64,000 nucleotides of DNA from Aulosira sp. ZfuVER01 (lineage in GTDB: Bacteria > Cyanobacteriota > Cyanobacteriia > Cyanobacteriales > Nostocaceae). A model generated the notes under the pieces. The model had not been told where the DNA came from, ran no database searches, and saw nothing but the letters and a program-made list of their open reading frames with translations. This document shows, in pieces, positions 1 to 64,000 of the stretch; position 1 is the first letter of the stretch, and each line of letters begins with the position of its first letter. The stretch is taken from positions 92,813-156,812 of the forward strand of contig JAVRCV020000059.1 of the NCBI GenBank assembly GCA_034530615.2, read 5' to 3'. A program made the translations under genes and the position numbers.

Positions 1-711
1 TTTGCGTTATACCGCGACATTGTTGATCTTTTAGGAGAAGCTAACACCTTAAAAGCAATTGGCGATGTTTTGCAGTCCCAAGGAAGCAGTACTGAAGCCT
101 TAGAACGCTACGCAGCGTCATTGGAATTATACCGTCGGATTGGTGCTCGTCTTGGAGAAGCTAATACTTTACAGGCAATCGGTGATGTTTTGCAATCTCG
201 GGAAAATAGTGACGAAGCCTTAGAACGCTACGAAGCAGCATTGGAATTATACCGTCAGATTGGCGCTTGCTTAGGAGAAGCTAATACTTTACAGGCAATG
301 GGTGATGTCTTACGCTTCCTTAAGCGACACACCAAAGCTTTAGAGCGCTACGAAGAAGCATTGACATTATGTCGTCAAATCAGATATCGCTTGGGAGAAG
401 CTAATACTTTACAAGCTATAGGAATCTTACAAGAAAATTTAACTTCGGGTTTAACGTATTGTCAGGAAGCATTAAAATTGTATAACCAAATGAGTGATAA
501 GTATAGCCAAAGTCGGAATTTAATATACTTTACATCTGAAATTCTCTTAAAACTAGGACGACAACAAGAAGCATTAGATACCCTCCATCAAGCTATTGAT
601 CTTGCTAGTGAAATTCCCTATCAAAAATTGGTAAACGTTGCCTCAGAAAAAATTAGCGAAATCCACAGATCAGCACGGGATAATGCAAAGAGTGAGAGAC
701 GCGGAGATTAA
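1..711 (+). CDS. Tetratricopeptide-repeat protein, C-terminal part (5' end outside window)
   Basis: Frame is open from base 1 (FALYRDIVDLLGEANTLKAIGDVL...). Repeated ~40-aa units 'LGEANTLQAIGDVL...EALERYEAALELYRQIG'. Confidence 0.85.
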   Translation, partial: FALYRDIVDLLGEANTLKAIGDVLQSQGSSTEALERYAASLELYRRIGARLGEANTLQAIGDVLQSRENSDEALERYEAALELYRQIGACLGEANTLQAMGDVLRFLKRHTKALERYEEALTLCRQIRYRLGEANTLQAIGILQENLTSGLTYCQEALKLYNQMSDKYSQSRNLIYFTSEILLKLGRQQEALDTLHQAIDLASEIPYQKLVNVASEKISEIHRSARDNAKSERRGD

Positions 712-803
712 TGTTTAACCAAATTTTAGAGAAATAGTATAAGAACATGAATGATTTAGAATTGCATTAACCGTAATTACAATCATGCAATGTGTTTGTT
801 GAT

Positions 804-1664
804 TTACTTTTCTACCATTTCTTTCTTCTTCTGCGGTGTAAATATCCCGTGTCGAGGACTAAATAATAATGCCAATACAAATAATCCCGATACTACTAAA
901 ACGATCGCGGGGCCGGAGGGTAAGTTATAAAAGTAGCTGAGGTACATTCCACTAATACTAGAAATTACGCCGATAACTGCACCCAAAATCATGACTTGGT
1001 TTAAGCGTTTAACTAATAAATAGGCGGTAGCACCTGGGGTAATTAATAGTGAAAGTACAAGAATCACACCTACAGCTTTCATGCTGGCGACAATTGTTAA
1101 CGCAATTAGCAGCATTAATCCAAAGTTCAGCCGATTTACTGGTAAACCTGCGGCTTGTGCGCCTAAGGGGTCAAAAGTGTAAAATAAAAGTTCTTTATAT
1201 AACAAAACTACAACTAATAAAACAATCGCGGCAATGATGGCAGTGTCTCTGACTTCATCAATAGTAACGCCAAGAATATTACCGAAAAGAAAGTGATTGA
1301 GGTCGATTTTGTTATCTTTTTGAATGACGGTAATTAGAGTAATACCAAGGGCAAAAAATGCCGAGAAAACTATGCCCATTGCGGCATCTTCTTTAATTGG
1401 CGATCGCGTTCTAATTACTGCGATCGCCATTGTACTAAGAACGCCGGCAATAAATGCGCCAACAAATATATTCCCTCCCACCATAAAAGCGATCGCTAGT
1501 CCTGGCAAAACTGAGTGACTGATGGCATCACCAAGTAATGCCAATCGCTGTACCATTAAGTAGCTGCCAACAACTGCACACAATAAGCCGACTAAAATCG
1601 CAATCACTAGCGATCGCTGCATAAAGCCATATTGTAATGGCTCGATTAATGCTTGAAATGTCAT
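804..1664 (-). CDS. mntB: Mn/Zn ABC transporter permease
   Basis: Hydrophobic ABC-3 permease motifs 'LLGDAISHSVLPG', 'HFLFGNILG', 'FDP'; lies in operon with the ATPase. Confidence 0.9.
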   Translation of the reverse strand: MTFQALIEPLQYGFMQRSLVIAILVGLLCAVVGSYLMVQRLALLGDAISHSVLPGLAIAFMVGGNIFVGAFIAGVLSTMAIAVIRTRSPIKEDAAMGIVFSAFFALGITLITVIQKDNKIDLNHFLFGNILGVTIDEVRDTAIIAAIVLLVVVLLYKELLFYTFDPLGAQAAGLPVNRLNFGLMLLIALTIVASMKAVGVILVLSLLITPGATAYLLVKRLNQVMILGAVIGVISSISGMYLSYFYNLPSGPAIVLVVSGLFVLALLFSPRHGIFTPQKKKEMVEK

Positions 1665-1723
1665 TTGTTATTTGTCATTTGTAATTTGTCAGGCACAGGA
1701 ATTTCCTTTTTCCTTTTCCCTTT

Positions 1724-2551
1724 TTATGCTGCATCAGAAAAGTACATTACTTTACCACCATAAGCACTGTGTAAGTTTTCTTCGGTGAGTACTTGCTGCC
1801 GTGAACCTGTGGCTATTAATTCCCGGTTTAATAATATTAAATCATCAAAGTGGGCTATCGATTCCCCTAAGTCGTGGTTGACTACTAAGACAATTTTGCC
1901 TGCGGTTGCAAGTTCATGAAAGACTTCAAATACTACTGTCTGAGTCTTCTGATCGATACCTACTAATGGTTCATCAAAGCAGAAAATTTCTGCTTGCTGG
2001 GTTAAAGCACGGGCTAAAAATACTCGTTGCTGCTGTCCTCCAGAAAGTTCTCCAATGGGGCGATCGCGAAATTGGTTCATCCCCACTCTTTCTAAAGCAT
2101 TATTTGCTACTTGGCGGCTAACTGCGGAAAAGCTACGCAACCATCCTGTTTTTTTGACCCTTCCCATCATTACTACATCCCAGACTGTAGCAGGGTAAGT
2201 CCAATCTATTTGGCTGCGCTGTGGTACATAAGCAACTTTCTCTAGTTGCTGCATTAACGGTTTACCTTGGTATAAGACATTACCACTAATTGGAGTAACT
2301 AAGCCTAACATGGCTTTCATTAAAGTACTTTTACCAGCACCATTGGGGCCAAAAATACCTGTAAGTCTACCAGGTTCAATAAAACAGTTGACATCTCTCA
2401 AAGCTTCTTGTGTGCGGTAGTGTACCCCAAGATGGGTGATGCTAATTCCTTGTGTAGATTTCATTTCATGAGTTTTGATTGCTTGTGTAGATATTTCCCT
2501 AGTTTGCCTCGGTGCTAGGCTCATCTTTTTGTAAAAAGAGATACTCTTCAT
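1724..2551 (-). CDS. mntA: Mn/Zn ABC transporter ATP-binding subunit (true start may be a downstream Met)
   Basis: Walker A GPNGAGKST, signature LSGGQQQR, Walker B FCFDEP, 'YVPQR'. Confidence 0.9.
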   Translation of the reverse strand: MKSISFYKKMSLAPRQTREISTQAIKTHEMKSTQGISITHLGVHYRTQEALRDVNCFIEPGRLTGIFGPNGAGKSTLMKAMLGLVTPISGNVLYQGKPLMQQLEKVAYVPQRSQIDWTYPATVWDVVMMGRVKKTGWLRSFSAVSRQVANNALERVGMNQFRDRPIGELSGGQQQRVFLARALTQQAEIFCFDEPLVGIDQKTQTVVFEVFHELATAGKIVLVVNHDLGESIAHFDDLILLNRELIATGSRQQVLTEENLHSAYGGKVMYFSDAA

Positions 2552-2591
2552 AATATTGTTTTAATATTTCATTCTTTGAGCTTACTATAAA

Positions 2592-2610
2592 AATGAGAAA
2601 AATATGAAAA
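2592..2610 (+). promoter_or_regulatory. Putative ManR-type direct-repeat operator in the divergent mntA/mntC promoter
   Basis: AATGAGAA-AAA-TATGAAAA matches the (T/A)ATGA(G/A)A(A/G)-N3 direct repeat that I recall for cyanobacterial ManR. Confidence 0.65.
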
Positions 2611-2641
2611 AATCTATAGTGAGAAGTAATATTACAGATAA

Positions 2642-3655
2642 ATGAAACTAATGCTTGGGATAGACATGAGTAGTTGGAGTAAAGCGAAGGTAAATAAAAT
2701 CAACAAGAATATTGTTTCGCAGATATGCCTGGGAATGCTTCTACCTTTGGCTTTATTTGGTTGTAGCCAACCGACTGAAGGTAACAATCCTCAGGGAAAT
2801 GGTAAACCGAAGGTTGTTGCAACCAGCACAATCATTGCTGATTTAACACAAGAAATTGCGGGAGAGGAAATTCAGCTAACTGGAATTCTCAAACCAGGTA
2901 CAGATCCCCATGTTTACGAACCAGTACCAGCAGACAGCCGGGTTTTAGAAGAAGCTAAATTGATTTTGTATAACGGCTACAACCTGGAACCGGGATTGAT
3001 TAAGTTAATGAATGCTGCTGGTGGAAGAGTAAAGCGGTTAGCAGTGGGAGAAGTTGTCAAACCTTTGGAGTTAGATAAAGGGAAAGGCGAAATAGTCCCA
3101 GATCCTCATGTTTGGGGTAGTGCAGAAAATGCGATCGCAATGGTAACTGTAATTCGTGATGGTTTAATTGAGCTATTACCAGAAGATAAAGCGAAATTTA
3201 CGCAGAATGCAGCGCAACTCACCAATGAATTAAAGCAGTTGCATAGCTGGATTAATCAACAAATCCAAACTATCCCAGCAGATAAACGCAAACTTGTGAC
3301 AACGCACGATGCCTTTCAATATTATGGACGTGCTTATCAAATAGCGATCGCGGGTACATTAATCGGTATCAGCACCGAAGAACAACCAAGCGCCCAAACA
3401 GTACAGCGATTGGTAGAGTCAATTAAAAAAATCGGTGTTAGTTCAATTTTTGCTGAAACCACAATCAATCCCGCTTTAATCAAGACTGTAGCCCAAGAAG
3501 CCGGAGTGAAACTAGCACCACATCAACTCTACTCTGACTCAATTGGCGCAAAAGGTAGTGAAGGCGATACTTATATTAAAATGATGGAGGCGAATACCCG
3601 CACCATTGTTGAAGCGCTAGGGGGCAAATATACGCCTTTTAAAGCAAATAAGTGA
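2642..3655 (+). CDS. mntC: Mn/Zn ABC transporter substrate-binding lipoprotein (cluster A-I)
   Basis: Lipobox LFGC; metal motifs DPHVYEP, DPHVW, THDAF, YSDS. Confidence 0.9.
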   Translation: MKLMLGIDMSSWSKAKVNKINKNIVSQICLGMLLPLALFGCSQPTEGNNPQGNGKPKVVATSTIIADLTQEIAGEEIQLTGILKPGTDPHVYEPVPADSRVLEEAKLILYNGYNLEPGLIKLMNAAGGRVKRLAVGEVVKPLELDKGKGEIVPDPHVWGSAENAIAMVTVIRDGLIELLPEDKAKFTQNAAQLTNELKQLHSWINQQIQTIPADKRKLVTTHDAFQYYGRAYQIAIAGTLIGISTEEQPSAQTVQRLVESIKKIGVSSIFAETTINPALIKTVAQEAGVKLAPHQLYSDSIGAKGSEGDTYIKMMEANTRTIVEALGGKYTPFKANK

Positions 3656-3934
3656 ATCTATCTTTGAGGATAGCAAAAGAGCGATCGCGGCAATTTAAAC
3701 TTATCAAAATAGTTTTAGGCTTGAGTTTGGTTAAAACAGAATATTTGAGAAAAAATAAATATTAACTATTCCTCAAGCAAGAAGTTTTTGCAAAAACTGA
3801 TAGCCAATATATAACCTCAGATATGCGCCTATTTGTTGAAAGTTATAAACTCCCTCTAGAGAAAGAATTATTCAGGCATTTTATTTTCTAAATTGAGGTT
3901 AGTAAATGCAAAGTTTAAAACCCCCACAATAGCT

Positions 3935-4264
3935 ATGACTAACGAACCTAAAGAGCAAATTCATCAACCAGTAAGCAAAGATTGGCACTCTGACGACGAA
4001 CCAAACGTAAAAGAAAGAAACTTAACTGCCAATCCCGGAGATAGAATTGCTGACGAACCCCAGTCAGTGGAAGAGAAGGCTAAACAAGTGGCTGTAGATT
4101 CACCGGATATTACAGGCGATCAGATTACAGTTCCTACCTACTTTGTTGTTGATGAACCAAATGGTGAAAAGAAAGCACTCCACCATGTGAAAGACGCTGA
4201 AGAGATTTCTGATGTAATTAGACAAGCACGAGTTGACGAAAACGGCAATCGGATTTGGTGGTAA
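3935..4264 (+). CDS. Hypothetical acidic protein (start taken at ATG 3935)
   Basis: 109-aa ORF ending 'RIWW', followed by a hairpin plus T-tract. Confidence 0.7.
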   Translation: MTNEPKEQIHQPVSKDWHSDDEPNVKERNLTANPGDRIADEPQSVEEKAKQVAVDSPDITGDQITVPTYFVVDEPNGEKKALHHVKDAEEISDVIRQARVDENGNRIWW

Positions 4265-4277
4265 TTTAACTTCCTAG

Positions 4278-4298
4278 GGTGGGCATTGCCCACCTTTT
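4278..4298 (+). repeat. GGTGGGCATTGCCCACC palindrome (second copy 11194-11210), probable terminator
   Basis: Perfect inverted repeat followed by TTTT between convergent genes; identical core at 11194. Confidence 0.7.
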
Positions 4299-4323
4299 AA
4301 AATATTAATTTTTTCCCATTTAT

Positions 4324-4794
4324 TTACGATGCATCTGCTATCTTGCGTTTGAAGTCGTAAGATACTTGCAATAATCCAGAGTCATAGGTTTTCACATCTT
4401 TCAACTCAAGTATTGTTTCTATATTGGGATCTTTCAAAATCAGGGGAATACCATCTTCTAAAATAATCGGGTGGATCGAGAGAATCAATTCATCAATTAA
4501 GCTGTGAATCATAAAATCATGAATTATCTGTCCTCCCCCAACAAATTCTACATTGTTATCTGTTTTACCTTGTAGAGTATTGGAGAAAACAAAACCTTTC
4601 TTACCTTTGTATGGGTATTCTCCAAATCCCAGCAATTGATGATATGTTTTGCTACCTATAAGTACTGTGTCAACTTATGCAAAAAACTCAGTGTAACCGT
4701 AGTCTTGGTCTGTAAATAACCAATCAACCTCTCCTGATTTTCTCGCAATATATCCGTCCAAGCTAGAGGCAATAAACAACTGTATTTTGCGCAT
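4324..4794 (-). pseudogene. Dihydrofolate-reductase/RibD-C family pseudogene
   Basis: ATG at 4794 reads MRKIQLFIASSLDGYIAR...YTEFFA*VDTVLIGSKTY, with an in-frame TAA at 4675-4677; apparent internal deletion before 'VGGGQII'. Confidence 0.85.
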
Positions 4795-4837
4795 AATCTT
4801 CTCTGCATATCTGTGCTTCTATATCCGTTCAATTAAC

Positions 4838-4904
4838 TGTCATTGCGACCGTAGGGAAGCAATCCCAAAAACTCTATGATTGCGTCGTTTTACTCGCAAT
4901 GACA
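4838..4904. repeat. Palindromic dispersed element TGTCATTGCGA...GAAGCAATC...GATTGC...TCGCAATGACA
   Basis: 11-bp terminal inverted repeats with an inner GCAATC/GATTGC stem. Confidence 0.75.
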
Positions 4905-4978
4905 TCATCATGATTTATTGTTCGGCTAATCCTGCGTCAGTTATTAATAACGGGACTTAAACATTAGCCAAAGCCTTA

Positions 4979-6502
4979 CTAAAAAATTAAACGATTCCCT
5001 TTCTTACGGCGTTTAATTTCAGCCTGAATAGCATTAACCACAGTTTCAATCACCTTGACTCTGGCATAGTATTTATCATTGGCAGCAACGATTGTCCAAG
5101 GAGCAGTTGGGGTAGTGGTACGTTGAATTGCTTGATTAACTGCTACTTCGTAGTAAGGCCACTTTTCCCGATTACGCCAGTCTTCATCGGTGAGTTTGTA
5201 CTGTTTAAAGGGATCATTTTGGCGCTCAGTAAAGCGCTGGAGTTGTTCCTCTTGGCTAATGTGCAGCCAGAACTTCACTAAAACGTAGCCAGCAGTTGTT
5301 AACTGGGCTTCAAATTCATTAATTTCTTGGTAAGCTCTGCGCCACTCTGTTTCCACAGCCAATCCTTCGACTCGCTCAACTAACACTCGCCCATACCAAG
5401 AACGGTCAAAAATTCCAATGGTGCCAGTGGTGGGTAGCCGCCGCCAAAATCGCCAAAGATAATGATAAGCTTTTTCTTCATCTGTGGGCGCAGCAAAGGG
5501 ATGAACGTAGTAACTACGGGGGTCAAGGATATCTGTAAGACGTTTAATTGCTCCGCCTTTACCAGCTGCATCCCAACCTTCAAACATTACCAACACAGGA
5601 ATTTGATGCTTGTGGATACTTAACTGTAACTGACGCAGTTGTATCTGTTCTCTCGCTAATTGCTCATCGTAGTCTACTTCTGAAAGACTTTGACTCAAAT
5701 CAATCTGTGCTAATAAGTCTGGCTCTGTGGGTTCTAAATGAGACTGTGCAGGTAGACTAGGGGCAGGAAGCTGGATTTGCAGTCGATCTAAAGCAACAGT
5801 TAAAGTGGCTGCTAGATGGGTTAGCACCTTTACCCGTGCCCAGCGTTGTGAGTCACCTTCTACTAAAGTCCAGGGAGAACTGCCAGTACTGGTTTGTACC
5901 AGCATCTCTTCAGCCAAAGTTGTATAGCGGCTGTAGTGTTTTTCTTGTTGCCAGTCTTCTTTGCGCACCCGCCAAGCCGTTAGGGGATCTTTGGCATATT
6001 CTTTCAAGCGACTTTTTAATTCTTTACGGCTGAGATGCAACCAAAATTTGGCGATCGCTACCCCATTATCAACCATCTGTCGCTCAAAGGAGTTGATTTG
6101 CGCCATTAATGTTGGAACTTGGGCGGGTGCTACTCGCTCAAATAGCCGATCTTCTAGGACATGGGTATACCAACTGTGATAAAAAATGCTAATTGCGCCT
6201 TGGGCTGGTAGTTTGTCCCAGAATCTCCACAGAAATGGGTATTGTCGTTCCTCTGGAGTCGCAGCCCAGATCGGATGGACTTTAAACCCACGCGGATCGA
6301 TGTAGGAAACCATCTGCTTCACCAGCCCACCTTTGCCAGAAGCCGCCCACCCTTCTAAGACAACAATCACAGGTAGTTTTTTTTCCCAACAGGCATTTTG
6401 CAGCGTCCGGAGTTGATGCATGAGCCTATCAATCTCAGATTTATAGGTTGCTTTTTCCAAAGTTAGGCTCAAATCTAATGTATCCAGCATAAAAAATTTC
6501 AC
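4979..6502 (-). CDS. pap: Polyphosphate:AMP phosphotransferase (two-domain PPK2)
   Basis: Two PPK2 domains (EGWAASGKGG and EGWDAAGKGG), DRSWYGRVLVERV, WT.V...KYYARV. Confidence 0.9.
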   Translation of the reverse strand: MKFFMLDTLDLSLTLEKATYKSEIDRLMHQLRTLQNACWEKKLPVIVVLEGWAASGKGGLVKQMVSYIDPRGFKVHPIWAATPEERQYPFLWRFWDKLPAQGAISIFYHSWYTHVLEDRLFERVAPAQVPTLMAQINSFERQMVDNGVAIAKFWLHLSRKELKSRLKEYAKDPLTAWRVRKEDWQQEKHYSRYTTLAEEMLVQTSTGSSPWTLVEGDSQRWARVKVLTHLAATLTVALDRLQIQLPAPSLPAQSHLEPTEPDLLAQIDLSQSLSEVDYDEQLAREQIQLRQLQLSIHKHQIPVLVMFEGWDAAGKGGAIKRLTDILDPRSYYVHPFAAPTDEEKAYHYLWRFWRRLPTTGTIGIFDRSWYGRVLVERVEGLAVETEWRRAYQEINEFEAQLTTAGYVLVKFWLHISQEEQLQRFTERQNDPFKQYKLTDEDWRNREKWPYYEVAVNQAIQRTTTPTAPWTIVAANDKYYARVKVIETVVNAIQAEIKRRKKGNRLIF

Positions 6503-6730
6503 ATATAAGCATTGCTGAACTATAGATAATATGCGGAAAACCCTGGAAATGCTGATAAACAGATGATGAAATATAAACTTGTTAACAGTTATTAGGAATT
6601 TCGCTTCAGGCTCGTGACACTATAATTAGCAGCTGTCTTTCTGCTAAAAACCGGAAAAAAGTAGTAGTGGGATTCACTCAACTACAAATGGCTATCAGAG
6701 CAAAGTATTCTCTATAAAAGTGGTAAGCAC

Positions 6731-7960
6731 ATGACTGAAACACCAATTAATGTGAGGTTTCCTCAAGGGCGCACAGCTTTTTTACTGATCCACGGTATCG
6801 GACAACAAGATCCTTATGAAACTGTAGACTATTTTGCTCAGAACTTGCTCAAATATTTAGAAGAGCAGAAATTACCAATAGATCTAGAACACTACATTGC
6901 TAGGCGGAAACTTTCAAATGGTAGTGGATGGACGGAAAGCTTTGTGAGATTAAGCCCAACGGACAATGAACAACAGGGGTTCATTGATGTTCACGAATAT
7001 TATTGGGCACCTGATACAGAAAAGAAAATCACTGTGCCCGAAATTTTGCAATGGGCAGAGCAAACACTTGAGGGCACAATCGAGTTTTACAACCGCCCAC
7101 AGAACAAAGATTTGTTAGAGCAGCTTTTGGAAAACCAAAATCGCACAGGCTTCTTTAAATTTCGCTGGCGATCGCTCACTATATTCCTGCGTATATTTAA
7201 CTTTATCTACCCTGTATTGCGACTGGCAATGTTATTGGTTCTGTGGTTAGCAGGCCCATTTCTCAAAGGACATTATCTTCAATCAGCGTGGAAACTTAGT
7301 AAAAAGCTCATAACTCCACCTTTAATTGATTTTGTCGGAGATATTGCTATCTACACTAAAACCGATCTCAAATCGCCTTACCAAAAAATTCGCCAACAGG
7401 TGATTTCAGATTGCTCAACATTAGTTCAAGAACTATTGCAAGATCAGCAAGCTGATTACGACCAAGTCATCATCGCTGGACACTCACTAGGTAGCTGTAT
7501 TGCCTACGATACATTAAATCTTCTGTGTATTGAGTCTAGTCTTGCTCCAGACTTGGGTAAAAGTATGCGTATCGATAAGCTCAAAGGACTAATTACCTTT
7601 GGTTCCCCATTAGATAAAATCGCCTTTTTCTTCCGAAATGTGGCACAGGAACAGCAGTACATTCGACGGCGGATTATCGAACATCTTAACTCTTTTCGCG
7701 TGAAACCAGAATTGATTCGCAAAAGCCAATACTTATGCAAAAACCCGGTGGTTTGCCAACTTGAGCATATTTCTTGGATCAATTATTACCACTTAAAAGA
7801 TCCAATTAGCGGTAATTTAGATTACTACGCAAACCTCAAAAATGAGGAAATGAAAACTCAAACACGTTGGGGAACTGATGGACATCTCTGTTACTGGACT
7901 GATATGAAGTTCTATGAAAGCATTGCCAATCACTTCCTTTATATTTCCAATGACAAATAG
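6731..7960 (+). CDS. Alpha/beta-hydrolase-fold protein with a hydrophobic insert
   Basis: IHGIGQQ, nucleophile elbow GHSLGS, ITFGSPL, DPISG, C-terminal H..YW. Confidence 0.7.
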   Translation: MTETPINVRFPQGRTAFLLIHGIGQQDPYETVDYFAQNLLKYLEEQKLPIDLEHYIARRKLSNGSGWTESFVRLSPTDNEQQGFIDVHEYYWAPDTEKKITVPEILQWAEQTLEGTIEFYNRPQNKDLLEQLLENQNRTGFFKFRWRSLTIFLRIFNFIYPVLRLAMLLVLWLAGPFLKGHYLQSAWKLSKKLITPPLIDFVGDIAIYTKTDLKSPYQKIRQQVISDCSTLVQELLQDQQADYDQVIIAGHSLGSCIAYDTLNLLCIESSLAPDLGKSMRIDKLKGLITFGSPLDKIAFFFRNVAQEQQYIRRRIIEHLNSFRVKPELIRKSQYLCKNPVVCQLEHISWINYYHLKDPISGNLDYYANLKNEEMKTQTRWGTDGHLCYWTDMKFYESIANHFLYISNDK

Positions 7961-8077
7961 TTAAATTAAATTCTGCTGGAGCGAATCTGTTGTGGCACAG
8001 ATTCGCTACATTGCTAAACTAACCATTGTCACTTTTAATTAGTTATTACTAGAAAGGTATTTTGGGAGGTAGCAATA

Positions 8078-9127
8078 ATGACTCAGTATAAAAAGATTTT
8101 TGATTCAAAACAGACTACAGAAGAATCATTGAGTCCAGAAGAAGCAGTAGCAGCGATCGCAGTTATCACCGCGATCGCTGATTCTTCTATAGAAGAGGTA
8201 GATGCAGAAGCTTTAGCCACGATTCTCTGGGATTTTGAGGTGTTTGAGGAATATTCAGAAGAAGAAATCACAGATATAGTTCAAAGACTTTTAGAGATTG
8301 CCCAAGAAGATGGACTCGGTGCTTTGTTTAATACCGCTAGTGCAGCCCTTTCCGATGACATCGTGCTAGATGCTTACGCGGCGGGTGCGATCGTACTGAT
8401 CGATGAAGAATTGGTTATTCCCAAACAAAAACAAACTTATCTCAAAGAGTTACAACAAGCCCTAGATTTAGAAGATGAAGAAGCAGAAGAAATTATCCAA
8501 GAAGTAATTGCTGCTTTTGAAGAAGGAGAAAATCTAGAATTCCTTGATGACGAAGTTGAAATTAGCTTAGTGGAAGACTATGGCGATGAGGTATATGAAT
8601 CGCCTTTAGAAAATTTTACAGTTCCAATTCCTGTTAAAGCAGAGCAAGGGGGCAAAATTCAAAGCCAAGAAGGTGTAGTGGGGTTTTCTGATGACATTGG
8701 CACTTTACTGAGAATAGATTATTATCCGATTCCTCCAGAACATGAAGAAGAAATGGAATCTGTAGGACAAGAAGAATATCTGCAAACAATTTTAGTAGAC
8801 AGGTATGTACCTCAGGCAATTTTTGCCAATGTACCCAATGCTCAAATCAAGTATGCTGAATATTTGGAAGATACACTCGCTGGGGCTTACTATGTGTTAG
8901 TTGATATGCCACAGGGGTCAACAATTTCCAAGCAAGAAAATAATGGGGCTGCTACCAGATTAGATGCGTACCGAGGGTTACTGACTTTTATTAAGGCTGA
9001 CTTTTTATATATAGTTAGCAATCAACACAGCTTTTTTCACGGCGAAACTCCTGGTACGCTAGAAGAAGAAGCTAAAAGTATCAAAGACAAGATTTTAGAT
9101 TTTGTTGGCAGTATACAGTTCATTTAA
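8078..9127 (+). CDS. TerB-like domain protein with very acidic C-terminal extension
   Basis: N-terminus 'LSPEEAVAAIAVITAIAD' resembles the TerB-like ORF at 62849; GGAGG RBS upstream. Confidence 0.7.
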   Translation: MTQYKKIFDSKQTTEESLSPEEAVAAIAVITAIADSSIEEVDAEALATILWDFEVFEEYSEEEITDIVQRLLEIAQEDGLGALFNTASAALSDDIVLDAYAAGAIVLIDEELVIPKQKQTYLKELQQALDLEDEEAEEIIQEVIAAFEEGENLEFLDDEVEISLVEDYGDEVYESPLENFTVPIPVKAEQGGKIQSQEGVVGFSDDIGTLLRIDYYPIPPEHEEEMESVGQEEYLQTILVDRYVPQAIFANVPNAQIKYAEYLEDTLAGAYYVLVDMPQGSTISKQENNGAATRLDAYRGLLTFIKADFLYIVSNQHSFFHGETPGTLEEEAKSIKDKILDFVGSIQFI

Positions 9128-9222
9128 CCAAATCGCGGTAGTTAGCCATTTGTCGTTTGTACACAAATGGAGTTAGTGAGAGCTTGAGAGAATGAGAAAT
9201 AGCCTAACACACCATCAAATGC

Positions 9223-9251
9223 GGTGCGTTAGGCTAAAGCCATAACGCACC
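9223..9251. repeat. GGTGCGTTA...TAACGCACC small dispersed palindrome (related copies near 28288-28315 and 52658-52685)
   Basis: Inverted repeat seen in several intergenic regions. Confidence 0.7.
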
Positions 9252-9332
9252 ATACTGGCTGAGACTTCCATTCCTACAAGGGTTGGCAACGAAGCGGGGA
9301 GATCAAAGGTGGGTAACGATCGGGCAGTCCTT

Positions 9333-9490
9333 CACGCCAGGTTTTGGCATCACCAAGTCTAAAAACCAATTTCCCTTGCGCAATCGCTCAAGTCGAGCCA
9401 GCCGCTTGCGGGGGTTCCCCCCGTTGTGCGGACTGGCGTGGGAAACCCGCCCACACGACTGGCTCCCCCATGCCCCATGCCCCATGCCCC
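9333..9490. repeat. Composite, nested small dispersed repeat plus (CCCCATG)n heptamer tract
   Basis: Shares segments with 23261-23293 and 39262-39306; CCCCATG x3 at the 3' end. Confidence 0.7.
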
Positions 9491-9900
9491 TATTTCAAGT
9501 TAGTTTAATTAGCAAATCGCTTTAGAAAAAATCTTTCGACATAATCCGTAATAGAGGAAGATGCTTTTGTAGTTGCCTATACCGTGACGAAAGATATAGG
9601 ACAAAAGTCAGATGTTTGTGGATAAATGTCAAGATTTATTCAATTTAAAAAATAAAAATAATTTTGTATCCTTACCGCTTACATCACCCGATTGGGTGAC
9701 TCTGTAGGGTGAAGCAGCAGATAGCTTTAGGGCGATATTGTAAGACTGCGATCGCAAACTATATAAAAATTTTCAGTTTTGGGAATTTTTTTTACCGGAC
9801 AATATAAATCAAACCAATGAGGGAGCCTTGCATTACAACTACTTAGTTAAGTTTATGTAAGTGCTGAGAGAGTAGTTAGTTTTTTAACAGGAGAAGTCGG

Positions 9901-10710
9901 GTGCTTAACAACATTTATAAGTTCTGTTCGTCTCGTCAGGTGACAATTCCCGCTGTTGCTGTCATGATTACCCTTGGTGTGTTGGGTGAACATACTAAAC
10001 CAGTACTGAGTAATCAAATCAAAACAGATTCTCAAAATAGTTCTGCAACTCATCTCTTATCACAGCTAAGAGAAGTTAGAGCGCAAAGAAATGTAACTTT
10101 CACGGCTTCCGAAACTCACAAAAATGTAGAGAATTTGCAGCACAGACAAGTTGCTAAATCGGCTACTATCCCTAACATTGAACTGTCATCTACCGAACCT
10201 TTTCTGCAACCATCTTCTAAAAGTTCAGCGAAAGATTTAAAAACAACACCCGCAACTACAGCAATGATGAGCAGAACTAAAAAGTCTGCCGCAGAAGCAG
10301 CAAATGTGCCTGTAAGTAATCTGCCTCAAAAAGATGGAGTTTATTTATATGGTCAATCATCAACACCTAACCAGATAGGGCAAGGGTACATCATTTTTGA
10401 AAAGAGCCAAGCTCAGGTAAAGGGTGCAATGTATATGCCCAATTCTGAATTTAGTTGTTTTCAGGGCACAGTTGACCGTTCAGGAGAGTTGGCAATGACG
10501 GTTAATGCTTCCCCAGATGAAACTAGCTCAAATGATGTCGCTACAACGAATAGCATACCTCAGGTGAATGATGATGAGTTAAGTACCTATGCTTACTCAG
10601 TCGCACTGCAAGATTACCATCAGCTAAAGTCTATAAGTACTAATGACAAGCGCATTTTGCAGATGTGTAATCAACCTACTGCCAGCGAATACCGCAAACT
10701 AGTTAAATAA
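9901..10710 (+). CDS. Conserved cyanobacterial exported hypothetical protein
   Basis: N-terminal hydrophobic stretch, low-complexity linker, C-terminal 'DGVYLYGQS..P.QIGQGYIIF...SEFSCFQG' domain. Confidence 0.7.
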   Translation: MLNNIYKFCSSRQVTIPAVAVMITLGVLGEHTKPVLSNQIKTDSQNSSATHLLSQLREVRAQRNVTFTASETHKNVENLQHRQVAKSATIPNIELSSTEPFLQPSSKSSAKDLKTTPATTAMMSRTKKSAAEAANVPVSNLPQKDGVYLYGQSSTPNQIGQGYIIFEKSQAQVKGAMYMPNSEFSCFQGTVDRSGELAMTVNASPDETSSNDVATTNSIPQVNDDELSTYAYSVALQDYHQLKSISTNDKRILQMCNQPTASEYRKLVK

Positions 10711-10963
10711 TGAATGATAAATTACAAATTATAAATTAGAAATTATGAAAAACGTAATTTCTAATTTATGGTTTCAACGTTTGTGGTACTGCTGTTTATA
10801 GCAATTCAAATAATGTTTACAACATATAAATTATTCATAAGGGCACAACAATGTTGTGCCCTTAACTATCTGTAGTGTTATTTTGTTATGGGTATTAGTT
10901 GCAAAATTTTACTGCCGAAATACTTTCGCTAAAATCAGGCTACGTCTAGTCCCAACAAGACCT

Positions 10964-11173
10964 ATGACTTATACCCCGCCCAAAGTACTTACCTTTGAGG
11001 AATTTATCGCCCAATATGGTGACAACACACGTTATGAACTAATTGACGGAGAACTAAGAGACATGGAACCTACAGGTCTTCACGAAGCTGTTGCAGGTAG
11101 CATAGCTGGTAGAATCTATGTCGAAATTTTTAGTTCTAATTTCAATTGGCTTGGTAATTTTAAATTGGTATAG
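10964..11173 (+). pseudogene. Truncated Uma2-family (PD-(D/E)XK) endonuclease
   Basis: 'LTFEEF...RYELIDGEL..MEP...HE' N-terminus only; stops after 69 aa, before the PD...VEV motifs. Confidence 0.8.
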
Positions 11174-11234
11174 CATTACTAAAATTCAGATATGGTGGGC
11201 ATTGCCCACCATACAATAATTAATAACGCATTTT

Positions 11235-11915
11235 TCAATACTCAATTCCTGGTTGAGCTTTCACACCTTGATCGCGGAAAGGATGCTTAACTAAAGTCAT
11301 TTCTGTTACTAGATCGGCTCGCTCGATTAAGGCGGCGGGTGCGCCTCTACCTGTAAGAATAACGTGAGTCTCAGCAGGTTTTGTGGCTAAACCCGCTAAA
11401 ACTTGGTCAACTTGTAAGTAAGCCATTTTCAGGGCAATATTAATTTCATCTAATAAGACTAATCTAAATTCTGGGTTACGGATATATTCTAATGATTTTT
11501 CCCAGGCGGCTTGAGCTTTATCTAAATCGCGATCGCGGTCTTGAGTTTCCCAAGTAAAGCCTTCACCCATAGCATGAAATTCTAACTGGTCTTGCCAATT
11601 ACTGAACACCCTTTTTTCTGATGGTTCCCAAGCTCCTTTGATGAACTGGACGATCGCCACTTTATATCCGTGACCAAGCGATCGCAATACCATCCCCAAC
11701 GCCGCAGTCGTTTTACCTTTACCGTTACCAGTATTAACAATAATTAATCCTTTTTCCGGTACAGCTTGCGCTATGCGCTTTTCTTGTACTTCTTTGCGTC
11801 GCTGCATCTTTTGGCGATACTGTTCATTGCTTAAAGATGAGGACATTACCTCGTCAATTACACGTGCAATCTCTTGGTCTGAATCTAATTGTTGTGGTGT
11901 GTCGTCTTTCATCAA
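11235..11915 (-). CDS. cobO: Cob(I)yrinic acid a,c-diamide adenosyltransferase
   Basis: TGNGKGKTTAALG, QFIKG, LDEIN, TGR, KHPF...AQPGIEY. Confidence 0.95.
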   Translation of the reverse strand: MMKDDTPQQLDSDQEIARVIDEVMSSSLSNEQYRQKMQRRKEVQEKRIAQAVPEKGLIIVNTGNGKGKTTAALGMVLRSLGHGYKVAIVQFIKGAWEPSEKRVFSNWQDQLEFHAMGEGFTWETQDRDRDLDKAQAAWEKSLEYIRNPEFRLVLLDEINIALKMAYLQVDQVLAGLATKPAETHVILTGRGAPAALIERADLVTEMTLVKHPFRDQGVKAQPGIEY

Positions 11916-12061
11916 TCTTAATCTGAATAATACTTAGTAAAGGCAGAGGGCAGGATTAAATTTTATTTAATTCATCTTGATTTACGCAATTTCAGGATGG
12001 TTACTGAGAATCAAGTAAAATTTTGTTCTCAATCCTATTTTACTTAGCTTGGATTTTCTAG

Positions 12062-13009
12062 ATGTTCAGCACAATTACGCTACAAAATATTGAAAATATA
12101 TTAGCTTTTACAACCTTATTTGCGGATAAGGAAGCAAAGTTATATGAGATACAAACTAAACCTTTGACTTTAGATCCCTATTGCTATTCTAAAGAATTTA
12201 ACAGATTCATCACATCTGTTTACCAAGAAAATTTTGTCATTGACTTTGATTGGCCAGCTTGGCAGAATGAAGCTCATCGTTTTGTTACAGAACCAGAATT
12301 ATTAACTTTAGCAGACATTGCTACATTGCAGAAATTGTTCACTACTCACGTTCGTCAAGAGCGCTTTTGTAGCGTTCATTTAGCGGGAATGATTGAAAAT
12401 GGACACTTTCTGGCAATATTCAACAGATTGCAAGCAATCTATGCAACTTTGCTGTTAGAAAACGCTCACAAAAATGGCACATCAAAGATGATCAAGCAAA
12501 CATCAGTTTTTCAAGGTGATATAACTCAGCTACCAGTAGATGCAATTGTCAATGCTGCTAAAAATTCTCTACTGGGTGGTAGTGGTGTGGATGGCGCAAT
12601 TCATCGCGCTGCTGGGCCAGAACTTTTGGCAGAATGTCGCCAATTAAATGGTTGTGCCACTGGGGAAGCTAAAATCACTAAAGGTTACAAACTCCCAGCA
12701 AAATGGGTAATTCACACAGTCGGGCCAGTTTGGCATGGTGGCAATCAAGGTGAAGATGAAATGTTAGCTCGATGTTATCGCCACAGCTTGACTTTGGCTG
12801 AAAAATACCAAATTAAAACTATTGCTTTCCCTGCAATTAGCACAGGTGTGTATGGTTTTCCATTTGAACGTGCTACCAGAATTGCGATCGCAGAAGTTAA
12901 TAAGTTTTTACACAGCCATAAGTCCCCAGAACAAGTAATTTTTGTTTGTTTTGGGCAAAGTGCCTACGATTGTTACATGAAAGTTGTACAAGAATTAGCA
13001 GAAAGCTAG
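12062..13009 (+). CDS. DUF6508-like domain fused to a macrodomain (O-acetyl-ADP-ribose deacetylase, YmdB-like)
   Basis: C-terminal [38 protein letters not shown]-terminal 'FDWPAW...HVRQERFC' domain. Confidence 0.85.
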
Positions 13010-13051
13010 ATAACATTAGATTCGGCGCGTTTACTTTTCGGGATTCTCAAA

Positions 13052-14227
13052 ATGTCAAAACAGCTGGGTCAAAAAATAGCACCTACACCAATGTCAGCAG
13101 ATATTGGCGTTGTTGATTTGATTGATAATTACTTCACCGCTTACAACTCAGCGCGGTTGCGGGAAATTTGCCAACTACTGAGTCGCGATGTGCTGACGGA
13201 CGGTGTAACGGTAGGTGTTAGCCTTTCCGGCGCAATGACACCAGCCGGGTTTGGGGTTTCCGCCCTTGCACCTTTGATTCGCAACGGCTTTATTGACTGG
13301 ATGATTAGCACGGGTGCAAATCTTTACCATGATATGCACTACGGTTTGGGTTTTGAATTATTTGCGGGTAATCCATTTTTGGATGATGTGAAGCTACGCC
13401 AAGAAGGAACTATCCGAATTTATGACATTATTTTCGGCTACGATGTGCTGCTGGAAACCGATGCGTTTATCCGCAAGATTCTGCAAGCTGAAGCTTTCCA
13501 AAAGCGGATGGGAACTGCTGAGTTTCACCATTTGTTAGGAAAGTATGTTTGGGAAATTGAAAAGCAATTGGGAGTAAAAAATTCCTGCTTGTTGGCGACA
13601 GCTTACGAGTATGGCGTACCTATATATACGTCTTCACCTGGGGATAGTTCAATTGGGATGAACGTCGCGGCTTTGGCGTTAGAAGGTTCGCAGTTAGTTT
13701 TAGATCCCTCAATTGATGTCAACGAGACAGCTGCGATCGCCTACAATGCACGGGAAGGTGAAGGTAGAAGCGCAGCAGTAATTATTGGTGGTGGCAGTCC
13801 GAAAAACTTTTTGCTACAAACCCAACCGCAAATTCACGAGGTACTAGGGCTAGAGGAACGGGGACACGATTACTTTGTCCAGTTTACCGATGCGCGTCCT
13901 GATACAGGTGGTTTGTCAGGGGCGACACCTTCAGAAGCTGTCAGTTGGGGTAAAATTGACCCGGAAGAATTACCCAGTACAATTGTTTGTTACACCGATA
14001 GCACAATAGCGCTACCACTGGTAACAGCATACGTCCTCAAGCAGTGTCAGCCACGCCCATTAAAGCGGCTGTATGACAGAAGAGAAGCAATTCTTGAGAC
14101 ATTGCGTCAAGACTATTTAGCTGCTAAAGCACAACCATCAGATCAAATCCCTGCGGCTGTAGCAGAGAGTGCATCTCAGCAAGCAGCTACTTATCCCTGT
14201 GGTAGGTTAATTCCTAATACTCCTTAG
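13052..14227 (+). CDS. speY: Deoxyhypusine-synthase-like homospermidine biosynthesis protein
   Basis: [42 protein letters not shown]. Confidence 0.85.
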
Positions 14228-14333
14228 GATTTTCAATTCAAAACATAACCAAATGCTAGGGGCACTGCACCGACAATCTTTTGGGATATCAAATTATCTT
14301 ACTGATGCCGTGCCCCTACTCATCTGTCTCTAT

Positions 14334-14527
14334 CATCGCCCTGTAATTGCATTGCATCGGTCTGCAATTGAATTGTATCGACATGCAATCGAATTGCATC
14401 GACCTGCAATTGAATTGCATCAACATGCAATTGAGTTGCATCGACATGCAATTGAATTGTATCGACTTGCAATTGAGTTGCATCGACTTGCAATCGAATT
14501 GTATCGCCCTGCAATCGAATTGCATCG
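14334..14527. repeat. Tandem array of nine 21-bp units (consensus CATCGACNTGCAATTGAATTG)
   Basis: Units counted directly; no spacers; 1.6 further units at 24741-24774. Confidence 0.9.
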
Positions 14528-14633
14528 TAGTTAAGTCATATCCCCATCGTCATAGGTGTAAGTTTTTCATAAAAGAGTGAGTTAGGACTCTTTTATAAAC
14601 GCAGGAATAAGCTCTTTTTTCCTTGTCCCTCCG

Positions 14634-14667
14634 AAGTTCTGAGCGGAGAAAGCCTCCGCTCAGACTT
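14634..14667. repeat. CTGAGCGGAG...CTCCGCTCAG hairpin repeat (inverted copy at 37276-37309)
   Basis: Near-identical palindrome at two loci. Confidence 0.75.
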
Positions 14668-14690
14668 CTTTCCTTGTCTCATTTCCCGCA

Positions 14691-16589
14691 TTACTCCGTT
14701 GGCACCCAATTAGCTTGTTTGACAAGCGATCGCACTGCCTCGACAATGGCATCAGCATCAATCTTGGCGGCATGAAGAAGTTCTTCAGGAGTACCCGATC
14801 CTGGCATATCTTGTACTGCTAGCTTCACAAGGTTTAGTGGCAATTCACCATAGCTAGGAGCAGCACCCTTACCGACAAAAGCATCAACAACAGCAGCGCT
14901 TAGTCCGCCTTCACTCCAGTGGTCTTCGACTACAACGAGTGTACCATCTGTGTCACGGGCGGCTTGGTGCAAAGTTGCAGCATCAATTGGCTTAACTGAG
15001 TAAGCATCAACGATCCGCACTGCAATGTCTTCTTGTTTGAGGCGATCGTATGCTTTGAGTGCTTCATGTACTGTAATCCCGGCTGCAATCACTGCTACTC
15101 GATCGCGATCGGAACTGCGAACAACTTTGCTACCACCAATGGGAAAATCTTCATCAGCTGGATAGAGAACAGTTGTGCTTTCACGAGTTGTCCGCAGATA
15201 AACAATGCCATCAAGATCTACCATTTCCGCTACAAGTTTGGCGGTTTGATTGGCATCACAGGGATACAGTACAGTACTACTCCAAACTGCTTGCAAACAA
15301 GCCAAGTCTTCTAATGCCATTTGGGAAGGGCCATCTTGACCGATTGAAACTCCCGCATGGGAACCAACAAGTTTGATGTTAGCGCGAGAGATAGCAGCCA
15401 TGCGGATAAAATCGTAAGCCCGAGTGAGAAATGCTGCAAAGGTGGAAGCAAAAGGTTTGTACCGACGCACTTGCAATCCTACTGCTGCGGCTACCATTTG
15501 CTGCTCGGCAATGTACATTTCAAAATAGCGATCTGGGTAAGCTTTGGCAAATTCTTCAGCATAAGTAGAGTTGCTCACTTCCCCATCTAAAGCAACTACA
15601 TCCTGTCGAGATGCTCCTAAAGCTTTTAAAGCATCGCCGTAAGCTTTACGAGTAGCTACTGAATCGCCTTCTTGGTACGCAGGAAGCTGGAGAGCTTGAG
15701 ACTGGCTAGTTGTGGCTGTTTGAGTTTGCGAGATTGGCTTTTCAACTTGAATAACGATCTGACGTTCTCCTCCCAATTCCGCGATCGCATTTTTGGCATC
15801 ATCAGGTTTTAATGCCTTACCATGCCAACCGCCAATATCTTCTAAACTGGCTACACCTTTGCCTTTCTTTGTCTTAGCTACGATAAGTGTAGGAAAATCG
15901 AGATTTTCAACTGCTTCTGTGTAGGCTTGGTCAATTTCTGCTAAATTGTGACCGTCAATTTCAATTGCCTTCCAGCCGAAAGATCGAGCGCGATCGCAGT
16001 AAACTTGAGTATTCCAACCTAACATTGTTTCGCCGCGTTGCCCCAAGCGGTTGACATCAAGGATGGCGATTAAATTTGCCAGTTTGTAGTGAGTAGCGTG
16101 TTCAAAAGCTTCCCAAATCGAACCTTCTGCCATTTCACTATCCCCAAGCAAAACCCAAGTATGATATGGGAGCTTGTCTAAATATTCGCCAGCCAAAGCC
16201 ACACCCACAGCAATTGGCAATCCTTGCCCTAGCGAACCAGTTGCCACATCTACCCAAGGTATTACAGGGGTGGGATGCCCTTCTAAGCGACTGCCATATT
16301 TACGCAGCGACATCAATTCGCGATCGTCAATTACCCCCGCCGCCCGATACATGGCATACAATAGCGGTGCGGCGTGTCCTTTGGAGAAAATCAAGTGGTC
16401 GTTATTGCGATCGCGTGGATTGCTGAAGTCGTAGTGGAAATACTTGGCAAGCAGCACAGCCATCAAATCAGCACCAGACATAGAGGAGGTGGGATGACCC
16501 GAACCCGCAGCCGTGGTGGCACGAATACTATCAACCCGCAGTTGTTGTGCCAACTCATGCCATGCTTGCAACTGTTCAACGGTAGCCAT
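14691..16589 (-). CDS. tkt: Transketolase (TKT/DXS-like type)
   Basis: SGHPTSS, SKGHA, LEGHP, TGSLGQG, ThDP motif GDSEMAEG, IAEQ, GQDGPSQ. Confidence 0.9.
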   Translation of the reverse strand: MATVEQLQAWHELAQQLRVDSIRATTAAGSGHPTSSMSGADLMAVLLAKYFHYDFSNPRDRNNDHLIFSKGHAAPLLYAMYRAAGVIDDRELMSLRKYGSRLEGHPTPVIPWVDVATGSLGQGLPIAVGVALAGEYLDKLPYHTWVLLGDSEMAEGSIWEAFEHATHYKLANLIAILDVNRLGQRGETMLGWNTQVYCDRARSFGWKAIEIDGHNLAEIDQAYTEAVENLDFPTLIVAKTKKGKGVASLEDIGGWHGKALKPDDAKNAIAELGGERQIVIQVEKPISQTQTATTSQSQALQLPAYQEGDSVATRKAYGDALKALGASRQDVVALDGEVSNSTYAEEFAKAYPDRYFEMYIAEQQMVAAAVGLQVRRYKPFASTFAAFLTRAYDFIRMAAISRANIKLVGSHAGVSIGQDGPSQMALEDLACLQAVWSSTVLYPCDANQTAKLVAEMVDLDGIVYLRTTRESTTVLYPADEDFPIGGSKVVRSSDRDRVAVIAAGITVHEALKAYDRLKQEDIAVRIVDAYSVKPIDAATLHQAARDTDGTLVVVEDHWSEGGLSAAVVDAFVGKGAAPSYGELPLNLVKLAVQDMPGSGTPEELLHAAKIDADAIVEAVRSLVKQANWVPTE

Positions 16590-17229
16590 TATTACTCTCC
16601 TGCCAAAATAAAGGCTAGGTTATGAGAAATCTTTGCACTCAGATAAGTCCTAAAAGCCAGATTTAATACGCCTCAGAAGGGGCGCAGTGATTTCAGTATT
16701 TACTTTTTTGAGCCTGTGTTAATTAATTTATGTGTTGTACATTTAGCCTTTAACAACACAATTGCTACTTCAAAATTTTTAGTTTCTGACTTATCCTAGA
16801 AAAATTGTAGTTAACAGATACGATTGTTTCCTCTAACAAATGATAGAGTAACCAGGTATAAATTCTCTTGTTACCCAAATGCCTATCAAATGCAGTTCCA
16901 GTTGCGGAAGCATCCTAATTGTTTGCGAATTTCTGTCTGTAACTAACTATTTATATGGCAATACAGATTATTGTTTTTAATCAACACAATTTGACTGCTT
17001 AATAAATTTTGTCATAAAAATAAATATCTCTTCTGATAGCTATAGTATTTTCCAGTGGCATGAGGTACAAATTTATCTGTGTACTCTTTTGGAAAACTCT
17101 TCGCATCATCATCTGTGGCTGACTTTTGCAGAATTGATATAAGTACAGAAATTAAATAAAAGTACGAGTAGAAATAGTAAGCTCATTCTTAATTTAATAA
17201 TATTCAGATGGAATGAGCTATAAGGCTAA

Positions 17230-17394
17230 TTACCACAGAATCATCGGTAATCCAGCAATTACAGAAGCAATACCTGTCCAAATAGAAAAGCGCCCAATAT
17301 CTGCTTCATCTAATGCCAAGCTCATTTGCGCCATTGCTGCCAGCAATGCTGCCAACATAACTATAAACAAACTGGCATATCCCAAGTTAATCAT
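17230..17394 (-). CDS. Small two-helix membrane protein (54 aa), absent from the ORF track
   Basis: MINLGYASLFIVMLAALLAAMAQMSLALDEADIGRFSIWTGIASVIAGLPMILW*, with a GAGGA RBS 6 nt upstream of ATG. Confidence 0.7.
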   Translation of the reverse strand: MINLGYASLFIVMLAALLAAMAQMSLALDEADIGRFSIWTGIASVIAGLPMILW

Positions 17395-17623
17395 GATTTA
17401 TCCTCATTATTTCATCACATTCCTTGGTTGTCAGAGTATTTGCATTTCAAATAATCAATACCCCTACCTAATAAAATAATGGCGATGATTTTCTTTAACT
17501 TCTGTTATACGGATGGCAAATTCTTTATTTCTTTCTATTTAAAGAAGGAGATTAATGTTAAGTTAAGTTAGTGATGAGCAGCACAAAATTTTAGAAACTG
17601 GCGTTAAAAATTAGGTATCAAGG

Positions 17624-18550
17624 ATGGCACATAATCACAGTCATAGCCATAATCATCATCATGAACATGGCACTAATAACTACAGCCGCGCTTTCATGAT
17701 TGGTACTATCCTTAATATAGGATTTGTAATTATTGAAGCAGTTTATGGTTATTTAGCTCACTCTTTAGCTTTGCTTGCTGATGCTGGTCACAATTTGAGT
17801 GATGTGTTAGGACTGCTATTGGCTTGGGGAGCAAGTTTTCTGGGTAGTCGTCCCCCAAGTCTACGCTATACATACGGACTACGACGTTCTTCAATCTTAG
17901 CGGCTTTAGTAAATGCGATCGCGCTTTTGTTAGTCATGGGTGGGATTGCATGGGAAGCCCTGCAACGCTTTCACGCCCCTGCATCTGTGGGAGGAAATAC
18001 AGTCATTGCCGTTGCTATGGTAGGAATTGTCATCAACACAATCACTGCTCTCATGTTTATGTCAGGCCGCAAACATGACTTAAACATTCGCGGCGCATTC
18101 TTACACATGGCAGCTGATGCTGGAGTCTCTTTAGGAGTTGTATTAGCTGGTATTGGCATTGTTTTTACAGGCTGGCTGTGGTTTGACCCTGTTGTGAGCT
18201 TGATTATCGTTGCCGTGGTAGTATTTGGAACTTGGCAGTTGTTAAAAGATTCGGTGAATTTAGCATTAGATGGTGTCCCAGAGGGAATTGAGCCACTAGC
18301 AGTTCAAACTTATCTGGCTGAACTTCCTGGTGTTAACCAAATCCACGATTTACATATTTGGGCAATGAGTACAACGGAAACAGCCCTGACTGCTCACTTA
18401 GTTATGTCCTCTGGTCATCCTGGTGATGATTTTTTAGTCCAGACTTGTAAAGAACTGCACGACCATTTCGGCATTGAACATTCTACTTTACAAATAGAAG
18501 TTGGCGATTCCAATCAAACCTGTGCTTTAGCTTCCAACCACAGAGTTTGA
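17624..18550 (+). CDS. Cation diffusion facilitator (CzcD/ZitB-like Zn/Co/Cd exporter)
   Basis: His-rich N-terminus, SLALLADAGHNLSD, HMAAD, HDLHIW, HSTLQ. Confidence 0.9.
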   Translation: MAHNHSHSHNHHHEHGTNNYSRAFMIGTILNIGFVIIEAVYGYLAHSLALLADAGHNLSDVLGLLLAWGASFLGSRPPSLRYTYGLRRSSILAALVNAIALLLVMGGIAWEALQRFHAPASVGGNTVIAVAMVGIVINTITALMFMSGRKHDLNIRGAFLHMAADAGVSLGVVLAGIGIVFTGWLWFDPVVSLIIVAVVVFGTWQLLKDSVNLALDGVPEGIEPLAVQTYLAELPGVNQIHDLHIWAMSTTETALTAHLVMSSGHPGDDFLVQTCKELHDHFGIEHSTLQIEVGDSNQTCALASNHRV

Positions 18551-18644
18551 CTTTAAGATTGGGCGTTAGTTGCAGATAGAAGTGGTTTAGGTTTTTTACA
18601 TTTTTGCGATAGTCAAAATCTTGCACTGACGATTATCCCAGCTA

Positions 18645-18757
18645 AAACTGAAGTTCAAAGGCTTATAGCCTCAGTCCACTCCAACGGACTGAAATCTTCA
18701 GCTGAGTCTACTGAAGTAGACTTGAGCTATTTATTAGCCTGAGAATTAATGCCAAGG
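18645..18757. repeat. Multi-hairpin dispersed palindromic element (MITE/REP-like)
   Basis: Nested stems TCAGTCC/GGACTGA and AGTCTAC/GTAGACT, flanked by AGGCT/AGCCT. Confidence 0.55.
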
Positions 18758-18963
18758 CAAGATAAAAACGAAGCCAGATGTTACAAAAGCAGAGTCATCA
18801 TGGAATATGAGGGAAATGTAAATTTAGAATAAGAATAATTATTACAATAGCAACTTCGTAAACTGATTAATAAGTTAAATAAGTATGAATAGTCAAGGAT
18901 TGTAGAGATCCTGTCTTTTCCAACTTAAATTTTAAGTAAATTTTTTGAGCTTAGTAAATTTTT

Positions 18964-20918
18964 ATGACAGAATTGTTACATAATTTTTTTTTAAGAGTCC
19001 ATTTATCCCACATGGGCATTGTTACCTTTGGCAGCCACAATTGGTCTGGTTGCATATCATCTCAGATTCGCTAATTGCACTAGCTTATTATTCAATTCCA
19101 GTGATGCTGGTTTATTTTGTCCGCAAACGAAGAGATGTGCCTTTCGATTGGATTTTTCTATTGTTTGGCACATTCATCGTTGCTTGTGGCACAACCCATG
19201 TAATGGAAGTATGGACGCTTTGGCATCCTACTTATTGGCTATCAGGACTGATTAAAGCTATCACTGCTATTGTATCTGTATATACAGCTATAGAACTGGT
19301 ATCCTTAATCCCTCAAGCACTTGTTCTGCCCAGCCCTACGGAACTAGAGACAGTCAACCGTCAACTAGCAAAGGAAATTGTTGAACGTAAACGAACTGAG
19401 GAGGAATTGAGAGAAAGTGAACAACGTTGGCAATTAGCTTTACGCGGTAATAATGACGGTATTTGGGACTGGAACGTTAAAACTAATGAAGTTTTCTTCT
19501 CGGCCCGTTGGAAGGAAATGCTTGGTTATCAAGAGCAGGAGATTTCTCACCATTTTGATGAAATGATTAAAAGAGTGCATCCCAACGATATTGAAGGTGT
19601 AAAACAAGCAGTAAAAGAACACTTTGCTAAAAGAACACCTTTCTACACTCAAGAGTATCGAATTTTATGTAAAGATGGCACCTATAAATGGATTTTGGAT
19701 CGAGGTCAAGCTTTGTGGGATGGAGATAGTAACGTAGTGCGTATGGTAGGCTCCCATACTGATATTACTGAGCGTAAGCAAGCAGAAGAGAATCTCAGCC
19801 AAATACTCGATCAACTAGAAAGCAAAGTTGAAGAACGGACGGTAGAATTAAGACAAATTAACGCATCGCTACAGGCAGAAATTGCTGAACGTCAGCGAAT
19901 AGAAAAGGCCTTGCGCGAAAGCGAACAGCGATTTCGCGCTACATTCGATCAAGCGGCGGTTGGTATTGCTCATGTGGGAATAGATGGACGATGGTTATTA
20001 GTTAACCAAAGGCTTTGCGATATTGTTGGTTATACATCCCAAGAACTAGAGTTACGAACTTTCCAAGATATTACCTATCCAGGTGATATGGAAGCCAGCC
20101 TGAAATATGTTGAGCAGGTATTAGTAGGGGATATTCCTACGTTCTCTTTGGAAAAACGTTATTTATGCAAAGACGATTCTATTGTCTGGATTAATGTAAC
20201 CGTATCTTTAGTTCACGAACCTTCTGGTAATCCCAAGTATTTTATTGCTGTAATCGAAGATATTAGCGATCGCAAACAATCAGAGGCACAAATTCAAGCC
20301 TCACTCCGCGAAAAAGAGGTGCTTTTAAAAGAAATTTACCATCGTGTCAAAAACAATTTACAGGTAATTTCTAGCCTGCTGAACTTGCAATCTGAATATA
20401 TTCAAGACAAACAGGATTTGGCGATATTCCAACAAAGTCAAATGCGGATCGCATCAATGGCTTTGGTTCACGAAAAAATGTATCAATCAAAAGATTTATC
20501 AAGAATTAATTTTGGTGAATATGTTCAAGATCTGGTAGCCAGCTTATTGACTTCATACGAAGTTTCTGCCGAGACGATCGCTCTCAATATCAATATTGAT
20601 GAGCAGATTTTACTAGGTTTAGATACAGCAATTCCTTGCGGCTTAATTATTCATGAACTTGTTTCTAATTCCTTAAAATATGCATTTCCCTTAGGGGGAA
20701 GTGGTGAAATTATTATTGCTATTAGGAAAATCCTAGAAAATAGAATTTTACTGACTGTTCGTGATAATGGTATTGGCTTACCTGTAAACTTTAATTTTAC
20801 AAATACAGCATCATTGGGTTGGCAGTTGGTAGATGCTTTAGCCAGTCAGTTAACCGGAGATATCAACATTCGCAGTGATAGCGGAGTAGATTTCCAGATA
20901 TCATTTCCCATAGGATAA
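18964..20918 (+). CDS. Ethylene-binding-domain / 2xPAS / HisKA_2 sensor histidine kinase; natural ATG (18964) is out of frame at a T9 run
   Basis: FIPHGHCYLW...SDSLIALAYYSIP...FIVACGTTH (ETR1-like), two PAS/PAC domains, EIYHRVKNNLQ, DNGIG. The main frame has TAA at 18981-18983, just upstream of T9 (18984-18992). Confidence 0.85.
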
Positions 20919-20935
20919 TCATATAGGAATACCAG

Positions 20936-22468
20936 ATGACAAACGCCAAGATTTTGGTTGTAGAAGATGAAGCGATTGTGGCGAAGGATTTACGAAATCG
21001 ACTGACAAGATTTGGTTATATGGTTCCTGCAATTGCTTCTTCAGGACAAGAAGCAATTAATAAAGCACTAGAATTTTATCCAGATTTAGTGCTGATGGAT
21101 ATTAGATTAAAAGGTGAAATGGATGGTGTAGAAGCTGCTCAAGAAATTCATAGGCATTTAGATATACCTGTAATTTATTTAACTGCTTATGCGGATGATT
21201 CTACTTTAGAGCGGGCAAAAGTTACAGAGCCATTTGGGTATCTACTCAAACCCTTTAAAGAAAGAGAATTACAAACTAATATTGAAATAGCACTAACTAA
21301 ACATAGATTAGAAAAAGAATTAAAAGCTAACCAAAAATGGCTCTCTACATTACTGAATAGTATAGGAGATGGAGTAATTGCTAGCGATATTCAAGAGTCA
21401 GTGAATTTTATGAATCCTGTAGCTGAAAATCTAACAGGATGGGAGCAAGAAGAAGCTTTAGGAAAAAATTCAAAAGAAATATTTAATATCGCCAATGCAA
21501 CAACTCGTAACCCTATTGAAAGTCCGATAAAAAAAGTTCTGCAAGATGGTAATGTAGTCGAAATATCAGAAGAAACTATTCTAATTGCCAAAAATGGTCA
21601 GGAAGTCCCAATTGATGATAGTGCTGCACCAATTAAAGATGACAAAGATAATATTATAGGTGCAGTTTTGATATTTCGGGATATTACCGAGCGCAAAAAG
21701 GCTAGTGAGGCGCGAAAAAGGGAACTTGAACAAATGCAACTTGTAACGCAATTAGAAGAACTCAATCAACTGAAAAATGATTTTTTAAATTTAGTTTCCC
21801 ATGAATTGCGATCGCCTCTCAACAATATGAAGGTGATGATTCAAGTAATGCAAGTGTCTCCCAATGCTCAGGAATTTCAACGTTATCTGGATTTGATGAA
21901 AGTTGAGTGCGATCGCGAGCTAGATCTAATCAACGATCTGTTAGACTTACAACGACTGGAAACTTCTAGCTATTTCCCCGTTGCTCCTGATGCACTGCTA
22001 TTACAAGATTTGTTACCCTTATTGATCGAGCCGTTTCAAGCTCGTGTTGCAGAATATCAGCAAACTCTACAGCTAAATCTCCCCGATCAGCTTCCACCAT
22101 TGATATCAGACCGCACCAGCTTAGAACGAATATTAACAGAATTACTCAATAACGCCTGCAAATATACTCCTGCTGGCGGTGAAATCATCTTAAATGTACA
22201 TCACAACTCTTCAGTAGCACCCGCAGAAACTATAATTACTGTCAGTAATTCAACAGAAATTCCCACAACAGGGTTAGCACGAATTTTTGAGAAATTCTAT
22301 CGCATTCCTCATGCAGACCGCGGCAAACAAGGCGGTACGGGGTTAGGATTAGCCATAGTACAGAAGATGGTCGAACAACTCCAAGGAAGCATTCAAGTAG
22401 AAAGCAGCGAGGGATGGACAACTTTCACTCTGACATTAACTGATTTAGTTGTTCCGCTTCATGAGTAG
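20936..22468 (+). CDS. Hybrid receiver-PAS-histidine kinase
   Basis: VEDE...DLVLMD...KPF receiver, PAS, SHELRSPL, NNACKY, GTGLGL. Confidence 0.9.
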   Translation: MTNAKILVVEDEAIVAKDLRNRLTRFGYMVPAIASSGQEAINKALEFYPDLVLMDIRLKGEMDGVEAAQEIHRHLDIPVIYLTAYADDSTLERAKVTEPFGYLLKPFKERELQTNIEIALTKHRLEKELKANQKWLSTLLNSIGDGVIASDIQESVNFMNPVAENLTGWEQEEALGKNSKEIFNIANATTRNPIESPIKKVLQDGNVVEISEETILIAKNGQEVPIDDSAAPIKDDKDNIIGAVLIFRDITERKKASEARKRELEQMQLVTQLEELNQLKNDFLNLVSHELRSPLNNMKVMIQVMQVSPNAQEFQRYLDLMKVECDRELDLINDLLDLQRLETSSYFPVAPDALLLQDLLPLLIEPFQARVAEYQQTLQLNLPDQLPPLISDRTSLERILTELLNNACKYTPAGGEIILNVHHNSSVAPAETIITVSNSTEIPTTGLARIFEKFYRIPHADRGKQGGTGLGLAIVQKMVEQLQGSIQVESSEGWTTFTLTLTDLVVPLHE

Positions 22469-22754
22469 TTTGCTACGCAAATATTGAGTGTTGGAAGCGA
22501 ACGAGCGCACTTTACTAGAGAATTTCAGTAAATCGCAAAGTTTTCCCCAAGAGCGATCAAATATTAAATAAGCATTTACCCAGGTTGCCAAATTGCTCAG
22601 GCAAGTATCAATTAAGACCTATCAAAATTCTCTGAGGCTTCACCAAACTGTATTAGGAGTTACAATTTACTCCTACAGCATCCTCTGCGATCGCCTGGGA
22701 TTTAAAAAAATTTTATAATTCTCACACCAGAGGATAATTTTTTATTTATACACG

Positions 22755-22790
22755 AAAAAGCGCTTGAGATATTTGCTCGCTCAAGCGCTT
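22755..22790 (-). terminator. Intrinsic terminator-like hairpin oriented for the minus strand
   Basis: AAGCGCTTGAG/CTCAAGCGCTT 11-bp stem with an A-run on the + side (T-run on the minus strand). Confidence 0.5.
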
Positions 22791-23645
22791 CCCCGTATAA
22801 CTTTATACCAATTCACTTGTTTGATGCAACATCTGAAATCCGCAATCACCCCTGAAGAAGAGCACTGCGAGGATAACTTGTAACAAACATGCAGTGAAGT
22901 GGTATCACTCCTTGCACTAATTAAGAATATCTCTTCTGCAATCATACTGGGAATCTAATGAGTGACAGTTTATCAACTGACACTAGTTACAATCGACTGA
23001 CGATGGATGGTGTTGATCAAGACCAAGCATGACCGTAGACGACTTGCGTATATAGTATAAAGCAAGACGGTAAATATGCGATCGCTCACAAGCCATCATC
23101 AATATGGCAGTAGCGCAAGATGCCCAAGCTGCTAGCATCGATTTTTCATTTGAGATCAGCAAATGCACCAAAAACTATCAGCATAGTTCAGTTACACTGC
23201 TGCTGTCGTGAAAATGGAACATGGGGCATTGGGCAAGCAGTGACGGGTACGCAGGGGTCTCACGCCAGTTCGCTCAAGTCGGCAGAACCGCCCAAAAGTT
23301 GCTTTATCAGTTCATGAAGTGCCAACAGAAACTGAAGTCTTCGATTGGAAAGTTCTTAAAGAATGGAATATTAAGGATACTTATATTAAAAACTGGCAAG
23401 TTGAAAAAACTGTGGTTCTTCCGTATTGATTACGTCAAATTATTAGTTAAATATCAAAACTTGGTTAAAAAATATAGTTCAATAAATCAAACCTATTTCC
23501 AATACCTAAAATCTTATTAAACAATACACATTTCTATCGTGTGGCAATGGTTCATGATTATTGCAAATGAGATTTAGCATAATATGCAATGAGCAAATTT
23601 TCCTCATTTAATTTAGGATGATGCGCTCAAATCAATAACTCAATA

Positions 23646-24665
23646 TCAACTGACAGATGGTTCCAACATTTGTATTATCCCAGTATTTGCATTGATTTCT
23701 ACTTGTACACCTACTGGTAAGGTAAATTTATCTTTAATATGACCGATCGCAGAACCATACCAGGAGGGAATGTTTAAGGGAAGTATATGATCTTGCAATA
23801 CTTGCGTTAAGGTAAAATTCGGTTCATCGCCCAGACTGCAATTGGTGCATTGCCCAAAAATCAAGCCAGCAATTCGATTCAGTATGCCTGCATTTTTCAA
23901 CTGGGTCAGCATCCGGTCTACACGATACACATCTTCGCCTATTTCTTCCAAAAACAGGATGTTTTGGTTCCATACAGGCAAGTAAGGTGAACCTACCATT
24001 GCTGCTAGTACTGATAAATTCCCACCCACAAGTTTACCTTTAGCTTTTCCCGGTACAACGGTCGAGAATTGCACTTCTTTAGTAGTTGGATTTTCCATTG
24101 TCACCGCTTCTCCTGCAAACAGGATGCGCTTAACGTAATCCACCGTAAACTGATTCCAAGTAGAAGTGGCAACTGGACCATGAAAAGTAATTAATCGGCT
24201 ACGGGCGTTAATAGCTAACAATAGAGAAGTAATATCGCTGTACCCCATCAAGATTTTAGGATGAGAGCGAATATTAGCATAGTTGAGTAAAGGTAAGATG
24301 CGATTACAGCCCCAGCCACCGCGCATGGCAATAATTGCTTTCACAGATTTATCGGCAAACATCGCATTTAAATCAGCAGCGCGATCGCGATCTTTTCCTG
24401 CTAAATAGCCATACCGATTTAAAATATGTTTCCCTAGTTTAACTTTGAGACCTAAATCTGCAATGTTGCGTTGTGCTGCTTCTACATCTTCGAGGTCAAC
24501 GATACCCGCAGGGGAAATTAATCCTACAGTGTCACCTATTTGTAAACGAGGCGGCTTCAGGATAGTCTGAGGAGATAATTGACCTTGGGCAGTCAATGGT
24601 TGTAGCTGAGTAGCTATGGTAGCTAGCCCCATGTTAGTCAGAAATTGCCGACGATTGATGGTCAT
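23646..24665 (-). CDS. ldcA: Muramoyltetrapeptide LD-carboxypeptidase (peptidase S66) with Tat signal
   Basis: NRRQFL twin-Arg, RGGWG, GYSDIT, GGNL, LEE, GH catalytic motifs. Confidence 0.9.
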   Translation of the reverse strand: MTINRRQFLTNMGLATIATQLQPLTAQGQLSPQTILKPPRLQIGDTVGLISPAGIVDLEDVEAAQRNIADLGLKVKLGKHILNRYGYLAGKDRDRAADLNAMFADKSVKAIIAMRGGWGCNRILPLLNYANIRSHPKILMGYSDITSLLLAINARSRLITFHGPVATSTWNQFTVDYVKRILFAGEAVTMENPTTKEVQFSTVVPGKAKGKLVGGNLSVLAAMVGSPYLPVWNQNILFLEEIGEDVYRVDRMLTQLKNAGILNRIAGLIFGQCTNCSLGDEPNFTLTQVLQDHILPLNIPSWYGSAIGHIKDKFTLPVGVQVEINANTGIIQMLEPSVS

Positions 24666-24730
24666 TTGTCATTTGTCATTTGTCATTGGTCAATGGTCAA
24701 TCATCAATGCTCAAGGGTCAATAGTCATTG
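24659..24730. repeat. Heptamer tandem repeat (TGTCATT/GGTCAAT, STRR-like); similar tract at 1659-1690
   Basis: Visible TGTCATT iterations. Confidence 0.7.
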
Positions 24731-24826
24731 AAAGCGATCGCATCGACCTGCAATTGAATTGCATCGACCTGCAACAATAATCGAAAGGGAACAAATAACA
24801 AACATACAAAATTGCGGGAGGTTGCT

Positions 24827-25192
24827 GTGGCGTTAAAACGCTTGATTATCGAGATGGGGATGGGAATCGATCAGCATGGACAAGAACCGACAGTAGCAGC
24901 AGCAAGGGCAGTACGTAATGCGATCGCGCATAATGCTTTACCTGGTGTTTGGGAAGTAGCTGGTTTAAGTGACCCCAATGAAATGATTGTAGAAGTTCAG
25001 GTAGCAGTACCATACCCAGAACAAGTACGGCAAGAGGAAGTATTAGCAGTACTGCCTTTTGGTCGCAAAAGCCTCAAAGTCGAGTCTGGGGGGATGGTAG
25101 TTCAAGGACGAGCAATTGCCTCTCTCAACGATAAAAATGACGAAATGTTGATAGCGGTTGCTGCCGTTACTGTTTTGGTTGAAACTGAATAA
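24827..25192 (+). CDS. Lin0512-family protein (GTG start 24827)
   Basis: 'IIEMGMGIDQHGQEPTVAAARAVRNAI...PFG...GG'; GGGAGG RBS. Confidence 0.8.
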   Translation: MALKRLIIEMGMGIDQHGQEPTVAAARAVRNAIAHNALPGVWEVAGLSDPNEMIVEVQVAVPYPEQVRQEEVLAVLPFGRKSLKVESGGMVVQGRAIASLNDKNDEMLIAVAAVTVLVETE

Positions 25193-25309
25193 CTGTGGCA
25201 GTTGTTGGAAGATTTAGTCAATAAAATAACGCATCTACAACAACATTGGGAAAGATTATTTCTAATCTTACTCCGTTGCAAAAAAGCCAAATTTTAAAAT
25301 TTACATATC

Positions 25310-26098
25310 ATGAATGCACAAGAGCAAAACTGGTCAAATTTATTTGGTCATCTTACTTCTGAAGGTATGAGTTGGTATGGAACATGGACTTTTTATTCTC
25401 CAGAGCTAGAGGTTATTAAGTCTTATCAAGGTGTAAGAAGTTTCCGTGTTAACAAAGATAAAACAGTTATTTACCAAACCAATAATTACACTTATACCGA
25501 TGGTAGTACCGAAGAAAAAAACTGGCAACTTGAGAAGCAAATTTGTAACCAAGCTGATGGCATAATCCATACAGCCGTACCTTCTATGAGGGCACTATCA
25601 ATTACTCCTGCTGTATATGCTTGGTTAAGTAAAACATTTGAATCAGGTAAATACTTTGGACTAGAGTTATTCTTCAGAAATGAAGATTGGCGAACTAGTG
25701 TAGCAGTTATTTATAGAGAAAATAACGTTATTGAAAGAATTACTCATATTCGCGAACATTTAGGTAGTTTTCCCACCCAGTCTCCTGGTGCAGAGGTAAA
25801 AAATATTGATGGTAAATGGATAGGGGAAAAACAGCACTTAACCCCTGATTTAAAAGTTTCAAATCCTGAACCTGTTCAAAATCTGGTGTTAGTTCCGTTA
25901 GAAGATAAAAATCAAACCTTTTTTTTACCTGATGGTATAGTTATCAGTGCTCCTACAACTTTGAGGATTGGTCAAGAATTTAACATTATAGCTGGTAGGT
26001 TGGTATCCCTAAATCAATTTAAGAGGCTGACAGCACAATATGACACTTTAGGAAATTTTCACCTATTGATTTCAGAAATATTTCATCAACAGGTTTAG
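25310..26098 (+). CDS. DUF3598-like beta-barrel protein
   Basis: Two 'W.G.W'/'GKWIG' lipocalin-like halves, 'LPDGI', 'RL...YD..G.F'. Confidence 0.65.
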   Translation: MNAQEQNWSNLFGHLTSEGMSWYGTWTFYSPELEVIKSYQGVRSFRVNKDKTVIYQTNNYTYTDGSTEEKNWQLEKQICNQADGIIHTAVPSMRALSITPAVYAWLSKTFESGKYFGLELFFRNEDWRTSVAVIYRENNVIERITHIREHLGSFPTQSPGAEVKNIDGKWIGEKQHLTPDLKVSNPEPVQNLVLVPLEDKNQTFFLPDGIVISAPTTLRIGQEFNIIAGRLVSLNQFKRLTAQYDTLGNFHLLISEIFHQQV

Positions 26099-26160
26099 AT
26101 AGAAACCTGTTTTTTGTAGTAGGTAATTTGTAACTATATATATTAAAGGAAACTGAGGTT

Positions 26161-26350
26161 ATGTCAACTACACCAATTAACAAGGACAATACGCAGGATC
26201 AGCAAAACTGGTAAGTCAGTAACCTTTGAAGGTATTACGATTTTTGAGATTAACGAAACAGGTAAGATTCACTCTAGTGCTTACTGGAATCCTGCTGCAA
26301 TGGTGGCTCAACTGCGCTCTTATAATAATCGCTTTTGTACGATAGACTAG
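26161..26350 (+). pseudogene. SnoaL/NTF2-like (ketosteroid-isomerase-like) gene remnant with internal deletion and frameshift
   Basis: GAGG RBS and ATG at 26161. The +1 frame gives SKTGKSVTFEGITIFEINETGKIHSSAYWNPAAMVAQL, a typical SnoaL C-terminus. Confidence 0.65.
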
Positions 26351-26417
26351 AGGCATTGGGATAAAAATCTCTGGCAGTAAGTTCGACCAACGACCAATCT
26401 TCACCACTCCAGCGACA

Positions 26418-26756
26418 ATGTCTCAACAGCATAATGAATCACCCCAAATTCAGCAAATAATCGGACTGAAAGCAAATCACTTTGCTGATTTAATCAGAGC
26501 TGCACAATTGATTTTTGACCCCGCAGCAGGACTTTCTGGCAGACACGTCAAAGTTGACTGGCGAGAGTTCGGCATTCCTCTTGATGTGGCGGAAAATCTC
26601 AAATATCTTGGTGAGCAGTATCGATATGCGTCTCCCCATATTCCTGTAGAAAATATTTGGAGTCAATTGACACCAGAAACTCGGATTTGGTTTATGGAAC
26701 ATAAAGATGAGTTGTGGCAATTAGAGGAAGCTTTCCCGGCTCTTGATGAAGACTAA
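26418..26756 (+). CDS. Conserved cyanobacterial hypothetical protein
   Basis: 112-aa ORF with protein-like composition. Confidence 0.7.
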   Translation: MSQQHNESPQIQQIIGLKANHFADLIRAAQLIFDPAAGLSGRHVKVDWREFGIPLDVAENLKYLGEQYRYASPHIPVENIWSQLTPETRIWFMEHKDELWQLEEAFPALDED

Positions 26757-27048
26757 TTGGATACAGATGCCAAGATAGCTGAAACACTCAACAACTAGAC
26801 TCTGGAAAAAAATACAGTTTGTACGTAGGGACACAACATAAGTTGTGTCCTTGCTGTAATGTCGTTTATCAAAACGATCCGGGGTTGGGTGTCATAAACT
26901 GTCGTCAAGGGCGAGGAAACCTCACCCCTAGAAAATACAAATTTTATGCCAATTGGTGAGAATATTTGAATTTAAACATTATCTGGTGTATTGTGCGCTC
27001 GCATTAGCTTCTGTGCAAAGTTAAACTAATGAAAAACGCGCCTTATCA

Positions 27049-28236
27049 ATGAATCATAGTTTTAGCATTGCTCCCATTGTGGAGGAATCCACTGCTGAAA
27101 ATCCTGCTGTTGCTCCACAACATCTATTTGTCAAGCAACTAGCTGTGCTAGTTTTAGAAATGCTGTTAGCATTGCCTTTAGGTTTAAGTTTAGCAAGGTT
27201 CCAGATTGGGGGAATTGCTTGGATCTTTGGGGGTATTGTTGCTGGTACTGTAGTTTTGCAAGGATGCCGCATTTTCTATCAATATTGCCCCAAACCTAAC
27301 CGGAATGCCAGAAAGGTGGGCATGGCATTGGTAGGATTAACAGTTGGAGCCTCAAGTATTCACAGTGATTTAACTAGTGTAGCTTCTAGGATTCCGATTT
27401 TTGTTTTACTAACATTTTTTCTTCTACTCAGTGGTGGCTTTATTGGCTACATTTATTCCCGTCTGAGTAAAACTAACTTGTTAACAGCAATGCTAGCTAC
27501 ATCTCCCGGCGGTGTGGGAATTATGGCATCTATTGCTGCTGATTATGGCAGAAATGTTACCCTTGTTGCACTAGTTCAGGCTTTGCGCGTCACATCTGTA
27601 GTTTTTCTGATTCCTTTAATTGCTAGAAGCACAGTTAATAACTCTTTAAATTCACAAATTATCCCGATTCAAAGTAATGTTTTGAGTTTTGATCCATCTC
27701 AACTAGGATTACTATTTTTAGCACTTGGAGTAACTGGATTAGTTGTTTATGTATTGATATTATTTAAGATTCCCGCAGGGGATTTTTTTGGAGCTTTGTT
27801 AATTGGCATGGCATTCAATCCCGTACTAAATTTGCTGCCTTTTGTACACGATATTCAATTTACTCCACCGTTACCGATCAAAATAATGGGGCAAATGCTA
27901 TTAGGAATTACCATCGGTGAGTATTGGGGAGATAAACCCAGCTTTGGGAAACGGACTGTAGCCTATGCTGTGATGTCTGTAGCCATGACTTTAATTGCAG
28001 GTGCGATCGCTGCTATGCTGGCTATGCAATTAACTTCTTGGGATTGGTTAACTTGTTTGTTGGTTACAGCACCAGGCGGTTCAGCAGAAATAATTCTAGT
28101 TTCCTTGGTATTGAATCATAATGTTGAAGTTGTGACAACTGGTCATTTAGTCAGAATAATTGCAATTAATAGTTCCCTACCCATTTGGATATTTCTGTTT
28201 CGTCGTCTTGATGGAAAATTTTCAGAAATTGCTTAA
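27049..28236 (+). CDS. Membrane AbrB-family (duplicated, 'putative ammonia monooxygenase') protein
   Basis: Two repeats with SPGG/APGG and Q.LR/H.VR motifs; about 10 TM segments. Confidence 0.85.
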   Translation: MNHSFSIAPIVEESTAENPAVAPQHLFVKQLAVLVLEMLLALPLGLSLARFQIGGIAWIFGGIVAGTVVLQGCRIFYQYCPKPNRNARKVGMALVGLTVGASSIHSDLTSVASRIPIFVLLTFFLLLSGGFIGYIYSRLSKTNLLTAMLATSPGGVGIMASIAADYGRNVTLVALVQALRVTSVVFLIPLIARSTVNNSLNSQIIPIQSNVLSFDPSQLGLLFLALGVTGLVVYVLILFKIPAGDFFGALLIGMAFNPVLNLLPFVHDIQFTPPLPIKIMGQMLLGITIGEYWGDKPSFGKRTVAYAVMSVAMTLIAGAIAAMLAMQLTSWDWLTCLLVTAPGGSAEIILVSLVLNHNVEVVTTGHLVRIIAINSSLPIWIFLFRRLDGKFSEIA

Positions 28237-28339
28237 GTAAGTTTGTAGCATTGTCGCGCAACGCACCGAACACCATCAAAAATTTAAGGTGCGTTAGCCT
28301 ACGGCATAACACACCCTACGGACGAATTACAAATTGGTA

Positions 28340-29659
28340 TTATCTGTAGTCCTGGCGTTGAATATCCCGTAAACGTGCTGCATCACGCATATTGTAATCA
28401 GCACGAGTAAAGCGACTTAACTGCGCTTCAAAAAATTCTCGATTTGCTTGTAAATGCTTGGGATTGGGATCGTCTAAAGGATATAAAAGTGCAGTGCGTA
28501 ATGCTTGAATTACTGCCGAAGTAACATTGTACATTGAACGTTGGAAACTAATTCCTAACTGAATCAACATATCTTCTTCGCCACGACAATATTGTTTGTA
28601 ATAATCAACAAGATATTGAGGTAAGAAGTGCAACATATCTTGCATCAATAGTGTGGGTGGAATACCAGCTGTACCTACAGGAAACACATCAGCGTAGAGA
28701 ATGCCATAGTGGAAATCTTTTTGATCGTCAGGTACTTGGCCTGCTTGAGCATTATAAGATTTTGTGCCCCTAAAAGGTGCAGTGCGGTAGAAAACGGCTT
28801 CTACATAAGGTAATGCAGCTTCGTATAGCCAAGTAAAACCCTTGGATTTGGGGATAATTTCATAGCATTCGCCATCTATATATACATGATGGTAAATCGG
28901 ACGGCCTGCGATCGCAAAAATGCCGTTAACCAAAAAATTCATTGCATCGGGGACACCTTTAAACCCGCCTTCGTCGTAGATATCCGACATTTCAAAAAAT
29001 ACAGGTGCCATGACTTCCCAGAATAAACCCAAGTTAGAGTAGTAAGACATCTGGCGACACTGTTCTATGAACATATCAGGGAACAGCTTGTGCAGTGTCA
29101 ACATCACTGGGTTGCCTTTGAAATAAGCTTTTATTGCCCTATCGGCGTTAGCTTTGTATTCTTCCGAGTCAAGGTAAGCGTCAAACTGGTTCACTGGCGC
29201 ATACATTTGACGATGCCAAAGCATAGCCCGCATACAAGCTTCAGCAAACTCCATGTTAATGCGATCGTGGAATAAATGGTGAAATAATCTTGGCATTTTG
29301 CCAGTTTCACCTTTTTCGATAAATGCTAATAATTCTGGATGGGCTGTTGCTTGCCCGCGCCAAATTCGTAAATCGGCATCATCACCTGCATAATGATTAT
29401 GCAGGTCTAAATACTCTTTAGGCAAAAAGTATTTAAAGAAGGACAAGGGATTTAAAAATTCCCGTTCCGCAATATAAAGTAAATCCCGCCAGTAAAAATC
29501 CATCGGCACAGCATAAGCTTTATACAAACCGATGATTTGCATTAGATTTTCTGGCGTATCGGGCAGCATAGAACCACCAGCTTCTAAACGATGAATTACT
29601 TCCGCAAACTCATGGCGAGAAGGAGGTAATTTAGTTGTTGTCTTAACAGTAGTTGTCAT
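28340..29659 (-). CDS. cupA: CO2 hydration protein CupA (ChpY)
   Basis: RLEAGGSMLPDTPEN, DRINMEFAE, SYNAQA, GIPPTLLMQDM; lies in the ndhF3/ndhD3 operon. Confidence 0.95.
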   Translation of the reverse strand: MTTTVKTTTKLPPSRHEFAEVIHRLEAGGSMLPDTPENLMQIIGLYKAYAVPMDFYWRDLLYIAEREFLNPLSFFKYFLPKEYLDLHNHYAGDDADLRIWRGQATAHPELLAFIEKGETGKMPRLFHHLFHDRINMEFAEACMRAMLWHRQMYAPVNQFDAYLDSEEYKANADRAIKAYFKGNPVMLTLHKLFPDMFIEQCRQMSYYSNLGLFWEVMAPVFFEMSDIYDEGGFKGVPDAMNFLVNGIFAIAGRPIYHHVYIDGECYEIIPKSKGFTWLYEAALPYVEAVFYRTAPFRGTKSYNAQAGQVPDDQKDFHYGILYADVFPVGTAGIPPTLLMQDMLHFLPQYLVDYYKQYCRGEEDMLIQLGISFQRSMYNVTSAVIQALRTALLYPLDDPNPKHLQANREFFEAQLSRFTRADYNMRDAARLRDIQRQDYR

Positions 29660-29749
29660 TTGGCAATCCTGTTTGAGTTGTAAGATTTTTTGTAAACGCT
29701 GTCATTTTGCTTGTAGGGTTTTAGCAATGCTAAACCCTGACAAAGTTGT

Positions 29750-30343
29750 CTATTTACCAGAAAATTCCTGTAATAATTCTTCCCTGATTTTCAGGGCATG
29801 AAAAATACTCAAAACATCATGTGTCCATACTGGCAGAATGACTGTCATGGCAATTTCTTCAATACTGTAGACTAAGCCAGCAATAGAGGTTAGCCATAAA
29901 GCGATTCCTGCGTAGTTAAAGCCAAACAAAGAAATAATCGCAATGCAAAGTGTTATTCCCCAAAATTTAGCTGAGTAAGTGTGATAGCTAGCAGGTTTAC
30001 CATATTTAACTAAATTCACTATCCACCACACCAACTGAGCAAAAACAACTGTAAGTAAAGGCAAACGATATGCAATTAAAAGATCTTGATGTACCAGCCA
30101 AGCACTCACAAATATGCAACTAAAAAGGCAAACATCAGCCCAACTATCAGCTTGTCTTAATTCAGCAGTACTCACACCAAGTCGTCGGGCAATAATGCCA
30201 TCAAAAATATCAGAGAGGAAGGCAGCAACAAAACCAACAATGAACCAAACACTAGTTTTCCCATCAAGGGCATCCCAGAGGAGGAAGGGAGAAATTGAAA
30301 AGCGAAATAGTACTAAAGCGTTGGGAATTAACTTTAAATTCAT
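29750..30343 (-). CDS. CDP-alcohol phosphatidyltransferase-family membrane protein (ATG 30343)
   Basis: PN.L...R and D..DG..AR...D..AD motif; AGGAGG RBS. Confidence 0.85.
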   Translation of the reverse strand: MNLKLIPNALVLFRFSISPFLLWDALDGKTSVWFIVGFVAAFLSDIFDGIIARRLGVSTAELRQADSWADVCLFSCIFVSAWLVHQDLLIAYRLPLLTVVFAQLVWWIVNLVKYGKPASYHTYSAKFWGITLCIAIISLFGFNYAGIALWLTSIAGLVYSIEEIAMTVILPVWTHDVLSIFHALKIREELLQEFSGK

Positions 30344-30453
30344 CCTTCCTCCTGATATTAGTGCGTTACTCTCTTTATTTTCTCTGTGTCTCTGTGGTTC
30401 ATTTTTTAAATAAATCTCACGCAAAGCCGCAAAGGCGCAAAGAAGATGAGAAT

Positions 30454-31953
30454 TTAGGGTTTCAACGCGATTTCCGAGTTGACGGTTTTTTCCAACGCTG
30501 GAATTGCAGCCACCATTGCAGTAGTTGTTGGTTCACTCCAACGCACTAACCAAGTAGGTTGAACTCCCAAGAAGATGATTAAAGCTGCCAAAATTAAAGC
30601 TGGTGTTTTCTCAAACCATTGAACTTTGGGATAGTATGCTAAATTGTCGAGTCTACCAAAACAGGTACGGTTGAGAAGGATGACAAAATAAACGGCAGTT
30701 AAACCACTAGCAACAACACACAAGATTGTCGGGATAGGAAACGCCGAGAAACTGCCTTGAAAAACGATAAATTCCGCTACAAATCCTGTTAAACCGGGAA
30801 TACCAGCACTCGCCATTCCACTTAATACCAGCAAAGCACTAATTAAAGGTAAACCTCGAATTGGACTCATTAAACCATTGAGTTTATCCAACTCGCGAGT
30901 TCCAACTTTAGTTTCCACGACTCCCACCAAATGGAACAAGATACCGAGAATCAAGCCGTGGCTAAACATTTGGGCGACAGCACCAACCATCGCTAGGGAA
31001 GTACTAGCAGCACCAGCTAGCAAGATATAACCCATGTGACCGATGGAACTGTATGCTACCATGCGCTTGATATCTTTTTGCGCGATCGCCACTACTGCCC
31101 CATAAATTGCACTGACTGCACCCCAAGTTGCCAATGTTGGCGCAATGGTACTCCAAGCATGGGGAAACATCCCCATGCCAAATCTTAACAGTCCGTAGGT
31201 TCCTAGCTTTGCTAATACTCCACCCAAAAGAATCGCAATTGGTGCAGAAGCTTCCACGTAAGCATCGGGTAGCCATGTATGGAAAGGAACCAAGGGAATT
31301 TTAATCCCAAAACCTAATACTATCCCTGCTAAAAGAATGATTTGCATTCCGGCGGATAAGGTTTGGGTAGAGATTGCATCAAAGGCGAAACTGGTAGAAC
31401 CAGTCAACCACACTGTACCCAAGAAAGTTGCTAAAATTAACGCTCCGGAAACAGCCGTGTAAATCAGGAATTTGATACCTGCATAACCACGTTTTTCCCC
31501 TCCCCAAATTGAAATTAATAAATAGAAGGGAATTAATTCTAGTTCGTAGAATAGGAAGAATAGCAGTAAATTCTCAGCTAAAAATGCACCGGCTACCCCA
31601 CCACTAACTAATAAAATTAGCGAGTAGAAAAGCCGAGGACGTTGAGTCTCTTTGCTGCTGCTGTAGATAGCAATCCAAGTAAGCAGGCTATTTAAAACCA
31701 ACATCAATATAGAAAGCCCATCAACTCCTAATTGATAGCTCAAACCTAGAGTTTCATTCCAAGGGATATTCTCTTGAAATTGCATCCCCGGATTGCTGAT
31801 ATCAAATTTGAACAGAATAAAGATATTCCAGAGCAAAACTATAGCAGCGAAGTATAATGCGCTTAGCCGCACAGTATTTGCAGGTAGGTTTTTAGGTATG
31901 ACTGCTATAATCGCGGCTGCGAATATCGGGAGCCAAATCAAAACACTTAACAT
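30454..31953 (-). CDS. ndhD3: NDH-1(3) subunit NdhD3 (start ATG 31953)
   Basis: NuoM-type motifs GVDGLS, FYELELIP, PFHTWLPDAYVEA, AYSSIGHMG. Confidence 0.93.
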   Translation of the reverse strand: MLSVLIWLPIFAAAIIAVIPKNLPANTVRLSALYFAAIVLLWNIFILFKFDISNPGMQFQENIPWNETLGLSYQLGVDGLSILMLVLNSLLTWIAIYSSSKETQRPRLFYSLILLVSGGVAGAFLAENLLLFFLFYELELIPFYLLISIWGGEKRGYAGIKFLIYTAVSGALILATFLGTVWLTGSTSFAFDAISTQTLSAGMQIILLAGIVLGFGIKIPLVPFHTWLPDAYVEASAPIAILLGGVLAKLGTYGLLRFGMGMFPHAWSTIAPTLATWGAVSAIYGAVVAIAQKDIKRMVAYSSIGHMGYILLAGAASTSLAMVGAVAQMFSHGLILGILFHLVGVVETKVGTRELDKLNGLMSPIRGLPLISALLVLSGMASAGIPGLTGFVAEFIVFQGSFSAFPIPTILCVVASGLTAVYFVILLNRTCFGRLDNLAYYPKVQWFEKTPALILAALIIFLGVQPTWLVRWSEPTTTAMVAAIPALEKTVNSEIALKP

Positions 31954-32047
31954 GGCAATTTGGGGAGATTGGTAAAAAGTAGATATTTTTAAAAGAGTCA
32001 AAGGTCAAAAGTCAAGGGAGAAATAACAAATGACCAATGATCAAAAC

Positions 32048-32785
32048 TTAACTAACTAAGCTAATTTTGCCAGTATCCAAATCGTAATAACCACCAATGA
32101 TTTTGAGTTTGCCAGCATTGATTAACTCAGAGAGAACTGGGGATGCTTTCAACTTGTCAACTTGTGCTAAAATGTTAGCTTTACAAGCATTTTCTAATTT
32201 ATCGCCTGGCTGTCCTTGAGATTTCTCTACACTAGGTTTAATTGCAGCTATTAAACTACCAATTTGTCCTGGCACTGAGGCACCTTTGATGGTTGCAGCT
32301 ACAGCACCACATCTTTCATGACCGACTACCATAATGACTTTAGCACCTAGCACTAAGCTGCCAAATTCTAGGCTACCAATTTCCTCTGGCGTGGCAATAT
32401 TACCAGCTACACGACAGACAAATAAATCGCCAAGTCCCTGGTCGAAAATAATCTCTGAAGGTACTCGTGAATCTGCACAACTTAGAATCGATGCAAATGG
32501 ATTTTGACCTTTTGCAACTTCGCGTAACCGTGATTGGCTTTGGTGAGGATTGAGTCTTTTTGCTTTGACAAACCTATCATTTCCATCCAATAATGCTTTG
32601 AGTGCTTCATCGGGTGTGAAATCTTTTGATTTTGCTGCTGAGGCTTTTTCAGGGGAAAGCAAATGACTCCCAACTCCAGCTGTTAAAACTCCTGCACTAA
32701 TTGCACCTGCACTTAGCTTGAGTAAATTTCTGCGAGAAACATTGGCTTGGCGATATTGTTTTTTCATTGTCTTATCCTCACACAT
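32048..32785 (-). CDS. Beta-carbonic anhydrase with twin-arginine signal (EcaB-like)
   Basis: SRRNLLK Tat motif; Zn ligands C-A-D-S-R and H-E-R-C-G; RVAGN. Confidence 0.9.
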   Translation of the reverse strand: MCEDKTMKKQYRQANVSRRNLLKLSAGAISAGVLTAGVGSHLLSPEKASAAKSKDFTPDEALKALLDGNDRFVKAKRLNPHQSQSRLREVAKGQNPFASILSCADSRVPSEIIFDQGLGDLFVCRVAGNIATPEEIGSLEFGSLVLGAKVIMVVGHERCGAVAATIKGASVPGQIGSLIAAIKPSVEKSQGQPGDKLENACKANILAQVDKLKASPVLSELINAGKLKIIGGYYDLDTGKISLVS

Positions 32786-32890
32786 TAAAACTTTTTTCTT
32801 CTTTGTACGGGCAGTTTGATAAAACTTACTTCAATGGGGGGAACGCACCCCCGTAACTGCCCTCGTCTTTGTGTCTCTGTGGTGAAAACA

Positions 32891-34750
32891 CTAAAACATC
32901 AAATCTAAAAACTGTACTCCCCAGTATGGCCAAGTTACCCACATTCCAAATACGCCAACTCCTAAAAGCACAGTGAAGGCATAAAATTGTGTTTGTCCAG
33001 AGGTACTGTATTTAAGACCTTCGCCACCTAATAGCGAGAACAAACCAACCAAATTTACAATGCCATCCACTACAAAACGGTCAAGCATATCAGCAAATTT
33101 GGAAAGTTGAGCGACGCTGAAAATAATCGTCATCCGATAGATTTTTGGGGTGTAAAAATCGTATGCCAGCAAGTCTTGTAAAGGCTGCCAAGGTAGACGA
33201 ATTGGTTTAGGAATATTACCCAAATAAATTACGCCAGTGATGCCACAACCAAAAATACTTGACCAAATTAACAACAATGCAACATCTTTATTGAGAGTTA
33301 CCCAATTAGGTAATAGTGATAAGCTTTGTAACACTAAAGGAAGATGTAAGACAAAGCCAAATAAAATCACCATTGGTAATACCATTGGCCAATGTACTTC
33401 AGGCGATCGCTCACTCATCTGTTTAGGTTTACCCGCAAAAATTAAACCGAATTCTCTGGTTAAACTCACTGCGGTTAAAGCATTCACAGCGATAACCACA
33501 CCAACCAACCAAGGTTGATTTCCCCAAAGTTCATCTGTTAATTCCATCAACGCCCAGAAGCCTCCTAGGGGTGGAAACCCAATTAACCCCAAAGTCCCAA
33601 CGATAAAGGCTAATGCAGATATCGGACGGCGTGACCATAGTCCACCCAATTGAGTAACATTTTGGGTGATGCTGTTCCAAATAATTCCGCCAGTACTCAT
33701 GACCAACAATGCAGCTGATACAGCATGAGTCAGTACTAATAACAGTGCTGCTTCATCTTGTTTCGTCCCGACTGCGATAAACATCAACCCCATATAAGCG
33801 CTGACAGAATAGGATTGACAGCGTTTAATATCAACTTGGGCGATCGCAATTAAGGAAGCACCAACTGCTGTAACTGCACCAATTGCTACAATTGCTGAGG
33901 AAACTATTGGTGATAAAGTTAACACAGGTTGCAGTTTAATCAGCACCCACGCACCACTCGCAACTACCACCGAGTTCCGCAAAATTGTACTGGGAACCGG
34001 GCCTTCCATCGCCTCATCCAACCACAAATGCAGAGGGAATTGGGCGCATTTACCCATTGGTCCTGCAATTAAGGCTAAACCTACCAGTGTAATGATTGTT
34101 GGGTTAACATTTGCAGTTGTAGCCCATTGAGCTAGTTCTGTATAATTCCAAGTTCCAGCTAAAGGCCATAGTCCCAGGACACCTATCAGCAGAAATAAGT
34201 CTCCTACCCGTTTGGTAAGGAAAGCATCTCTAGCACCAGTGACTACCAAGGGCTGACTGAACCATAAGCCAACTAGCAAATAGGTTCCTAAAGTCAGAAC
34301 TTCCAGAATTACATAACTAAAGAACAAGTTATTACACAAAGCCAGGGCACACAATCCCGCTTCAAATAATCCTAATAAAGAATAGAAGCGTCCCCAACCC
34401 CAATCCATTTCCATGTAACCAATGGCGTAAATTTGTGCTAAGAAATTTAAGCCTGTGATTACAATTAACGCCCCTACACTAATCGAAGAAATTTCTAAAG
34501 CGATGGTAAGATTTAAACCAGCCGTAGATAGCCAAGGAATAAATACTTCGATTGGCGGCTGATTCCAGGTCAAGAAAAATGCGATCGCACTATGCAGCAG
34601 CGCTAAAAATGTCATTACTAAATTGACATAACCCGCCGGCCTCGGGCCAGTACGACGAATGATCCCCGGCGACCAAGGAACGGCTAAAAGCCCACCTATC
34701 AATGCATAGCATGGAACTAGCCAAACAGTCTCCAGCAGAAACTGAGCCAT
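32891..34750 (-). CDS. ndhF3: NDH-1(3) subunit NdhF3
   Basis: RRTGPRPAGY, KCAQFPLHLWLDEAMEGP, YDFYT; precedes ndhD3 and cupA. Confidence 0.93.
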   Translation of the reverse strand: MAQFLLETVWLVPCYALIGGLLAVPWSPGIIRRTGPRPAGYVNLVMTFLALLHSAIAFFLTWNQPPIEVFIPWLSTAGLNLTIALEISSISVGALIVITGLNFLAQIYAIGYMEMDWGWGRFYSLLGLFEAGLCALALCNNLFFSYVILEVLTLGTYLLVGLWFSQPLVVTGARDAFLTKRVGDLFLLIGVLGLWPLAGTWNYTELAQWATTANVNPTIITLVGLALIAGPMGKCAQFPLHLWLDEAMEGPVPSTILRNSVVVASGAWVLIKLQPVLTLSPIVSSAIVAIGAVTAVGASLIAIAQVDIKRCQSYSVSAYMGLMFIAVGTKQDEAALLLVLTHAVSAALLVMSTGGIIWNSITQNVTQLGGLWSRRPISALAFIVGTLGLIGFPPLGGFWALMELTDELWGNQPWLVGVVIAVNALTAVSLTREFGLIFAGKPKQMSERSPEVHWPMVLPMVILFGFVLHLPLVLQSLSLLPNWVTLNKDVALLLIWSSIFGCGITGVIYLGNIPKPIRLPWQPLQDLLAYDFYTPKIYRMTIIFSVAQLSKFADMLDRFVVDGIVNLVGLFSLLGGEGLKYSTSGQTQFYAFTVLLGVGVFGMWVTWPYWGVQFLDLMF

Positions 34751-35086
34751 GAACTTACCTCTATAACTTCCAGCACAACTCTGGGGTTAAGAATCAAAAA
34801 CCTTTGATTGCCACTAACCCAGCCATTTCAGATAATTCAATTTTATGTTTGCTTAATTTTGTTAAAAATAAGCTTACCTTTATCTATGCCAAAAAGGAAA
34901 TACTTCAAATAAATAAATGAACGATAGTTACTCTAATTAATTCTTATATATTGCAGGATTTAAATAATAAATACTAACTATCAATTTCTATCTATGAATG
35001 AGATTTGTTAGGAATAAATACTTAACATCGGTTTTTTATTGACATAAATGACAAGAGACGCGATCGACTGCGCCTCTCTAAATCTG

Positions 35087-35281
35087 CTAAATTAGGGTTG
35101 ACATTTGCGTAACTTTATAATCAAAACTACAAGCAACAATTGCGTTTGGCTGGTTAACTTGGCTGATGGGGGCGGGTTTCATGTCCCGGTAGTCGAGGAT
35201 TTGGACGATAATTAGGTAGGCGATCGCTAAAAGAATAGAGATTGCACCTGTAATAATTGCAATTATTTTCGAGCGTTCCAT
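35087..35281 (-). CDS. Small conserved single-TM protein (MERSKIIA...LDYRDMKPAP)
   Basis: AGGA upstream of ATG 35281; one TM helix followed by a 'LD.R.M.PAP' motif. Confidence 0.7.
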   Translation of the reverse strand: MERSKIIAIITGAISILLAIAYLIIVQILDYRDMKPAPISQVNQPNAIVACSFDYKVTQMSTLI

Positions 35282-35408
35282 TAGTCTTTCCTGTAAGTGG
35301 ATGTTGATGCTGTGCCTATATCCACATTGCCACAGACTACACATCTACTGATATACATCACCGCGATGAGCTACCAGCAGAAAAACCTAATAAATAACTG
35401 GAGTAATC

Positions 35409-36263
35409 TCAATTCAGTTCGCTAACTACCAATTGTTGTGCTTGCTCAGTAAACGTCTTGAATTCAATGGCATCATGACTGCAAAAGAGGCGCACATCGC
35501 TACTGTGTGAGAGCGATAACCCACGTAACCGTTCTTGATTATAGAGTCGAGCTTTGCGATCTACCTCCATTAATGCTTGATAAGCACGCAAACCTGGGGT
35601 ACAGCGTGGTTTGGGAGTGTTCATTTCGTGACGATAAAAGTAGGCATCACCCGCATGTAAGAGCCAACCTTCCGTTGTCTGGATGGCAATGCCAGCATGA
35701 CCACGTGTATGCCCAACAAGCGGAATCAGGAGAATCTCCGGTGGTAGTCCTTCTAAGTCGCGCACCGCCTCGAAATTAAACCAAGGCTCCCCTCCTGGCG
35801 AATAATACTTCCACTGTTTAACTTCATCCCATTGATGAGGACGATAACGTTGCGATGAGATAAAGCCACGCCGTTTCTGTGCTGCCTCAATTTCAGTCTG
35901 CATCACATGCACTGTTGCATTTGGGAAGTCCTCTAATCCACCTGCATGATCGAAATCAAGGTGGGTAAGCACTATATGACACACATCACTTTGATCAAAG
36001 CCAAGCTGCTTAATCTGAGCAAGCGCCGTGTATTTGTGTTCAAACTTGATGCGATTCAAATTCATGAAGAAAGGGCTGAGCCTTGATAATGGTGCTTTGA
36101 CATCGCGTTCTCCAAAGCCAGTATCGATCAGAACCAGCCCCCGATTGGTCTCAACAAGCAGGCAGTGGCAGACAAGACTGGCTGTTAATCCGCGACTAAA
36201 ACCATCGAATAACGCCCCACCAATCGGACACATACAACCACAATTCAAATGATGAATACGCAT
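35409..36263 (-). CDS. Metallo-beta-lactamase-fold hydrolase (AHL-lactonase-like)
   Basis: THLDFDHAGG, GHTRGH, GDA, CSHD. Confidence 0.9.
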   Translation of the reverse strand: MRIHHLNCGCMCPIGGALFDGFSRGLTASLVCHCLLVETNRGLVLIDTGFGERDVKAPLSRLSPFFMNLNRIKFEHKYTALAQIKQLGFDQSDVCHIVLTHLDFDHAGGLEDFPNATVHVMQTEIEAAQKRRGFISSQRYRPHQWDEVKQWKYYSPGGEPWFNFEAVRDLEGLPPEILLIPLVGHTRGHAGIAIQTTEGWLLHAGDAYFYRHEMNTPKPRCTPGLRAYQALMEVDRKARLYNQERLRGLSLSHSSDVRLFCSHDAIEFKTFTEQAQQLVVSELN

Positions 36264-36914
36264 GAATGATTTCCCCTTGGCATCAATCTCCTTTAAAGAC
36301 AAAAGCGTAGGGCAAATCATCATACCTTAGTGTGAATAAGGGGCTGCTGGTAAACTTGAAAAGTTGTGTTTTACTTTAATAAAGGTAAATGCCTATCCTG
36401 TGCGCTGCTGATGACATTTTTCACCTCGAAAAGGTGTACTGCACTCAACAGTAAACCGCCCTAACTTAAACCAGACTGATAAAACTGCAACTAAACAAAA
36501 CTTAGCAAACTAGGTTATTTTGCGGTCAGCAATTATAAGTATATAAAACTTAATACTGCATTAATCTCTTGCCATATTCTTCGCAGGCTATACCATACAA
36601 GATATTCGCGATCGCTCTACAGATAAATACATCAGAAATTTTTTACCAAGTGTGGGTTTATGGTACTCCGATTGAGTCTACCCTGGTTATTAGTCATAAA
36701 ATAGGTAGCAAAATTCCTGGTAAATTACTACGACATTGGAGCAAATACTATACTGATTTGAAGATTGAAGCTCGTAGCAAATGCGATCGCCTACATTCAT
36801 GACGTAATTTTTTAACAGTACGAGCAAAAGTGCAACGTCAACAGGACAGCTATCTATGGTTGCTTAGTTCAAAGAAAAACCTTGTAACTATTGCTTAGGC
36901 TAATTTTATCCATA

Positions 36915-37127
36915 ATGACTAAAGTTTATATTCTTGATGCTAACAAACAACCTTTATACCCCATACACATCAGCCATGCCAGAAAGCTGTTGTCACAAGG
37001 AGAAGCTGCTGTATTCCGGCGATACCCATTTACCATTATCCTGAAGGAACCCCTGACCAATTCCAGACTGGAGCAACTTGGCTTCAGGATTGACTTTCAT
37101 CTCAAGAACACTAGTACTGCACTGTGA
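36915..37127 (+). mobile_element. Truncated IscB (IS200/IS605 OMEGA) derivative: RRXRR/PLMP domain plus degenerate RuvC-I strand only
   Basis: MTKVYILDANKQPLYPIH...ARKLLSQGEAAVFRRYPFTIILKE...LGFRIDFHLKNTSTAL*, versus the typical 'LKIDPGSKTTGLAL'. Confidence 0.8.
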
Positions 37128-37584
37128 AAATAATTATTCAGTTGAGAAAGGTTCAAAAGTCAATAAAAAAGCTTTCTTTCCTTCTGAAAGAGTTCTGAGT
37201 CATTTGGTATAAGGCATTGGTCAGGGTCTAAGGGTCAATAAGTCAAGTAGATTTCTTAATATTGAATTTTGCGGGAAGTCTGAGCGGAGGCTTCCTCCGC
37301 TCAGAACTTTCCAAGACGAATTTTGAATTGTTTGTCCCTGCTTACCTGCTTTTTCATCAGGACTACCTTCTGGCACTAATAGCTTGCAGCATCACTAAAT
37401 ATGTTCATGTACAAGAGTACAAAAACTTAAAATCAAGATTTTTTGACTTCTGCAATTGGTAATAGCATTATTTGCCAAAAAACGCAAGAGAAATCGGTAT
37501 TGATGCCGATCGCTTTGCAAACAGAGGAATATAGATATTGCCAAAAAACAAATATTTGCTTGAGAGTTAGGAAAAATAAATAAT

Positions 37585-38346
37585 ATGCCTAAATTAGATA
37601 AACCTCAACCTCCCCTATTTGAGCGAGTTGAAGATGAACGCTTGCACCGCAAACAACGCCTAGCCGCTGCCATTCGCCTGTTTGCTCGATTTGAGTTTAA
37701 TGTAGGAACAGATGGTCATATTACAGCTCGCGATCCTGAATTTACAGACCATTTTTGGATCAACCCCCTAGGGATAGATTTTCGTGAGATTCGAGTTTCT
37801 AATCTTATATTGGTTAATAAATATGGAGATACGATCAAAGGCGAGCAGCCTGTGAATCGAGAAGCCTTTGCCATCCACTCTCATATTTATGAAGCTAGAC
37901 CAGATGCGATCGCCACAGTTTACGCCCACTCAATTTATGGTAAAGCTTGGTCTAATTTAGGTCGCCTACTTGACCCCCTCAATGAAGATTCCTGTGCTTT
38001 CTACGAAGACCACAGTGTATTTCATGACTGTACAGGTGATGTACTAGATCCATCCGCAGGTAAACAAATTGCTGAAACCTTGGGAACTCATAAAGCTGTA
38101 ATTCTACGCCACCACGGTATGCTCACTGTTGGTCATTCAGTTGATGAAGCTACTTGGTGGTTTATTAACTTAGAACGCTCAAGCCAAGCACAACTTTTAG
38201 CTGAGGCTGCGGGAAAACCCAGTATCATCGAGCATGATAGCGCGCGTTTAACACATACCCAAGTTGGTACACATTTCAATGGCTGGTACTGCTTTCAGCC
38301 ACTTTATCACAGGATTATCCGCGAACAACCAGATTTACTTGAGTAG
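37585..38346 (+). CDS. Class II aldolase/adducin-family protein
   Basis: GHITARDPE, FWINP, AFAIHS, AHS, LRHHG. Confidence 0.88.
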   Translation: MPKLDKPQPPLFERVEDERLHRKQRLAAAIRLFARFEFNVGTDGHITARDPEFTDHFWINPLGIDFREIRVSNLILVNKYGDTIKGEQPVNREAFAIHSHIYEARPDAIATVYAHSIYGKAWSNLGRLLDPLNEDSCAFYEDHSVFHDCTGDVLDPSAGKQIAETLGTHKAVILRHHGMLTVGHSVDEATWWFINLERSSQAQLLAEAAGKPSIIEHDSARLTHTQVGTHFNGWYCFQPLYHRIIREQPDLLE

Positions 38347-38450
38347 TTTGAGATAGGGCATGAAAAATACTTACCACTAAGCAGTTCCAGTCACTTCAAA
38401 CAATACTACCTATCACCATTTTTATTAATCAACTTAGAATACTAAAAATT

Positions 38451-39239
38451 ATGGATTTGCAACTTAACGGCAAAGTAGTATTAGTGACAGCGGGGAGCAA
38501 AGGACTGGGTAAAGCCACAGCCAAGCAATTTGCCCGTGAGGGTGCAAAAGTAGCGATTTGTGCCCGTAGTGAGTTAGTTGACAAAGCTGCTGCGGAGATT
38601 GAAAGCGAAACAGGTAGAGAAGTTTTGGCTGTGCGTGCAGATGTCACTCAACCAGCAGACATTGAACGGGTAATTAATACCACAGTAGAGAAATTTGGCG
38701 GGTTGGATATCCTGGTTACTAATGCTGGAGGTTCACCTGCTGGTACGTTTGATGATATTGATGTTGCAGCTTGGGAAGCCGCAATCAATCTGACTTTACT
38801 CAGTGCGGTTAACTTGGTGAAATATGCCTTACCTTACCTACGCCAATCCAACGCGGCAGCCATTTTAACAATTACTTCAATCTCGACCAAACAACCAGTC
38901 CAAAATCTCGTTTTGTCGAATTCTATTCGTTTAGCGGTCATTGGTTTAACTAAAACACTCAGCCAAGAACTAGGTGGCGATCGCATTCGTGTCAACAGCA
39001 TCTTACCAGGCTGGACATATACAGAGCGAGTAGAAGAATTAATCAACAGCCGCATTGCTAAAAGTGGCACAACAAAAGAAGCCGAAATTGCAGCTATCAA
39101 CGCAAATATCCCTTTGGGTCGTATGGGTACTCCAGAAGAGTTTGCTAACGTAGCTGTATTTCTTTGCTCACCAGCAGCCTCGTTTGTGAATGGAGTTATG
39201 CTGCAAGTTGATGGTGGAAGCAACCAGGGAATATTTTAA
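38451..39239 (+). CDS. Short-chain dehydrogenase/reductase
   Basis: TAGSKGLG, TNAG, VNSILPG, PLGRMG, VDGG. Confidence 0.9.
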   Translation: MDLQLNGKVVLVTAGSKGLGKATAKQFAREGAKVAICARSELVDKAAAEIESETGREVLAVRADVTQPADIERVINTTVEKFGGLDILVTNAGGSPAGTFDDIDVAAWEAAINLTLLSAVNLVKYALPYLRQSNAAAILTITSISTKQPVQNLVLSNSIRLAVIGLTKTLSQELGGDRIRVNSILPGWTYTERVEELINSRIAKSGTTKEAEIAAINANIPLGRMGTPEEFANVAVFLCSPAASFVNGVMLQVDGGSNQGIF

Positions 39240-39261
39240 AAAAGCAGAGGGGGACAAGGAG

Positions 39262-39306
39262 GAGCCACTGCGTTGCGCGGGTTCCCCGCGTTGTAGCAAG
39301 TGGCGT
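39262..39306. repeat. GAGCCA...GGGTTCCCC...TGGCGT small dispersed repeat
   Basis: Homologous to the insert at 9395-9439. Confidence 0.75.
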
Positions 39307-39370
39307 TGACAAGGAAGAAATACTGGTAACTTTTGACTCTTGACCATTGACAATTACTCAATTGCTTAAC

Positions 39371-40186
39371 TTACAACTCCTCTGCTACTGATTTCGGAAA
39401 AATTTCACCAGCTAGGTAAGCGTCAAAATTTTGTTGGAAATATAGCCAAGAGGTCATATCTTCGACATCGAGACATGATTTTGGCGCATTTTTATATAGA
39501 GGAATACGAGTATTAATTTCATCTTGTAGCCACTGAGGTAACTCACTAAGATCGTTGATTTTACTCCCAGTAGCACTATATATGAGTTGACCGGGGCGAT
39601 CGCCCATTTTCATCCAAGGAAGCCACTGACCAATTCGATCCCAACTCAGTTTAAGTTCCGAAACTGAAGTAAGTTCTGAGTTTTCTAAATCTGCGGTGGG
39701 CACTGTAAGTTTAAATAATTCTGCTGCCTGATAAATTTGTTGTGGGCTGTATTCGGCAAATTTAGGATCTGTTGCTAAGGGGTTGGGGTAAGTCGGAAAG
39801 ATATCAAAAACAAAGGTTGTACTGTCAGCTTCTACTTTCGCCGGAAATTTACCTTTGAATTCACCTTGCACAGGATTATTCGCTACGTGCATGACTGCAA
39901 CTGTCTCCCCCGTCCAAGGATTTTCCCACTTATTCAATTTCTCACCTGTCTCTGGGTTAAGGTAGTACGTCAATTCTCTCGACGTAAAATCCCACTTACC
40001 GGCTTCTGTCGCAATACACCTACTCACACTCATGCCGAATATATGAAAGAGGAGTTTTCGTTTTTCTCCAGGGATAAATGCGTAAATTTTACCTGTCCAA
40101 ATCAGGAAGGTGGATTGGCTTGAATCGAGAGAAGAACGTGTTTTCACCCAATGCTGGGCATCAAGTTCTTGAATTTGGGCAATCAT
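39371..40186 (-). CDS. DUF1838-like protein
   Basis: 'SRELTYYLNPETGE...WENPWTGETV...V.NNP', 'W.R...WLPWMKMG'. Confidence 0.7.
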   Translation of the reverse strand: MIAQIQELDAQHWVKTRSSLDSSQSTFLIWTGKIYAFIPGEKRKLLFHIFGMSVSRCIATEAGKWDFTSRELTYYLNPETGEKLNKWENPWTGETVAVMHVANNPVQGEFKGKFPAKVEADSTTFVFDIFPTYPNPLATDPKFAEYSPQQIYQAAELFKLTVPTADLENSELTSVSELKLSWDRIGQWLPWMKMGDRPGQLIYSATGSKINDLSELPQWLQDEINTRIPLYKNAPKSCLDVEDMTSWLYFQQNFDAYLAGEIFPKSVAEEL

Positions 40187-40330
40187 CTACAGCATCCTTA
40201 ATATGTGAGTCACATGGTAAGCAGATTGAGAATAAATTAGCCCTAGCTGTAAAAGGGGGCTGGTTTAACTAGTGCGATCGCTATGTTAGTCTACGTAACC
40301 ATAGTAATTCAGGGGCAAAAACTTGCATAG

Positions 40331-40690
40331 GTGATTCAATCCCATCATTTTTACGCAATTCTGCCAGCTTCAGAGGCCGTTTTCCATTGGCAGACAACAG
40401 ATTTTATCAGAGTTGTCAAAGATGCCGCCAATACAGCTAAGTTGACTGTTATTGGTGAGCTTGCTTATGCATTCCAGCCGCATGGGGTTTCCGCAGTTGT
40501 TTTACTTGCAGAATCTCATGTAGCATTACACTTTTGGCCTGAGGAAGCAAAGGTAACAATTGATATTCATATATGTGACTATCAAAAAGATAATCAAGAA
40601 AAAGCTAGGTTGTTAGCCAAAATATTAACAATACAAATCAGTGAATCAGACAGTATGGATAGCTGGAATTATTTATATATCAGCGGTTGA
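40331..40690 (+). CDS. speD: S-adenosylmethionine decarboxylase-family proenzyme
   Basis: FQPHGVS, self-cleavage motif LAESH, HFWPE, DIHIC. Confidence 0.8.
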   Translation: MIQSHHFYAILPASEAVFHWQTTDFIRVVKDAANTAKLTVIGELAYAFQPHGVSAVVLLAESHVALHFWPEEAKVTIDIHICDYQKDNQEKARLLAKILTIQISESDSMDSWNYLYISG

Positions 40691-40768
40691 TCTGTTGTCA
40701 TTGGTTAAGAGTCAATGGTCAAAAGGCAATAGTTATTAATTATTTCTCCCTCATCCTCCTTGTCCTTC

Positions 40769-41062
40769 TCATCCCGCTGCCCCCTGCCCCCTGCCTTCTG
40801 CCTCCTGCGTCCTGCCCTCTGCCTCTGGTAAAGAAATCTGGCTCAGTGATTGAGGTGATAAATCTAACTGCGGTGGTTCAGGCGATCGCTCAATAATTCC
40901 ATCATTAAAGTAAGATCCAATAATCTTGTCGTAGTTAGAAGCAACGGCTAAAAAAGCTCCACCCAAAATATAAATAGGTAATGGCAGAGTAAATTCTTGT
41001 ACCCAGTCAAACAGTTCTGCCAAGGCAAACAATACAAAAAAGCAAGCAAGCCAAACCCTCAT
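40769..41062 (-). CDS. Conserved two-TM hypothetical protein
   Basis: MRVW...LPLPIYILGGAFLAVASN; AGGAG RBS; C-terminus runs into heptamer repeats. Confidence 0.75.
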   Translation of the reverse strand: MRVWLACFFVLFALAELFDWVQEFTLPLPIYILGGAFLAVASNYDKIIGSYFNDGIIERSPEPPQLDLSPQSLSQISLPEAEGRTQEAEGRGQGAAG

Positions 41063-42375
41063 TTTCTTCTCTCCTGCGTGTAGGTAACTCTACTAATAGA
41101 GTAGACAGCTTGCATGATACTTGATTTTCTCTTGAACTTGTTGCTGCTTTGTACCCAATCAGCTTTGTTACTCTATTTGCAGGGTAACGCTGCGGAGAGT
41201 GCGATCGCCACTACCCCAAAAAATTCCTTCAAAGTCAGTTGCACAGCATAGCTCTCTTTTCTCACTCTTGCTAGGGTAAAAACTGCTACTCTTATCCAGA
41301 TAAGTTTGCCCTATAAAGTTTCGTTAATAAATTTCTATTACTTTGGATGTATTAATCCTTACTCAGTTTTATTTACATTATTTGACTTTGATTGTTATCT
41401 TCCTAAAGTTACAAAAAAGAGATAATTATTTCTTTAGTAAGAGTTAACTAGCTGGCTAATAAACAGCAACTATATAACTTAGCCATTCTAGCTCTACTTA
41501 AAGCACTGTCGTGCTGACTTATGTGGCTTAAATATGACAGTTTTATAACTGGTTTAGTTGCGATAACAGCAACTAACAACTTCTGTATTTTGATGTATAG
41601 ATATATATCTCGTTATATGCAGTATTGCTGTTAACATAGCAGCCTAATGTATACCTGAATTTGTAAATAGATTTTTATAATAAAAAGTCAAAGCTAATGA
41701 CAAATAAGTAGTAAAGTAATTTAATGGGTTTAACAAGGTATAAACCTTAGCCAAAAAATCAAATAGCCTTTGGTCTTCAAGAAGAAATATCAATCTTATT
41801 TCTTAGTTTGAAGACTACAGACCTAGCGATCAAAATCCTGTGCCCAATATTACCCTCTGATCCATCAGAGAGCTAATAGTCCGCAGGTATATGTTTAGTT
41901 TATAGGTTTGGGACGATGTATGCATTTTTATTGTGAAATTTGCATACATTAATTTCATGTCCATCTTTTTCCATATAACGTGTTGATTAAAAAAACTTAC
42001 AAGCATCATCACTGTTAATAAAAAACATTGAACATTGAAATTTAATTTACTCAAAAATAATTAAATGTCAGCAAATTAATATTTATTTTTTTAAAGTTAC
42101 ACATTCTGATAAGATGCTTTAATAACCAAGTAATTTAAAGATTTTGTAAAGAGACTAGTATTAACTAGAGTTTTGTGAAAGGCTAGATAGCCTTAAGGTG
42201 TTTTAGACATCTCATGCTTTGAGTTATCTAAAAATTTGCAAATTATAGAAAAATGGAGTTTTTAGTAACGCCATGATTCCAATTTTGAGAAATTCAAACA
42301 TCAAAAAAATAAACTTTGTTTAATTAAAAAACTGTAAATTTCAGACAAACCTTTGTTGTTGCTTGATGCCTTCCA

Positions 42376-43302
42376 ATGACATCTACCTTCTCATGGTTGA
42401 GGCATAAGAGCCTCTTTTATACTTTTTTTTCTTTGGGTGTACTTGCGTATGCAAGTATCCCAGTTCTTGCTCAAGTATCTGTTATCAGAAATACTGCTGG
42501 TGCAGGTGCAAATAATCTGCCACGACGCAGCTCAAATGAGGTAAGATTAACTGCTTCTCAAGCTGCTTTAGAAATTATCAAAACAGGTGACAGAGCCGCC
42601 GCCGAGCCAGGTGATACAGTCATTTATCGCCTTGCTATTAGAAATACTGGGCAATCGCCTGCAAGGAATCTCATAGTTACAGATAGGCTGCCTTTAGGAT
42701 TGCGATTTATTTCCAGATCGCTAAAAGGTTCGATTGGAAATACATCAGTTTCTATAACTGCTAGCTCTAGTGCCAATCGGGCAGTGACAATTTCACTCAA
42801 TCCAGCTACAGAACTACAACCAAACCAAACCTTGAATGTAGCCTATGCGGTTGAGGTAACGCCAGACGCTGTTCGCGGAACTGGCAGAAACTTGGCGCAA
42901 GCCCAAGCAGGTACATTGACAAGTAATCAATCTAGTCATCAGTTACGGATTCGACCAGGGATTGTCTCTGATTGTGGCACCATCATCGGGCGAGTATTTG
43001 TTGATAAAAACTTTGACGGCGAACAGCAACCAAACGAACCTGGAGTGCCAAATGCCGTAGTTTACATGGATGATGGCAATCGCATCGTCACAGATGCCAA
43101 TGGACTATACTCCTTGGCAAATGTCATCTCAGGTTATCGGTCGGCAACGCTGGACTTGACTAGCTTACCAGGCTATGCACTGGCACCTAACAATTACTTC
43201 ATCGAAAGAAATAGCCAGTCACGGATGGTGAAATTAGCACCGAGTAGTCTGGTACGGATCAATTTTGGTGTGACACCTGCGTTTTCAGGGGGTAAGCGAT
43301 GA
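42376..43302 (+). CDS. Secreted DUF11 + SdrD-B-like adaptor protein with an N-terminal extra hairpin
   Basis: Signal peptide ending VLA|Q; IIKTGD...PGDTVIY...N.G...TDRLP.G...RNLA; C-terminal GRVFVDKNFDGEQ..EPGV..TDANGLYS. Confidence 0.85.
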   Translation: MTSTFSWLRHKSLFYTFFSLGVLAYASIPVLAQVSVIRNTAGAGANNLPRRSSNEVRLTASQAALEIIKTGDRAAAEPGDTVIYRLAIRNTGQSPARNLIVTDRLPLGLRFISRSLKGSIGNTSVSITASSSANRAVTISLNPATELQPNQTLNVAYAVEVTPDAVRGTGRNLAQAQAGTLTSNQSSHQLRIRPGIVSDCGTIIGRVFVDKNFDGEQQPNEPGVPNAVVYMDDGNRIVTDANGLYSLANVISGYRSATLDLTSLPGYALAPNNYFIERNSQSRMVKLAPSSLVRINFGVTPAFSGGKR

Positions 43303-46300
43303 AGATGAGAAAGCTAGGAGTGATTTATAGCAAAGATTGGGCGATGAATTCCGCAACAAGATGCAGCTTCCCATTGGGAGTGAGTATTCAAAAGCAGCAA
43401 TTATCCATTTTGCGCTTGGCTGTCCAAAGCAAGGGTAAAAAAGTGATATTACTTGCTTTTTTGGCATTCATAGCCCCTTCTTTTTTTGGGATGAAGGCAA
43501 CTGCAAGCAGCAACCAAACCTTGACCACAGAGACAGATAAAAATGATGCCCAAACTGTTGCGCAACCAGCATTAGGAGAAGAGCAAAAAGAGGGCGATCG
43601 CATAGTCGCTCAAACCTTGCCATCAGTCACCACACCTGCGACAACAGATCCCAGCTCGATATTTCCCCAAGATCCAGCAATCCAATTTCAGCAAAACCCT
43701 GCCTCTCCTGTTGCTCAACCACAAACAATTCCCATACAACCAGCAACACCAACGAGTCTGCCGCAGAGTGCCAACAGTAAGGTAAAAATTGAAATTACAC
43801 CCGTAGGCGATCCGCGTGTCCAAGCTGATGGACGCTCTACCATTAAGTTCCAAGGGCAAATTACCGACGAGCAAGGCCAATTGATCCCCGATGATTTAAT
43901 GGTGACTTTAACCACCAGTGCCGGGAAATTTGTCGGAGCAGATCAAGATAAAGACCAAGGCGGGTTTCAGGTACGTGCCATCGGTGGAGAATTTACGGCG
44001 ACTCTGCAATCAGATATCAAACCCCAACAAGTCAAGATTCGGGCAGCAGTAGAGAAAATCAAAACGCGATCTGCCGTAGGCAGCAGCGCTTCGCTATCGC
44101 CCCAACTCCAAACCGGAGATTCAGCATTTCCCCAACAAACAGATACTTCACTGCTGGATAGAGTTGGCGAAGCACCGATAGAAACCTACACCCAAGTAGA
44201 ATTCACTACCTATCTGCGTCCCTCACTGGCAACAGGGATAGTCAATTTACGCATTGGTCCTGGTGGAACCGATTATTGGGGCAGTTTCCGAGACTTTCTC
44301 AACCCCGACAAAACAGGGGGAACCCAAGTTGATTTGACCGCCGCAGTCTTCGCCACAGGTAAAGTTGGAGATTGGCTATTTACAGGCGCATTTAACAGCG
44401 AACGCCCCATTAACCAAGACTGCGAAGGCAGAAACCGCTTATTTGGGGGGATTCAGTTCTGCGAGCAGCAATATCCCGTCTACGGTGATAGTTCCACATT
44501 TACATCCACCACTCCCTCTATTGATAGTTTCTATGCTCGCTTCGAGCGCAGTTCCTCAACACCGGGAGCAGATCCAGACTATGTAATGTGGGGGGACTAC
44601 AACACCCAAGAATTTGCCAGAGCTTCCCAACTGTATACAGCAACCTCCCGTCAGTTGCACGGTTTTAAAGCTAACTACAACTTCGGCCCCTTACAGATAA
44701 CTGGGTTGTACGCCAACAATATTGAAGGCTTCCAACGAGATACTATCGTCCCCAACGGTCTGAGTGGTAATTATTTCCTCTCCAAACGGCTGTTAGTTCC
44801 CGGAAGTGAAACCGTTTATCTAGAAGCAGAAGAAATTAATCGCCCTGGTACGGTACTTCAGCGTCAACAGTTGTTTCGCGGCCCCGACTACGAAATTGAC
44901 TACGATCGCGGCACACTGCTATTTCGCCGTCCCATCCTAGCTACAGAACTCAATCCTTTTGGATCTACCTTAGTCAGACGGATTGTTGTTACCTACCAAA
45001 ACGAAGGCGGACAAGATTCCAGCCTTTACGGTGGACGACTGCAATACAACATTTCCCAAGATATAGATAACAAATCTTTTATTGGTGCAAGTTACCTGCA
45101 AGAAGACCAAGGTAGCCAGGATTTTCAACTTTATGGCACAGACTTTTTACTATCTTTTGGTAATGTCGGTAAGGTTGTTGGGGAATATGCTCGTTCTAAT
45201 GGCACCCTCGTCAATGGCCAAGATTTCAACGGTTCCGCTTACCGCTTAGAAGCTCTGGGCAAACTAGGCGATAGTTTATTAGGTCAAGCCTACTACCGAG
45301 CCGTAGAACCCAACTTTAGCAACAACTCCACCTTTAGCTTTACACCAGGACAAACACGCTACGGGGCATCAGTTCTCGCCAAAATAACTGACACCACCAG
45401 CTTTAACGTTGCTTACGACTTTGAAGAAAACTATGGGACTAGTGCTACTGGGATAAATAGCTTGCTGGGCTTTTTTGACTTATTCGATCCCCAACCCCAA
45501 GCACGTCCGGGAGAGACAGTCAACAACACCCTCAAAACCTTCCGCGCCGGGATATTGCAAAGAGTCGGGCCAGCGGATGTGAGTTTAGAGTATGTCAATC
45601 GTTCTCGTGAAGATAGGATTAGCGATCGCTTTAGTGGCAATGCCGATCAGTTAGTCTCTCGTCTCAAATACCCATTAACTGAATCTTTAACCTTCCAAGG
45701 GCAAAATGAACTGAATTTAGGTGATAGCGATCCCCTCTATCCCAACCGCACAACTTTAGGACTGGACTGGAAAGCCTATCCAGGAGTCACACTGCGATTA
45801 GCTCACCAATTCTACGATGACAGCAGCTTACTTCCGGGTAACTCCCTCACCACCCTAGACACGATCCTCGATCGCAAGTTGTCAGACGATACCAGTTTGA
45901 TTGGTCGCTATTCCGTCCTCTCAGCATTTAATGGAATCCAAGGACAAGGTGCTGTCGGACTGAATCATCGCTGGGCTGTTGCACCAGGATTACGGGTGAA
46001 CGTCGGTTACGAATACGTATTCAAAAACATCTTTAATGGCACAGCAGCGGGTTCGCAATTTGGTCAATATTACGCAGTTGGTCAAACAGCTTCCTCGTTA
46101 GGCCTCTTTTCTGGTTCCGTCTATAGTGTGGGACTAGAGTACACCGATAATCCCCAATTCCAAGCCAGCACCAGGTTTGAATATCGTGATGGCGATGAAG
46201 GTAACAATCTTGTAATTTCCGCCGCCGCCGCCGGGAAGCTTTCACCAGCTTTAACAGCATTAGTTCGCTATCAACAAGCAGGTGAAGCTAACGTATTTCT

Positions 46301-47096
46301 CCCCTCTACTGTGGGTGTAATTGCCGAAGGCATCAGATTTCAAGAACTAGGCGATACCTCCAACCTAAAACTCGGTTTAGCCTACCGCGATCCCAGTAGC
46401 GATAAATTCAACGCTTTACTCAAGTACGAGTGGCGGCAAAACTATGACTCAATTCCCGAAACTCAGTTAACAGGTAGCACAGCTACAGGACATATCTTTT
46501 CCGCAGAAGCCATTTTTGCCCCTGACTGGCGCTGGGAATTTTACGGTAAATACGCCCTGCGCAATGGCGTTACCTTCTTTGATGGCGATCGCTTCGATGC
46601 TGATGTCAACTTAGCTCAACTACGAGCAACTTACAGACTCGGTTATCGTACCGATTTGGCAGTGGAAGGACGCTGGATTGGACAAACCTCCAATAGCGCC
46701 ACCAACTACGACGAATTCGGCGTAGCTGTAGAGACTGGCTATTATTTAACCCCAGATTTACGAGTGGGTTTAGGCTACAGCTTTGGCAGCGTTGATGACC
46801 GAGATTTTACTGGCTACCGTTCCGAAGGTGGTGTTTATTTGAACGTCAGCTTGAAGCTGAACGAACTTTTAGGCGGCTTTGGATTACAAAAACCCGTACC
46901 CAAGCAGCAAGAGGAATCGGAAGTACAACCGACAGCCCAGGTACAGCCAACTACGTCTAAGAGTGAGCTGATTAATTCCCTCAAACAATCACAGCAACAA
47001 GCGATTCAGCCAGATACATCAAACAGTGAAATTTCTAAACTTCTGGCAAAAATCCGCATCAAAAAAGAACCACAGATGAACACCGATAAACACTGA
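43299..47096 (+). CDS. Very large predicted outer-membrane beta-barrel protein with N-terminal Ig-like domain
   Basis: ATGA overlap with the upstream stop. Signal-like segment, P/Q linker, ADGRS Ig-like domain, then many alternating amphipathic strands ending GVYLNVSLKL. Confidence 0.8.
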   Translation: MKMRKLGVIYSKDWAMNSATRCSFPLGVSIQKQQLSILRLAVQSKGKKVILLAFLAFIAPSFFGMKATASSNQTLTTETDKNDAQTVAQPALGEEQKEGDRIVAQTLPSVTTPATTDPSSIFPQDPAIQFQQNPASPVAQPQTIPIQPATPTSLPQSANSKVKIEITPVGDPRVQADGRSTIKFQGQITDEQGQLIPDDLMVTLTTSAGKFVGADQDKDQGGFQVRAIGGEFTATLQSDIKPQQVKIRAAVEKIKTRSAVGSSASLSPQLQTGDSAFPQQTDTSLLDRVGEAPIETYTQVEFTTYLRPSLATGIVNLRIGPGGTDYWGSFRDFLNPDKTGGTQVDLTAAVFATGKVGDWLFTGAFNSERPINQDCEGRNRLFGGIQFCEQQYPVYGDSSTFTSTTPSIDSFYARFERSSSTPGADPDYVMWGDYNTQEFARASQLYTATSRQLHGFKANYNFGPLQITGLYANNIEGFQRDTIVPNGLSGNYFLSKRLLVPGSETVYLEAEEINRPGTVLQRQQLFRGPDYEIDYDRGTLLFRRPILATELNPFGSTLVRRIVVTYQNEGGQDSSLYGGRLQYNISQDIDNKSFIGASYLQEDQGSQDFQLYGTDFLLSFGNVGKVVGEYARSNGTLVNGQDFNGSAYRLEALGKLGDSLLGQAYYRAVEPNFSNNSTFSFTPGQTRYGASVLAKITDTTSFNVAYDFEENYGTSATGINSLLGFFDLFDPQPQARPGETVNNTLKTFRAGILQRVGPADVSLEYVNRSREDRISDRFSGNADQLVSRLKYPLTESLTFQGQNELNLGDSDPLYPNRTTLGLDWKAYPGVTLRLAHQFYDDSSLLPGNSLTTLDTILDRKLSDDTSLIGRYSVLSAFNGIQGQGAVGLNHRWAVAPGLRVNVGYEYVFKNIFNGTAAGSQFGQYYAVGQTASSLGLFSGSVYSVGLEYTDNPQFQASTRFEYRDGDEGNNLVISAAAAGKLSPALTALVRYQQAGEANVFLPSTVGVIAEGIRFQELGDTSNLKLGLAYRDPSSDKFNALLKYEWRQNYDSIPETQLTGSTATGHIFSAEAIFAPDWRWEFYGKYALRNGVTFFDGDRFDADVNLAQLRATYRLGYRTDLAVEGRWIGQTSNSATNYDEFGVAVETGYYLTPDLRVGLGYSFGSVDDRDFTGYRSEGGVYLNVSLKLNELLGGFGLQKPVPKQQEESEVQPTAQVQPTTSKSELINSLKQSQQQAIQPDTSNSEISKLLAKIRIKKEPQMNTDKH

Positions 47097-47167
47097 TATT
47101 TATCTGTGATTCGATATCAGCCACAAGCAATCAAGCAGCAGCCCAGGTTCAAGGTGTATAGGAGTGA

Positions 47168-49543
47168 GTGATGTCCAGTTTGAAAGTCCGTTGGCTAAAA
47201 GATTTCCAATGGTGGAAACAAAAAGATTACAAACAAAAACAGACACAATCCAGCTTATTAAAGAACAACTTCTTGTGCGTTAGCCCCCAAACTCAAAAAA
47301 ATACCATCCCACCACTAACGCAAAATCTCTCTCAAAATCTTCCTTCTTCGCGCTCTTTGCGTACTTTGCGGTTCGTTTCTCCTGTGATCTTCTACCTCTT
47401 AACTTCCGAAGCCGCACTCAGCCAAATACCTACTCCATCACCACAAGTTCCTGTTCCTACTTCTTTACGAGTAGTAGTTAACAGCAACCAAGATGGTAAC
47501 GTTAAACCTGATAACCAGTTGACTTTGCGCGAAGCCATCCAACTGGTAAATGGTACGCTATCGGTTGCCCAACTTAGCAGTGTAGAAAAAGCGCAAGTCC
47601 AACCAGCGATCGGTGGCAGTTCGCGGATTGAGTTTAGTCTACCGACAAATGCAACCACAATTCTTCTACAATCACAACTGCCAGATCTTGCCAGCCCAGG
47701 ACTAATTATAGATGGCGCAACTCAACCGGGATATAACGCTTCAACTTCAGCCACAGCCGAAATTGCCATTCCGATTCCCGTAGTAGCGATCGCACCTGCA
47801 CCCGACAAAGAAATCTTTCGTGGTTTAACAGTCGTTGCTGATGGCGTGACAATTCGCGGTTTGAGCCTTTATGGATTCAACGCCAACGCCATTAAGCAGC
47901 AATTGGGAAATATTTTAATTTACGATGGTGTGCCCAAACCGGTAACTTTAACTACACCACCAGGGGATATTGTCATTGCCCACCGTCTACCACCTCCCAA
48001 TACCACCCAGCAGCAACCACCTAACAGCAACTTTCCCTTCTATAACAAGGATGTCCCGCCAAAAAATGTTGTGATTGAGAACAACTGGTTAGGGCTAACT
48101 ACTACTGAAACCGTGCCCGAAAAAACATCAGCTTTCGGGGTTTACGTATTTAACTCCCAAGGTGCAACAATTCGCCGCAACCGAATTTACTACCATGATG
48201 GCAGCGCCATTATTACCTCAGTGCGGGGGGAAAATACCTTAATTCAAGAAAATATTATTGTCGGTAATGGGATTGCTGGAATGCCAGATGCCTTGCGGAT
48301 CGAAGGTGTGGTAAGCAAATCCCAAATTACTAGTAACTTAATTTGTGCCAATGATGGCGCAGGGGTGTATTTATTCAAACCACAGGGTGATGTGCAAATC
48401 CGTAATAACCGCATCACTTACAATGGCAGACGTTTGCGACGGGCAGCAGTTTACTTGATGGGCAGCGATCATCAGGTGACAGGTAACGAAATTTCCTATC
48501 AAACTGGGCCTGGGGTCGTTGTGACAGCTTTTCCTGAAAGTAAACGCAACATTATTCAAAATAACTCTTTTGCGGCATTAGAAGGTTTGAGTATTGACCT
48601 GAATGCCCAACGAGATTTAGACGTAAGTAACTGGCAAAGGGGAGACGGGCCAAATCCCAAACGCAATTCTGGCAATCGCCGCCTCGATACAGGTAACGGT
48701 GCTATTAACGCCCCAGAATTTAAATCGCGGGAATTTTTGCCCAGTGGTAACAGTGTCACCTTAGAAGGTAAAGCCGATCCTGGTTCTGAGGTGACAATTT
48801 ATCGCTTAGGAGATTATCAACAAGGTAAGCAGGCACTCTATGAACCTGGTTATGGGGCACTTAGCCAACCATTAGCCAGCGCACCTGTAGATGCAAAGGG
48901 AAATTTTAGCATCACAGTTGCTAATGTGCAGGCGGGAGATATAGTCAGCGCGATCGCCACAGATCCCAAATACGGCACATCCGAACCTGCGATCGCTGCT
49001 TTTATTGGCCCGAGAGGTACGACACCCAGCCTACCACCCGCAAATAAACAAAACCCCATTCCTCAATGTACTTCCAGGCCTGCGCCACCCCAACCGCCAA
49101 CGCCACCAACTGTAATACCACCCACTCAATTAAAGATTAGGGCACCACGGAATATACACTTTGCCTTAGATAAATCCTTAATTAGTCCCGCAAGTGCGAT
49201 CGTTCTCGATCGCGTGGCGGAAGTCTTGCAGCAGAATCCCCTGATTGTCATTGAAATACAAGGACACACTGACCCTCGCGCCAGCGACGATTATAACTTG
49301 GCATTGGGTAGAAGAAGGGCTTTAGCTACGAGGAATTACTTATTACGCCAAGGTATTCCCGCCGAACGGATGACGATTCGCTCATTGGGTGAAAGCCAGA
49401 GAGTCAGTGAAGGTAGTAGCCGCTTAGATTACGCACGCGATCGCCGTGCCGAAATCATCTACAAAGATGTCAGAGGAATTGACATCATCATTGAAGGCCA
49501 AGAACAAGACTTGCAATTAGAACCAGATCGAGGCAGAAGGTAG
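47168..49543 (+). CDS. Right-handed beta-helix + Ig + Pro linker + OmpA-C peptidoglycan-binding protein (start uncertain)
   Basis: 'LTLREAI', repeated I.NN.I..N, NIHFALDKS, IQGHTD.RASDDYNLALG.RRA, RRAE. Confidence 0.85.
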   Translation: MMSSLKVRWLKDFQWWKQKDYKQKQTQSSLLKNNFLCVSPQTQKNTIPPLTQNLSQNLPSSRSLRTLRFVSPVIFYLLTSEAALSQIPTPSPQVPVPTSLRVVVNSNQDGNVKPDNQLTLREAIQLVNGTLSVAQLSSVEKAQVQPAIGGSSRIEFSLPTNATTILLQSQLPDLASPGLIIDGATQPGYNASTSATAEIAIPIPVVAIAPAPDKEIFRGLTVVADGVTIRGLSLYGFNANAIKQQLGNILIYDGVPKPVTLTTPPGDIVIAHRLPPPNTTQQQPPNSNFPFYNKDVPPKNVVIENNWLGLTTTETVPEKTSAFGVYVFNSQGATIRRNRIYYHDGSAIITSVRGENTLIQENIIVGNGIAGMPDALRIEGVVSKSQITSNLICANDGAGVYLFKPQGDVQIRNNRITYNGRRLRRAAVYLMGSDHQVTGNEISYQTGPGVVVTAFPESKRNIIQNNSFAALEGLSIDLNAQRDLDVSNWQRGDGPNPKRNSGNRRLDTGNGAINAPEFKSREFLPSGNSVTLEGKADPGSEVTIYRLGDYQQGKQALYEPGYGALSQPLASAPVDAKGNFSITVANVQAGDIVSAIATDPKYGTSEPAIAAFIGPRGTTPSLPPANKQNPIPQCTSRPAPPQPPTPPTVIPPTQLKIRAPRNIHFALDKSLISPASAIVLDRVAEVLQQNPLIVIEIQGHTDPRASDDYNLALGRRRALATRNYLLRQGIPAERMTIRSLGESQRVSEGSSRLDYARDRRAEIIYKDVRGIDIIIEGQEQDLQLEPDRGRR

Positions 49544-49687
49544 GAACTGAGTGGGGAAATCCAGTTTTTCCCCTTCTAAGTAGATTTTCTCCTGCAAATT
49601 TCTGCTCTGCGCCTCAACCAAAACACAAAATCTACAAAACCTACCTTTAAAAGTCAAAAATCTACCATCTTGTTTAGGAAGCCAGAA

Positions 49688-52498
49688 ATGAAACCTTTAT
49701 TGAAAAATTTAGTTAAACCCTTAAGAGGTACATTCCTGACACTACTGTTTACTGTCCCACAGGTTCCTCTTGTAGGTAGCCTTTCCAGTAAAAAGGTGTT
49801 AGCACAAGCAAATAGCTGTCCAGGTGGTACGCAACCAGTAACTTTTGAGTGGAGTCCTACCACAAATCTGGCAGGATTTTTAGCTCAAAACCTGGTTGCT
49901 GGTGGAGTTAAAGCGACCTTTCAGTTCATCGATAGTCCTCCTCCTTTGGGAACAGTCACCGACACTGGAAATTTCGGTGCTATCGAAGATAATCAAGTCA
50001 CAAGAATTGACACAGCCTTAGAAGAATATGGCAATCTCCTCGGATCAAAGCTGCGCTGGAATATCGGTTTGGGCAAAAACCCTGCACAAGGTAATTCCAC
50101 ACTCATCATCACCTTTTCTCAACCAGTTACCTTGACAACTCCTCTCACTTTTATGGATGTTGACCGAAATGGTTCGCGAGATTTCGGGAGAATATACCAA
50201 GATAAAATTACGGTGAGAGCATTCAATGGAACTGCAAGTGTTCCTTTAACTGGTACAGCAGTCAGCCCGAGTAATCTTAGAGTTACTAATAACGGTGACA
50301 ACGTTGTTGCCGAGGCGATTAACGAAAATGCTCAATTCTTTGAATCATTTGGCAACGTTAGGATTACACCATCTGGTGCTGTTAGCCAAATCCGGGTAGT
50401 CTATGAACCAGGACAAGAATTCGGCTCCCCTGGGCAAGATGAGACTATAGGTCTAGCTAAGATCAGTATCTGTGCAGCACCAGGCTCAATAGGTGATACT
50501 GTCTTCAATGATACTAACGCTAACAATCGTCAAGATCCGGGTGAAGCTGGAATCAGCGGTGTTCAACTAAATATTAAAGATCGGAACGGTAACGTAATTG
50601 GCACGACGACTACTGATAGTAATGGTAAATACAGCTTTCCGAATTTAGTTCAGGGTCAATATACAGTTGCTGTCTCCCAACCACCTAGTGGGTTGACACC
50701 TACTCTTACCCAGCCCAATCCTATTACCCTAGGCGAGGGACAGAATTTCGATCAAGCTGATTTTGGTTTTACTCAACCGGCACAAGGTACAGGTTCGATT
50801 GGCGATTTTGTATTTAGTGATACTAATGGTAATAATATTGCAGAACCAGGAGAATCTGGAATTGCTAACCTCAACCTTGTACTCAGAGATGCCAACGGTA
50901 ACGTAATTTCCACTACGAAAACTGATGCCAATGGTATTTACAGATTTATTAATGTCCCAGCGGGTACTTACACCGTAGCAGTTACCAATCCGCCTGCTGG
51001 TTTTACTCCGACTCTACAACCTAGCGCTGTCACCCTTGCTGCCAATCAAAATATCGATACCGTGGATTTTGGTTTCCGTCCACCCACTGATGGGTCAATT
51101 GGCGATACAGTTTTCACTGATACCAACGCTAATGGTACTCAAGATAGTGGCGAACCAGGCATCGCAAATGTCACGGTTACATTAACATTGCCAAATGGAA
51201 CTCCACGAACTGCTACCACCGATAGTAATGGTAAATACAGCTTCCCTGGATTAGCACCGGGTAATTACCAAGTAAGTGCTACTCCGCCTCAAGGTAATAC
51301 TCTAACTACTGGTATTAACCCCTTCAATATTAATCTCTTACCTAGTCAAAAATTAGATAGTGCTGACTTTGGTTTTCGTCTTGGCGCATTTACTGGCGAT
51401 CGCGGTTCTATTGGCGATACAGTATTCAACGATACAAATGGCAACGGTGTCCAAGATGCAGGCGAATCGGGAGTCCCCAATGTTCCCATTACCCTGACTC
51501 TGCCTGGGAATGATGGCATATTAGGTACTCCTGACGATACCACCCAAACAACTACTACTAATGGCAACGGTATCTATAATTTTTCTAATTTACCACCAAG
51601 TAACTACAGAGTTACAATTAACCCTCCCTTCAACTTCCCCCAAATTACCACTGGTAGTTCGCAAGTAAATGTGAATCTGCAACCAGGTCAATCGCTGACT
51701 AACGTTGACTTCGGGTTGCGGCGACCGCCTGGGGGTTCTATTGGTGATACAGTGTTCAACGATACAAATAAAAACAGTAGACAAGACTCAGGCGAAACTG
51801 TAATACCCAATGTTAAACTGACTCTAAGAAATGCCAATGGTCAGATAGTTGATACTGCGACTACCAATAATAACGGCAACTATATTTTTACAGGCTTGCC
51901 AGACGGTAATTATACCGTAGATGCCACCACACCCCAGAACTTCACACCAACAACTGCAACCAGTGTCCCAGTAAATGTGGCTGCTGGCAATCCGGATATT
52001 GTTAATGTTGACTTTGGTTTTGTTGCTGGGGGTCCCAGTAATGCAGGTTTGCAGTTAGTCAAAAGAATTACAGCGATCGCTAAAATAAATGGTCAGCGCA
52101 TCCCATACAATACCTTTGTCGATGACCCCAACGACCAAAATGATAATGTCCTCAGTCCTGCGCCTGTTGGACAATATGAGATCCAAACACCAATAGAAAG
52201 CGGTGATGAAGTAGAGTACACAGTTTATTTCCGCGCCGGCCAATTACTGGATAATCTCAACTTCTGTGACTTAATACCGACGGGAACAACTTATGTACCC
52301 AACACTATTACCGTGAATGGCGGTGGTGCTGGTGCAGATCAAGGTAGATTTTTCTCTCCTCTGGCACCTTTAGAATCGGTTCCTGAAAGTAATGTTTGTG
52401 AAAATCGCAACAATCCTAACGGGACAGTAATTGTCAGGTTAGGTAATGTTCCTAATGGGCAATCTGGGTCTGTTAGCTTCCGTGTCAAAATTAATTAG
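49688..52498 (+). CDS. Surface adhesin: N-terminal head, five SdrD-B-like Ca-binding repeats, C-terminally incomplete DUF11 domain
   Basis: Five 'GSIGD.VF.DTN.N...D.GE' repeats; C-terminal LVKRIT...GDEVEYTVYF...CDLIP...SFRVKIN*; ATG at 49688. Confidence 0.85.
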   Translation: MKPLLKNLVKPLRGTFLTLLFTVPQVPLVGSLSSKKVLAQANSCPGGTQPVTFEWSPTTNLAGFLAQNLVAGGVKATFQFIDSPPPLGTVTDTGNFGAIEDNQVTRIDTALEEYGNLLGSKLRWNIGLGKNPAQGNSTLIITFSQPVTLTTPLTFMDVDRNGSRDFGRIYQDKITVRAFNGTASVPLTGTAVSPSNLRVTNNGDNVVAEAINENAQFFESFGNVRITPSGAVSQIRVVYEPGQEFGSPGQDETIGLAKISICAAPGSIGDTVFNDTNANNRQDPGEAGISGVQLNIKDRNGNVIGTTTTDSNGKYSFPNLVQGQYTVAVSQPPSGLTPTLTQPNPITLGEGQNFDQADFGFTQPAQGTGSIGDFVFSDTNGNNIAEPGESGIANLNLVLRDANGNVISTTKTDANGIYRFINVPAGTYTVAVTNPPAGFTPTLQPSAVTLAANQNIDTVDFGFRPPTDGSIGDTVFTDTNANGTQDSGEPGIANVTVTLTLPNGTPRTATTDSNGKYSFPGLAPGNYQVSATPPQGNTLTTGINPFNINLLPSQKLDSADFGFRLGAFTGDRGSIGDTVFNDTNGNGVQDAGESGVPNVPITLTLPGNDGILGTPDDTTQTTTTNGNGIYNFSNLPPSNYRVTINPPFNFPQITTGSSQVNVNLQPGQSLTNVDFGLRRPPGGSIGDTVFNDTNKNSRQDSGETVIPNVKLTLRNANGQIVDTATTNNNGNYIFTGLPDGNYTVDATTPQNFTPTTATSVPVNVAAGNPDIVNVDFGFVAGGPSNAGLQLVKRITAIAKINGQRIPYNTFVDDPNDQNDNVLSPAPVGQYEIQTPIESGDEVEYTVYFRAGQLLDNLNFCDLIPTGTTYVPNTITVNGGGAGADQGRFFSPLAPLESVPESNVCENRNNPNGTVIVRLGNVPNGQSGSVSFRVKIN

Positions 52499-52555
52499 AC
52501 ATTTTCAAAATATTTCTTTTTTGGAAATATTTTAGTGAAGCAAAAATTGCCATCC

Positions 52556-52588
52556 AGAAACCCGACTTTTTTCAAAAGTCGGGTTTCT
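52556..52588. terminator. Hairpin between the convergent adhesin and GGDEF/EAL genes
   Basis: AGAAACCCGACTTTT/AAAAGTCGGGTTTCT 15-bp stem. Confidence 0.7.
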
Positions 52589-52700
52589 AAATCCAGCTTA
52601 TAACTGAATTTTAAATTTTAGATTTTGGATCAAACATCTTTACTATCAGAAAATTCTGTAGTGTTGTCGCGTAGCGCAACGCACCATTTCAGATTCTATA

Positions 52701-55700
52701 TTACTTGCGCGATAATATTTTGTTGATAAATAGTCTTTCAATTTCCTGAGCAGCCAGAGGTTTAGAAAACAAGTAACCTTGCCCAAATTCACATCCGAGT
52801 TCTTGTAACCATTGCAACTGTTGTTGAGTTTCAATACCTTCTGCTACCACTGCTAATCCGAGTTGATTGCTGAGAGTAATTATAGTTTTGACAAGTTGAT
52901 AATTCCGGCTTCCCTCTTGCATTTGATTAATAAAAGAACGGTCAATTTTTAAGGTATCAGCAGGTAGTCGATGCAGATAATTGAGCGATGAATATCCAGT
53001 ACCAAAATCATCAATGCTAATTTGAATTCCTAGCGTCTTTAACTGCTCTAATACGCTCAGTGTCTCAGTAATATTATCAATGAGCATACTCTCGGTAATT
53101 TCTAAAGTTAGACACTGACCATCTAAACCAGTCCGAGCCAAAATGCGCTCTATGTCTTTAACTAAGGTCGCTTTACGAAGGTCTTGAACTGAGAGATTAA
53201 CACTCACCTTCAGGGGAAATTTATGCGCAAACTTAGTTTGCCAAATTGCAAGTTGCTGACAAGCAGTGTCAAGTATCCAGCTATCTAGAAGAACAATCAA
53301 ACCTGTTTCTTCAGCTATGGGAATAAATGCTTGAGGAGAAACAAATCCTCGAATTGGGTGTTGCCAGCGTACTAGTGCTTCAAACCCAATCAAATGATTA
53401 CTATTTATATCAAAAATAGGCTGATAATAAACGATAAACTCTTGTCTTTCTAAAGCCTTACGAAGGTCATTTTCTAAATTGAGTCTGATGAGTGCTTGAA
53501 TGTGCATCTGAGTATCAAATATTTTATAGCAGCTTTTCCCGTGAGCCTTTGCTTGATACATGGCAATATCTGAATCTCGAAGTAAATCAGAGGCTTGATG
53601 ATAATTATCTTTACCTAAAACAATACCGATACTTGTGGTAATAAATACTTCATATCCGTTGAGAATTAATGGAGCTTGAAACTCTGCTAATATCCGTTCA
53701 GCAACTCCAATGGCTTCTTCAATTCCTTGCAGATTTTCCAGCAAAATTACAAATTCATCACCACCTAAGCGAGCCGCTAAATCCATTGCCCGAATTTTGG
53801 ATTTTAGCCTTTGAGCAATGATAGTTAGTAGTTGATCTCCTGCTAAATGTCCCAAGCTGTCATTGATAATTTTGAACCGATCCATATCGAGGAACAACAC
53901 AGCGAAACGATAATTTTCAATTCGCTTGGCTCGGTTAATGGCTAAATCCAGCCGTTCGATGAGCAGGTTACGGTTGGGTAAACCGGTTAAAGCATCATGC
54001 AGTGCATTGTAAACTAGCTGTTCTTCTGCATATTTGCGATCGCTAATATCCGTGATTGTACCAACATAACCTGCAATTTTTCCTACTAAATCGTACTCAG
54101 CCACAGCCTGGCCAAATACCCAAGTTACCGTACCATTAGGCTGTTGAAATCGATACTCTAGCTGAAAAGAAAGATTTTCTTTAACAGCAGAGTACCACTC
54201 AGTTACAACTTTTTCTCGCTCATCGGGGTGGAGTCCTTTTATCCATCCAGCTTCGGCAGCTTCTTCTGAGGTGAGCCCAGTAATTTTGCACCAGCGTTCA
54301 TTGACGTAAAGACAGTTTCCTTGAGCATCGGTTCGGAAAATGCCAACTGGTGCTGCTGCTGCCAAAGAAGCATAGCGTTGTTCGCTTTGCCGTAGATGTG
54401 CTTCTGTTCGTTGTCTTTCTGTTAGTTCTGTTTGCAACTGCTGGTAAGCAGTTGCCTGCTGGATGGCGATCGCCAACTGAGTTGAAAGCTGTTGTATGAG
54501 AGTGATTTCTTCAGCTTGCCATTGTCGAGGAGCTTGGCTCTCAACAACGTTCAGCAGTCCCCAAAGGTTATCGCCTTCGATAATGGGCATCAAAATTTTT
54601 GCCCGAGTTTGTAATGATTCCAGTAGCTGGCGGTGGCAATCACTCATCTGTGTCGTGTAGATATCACAAACGACGCGAGTCCGTTCTTTGCGATCGCTTG
54701 TTACCCAATCAGGTGCATAACAAGAATCGTAAATTTGTTTACCTAGGTGAGAAGAGTAACCATCAGCGACAGATTCTGCAACCACAACTACACTCCAGTC
54801 TGCTTGGAACTGCCAGATGGCAGCGCGATCGCAGCCTAAAAGCGATCGCACTTCTTGAACTGTGGTTTCGAGAATATTCTGCAAATTCAACGAAGATCGA
54901 ATTTGAGTAGCAATAGTTGCAATTAATTTTTCCCGTTCTGCTTTTGCCTTAAGTATGGTGGTACGCTCAAGAACTTGTTGCTCTAATTCGGCGTTGCGAT
55001 TTTGCAACAATTCTAGTTTTTCTGCTTCTAACCGAGACACCCGATGTTCCAATACTTCGACTAAATAAGTTAACTCCAAAGGATTGAGTACTTTGAGAAT
55101 ACTAGTCTGGGTAACAATCCCTAATAACTCTCCTTGAGTACCAACTACCACTATCCGCTTCACTAAGTATTGCTGCATGATTTGTTGAACAATCCACAGA
55201 GATTCGTGAGGACTGACAGAAAAAACTGGGGTACTCATCACATCCTGGGCTTGCAGGTGTTCAAAATTTAGTTCTAATGCATGAAATTGCACAATATCTC
55301 GCTCTGTGACAATGCCAATTGGTATTTGTAGAAATTGCTCTGGTATTTCCTGAAATTGTTCTTCTACAAGCACCACCGAACTTACCTGATGTTCTGCCAT
55401 CAAGTGAGTAATCCCTAGCATCGAAATATTGGGAGCAGCATAAACCACTTGCGAAGACATCACGTCTTTCACCAAGCGTAGTTGCAGCAAATCGATTGGA
55501 CGTGACAATTGTCGCAAGCTTTCATGGGTCAGTAGTCCCACGATTTGGTTTTGCTCATTGAGCAACGGTAAGTGGCGAATGTGATACTGCTGAAGGAGAT
55601 TGACAGCAAAGAAGAGATTGGTAAATGCAGATTGCTGCAAAGTAATGACTGGATGTGTCATCACCTCAGAAATTGTTAGATTATCTAGCGATCGCTTCTG

Positions 55701-55964
55701 ACAACTAAGGCGAACTACATCTCTTTCCGTAAAAATGCCTAATAGCTGATTGTTTTCTACAACCAACACACAGCTTGACCGTGCCTCAAGGTGCAAGGCT
55801 TCAATGTCCGTATCTGCTTTTCTAGAAGAAGAACACATCGCACGAATACCACTCATCTGGGCGATCGCTGCCATCACAGATGTATCTGGTGAGACTATCA
55901 GCGGATTGCGAATAATTGCTGACTCCAACTCAACTTCTGTCAAAGCAGTGGAAGGTATGAACAT
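52701..55964 (-). CDS. CBS-CBS-GAF(cyanobacteriochrome)-PAS-GGDEF-EAL c-di-GMP enzyme
   Basis: CBS 'GIFTERD'/'GIVTERD'; GAF with DSCY and DCH; RLGGDEF; FEALVRW; DDFGTGYSSL. Confidence 0.9.
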   Translation of the reverse strand: MFIPSTALTEVELESAIIRNPLIVSPDTSVMAAIAQMSGIRAMCSSSRKADTDIEALHLEARSSCVLVVENNQLLGIFTERDVVRLSCQKRSLDNLTISEVMTHPVITLQQSAFTNLFFAVNLLQQYHIRHLPLLNEQNQIVGLLTHESLRQLSRPIDLLQLRLVKDVMSSQVVYAAPNISMLGITHLMAEHQVSSVVLVEEQFQEIPEQFLQIPIGIVTERDIVQFHALELNFEHLQAQDVMSTPVFSVSPHESLWIVQQIMQQYLVKRIVVVGTQGELLGIVTQTSILKVLNPLELTYLVEVLEHRVSRLEAEKLELLQNRNAELEQQVLERTTILKAKAEREKLIATIATQIRSSLNLQNILETTVQEVRSLLGCDRAAIWQFQADWSVVVVAESVADGYSSHLGKQIYDSCYAPDWVTSDRKERTRVVCDIYTTQMSDCHRQLLESLQTRAKILMPIIEGDNLWGLLNVVESQAPRQWQAEEITLIQQLSTQLAIAIQQATAYQQLQTELTERQRTEAHLRQSEQRYASLAAAAPVGIFRTDAQGNCLYVNERWCKITGLTSEEAAEAGWIKGLHPDEREKVVTEWYSAVKENLSFQLEYRFQQPNGTVTWVFGQAVAEYDLVGKIAGYVGTITDISDRKYAEEQLVYNALHDALTGLPNRNLLIERLDLAINRAKRIENYRFAVLFLDMDRFKIINDSLGHLAGDQLLTIIAQRLKSKIRAMDLAARLGGDEFVILLENLQGIEEAIGVAERILAEFQAPLILNGYEVFITTSIGIVLGKDNYHQASDLLRDSDIAMYQAKAHGKSCYKIFDTQMHIQALIRLNLENDLRKALERQEFIVYYQPIFDINSNHLIGFEALVRWQHPIRGFVSPQAFIPIAEETGLIVLLDSWILDTACQQLAIWQTKFAHKFPLKVSVNLSVQDLRKATLVKDIERILARTGLDGQCLTLEITESMLIDNITETLSVLEQLKTLGIQISIDDFGTGYSSLNYLHRLPADTLKIDRSFINQMQEGSRNYQLVKTIITLSNQLGLAVVAEGIETQQQLQWLQELGCEFGQGYLFSKPLAAQEIERLFINKILSRK

Positions 55965-56237
55965 TCGTGCAAGGGTATTAAGAATTTCTTAAATTTTCTT
56001 TTCGATCATGCCCGTTGCACCAGCGTACTTCAAACAGTACATTTGCCAAACTTTTAATTTAGGAAATATGAAGGAGCTAGCTATCAATAACTCAAATATG
56101 AGCGAACCTTGTCAACACGTTGCCTCTTCAGCAGAATTACTTATGTTTTTCTTGGCACGATCCTACTCAAATTAGCGATCGCCCTGATTTGAATAGCCGT
56201 CAGAGAGAATAAACCTCACCCGACTGCAAAGGCTGAA

Positions 56238-57929
56238 CTACCTTGACACAGCTACATTTATAACGCCTGCAACTTGAGAATACTTGGATGGGACTAGATT
56301 CCAGAGCAACCGATAAAGTTGTAAAGGCTGGTCTTGACCTTTAACTTGAACAAGAGGCATTTTTTCACAAGGCAAATTCATCGCCTTCAGCCGATCAAAG
56401 GTGGTTTGAGATATGACTATCTCTCCCGCTTGCGCAACGTTACATATTCTACTGGTGACATTTGTTGTATCGCCAATAGTAGCGTACTGAATCAGTTTTT
56501 CTGAGCCGATGTTACCTGCTGCCACTTTTCCTGTATTCAGCCCAATGTGGATTTGAATCGGTTGCTTACCCTGCTGTACCCACTGTTGATTAAGCCGCAA
56601 TACAGCCCACTGCATATCAATTGCTGCTTGTATAGCTTGCTGTGCATCATCAGCTTTGCTATAAGGAGCGCCCCAAATAGCGAATAAGGCATCGCCAATA
56701 TACTTTTCTAAAGTGCCTTCATAGCGAAAGACTATCTCTTCTACTATGACCTCGAAGTACTCATTCAACATCGCAATCACTTGACGCGGCTGCATTGTAG
56801 AAGACATTTTGGTGAAATTAGTAATATCAGCAAACAAAGCTGTTACTTCTGTCTCGACAATCCCCAAGTTGCCTTCTTCCTTGAGCTTTTTCCTCACAGC
56901 TTCGGGAAAGAATCGCTCTAGCTTATTACGCATAACTGCTTCAGCTTCGATTTTTTTGTAGAGATTGGCGTTGTCAATAGCGATCGCAGCCTGATTAGCT
57001 AAAGCACTGAGAAATTCCACATCTTCGTCAGAGTAGACATCCGACAGAGACAAATTATCAACATATAATACCCCAATCACTTCCTCTCTCGGTTTGAGAG
57101 GAATGCACATTGAAGCACGAATAGTTTGGACAAAAACAGACTCGGAATCATTAAACCGCTGATCGAGACAGGCATCAGTCGTTAAAATGGCATTGCCATT
57201 TTTATATACATAATTTGTAATATTTTTACTATAAAATTGGTTCTCACTAGAAACTCCTGAGCGTAACTTCACAGCTTTATGTTCGAGCTGCTTTGTGGTT
57301 TCGTTAACCATCAAGATTACTGCTCGGTCTACATTGATAATCTCAAAAAGTAAATCGAGAATTTTTTCTAATAGCCTGTCAGGCTCCTCTGGAGAAGAAA
57401 GCTGTTTGCTCACTTCTAGCAATATTTTCAATTTGTCTACTGTCCGCTGATTACTACCCCGATGTGAAAGTCGCAAAAGTGAATCTCCTCTCCCTGGAGA
57501 ATCCAGCAAATCCTGCATCTTAAAACGGCTTTGCTCGGTAGAGAATTGTTTGACAATTGTCTCAGGGATAGATATTTTATCGTCTTGTCCGTTGATCGAT
57601 GCTGGTTGAAAATGAGCAGTAGCAGGTATGGGTGTAGCGTTAATTTTGTCAACAAATTTTAACTCTACGTTCCCACAATAAATTAAATCTCCGTCCTTCA
57701 GTTCGTATTGATCAATTTTGGACTGATTGACGAAAGTGTGATTGAGGCTTTGTAAATCCTTGATGATACTCCGATTCTCAGCAATTGTAATTTCTGCATG
57801 GTAACGAGATAGGCTCTCATCTGCGATCACAATGTTGTTATCACCACTACGTCCGATAGTGTTGAGTCCAAATTTCAACAGATGATGTTTTTCTTGAGGA
57901 GTGTTAGGAGCGTAGATTAAATATGGCAT
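56238..57929 (-). CDS. cyaD: FHA-GAF-class III adenylate cyclase (CyaD-like; start ATG 57929)
   Basis: FHA IGR...SRYH...N; GAF; FADI, EKYIGDA, IGDTTNVTSR. Confidence 0.85.
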   Translation of the reverse strand: MPYLIYAPNTPQEKHHLLKFGLNTIGRSGDNNIVIADESLSRYHAEITIAENRSIIKDLQSLNHTFVNQSKIDQYELKDGDLIYCGNVELKFVDKINATPIPATAHFQPASINGQDDKISIPETIVKQFSTEQSRFKMQDLLDSPGRGDSLLRLSHRGSNQRTVDKLKILLEVSKQLSSPEEPDRLLEKILDLLFEIINVDRAVILMVNETTKQLEHKAVKLRSGVSSENQFYSKNITNYVYKNGNAILTTDACLDQRFNDSESVFVQTIRASMCIPLKPREEVIGVLYVDNLSLSDVYSDEDVEFLSALANQAAIAIDNANLYKKIEAEAVMRNKLERFFPEAVRKKLKEEGNLGIVETEVTALFADITNFTKMSSTMQPRQVIAMLNEYFEVIVEEIVFRYEGTLEKYIGDALFAIWGAPYSKADDAQQAIQAAIDMQWAVLRLNQQWVQQGKQPIQIHIGLNTGKVAAGNIGSEKLIQYATIGDTTNVTSRICNVAQAGEIVISQTTFDRLKAMNLPCEKMPLVQVKGQDQPLQLYRLLWNLVPSKYSQVAGVINVAVSR

Positions 57930-58240
57930 TTTCCGCCCTCTCGTTTCCACTGGTCTTGAAAATTGCTTTGCTGAATCAAAAGATGCACCCCACGACCATG
58001 AATAGTATAAAATTCACTATGTCCCGTAGACATTTCGGATTAAACTATATACCTCTTTCAAGATTCTCAGAAATTTAGGGGCGAATTATGCAAGTTCATA
58101 ATGAATTTACATTAGTGGTCTATTGTATTAATTTCTGAAGAGGAAATCAGTTCGTAGTCAGGACTTTAGTCCTGACTACGAACTCGTCAATATGAATTAC
58201 ATATAGCATATTGGTCTAGCGCATTAATTTCGCTGAAAGC

Positions 58241-60181
58241 TTACAAACTCTCATTGTCATTTTTTTGGGGAACTAAGTTATCTTTATGACTTGGTTTTTC
58301 CTGATGTTGTAGATGCTCTTTACCATATTTCTCTATTTGCGATAGTCCTTGTTTAGCTATATTTTCGGCAGCTTGTTTAAATAACGGTTCTAATTTATCT
58401 TGCCAATATTTAATATTGGGCAATTTTTCGGGATGTTTTTGATAATCTAAAACTTTATCCCATTGCCCTTGTGCTACTGCCGTATTTATATCATTAAATA
58501 AAGCATCTGCTTTAGACCAATCTTGTTGCCACTGAGCAATCATCGCCGCCGTTTCTTTAAAACTAGAAGAAGCAGTTTTCGGTACAGATTTTAGCAGTGC
58601 GATCGCTCCTAACAAATCTCCTGACTCATACTTTTTCTTTGCTTCTTCCACAACCCGATCGCTATTATCCACGGATGGCAATTTCTCTAATTTTTCTGAG
58701 TCAGAAGTAAATGGTTCTGACCGGAATGATTCTGATTGATTGAGTGATGAAGTTGCTACTTTGTGGGATTTAGGTTTTGGTTTCGGCAGCGGTCGGTTAG
58801 CAATTAGAGTATTATCATTTACTGTCTTAATTGCAACCCCCTTATCTCGCAAGCAAGAAATCCATTGTTCATTATTGGCTATTACTTCTGAGTGTGCCCA
58901 AGCCAAATTTCCAGAGTTGAGTTTAACTTCTACCCAATTTTGTTTTGTGCGTTTACCAGTAACCTCAAACTTAGTGTTCTTGTTAACTGTTTGCACAATA
59001 CTGTCAGAATTTATCGCACTAGGTTCAGAACGAATATTAGAATTTCCTACAACAACAGCTAAACACTTGTCGCTAGAATTCGTATCATTACCTGTTAAAT
59101 TAGCAGCTAAATTCTTCACGCTGGGATAAACATTTGTCACCAAAGCAGCAGCACCGCCTGCCAACAAAAGACCTACTATTAAAGGTAATGGGTCTGGTTT
59201 GTTAGAGTCTTGCCGCAAAGGTTTAGTAGGTTTAGCAGCCACTTTATTAGCTGGTGCAACTGCAACAGTTTGCTGGCGAGATACTTGAGTGGGAGTTTTA
59301 TTTTGTTGGGCGCTATAATTTTGGCGAAATCCCTCTAGCCTAGAAGCTACGGCAACAGGAGTCATCAACTCTCTACAAGCTTGCAGTGCTTCTGTTGCAT
59401 TTTGGTAGCGGTCTTTAAAGTGATAACGTACCATTTTGCTCAAAACTGCTGCCAATTTAGGATTCACAGTCACTAAATGTTGCCAAAGCAGTTCACCTGT
59501 ATTCGGGTCTTCTTGCAATGCTGTTGCTGTGACTCCTGTTATAGCTTGAATAGCAATTATACCTAAAGAATACATATCGCTATTGGGACGGGGTTTGCCT
59601 TGCCCTTGTTCTGTCGGCATATAACCAGGAGTACCAATCACTACCGTAGCAGTAGGTTGTGCCGCAGATGCTACTAAGTGTGTACGTATTTGTTTAACTG
59701 CCCCAAAGTCTACTAAAACTAATTTATTGTCAGAAGCGCGACGAATAATGTTATCTGGCTTGATATCGCGGTGAATCACGCCTTGAGTGTGCACAAATTC
59801 TAAAATACTCAGGACTTCTTGCAACAGTTGAACAACTTGACTTTCACTCCAGCGTTTACCTGGTAAAAGTTCTTCACTCAAGGTATTTCCTTCAATAAAT
59901 TCTTGTACTAAATAGAATTCTTGATTTTCGTCAAAATAAGCCAAAAGCCGGGGAATTTGATCGTGGTTTCCCAAAAGTTCTAAAGTTTCTGCCTCACTGT
60001 TGAACAAGCGCTTGGCTGTGTCGAAAACTCTAGGATCGGAACTAGTGGGTTTGAGGTGCTTGACAACGCAGATGGGGTTCCCTGGCCGCCTAGTATCTTG
60101 GGCAATGTAGGTTTGCCCAAATCCTCCTATAGCCAAGACTCTAATTACTTGGTAACGATGGTCTAGTAGCTTGCCGATCAT
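58241..60181 (-). CDS. Membrane Ser/Thr protein kinase with extracytoplasmic SH3b-like domain
   Basis: GGFGQTY, VVK, HRDIKPDN, DFG, GTPGY; TM segment; 'NIRSEPS...NWVEV...AWAH'; GGGAGG RBS before ATG 60181. Confidence 0.9.
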   Translation of the reverse strand: MIGKLLDHRYQVIRVLAIGGFGQTYIAQDTRRPGNPICVVKHLKPTSSDPRVFDTAKRLFNSEAETLELLGNHDQIPRLLAYFDENQEFYLVQEFIEGNTLSEELLPGKRWSESQVVQLLQEVLSILEFVHTQGVIHRDIKPDNIIRRASDNKLVLVDFGAVKQIRTHLVASAAQPTATVVIGTPGYMPTEQGQGKPRPNSDMYSLGIIAIQAITGVTATALQEDPNTGELLWQHLVTVNPKLAAVLSKMVRYHFKDRYQNATEALQACRELMTPVAVASRLEGFRQNYSAQQNKTPTQVSRQQTVAVAPANKVAAKPTKPLRQDSNKPDPLPLIVGLLLAGGAAALVTNVYPSVKNLAANLTGNDTNSSDKCLAVVVGNSNIRSEPSAINSDSIVQTVNKNTKFEVTGKRTKQNWVEVKLNSGNLAWAHSEVIANNEQWISCLRDKGVAIKTVNDNTLIANRPLPKPKPKSHKVATSSLNQSESFRSEPFTSDSEKLEKLPSVDNSDRVVEEAKKKYESGDLLGAIALLKSVPKTASSSFKETAAMIAQWQQDWSKADALFNDINTAVAQGQWDKVLDYQKHPEKLPNIKYWQDKLEPLFKQAAENIAKQGLSQIEKYGKEHLQHQEKPSHKDNLVPQKNDNESL

Positions 60182-60346
60182 AATTCCCTCCCCAGTGTTA
60201 ACACCCAATTTTCCAGATGCTAATCAATATCTCCAAATTTTCCTCCATGAAATCCGCTATCTTGAAAAAAGATTTGACCTAAAAATGTAATTTTTTAAAA
60301 AACACAGATTGTGAATTTTTGTTTCCATACCCTTTTTTGATTAGCA

Positions 60347-60853
60347 ATGCCACCCAAAATAAACAACTCTGTCACTTGGCAGCAGGCTGAAATCCTGATG
60401 CAGCCTGCTTTCATCCGCGTGGTTGATAATATTCGTAAGCAACTAGATGTGTCTCCCTGGACAGGAACCTATCATGATGTATTGATTTGGCCTGCCAGCA
60501 CTAGCGATGAAACCAAAGCAACTGTGACTCAGCTGTTGCAAGAAATGGAAACTGCAACACCAGATCAAGCAGATGAAATCAGAAACACTCTTTCTCGTCT
60601 GCCAATGCCCCATCCAGGATATCATCTACGTTTGAAGCGTCAAGAGCAGGAAGTAACTATCGATTTGTGGGATCTGTGTTATCAAGTCTGTTTTCTTAAC
60701 TACAGCCCAGATGTCCTTAATGCTGAGTCCGCTGAGATTGACACTAGTTTAATTGATGAAACTGGAGAAGTTGATTGGCTGCAATTAGAAGCTAAAACCA
60801 AGGATCTGGTTGAAGAGGTGTTTGCTAGTTTACCTGAGTGGGGTACTCAGTAA
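60347..60853 (+). CDS. Conserved cyanobacterial hypothetical protein
   Basis: 'AEILMQPAFIRVVDNIRKQL...DLWDLCYQVCF...GEVDW'. Confidence 0.75.
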   Translation: MPPKINNSVTWQQAEILMQPAFIRVVDNIRKQLDVSPWTGTYHDVLIWPASTSDETKATVTQLLQEMETATPDQADEIRNTLSRLPMPHPGYHLRLKRQEQEVTIDLWDLCYQVCFLNYSPDVLNAESAEIDTSLIDETGEVDWLQLEAKTKDLVEEVFASLPEWGTQ

Positions 60854-60949
60854 AAATTTTGGTCAGTCCACCATAGTTTGGTAAAGATGTAGATAGACTG
60901 GTGAAGATACAATGGCATTCAGTATCTTGCTGACAACTTTTCTCGCCCT

Positions 60950-61870
60950 ATGCTACCAGTCATCTATTCCGATGAGTTTCTGGATCACAAAACTGGAAAC
61001 TATCACCCAGAAAGACCAGAACGTTTGACTGCGATCGTCAACGCTTTAAAGGAAGCTAAGTTTGCAGAAAAAATTGCTTGGCGATCGCCCACACAAGTAT
61101 CAGAAAACTCCTCACTCATGCCTGTGCTGGGAAAAGTCCATACTCCAGATTACATCAAAAAAGTCAAGGAAATCGCTTCTACAGGAGGCGGTTACTTGGA
61201 TGGAGATACTCCAGTTTCTCCACGTAGTTATGATGTAGCATTGTTGGCGGTGAGTGCTTGGTTGGATGGAGTTGATACAGTGTTAGCAACAGAAAATCCA
61301 GCTTTTGTGCTGGCCCGTCCCCCAGGACACCATGCAGAAAGTGATACTGGAATGGGCTTTTGTTTATTTTCTAATGCCGCGATCGCTGCTGTTTACGCAC
61401 TACAGCAACCTGGAATTAACCGTGTAGCTATTTTAGATTGGGATGTACATCATGGCAATGGTACTCAGGCGATCGTAGAGACTCAGCCACAAATTGCTTA
61501 CTGTTCTTTACATCAGTATCCCTGCTACCCAGGTACAGGTAAAGCCTCAGAACGTGGCTTGCATAATAATGTATTAAATGTGCCTGTACCACCTGGTAGC
61601 AATATAGAAGTATATCAGCCACTCTTTGAAAAGATAGTAGTACCTTTTATAGACAAGTTCCACGCAGATTTACTAATTATTAGTGCTGGTTATGATGGCA
61701 ATGCCGCAGATCCTTTAGCAAGTGTTAATTTACAACCAGCAGATTACGGTTTGTTCATAGATTATTGTCTGGGGCTAACGCGAAGAATTCTTTTTGGTTT
61801 AGAAGGTGGCTATGATTTACTCACACTTTCCCAATCAGTAGTGGCTACAATCGAACGCTGCTTAGTTTAA
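60950..61870 (+). CDS. Histone-deacetylase-family (Zn-dependent) deacetylase
   Basis: HPERPER, RPPGHHA, GFC, DWDVHHGNGTQ, SAGYD, LEGGY. Confidence 0.92.
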   Translation: MLPVIYSDEFLDHKTGNYHPERPERLTAIVNALKEAKFAEKIAWRSPTQVSENSSLMPVLGKVHTPDYIKKVKEIASTGGGYLDGDTPVSPRSYDVALLAVSAWLDGVDTVLATENPAFVLARPPGHHAESDTGMGFCLFSNAAIAAVYALQQPGINRVAILDWDVHHGNGTQAIVETQPQIAYCSLHQYPCYPGTGKASERGLHNNVLNVPVPPGSNIEVYQPLFEKIVVPFIDKFHADLLIISAGYDGNAADPLASVNLQPADYGLFIDYCLGLTRRILFGLEGGYDLLTLSQSVVATIERCLV

Positions 61871-62536
61871 AACTTCTTCTTTTGCCTTCTATACTAGTTA
61901 GACCTACAAAAGATCTAAAGTCTAGGAACTTAATACCAGTGTCTACAATCCAGTGCTTATACTCGTTAGAAACAAAGTGGTGGCGCTCAAGGCTTGTAAC
62001 AATAGTGTTGTAAAGTTTTATTTCAGCCTGACAACACAAATAAGACTTAAACAGGCGTCAAAGCCAAGCAACTGTCACCAGTTGCTCTAGAACATTTAAA
62101 AAGCTGTTGTTGGCAAGTTTATTCTCAATAATTTAGTATTATATACTATTAAGAGTAAAAATATACATTAAAAACAGCAAATTACTTAATATATTTTCCA
62201 ATAATATTGACTTTATGCTTAATTTATTTAGACAATACCTCGTAAGGTATAAACCAAATAAAATATTAAAAGTGTTTATTGCTACCCATATAATAGTAAG
62301 TAATTACATAAGTACTATCAATTTATTTTTGACATCTATTTATTTTCAGTATTGTATTAAACGAAATACTGAGAAAATTCATTGAATCTTCAAAAAGAAA
62401 AAGTTTAAGATGTGTTTTTAAACAGCTAAAGTTTTGTTAAGATGCAAGTGCTAGGAATTTCTCAACGAAATACACCAATCAGGGTGTGAAGAGATTAAAC
62501 AGCACTAGCAACACAGAGTTATCGAGGTGAAGTGTA

Positions 62537-62674
62537 ATGACCACCTACATTTTCTTCAATGATGCCCTCCAGATGCTTACCAATGCCTATTTGATCTCAG
62601 CAATAGTGCTAATAGCAGCTTCTGGTATAGGTTTAGCAGTAATAGAAACGATTGAAAAGACAGAACAACGCTAA
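62537..62674 (+). CDS. Small single-TM protein (45 aa), absent from the ORF track
   Basis: MTTYIFFNDALQMLTNAYLISAIVLIAASGIGLAVIETIEKTEQR*, with a GAGGTG RBS at 62524-62529. Confidence 0.6.
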   Translation: MTTYIFFNDALQMLTNAYLISAIVLIAASGIGLAVIETIEKTEQR

Positions 62675-62848
62675 GTTCCGACTTGGCGTTTTACTTTTCA
62701 CCGAAAACCTATTGAGTGTATGTGTTCGCTCCATATAAATCCTGGGAACACTAAATTATGAAAGTCTCACGGCGTTACAGACTCACGTGAAAGTTACGGA
62801 ACGTGGAGATTGTACCGCTATTGAGACCTCAATAAAGGAGCAACTACA

Positions 62849-63295
62849 ATGGGTTCGTTAGATACAGTATTGGGTACAGACAGTGAGACTCAAGTGACAC
62901 TAAGTCCAGCGGAAGCTTTTGCTGCTATCACTCTGGCTGTAACATCTATAGATGGTCATCTGTCAGATGAAGAAGCGCGTTGTCTTTCCTCTGTTTTATT
63001 GCGGTTGAAGCTTTTTAGAAATTATACCAACGAGCTGATGAACAGGTTATTTGAAAAAATCCTGAGCATCCTCCGGCGGGATGGTATGAATATTTTATTT
63101 AATGCAGCTAAAGAATGCTTAAATCAAGACTTACGGGAAGCGGCATTTGCAGTAGCTACAGATTTGTTGCTATCTGAAGGTATGCTTACAGACGAAGAAA
63201 CAAATTTTTTAAATGATTTGTATCAAGCTTTAGGGGTTTCCAGGGAAGTTGCAATACAGATAGTACAGGTAATTTTAATAAAAAACCGTGGATAG
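62849..63295 (+). CDS. Tellurite-resistance TerB-family protein
   Basis: LSPAEAFAAI...DG..S.EE...AFAVA.DL...G....EE..FL..L...L.V; AAGGAG RBS. Confidence 0.85.
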   Translation: MGSLDTVLGTDSETQVTLSPAEAFAAITLAVTSIDGHLSDEEARCLSSVLLRLKLFRNYTNELMNRLFEKILSILRRDGMNILFNAAKECLNQDLREAAFAVATDLLLSEGMLTDEETNFLNDLYQALGVSREVAIQIVQVILIKNRG

Positions 63296-63595
63296 GATAA
63301 GTGAAACCTTAATACCTTAATAATAGGACCGCTAATATTAATAACTAAGTGAATTTATATACGGAGAAAAAAACTTAGTTTATTTGTTATTTCCAAAAGT
63401 TTATAATATGAGATTATCTTTAGAGCTAATTTGTAAAGTAAAGTCTTGGCCTTGTAAGAGTTTCAGGAATCTGACCCTATAAGAGAGTTTATTCCCTGAA
63501 AGTCATACCCAGCAGTTAATTGAGTATCCTTAAAATTTTCTTTACGAATTAGATATTAGGTTTTAGTTTGTAGTTCTCACTTATAGGAGCTTTAA

Positions 63596-63780
63596 GAGGA
63601 TGTTTGAAAAGTTGGCAGTTGAGTAAAAAAAGCTCTCAGGGCATAAGCTGTAAATATGTACATACAGCATCATTGAGAGCATGAGTAAAGCATACTCCAG
63701 TAATCTGAACCAAGACCAGTGGGAATTATTAGAACCGTTAATTCCAGCAGCCAAAACAGGTGGTTGTTCTGCGCGATCGC
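63596..63780 (+). mobile_element. Left end of an IS5-family (IS1031-like) element with transposase N-terminal stub
   Basis: TAA|GAGGATGTTTGAAAAGT terminal repeat; ATG 63681 reads MSKAYSSNLNQDQWELLEPLIPAAKTGG, and similarity is lost at a HIP1 site. Confidence 0.8.
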
Positions 63781-64000
63781 CAAAATGGCTATTACTTAGA
63801 CATAGATACTGTTTTTAAGTCAACAACTGAAACCTTTAATGGGTAAACTTTTTAGAGCTATTAGTATATTTGTCCGATGAGATCCTAGCTATAAAAACTG
63901 AGATGCACCCAACAAATATGGCTCTCAATAGGGGCGGGTTGACAGAGAAGATATCGCACAAGCTGCCCCTAGGACACAGGGAAAAAGGGAAAGATTAGAT

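Follow-up and report, generated by a model that had tools for sequence, protein, structure and literature searches.

The adhesin at the end of a four-gene locus in this DNA terminates in a truncated, CLIPPER-like domain, and the closing hairpin that it lacks is carried, directly after the signal peptide, by an adaptor encoded at the start of the same locus. The division of the domain between two proteins is conserved, its two halves co-occur across genomes, and models of the complex place an interface on these parts. Completion of the adhesin domain in trans is well supported by the models and by sequence comparisons, and we consider it probable that the best explanation overall (a split domain, completed in trans, that anchors the adhesin and is perhaps locked covalently) is correct. 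A literature search returned no description of such a split-domain anchoring system.

Gene Order at the Locus

Within the window (the whole stretch of 64,000 nucleotides that was analyzed), four genes on the same (+) strand span 42376..52498 in the list of open reading frames (ORFs) and encode, in order, the adaptor, a barrel protein, an OmpA-type protein and the adhesin. Together they probably constitute a cell-envelope adhesin module with the following features.

42376..43302, +, adaptor gene, 308 aa (ORF): signal peptide, donor hairpin, complete CLIPPER/DUF11 domain and C-terminal SdrD_B-like domain
42376..42471, +, adaptor residues 1-32, ...PVLA|Q, predicted to be a Sec signal peptide (sequence features)
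42484..42549, +, donor beta-hairpin of the adaptor, residues 37-58, I-R-N-T-A...S-N-E-V-R-L, N39 codon at 42490-42492
42568..42951, +, adaptor residues 65-192, a complete CLIPPER/DUF11 domain of its own with K69/D103/N172 (Pfam, 9IFR alignment)
42961..43284, +, C-terminal SdrD_B-like domain of the adaptor, residues 196-303, presumed barrel-docking part (alignment A2, G128 fusion)
43299..47096, +, putative outer-membrane beta-barrel protein, 1265 aa (ORF; Atlas cluster labels)
47168..49543, +, 791-aa protein with right-handed beta-helix, Ig-like domain and C-terminal OmpA-type peptidoglycan-binding domain (Pfam)
49688..52498, +, adhesin gene, 936 aa from ATG: signal peptide, N-terminal region of ~270 aa, five SdrD_B repeats and C-terminal acceptor domain
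52010..52495, +, C-terminal acceptor domain of the adhesin, CLIPPER-like, strands 1-7 only (AF2, conservation, complex model)
52061-52063, 52268-52270 and 52463-52495, +, sites of the acceptor domain: Lys codon, Asp codon and last strand SGSVSFRVKIN

The barrel start overlaps the adaptor stop by 4 bases. An alternative, upstream adhesin start (TTG at 49670) would give 942 aa; the stored homologue P0001 has 936 aa. At 21 loci (this one and 20 others, selected for having both genes on the same contig), the barrel directly follows the adaptor in every case and an acceptor-domain protein is always present, whereas a homologue of the OmpA-type protein occurs at 12 and is missing from 9.

The 1265-aa barrel has no Pfam match above cut-off, no NCBIfam match and no sequence match in the PDB, and the Atlas clusters closest to it bear the labels “putative TonB-dependent receptor” and “outer membrane protein.” We infer that it serves as an anchor or usher-like pore, and likewise infer its outer-membrane location, the orientation of the complex and the route of the adhesin across the membrane. 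The OmpA-type protein matches Pfam OmpA (62.1 bits) and Beta_helix (51.7 bits). Neither an usher (PF00577) nor a PapD-like chaperone (PF00345) was found in the Pfam scan of the four proteins, and the Pfam and NCBIfam scans of the same four revealed no sortase.

The Adaptor and Its Orphan Hairpin

The signal peptide of the adaptor is predicted from its sequence, which shows a basic n-region followed by a hydrophobic stretch and V-L-A, with cleavage presumed after ...PVLA; AF2 models a helix at residues 4-27. An earlier note on this DNA had described a full DUF11 domain in the adaptor, and PF01345 indeed matches residues 65-165 (49.3 bits against a cut-off of 24.6), as does TIGR01451 (56.5 bits against a cut-off of 24). 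K69, D103 and N172, which the note had placed in this domain, proved correct in residue and coordinate when checked against the sequence, and the closing hairpin that it described lies at residues 170-187. The domain aligns to the solved CLIPPER domain 9IFR (9ifr_A, E 6e-4) with matching positions for Lys in strand 1, Asp in strand 3 and Asn in the penultimate strand; each of the three is conserved in 120 of 120 adaptor homologues (1933 homologues were found at E<=1e-3). Modeled alone in AF2, the domain has nine strands and high pLDDT. Near the C-terminus, an SdrD_B match (26.4 bits, residues 206-256) falls under its Pfam cut-off, and AF2 models this region poorly (pLDDT <50); in alignment A2, the majority of its columns do not vary. 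It presumably docks on the barrel, with which it is fused into one polypeptide in genome G128.

Directly after the signal peptide lies the orphan hairpin that had been claimed there (IRNTAG...NEVRL, residues 37-58, N39 at 42490). That it is a second copy of the closing hairpin is borne out by profile-profile comparison (E 1.9e-4, 43% identity over 21 columns), and it corresponds to strands 8-9 in CLIPPER domains. Among adaptor homologues, N39 is conserved in 119 of 120 and S53/N54 in 120 of 120; N54 is not kept in class-B loci, which favors N39 as the reactive Asn. The note had named packing of the hairpin on the adaptor's own DUF11 domain as an observation that would speak against its proposal. 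In the AF2 model of the adaptor alone, the hairpin is disordered: residues 28-61 have pLDDT <50 and no secondary structure.

It could be argued that the hairpin is the relic of a decayed upstream domain, or that it completes some other Ig-like domain, since the barrel (Big_1, 17.1 bits) and the OmpA-type protein (Big_6, 26.8 bits) both have weak Ig-like matches below the Pfam cut-off and the complex model covered the adhesin domain as the sole candidate partner. However, a relic would not stay invariant as this hairpin has, nor keep its place right behind the signal peptide, as the hairpin does in 20 of 20 intact adaptors, which represent two classes, and also in two deep-branching genomes. 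The absence of the OmpA-type protein from nine loci that all have an acceptor-domain protein further argues against another partner, and we consider both variants very improbable.

The Truncated C-Terminal Domain of the Adhesin

The adhesin retains the Lys (LVKRIT, 52061) and the Asp (CDLIP, 52268) where the earlier note had located them. As also noted, it ends in ...SFRVKIN, with the stop codon at 52496-52498, and lacks the Asn hairpin according to a hairpin HMM. With this HMM, no copy emerged from the adhesin, the barrel or the OmpA-type protein, where the best i-E was 1.4, or from the 120 acceptor-bearing proteins, where it was 0.82. The proposed equivalence of SFRVKIN to YAVEVT of the adaptor holds in two comparisons. 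Both segments fall near position 94 of the 132-position PF25549 profile, although the adhesin match is weak (E 0.022), and in the respective AF2 models each is main strand number seven (residues 152-161 in each). Past this strand the adaptor domain adds strands at 171-178 and 186-189; the adhesin protein ends.

Modeled alone in AF2, the acceptor domain (the last ~150 aa of the adhesin) reaches a pLDDT of 88.0 and a pTM of 0.83 with strands 1-7, compared to nine strands in the adaptor domain and 9IFR. Self-sufficient folding of this domain had been named as a finding that would count against the split; the domain does fold confidently by itself, but its model is without strands 8-9.

The position of the domain is nearly constant. 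It forms the protein C-terminus in 118 of the 120 homologues among those listed, behind varied passengers (SdrD_B, DUF11, PF18483); SdrD_B itself scores 366.7 bits in 5 stretches of the adhesin. In a profile search that covered 1.84 billion representatives, it was C-terminal in all 70 full-length matches among the best 150 listed. Nine internal partial matches reach the end of the profile, and seven of these, judged by eye, continue into x-N-x-A within 11-15 residues. The motif that follows the strand-7 equivalent in these unsplit relatives is an [IV]-x-N-x-A hairpin, and one protein (P0303) carries both an internal copy with the hairpin and a truncated terminal copy.

Assignment of the acceptor domain to the CLIPPER/DUF11 family is weak. 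The domain alone has no Pfam family above cut-off, the weak PF25549 match included, and no PF01345 match; TIGR01451 on the whole adhesin scores 24.5 bits against a cut-off of 24, and hhalign aligns the acceptor and adaptor families with E 2.2e-5 over only 49 columns at 76% probability. Foldseek returned no PDB match for the model at E<=0.001. The best VIA-align matches are pilin isopeptide domains (CppA, Z 8.0; BcpA, 7.2; RrgB, 6.9), and 9IFR follows with Z 6.5 (rmsd 3.0 over 90 residues), where according to the tool Z values of 6-8 (below 8) may reflect only a common arrangement.

A Predicted Complex of Adaptor and Adhesin

Models of the adaptor with the acceptor domain gave ipSAE values of 0.86, 0.86 and 0.87 in three runs, whereas the best of three unrelated-protein controls scored 0.00. 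In the tool's calibration, 116 of 157 solved complexes attained the ipSAE mark, as did 2 of 215 mismatched pairs; the calibration holds only roughly here because the complex was modeled with our own alignments. As ipSAE is the model's own confidence, a pass may mirror likeness to intact single-chain CLIPPER domains, or memory of solved structures, instead of real binding. The partner pLDDT is 92, and the runs share at least 96% of contacts. The interface comprises residues 34, 37-48, 50-63, 94-97 and 178-182 of the adaptor and residues 13-20, 55-65, 68-74, 78-94, 128-131 and 160-162 of the acceptor domain. The contact is thus modeled on exactly the parts between which the earlier note had proposed it, the adaptor hairpin and the adhesin C-terminus, and is well separated from the controls.

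Adaptor residues 37-63 lie in the model alongside the acceptor strands that carry the Lys and the Asp, with contacts of the Lys (domain residue 18) to A41 and S53-V56 and of the Asp (domain residue 87) to A41. The pair of Lys and N39 is absent from the 25 lowest-error contacts listed for the complex model; from the strand register, we deduce that Lys, Asp and N39 would converge.

In the mechanism that we propose, Sec would export both the adhesin and the adaptor. Because the acceptor stops after strand 7, its missing two-strand closing hairpin, the carrier of the Asn in intact domains, would be supplied by the adaptor, entering between acceptor strand 1 (Lys) and strand 3 (Asp) and completing the fold by donor-hairpin complementation. 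In this way the adhesin would be tethered, with no sortase involved, to the complex of adaptor and barrel. The Lys at 52061, the Asp at 52268 and Asn39 of the adaptor (42490) may then react autocatalytically, linking the two chains through a Lys-Asn isopeptide bond of the kind that intact CLIPPER domains contain. Binding of hairpin and acceptor in the cell appears quite likely.

Conservation and Co-occurrence

Among the aligned homologues of the acceptor domain, the Lys is conserved in 118 of 118 and the Asp in 118 of 118, and both residues persist, as does the Asn of the hairpin, in the divergent class-B loci as well as in two deep-branching genomes. In those two genomes, the acceptor-bearing protein also begins with a donor hairpin.

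The two features travel together, as the earlier note had expected: the acceptor domain was found in 42 of 401 genomes of the phylum and the adaptor in all 42, although genomes that share the pair are kin and not independent samples. Eight genomes have a close adaptor without a single-sequence acceptor match. In seven of them the acceptor domain is detected with a profile and shares contig and strand with the adaptor. No acceptor domain occurs in the eighth (G128), whose adaptor, fused to the barrel, is without the hairpin; the sole close adaptor without a partner is thus also the one in which the hairpin is missing.

The central claim of the note, that the adaptor hairpin completes the adhesin domain in trans, stands on the complex model, the disorder of the hairpin in the adaptor modeled alone and the lack of a cis copy in the adhesin. 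It is further supported by the cis I-x-N-x-A continuation of unsplit relatives, the near-perfect co-occurrence and synteny, and the joint absence of both features in G128.

A different reading takes the C-terminal domain for a sorting or secretion signal that suffices by itself and is read by the barrel, similar to those of the T9SS, and the hairpin contact for a modeling artifact due to likeness to intact CLIPPER domains. The domain is modular, always C-terminal and attached to varied passengers, AF2 folds it alone, and memory of solved structures can yield a passing complex score. This reading leaves unexplained an invariant orphan hairpin that is disordered alone, the constant stop at strand 7 while internal relatives run on into the hairpin, and the hairpin-less close adaptor in the one genome without an acceptor domain; the null scores of the unrelated-protein controls also speak against it. 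TIGR04183 (T9SS sorting domain) does not match the adhesin C-terminus, and its sole stretch (388-440, 22.5 bits against a cut-off of 23) lies within the SdrD_B repeats. The C-terminus (...GSVSFRVKIN) has no LPXTG-type sorting signal with hydrophobic tail and no NCBIfam sortase-signal match. We regard a sorting signal as improbable and retain completion in trans.

Probable Completion in Trans, Covalent or Non-covalent

Completion in trans could also be purely non-covalent, as in the donor-strand complementation of chaperone-usher pili, with the Lys, Asp and Asn serving packing or hydrogen bonding. The evidence for complementation (the model, hairpin disorder, lack of a cis copy, unsplit relatives) fits this equally well, and some DUF11 domains are described, in the excerpted text of PMC12617251, as being without the bond. 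On the other hand, the triad is invariant over both proteins (118/118, 118/118 and 119/120) and over deep divergence, whereas the isopeptide positions are, according to the same excerpts, not universally conserved across DUF11 as a whole (PMC12617251). Among the fold neighbors of the acceptor domain is the Jo/In complex from RrgA (PDB 5MKC), in which the same fold class, artificially split, presumably reacts covalently. We consider a purely non-covalent completion rather unlikely.

A covalent bond between the Lys and Asn39 fits both the invariance of the split triad and the modeled contacts, and overall we place it slightly short of an even chance. The strongest form of the proposal, a natural Tag/Catcher in which a CLIPPER domain split over two polypeptides re-forms outside the cytoplasm and self-ligates through a Lys-Asn isopeptide bond, is put forward tentatively. 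If true, it would represent a fibre-assembly pathway without sortase or chaperone, anchored on a dedicated outer-membrane barrel. The hairpin-bearing acceptor proteins of the deep-branching genomes could then polymerise head to tail into covalent pili, and the Nostocales version would be a two-subunit remnant consisting of tip adhesin and anchor.

Comparison With Known Systems

In chaperone-usher pili, the tip adhesin FimH is completed by the N-terminal extension of the adaptor subunit FimG. Donor-strand complementation and exchange in such pili are described in general terms in the excerpted text of PMC9715654. Judging from models and comparative anatomy, the present system is alike in that the incomplete C-terminal Ig-like domain of an adhesin would be filled by an extension at the N-terminus of the following subunit, the operon also encodes a large barrel that is putatively in the outer membrane, and Sec would export all parts. 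It differs in that the donor is a two-strand hairpin and not a single strand, the fold is probably CLIPPER (CnaA-like), the barrel has no usher family above cut-off and the Pfam scan shows no PapD-like chaperone among the four proteins, the fibre in the window is only two subunits long, and a Lys/Asp/Asn triad appears poised for a covalent lock.

The sortase-assembled pilins RrgB, SpaA, BcpA and SpaD are fold neighbors of the acceptor domain, and Gram-positive pili of this kind are surface fibres of covalently joined CnaA/CnaB-type isopeptide domains, which the present fibre may resemble. Unlike them, the system described here has no LPXTG and no operon sortase, and the join would be autocatalytic, inside a reconstituted domain.

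Isopeptag/pilin-C is an engineered split isopeptide pair. SpyTag/SpyCatcher is another, according to excerpts of PMC6539128. In these pairs and in Jo/In, as proposed here, a short strand or hairpin with one reactive residue docks and completes both fold and triad. Gram-positive proteins were the laboratory starting material for the engineered pairs, whereas the present split is natural, conserved, between two genes of one diderm operon, and would serve anchoring.

The archaeal thread filament of Saci_0406 combines inter-subunit donor-strand complementation with an apparent intermolecular isopeptide bond and, in the excerpted account, no known sortase (PMC9715654), which is similar to what we propose. 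According to the same excerpts, its bond instead links the alpha-amino group at the N-terminus (Asp24) with Asn57 in subunit n+2, and the thread is a homopolymer of unrelated fold and family (PMC9715654). A further relative, of the same fold family, is the CLIPPER (DUF11, PF01345) domain 9IFR, whose crystal structure, as excerpted, has nine strands in sheets of four and five with Lys-715, Asp-748 and Asn-806 (PMC12617251). The complete domain of the adaptor aligns with its triad positions; in 9IFR the triad lies in one chain and the bond is intramolecular, whereas in the present system the adhesin provides the Lys and Asp and the adaptor the Asn.

The Operon and Its Proteins

The operon comprises four co-directional genes on the + strand of the window, encoding an adaptor, a 1265-aa protein, a 791-aa protein and an adhesin:

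42376-43302, +: adaptor, 308 aa
43299-47096, +: 1265-aa putative barrel protein, its start overlapping the adaptor stop by 4 bases
47168-49543, +: 791-aa protein with a right-handed beta-helix and a C-terminal OmpA domain (Pfam/NCBIfam)
49688 (ATG) to 52498 (stop), +: adhesin with five SdrD_B repeats (Pfam)

In the adaptor, Pfam places DUF11 at residues 65-165 (49.3 bits), and the C-terminal part is SdrD_B-like at a sub-threshold score. Residues 842-884 of the adhesin give a marginal DUF11-repeat match (NCBIfam TIGR01451, 24.5 bits; cut-off 24). For the 1265-aa protein, neither Pfam nor NCBIfam gives a family above cut-off, PDB sequences show no match, and the Atlas labels are automatic ones only; we infer that it forms the barrel. 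The 8.0 Mb genome encodes a single copy of the adhesin C-terminal domain (hereafter the acceptor domain), and DUF11 occurs in only one other protein.

A Putative Donor Hairpin in the Adaptor

The solved CLIPPER domain 9IFR can be aligned with the adaptor's own domain (E 6e-4). That structure, a nine-strand sandwich, has Lys-715 in the first strand bonded to Asn-806 in the penultimate strand, with Asp-748 nearby (PMC12617251). Based on this alignment, K69, D103 and N172 constitute the adaptor triad, and all three are conserved in 120 of 120 adaptor homologues among those listed. The earlier note had read the motifs and residue numbers correctly throughout, including N39 (position 42490), the adaptor triad, the adhesin Lys (LVKRIT, 52061) and Asp (CDLIP, 52268), and the adhesin C-terminus SFRVKIN. 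Its proposal that an orphan hairpin behind the signal peptide copies the closing hairpin of the adaptor domain is borne out by a profile-profile comparison (E 1.9e-4, 43% identity over 21 columns).

Among the operon proteins, a hairpin HMM matches only adaptor residues 35-60 (E 4e-16), with nothing in the adhesin, the barrel or the OmpA protein, and nothing in the 120 listed acceptor-bearing proteins (best i-E 0.82). The hairpin directly follows the signal peptide, which puts Asn39 about seven residues into the predicted mature protein; in cis domains, 10-15 residues separate strand 7 from the Asn that follows it. The split therefore corresponds to the strand 7-8 loop. N39 is kept in 119 of 120 listed adaptors, the exception being a gap at that alignment column, and S53 and N54 are kept in all 120. 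N54 was considered as the reactive Asn and is disfavored, as class-B hairpins (from the second operon type described below) do not conserve it. When the adaptor was modeled alone, residues 28-61 had pLDDT below 50 and no secondary structure, alongside a confident DUF11 domain. This suggests that the hairpin is not packed on the DUF11 domain of its own protein, whose strands 8 and 9 are already in place, an outcome in line with the split-domain idea.

A Truncated, Putative Acceptor Domain in the Adhesin

The AF2 model of the acceptor domain (30-sequence alignment; pLDDT 88.0, pTM 0.83) has strands that match strands 1-7 of the adaptor domain one for one, with the last strand at 152-161 in both models. 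The adaptor model goes on with strands 171-178 and 186-189, whereas the adhesin stops, so that, as the earlier note had claimed, the Asn hairpin is missing. As modeled, the adhesin C-terminal domain is thus a truncated domain of the adaptor-domain kind. Profile comparison of the two families aligns their middle parts (E 2.2e-5, 49 columns). A weak PF25549 match in the acceptor domain ends at profile position 94 of 132, and the adaptor match reaches position 103 at residue 170, just before N172. Foldseek against PDB returned nothing at E≤0.001 for the acceptor model, the top rows being pilins (SpaD, 3.5e-3) and unrelated beta-sandwiches; the VIA-align wide comparison gave Z≤8.0, too weak to prove the family or to name the missing strands.

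A search for acceptor homologues yielded 374 at E≤1e-3, 120 of them listed. In 118 of these 120, the domain ends 0-1 residue from the C-terminus (3 and 9 residues in the other two), behind passengers that vary and include SdrD_B, DUF11 repeats and PF18483. Both Lys and Asp are kept in 118 of 118 acceptor domains among the listed homologues. A profile search of 1.84 billion representatives, of which the best 150 matches were considered, gave 70 full-length matches, all ending at the C-terminus; the remainder are giant DUF11-repeat proteins matching the profile middle only. Nine internal partial matches reach the profile end, and in seven of these a strand of ...RFRVxI[N/D] type is followed 11-15 residues on by x-N-x-A, as judged by eye. 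For example, P0303 has one such internal copy and a truncated terminal copy of its own. These internal copies therefore suggest that the Asn hairpin is the natural continuation of the domain and is missing from the terminal ones. Judging from these alignments, the truncation is no peculiarity of the window's gene.

The terminal residue of the acceptor domain is D in 59, N in 57, E in one and Q in one. This terminal Asn/Asp was considered as the isopeptide partner and rejected, because class-B domains end in Lys (one in Pro) and the hairpin contains no Lys.

Distribution and Two Operon Classes

By single-sequence search, 42 of 401 genomes of the phylum contain the acceptor domain and 54 contain the adaptor. 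All 42 acceptor genomes also hold the adaptor, a co-occurrence of the kind that the earlier note had proposed to look for; related genomes are not independent samples, and in the 347 adaptor-negative genomes the query for the acceptor was a single sequence only. Twelve genomes had only the adaptor by this search, eight with close and four with distant adaptors. Using the alignment profile A3, which includes divergent acceptors, we recovered the domain in seven of the eight close-adaptor genomes, always on the contig and strand of the adaptor. Profile A3 found no acceptor domain in G128 (99% complete), where a single ORF of 1301 aa (L081:5657-9562) joins adaptor and barrel and the adaptor part lacks the donor hairpin; this is one case with both hairpin and acceptor domain missing. 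Two of the four distant genomes were examined (G016 and G052). Both encode a protein that ends in ...TFRV[RK][VI][ND], keeps Lys and Asp, and adjoins a long adaptor-like protein with the mature N-terminus x-N-T-A...S-N-T-V. Overall, about 50 of the 401 sampled genomes carry the system, which is common in filamentous cyanobacteria.

We compared 21 loci, namely the window and 20 picked because both genes shared a contig, and in all 21 the adaptor gene comes first, followed by the barrel gene and by between one and three genes for acceptor-domain proteins. Twelve of the 21 also have the OmpA/beta-helix gene, and the hairpin directly follows the signal peptide in 20 of 20 intact adaptors. Two classes were distinguished, each paired with its own acceptor type: class A resembles the window, and class B has a domain of about 190 residues between the hairpin and the DUF11 domain, a stretch with no Pfam family in the L075 adaptor.

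L075-L080 (e.g., L075:1396-2958): class-B adaptors, 482-551 aa, with the ~190-residue conserved insert DPLGRI.GC.G...YNFLLD...

At some loci (L063:8997-12518 and L066:8426-16918), one adaptor and barrel are followed by a tandem row of two or three distinct acceptor-domain proteins, which suggests interchangeable adhesins with a common anchor.

Predicted Complex

We modeled the acceptor domain with adaptor residues 34-195, using a separate alignment for each. The ipSAE values were 0.86, 0.86 and 0.87, against 0.00 for the best of three controls. This score expresses how confident the model is in itself, and a high value may also come from resemblance to intact CLIPPER domains; its calibration, in which 116 of 157 solved complexes and 2 of 215 mismatched pairs attained the mark, holds only roughly for custom-made alignments. 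Partner pLDDT was 92, and contacts agreed at ≥96% between runs. The adaptor contributes hairpin residues 34, 37-48 and 50-63 and two loops of its own domain to the interface; the acceptor contributes strands 1 and 2-3 together with residues 160-162 at its C-terminal end. Within the hairpin, residues 41-46 are paired with the Asp-carrying strand of the acceptor (residues 80-87), and residues 53-56 are next to the acceptor Lys. The register is antiparallel (41 with 87, 43 with 85), which would place N39 two residues from A41, on the same face and next to the Asp. The earlier note had expected the hairpin to dock on the acceptor with Lys, Asp and N39 converging. The model predicts this docking, with Lys and Asp both touching A41; the Lys-N39 pair is outside the 25 pairs listed, and convergence of the triad, deduced from the strand register, fits the model.

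Proposed Mechanism and Relation to Known Systems

In the mechanism we propose, adaptor and adhesin would both leave via Sec, and the adaptor's C-terminal domain would hold it on the barrel. We infer this docking from sequence features, namely the near-invariance of that domain, the 4-base overlap, the constant adjacency and the G128 fusion. The free N-terminal hairpin would enter the acceptor domain as strands 8 and 9, after which an amide bond would probably arise within the Lys-Asp-Asn triad, as it does in 9IFR. The barrel would serve as a pore for the adhesin or as an anchor only. Completion of the acceptor domain in trans has strong computational support, and we regard it as likely; the covalent isopeptide step is, overall, proposed more tentatively, at somewhat below even chances.

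To our knowledge, accounts of autocatalytic isopeptide domains present them as intramolecular staples, sortase pili and phage capsids excepted. The full-text literature covered, which excludes subscription journals, contains neither a natural split isopeptide or CLIPPER domain nor this operon, in agreement with the novelty claimed by the earlier note. Chaperone-usher tips are organized in a similar way: the C-terminal Ig domain of the adhesin is incomplete, the adaptor subunit is extended at its N-terminus, and a barrel completes the set. The proposed system departs from this in its CLIPPER fold, in the use of a two-strand hairpin as donor and in the possibility of a covalent lock; in addition, Pfam detected neither an usher nor a PapD-like family among the four operon proteins. 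Close precedents include sortase pili, the engineered split pairs SpyTag/SpyCatcher and Jo/In, and CLIPPER itself, whose bond is intramolecular; the 2025 global survey that gave its first structure treats isopeptide domains as intramolecular only (PMC12617251). In archaeal threads, another such precedent, donor-strand complementation occurs together with an isopeptide bond of an unusual type (PMC9715654). Besides an adhesion protein and a 'cell surface protein', the Microcystis cyanobacterial tubular (CT) pilus cluster encodes a porin, which its authors liken to an usher; its pilin, of ~12 kDa, has helices, and the cluster includes glycosyl- and methyltransferases that are missing here (PMC12397347). 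Kinship between the two, compared by description only, is neither shown nor excluded.

If the proposal is true, a diderm would attach large fibrillar adhesins to its envelope by a route that involves no sortase, T9SS, T1SS retention module or autotransporter barrel, and that joins donor-strand complementation and isopeptide cross-linking, which have so far been apart in bacteria. It would also supply new evolved tag/catcher pairs, probably orthogonal because there are at least two divergent classes. Given the many different passengers on the acceptor domain, the system probably governs a good part of surface adhesion in filamentous cyanobacteria.

Additional Genomic Observations

A small secreted protein of 154-188 aa is encoded upstream of the adaptor in class-B operons and at one deep-branching locus; the window's own operon has no such gene.

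L076:566-1129: small-protein gene
L077:11097-11660, -: small-protein gene
L078:13147-13707, -: small-protein gene
L080:9346-9912, -: small-protein gene
L082:205-669: small-protein gene

The core of this small protein resembles DUF11 weakly (PF01345, E 0.013), and its C-terminus is a motif like strand 7 (...TYQTQVR, ...TYKVKVK); the protein may compete for the hairpin or act as a second subunit that carries an acceptor only, such as a cap or tip. In two deep-branching genomes (L082:716-3868 and L083:601-3576), the acceptor protein starts with a donor-type hairpin, I-G-N-Q-A-T...S-S-N, after the signal peptide. With donor hairpin and acceptor domain in one protein, head-to-tail polymerization could in principle occur.

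In the window, the 1.3 kb upstream of the adaptor (41063-42375) has no ORF of at least 80 aa and may be a large regulatory region; the GC fraction is 0.376 in the 2-kb bin 40001-42000, where this stretch lies. Directly downstream of the adhesin, a convergent gene (52701-55964, -) encodes a 1087-aa protein whose translation has GGDEF and EAL motifs after N-terminal regions, and it is therefore likely a c-di-GMP turnover protein; a regulatory link to the adhesin operon is a guess.

In G268, a second adaptor copy (L074:10796-11533, -) has an in-frame TGA that cuts off the hairpin-bearing N-terminal part from the ORF and could be a pseudogene or a sequencing error. The barrel and acceptor-domain genes beside this broken copy look intact.
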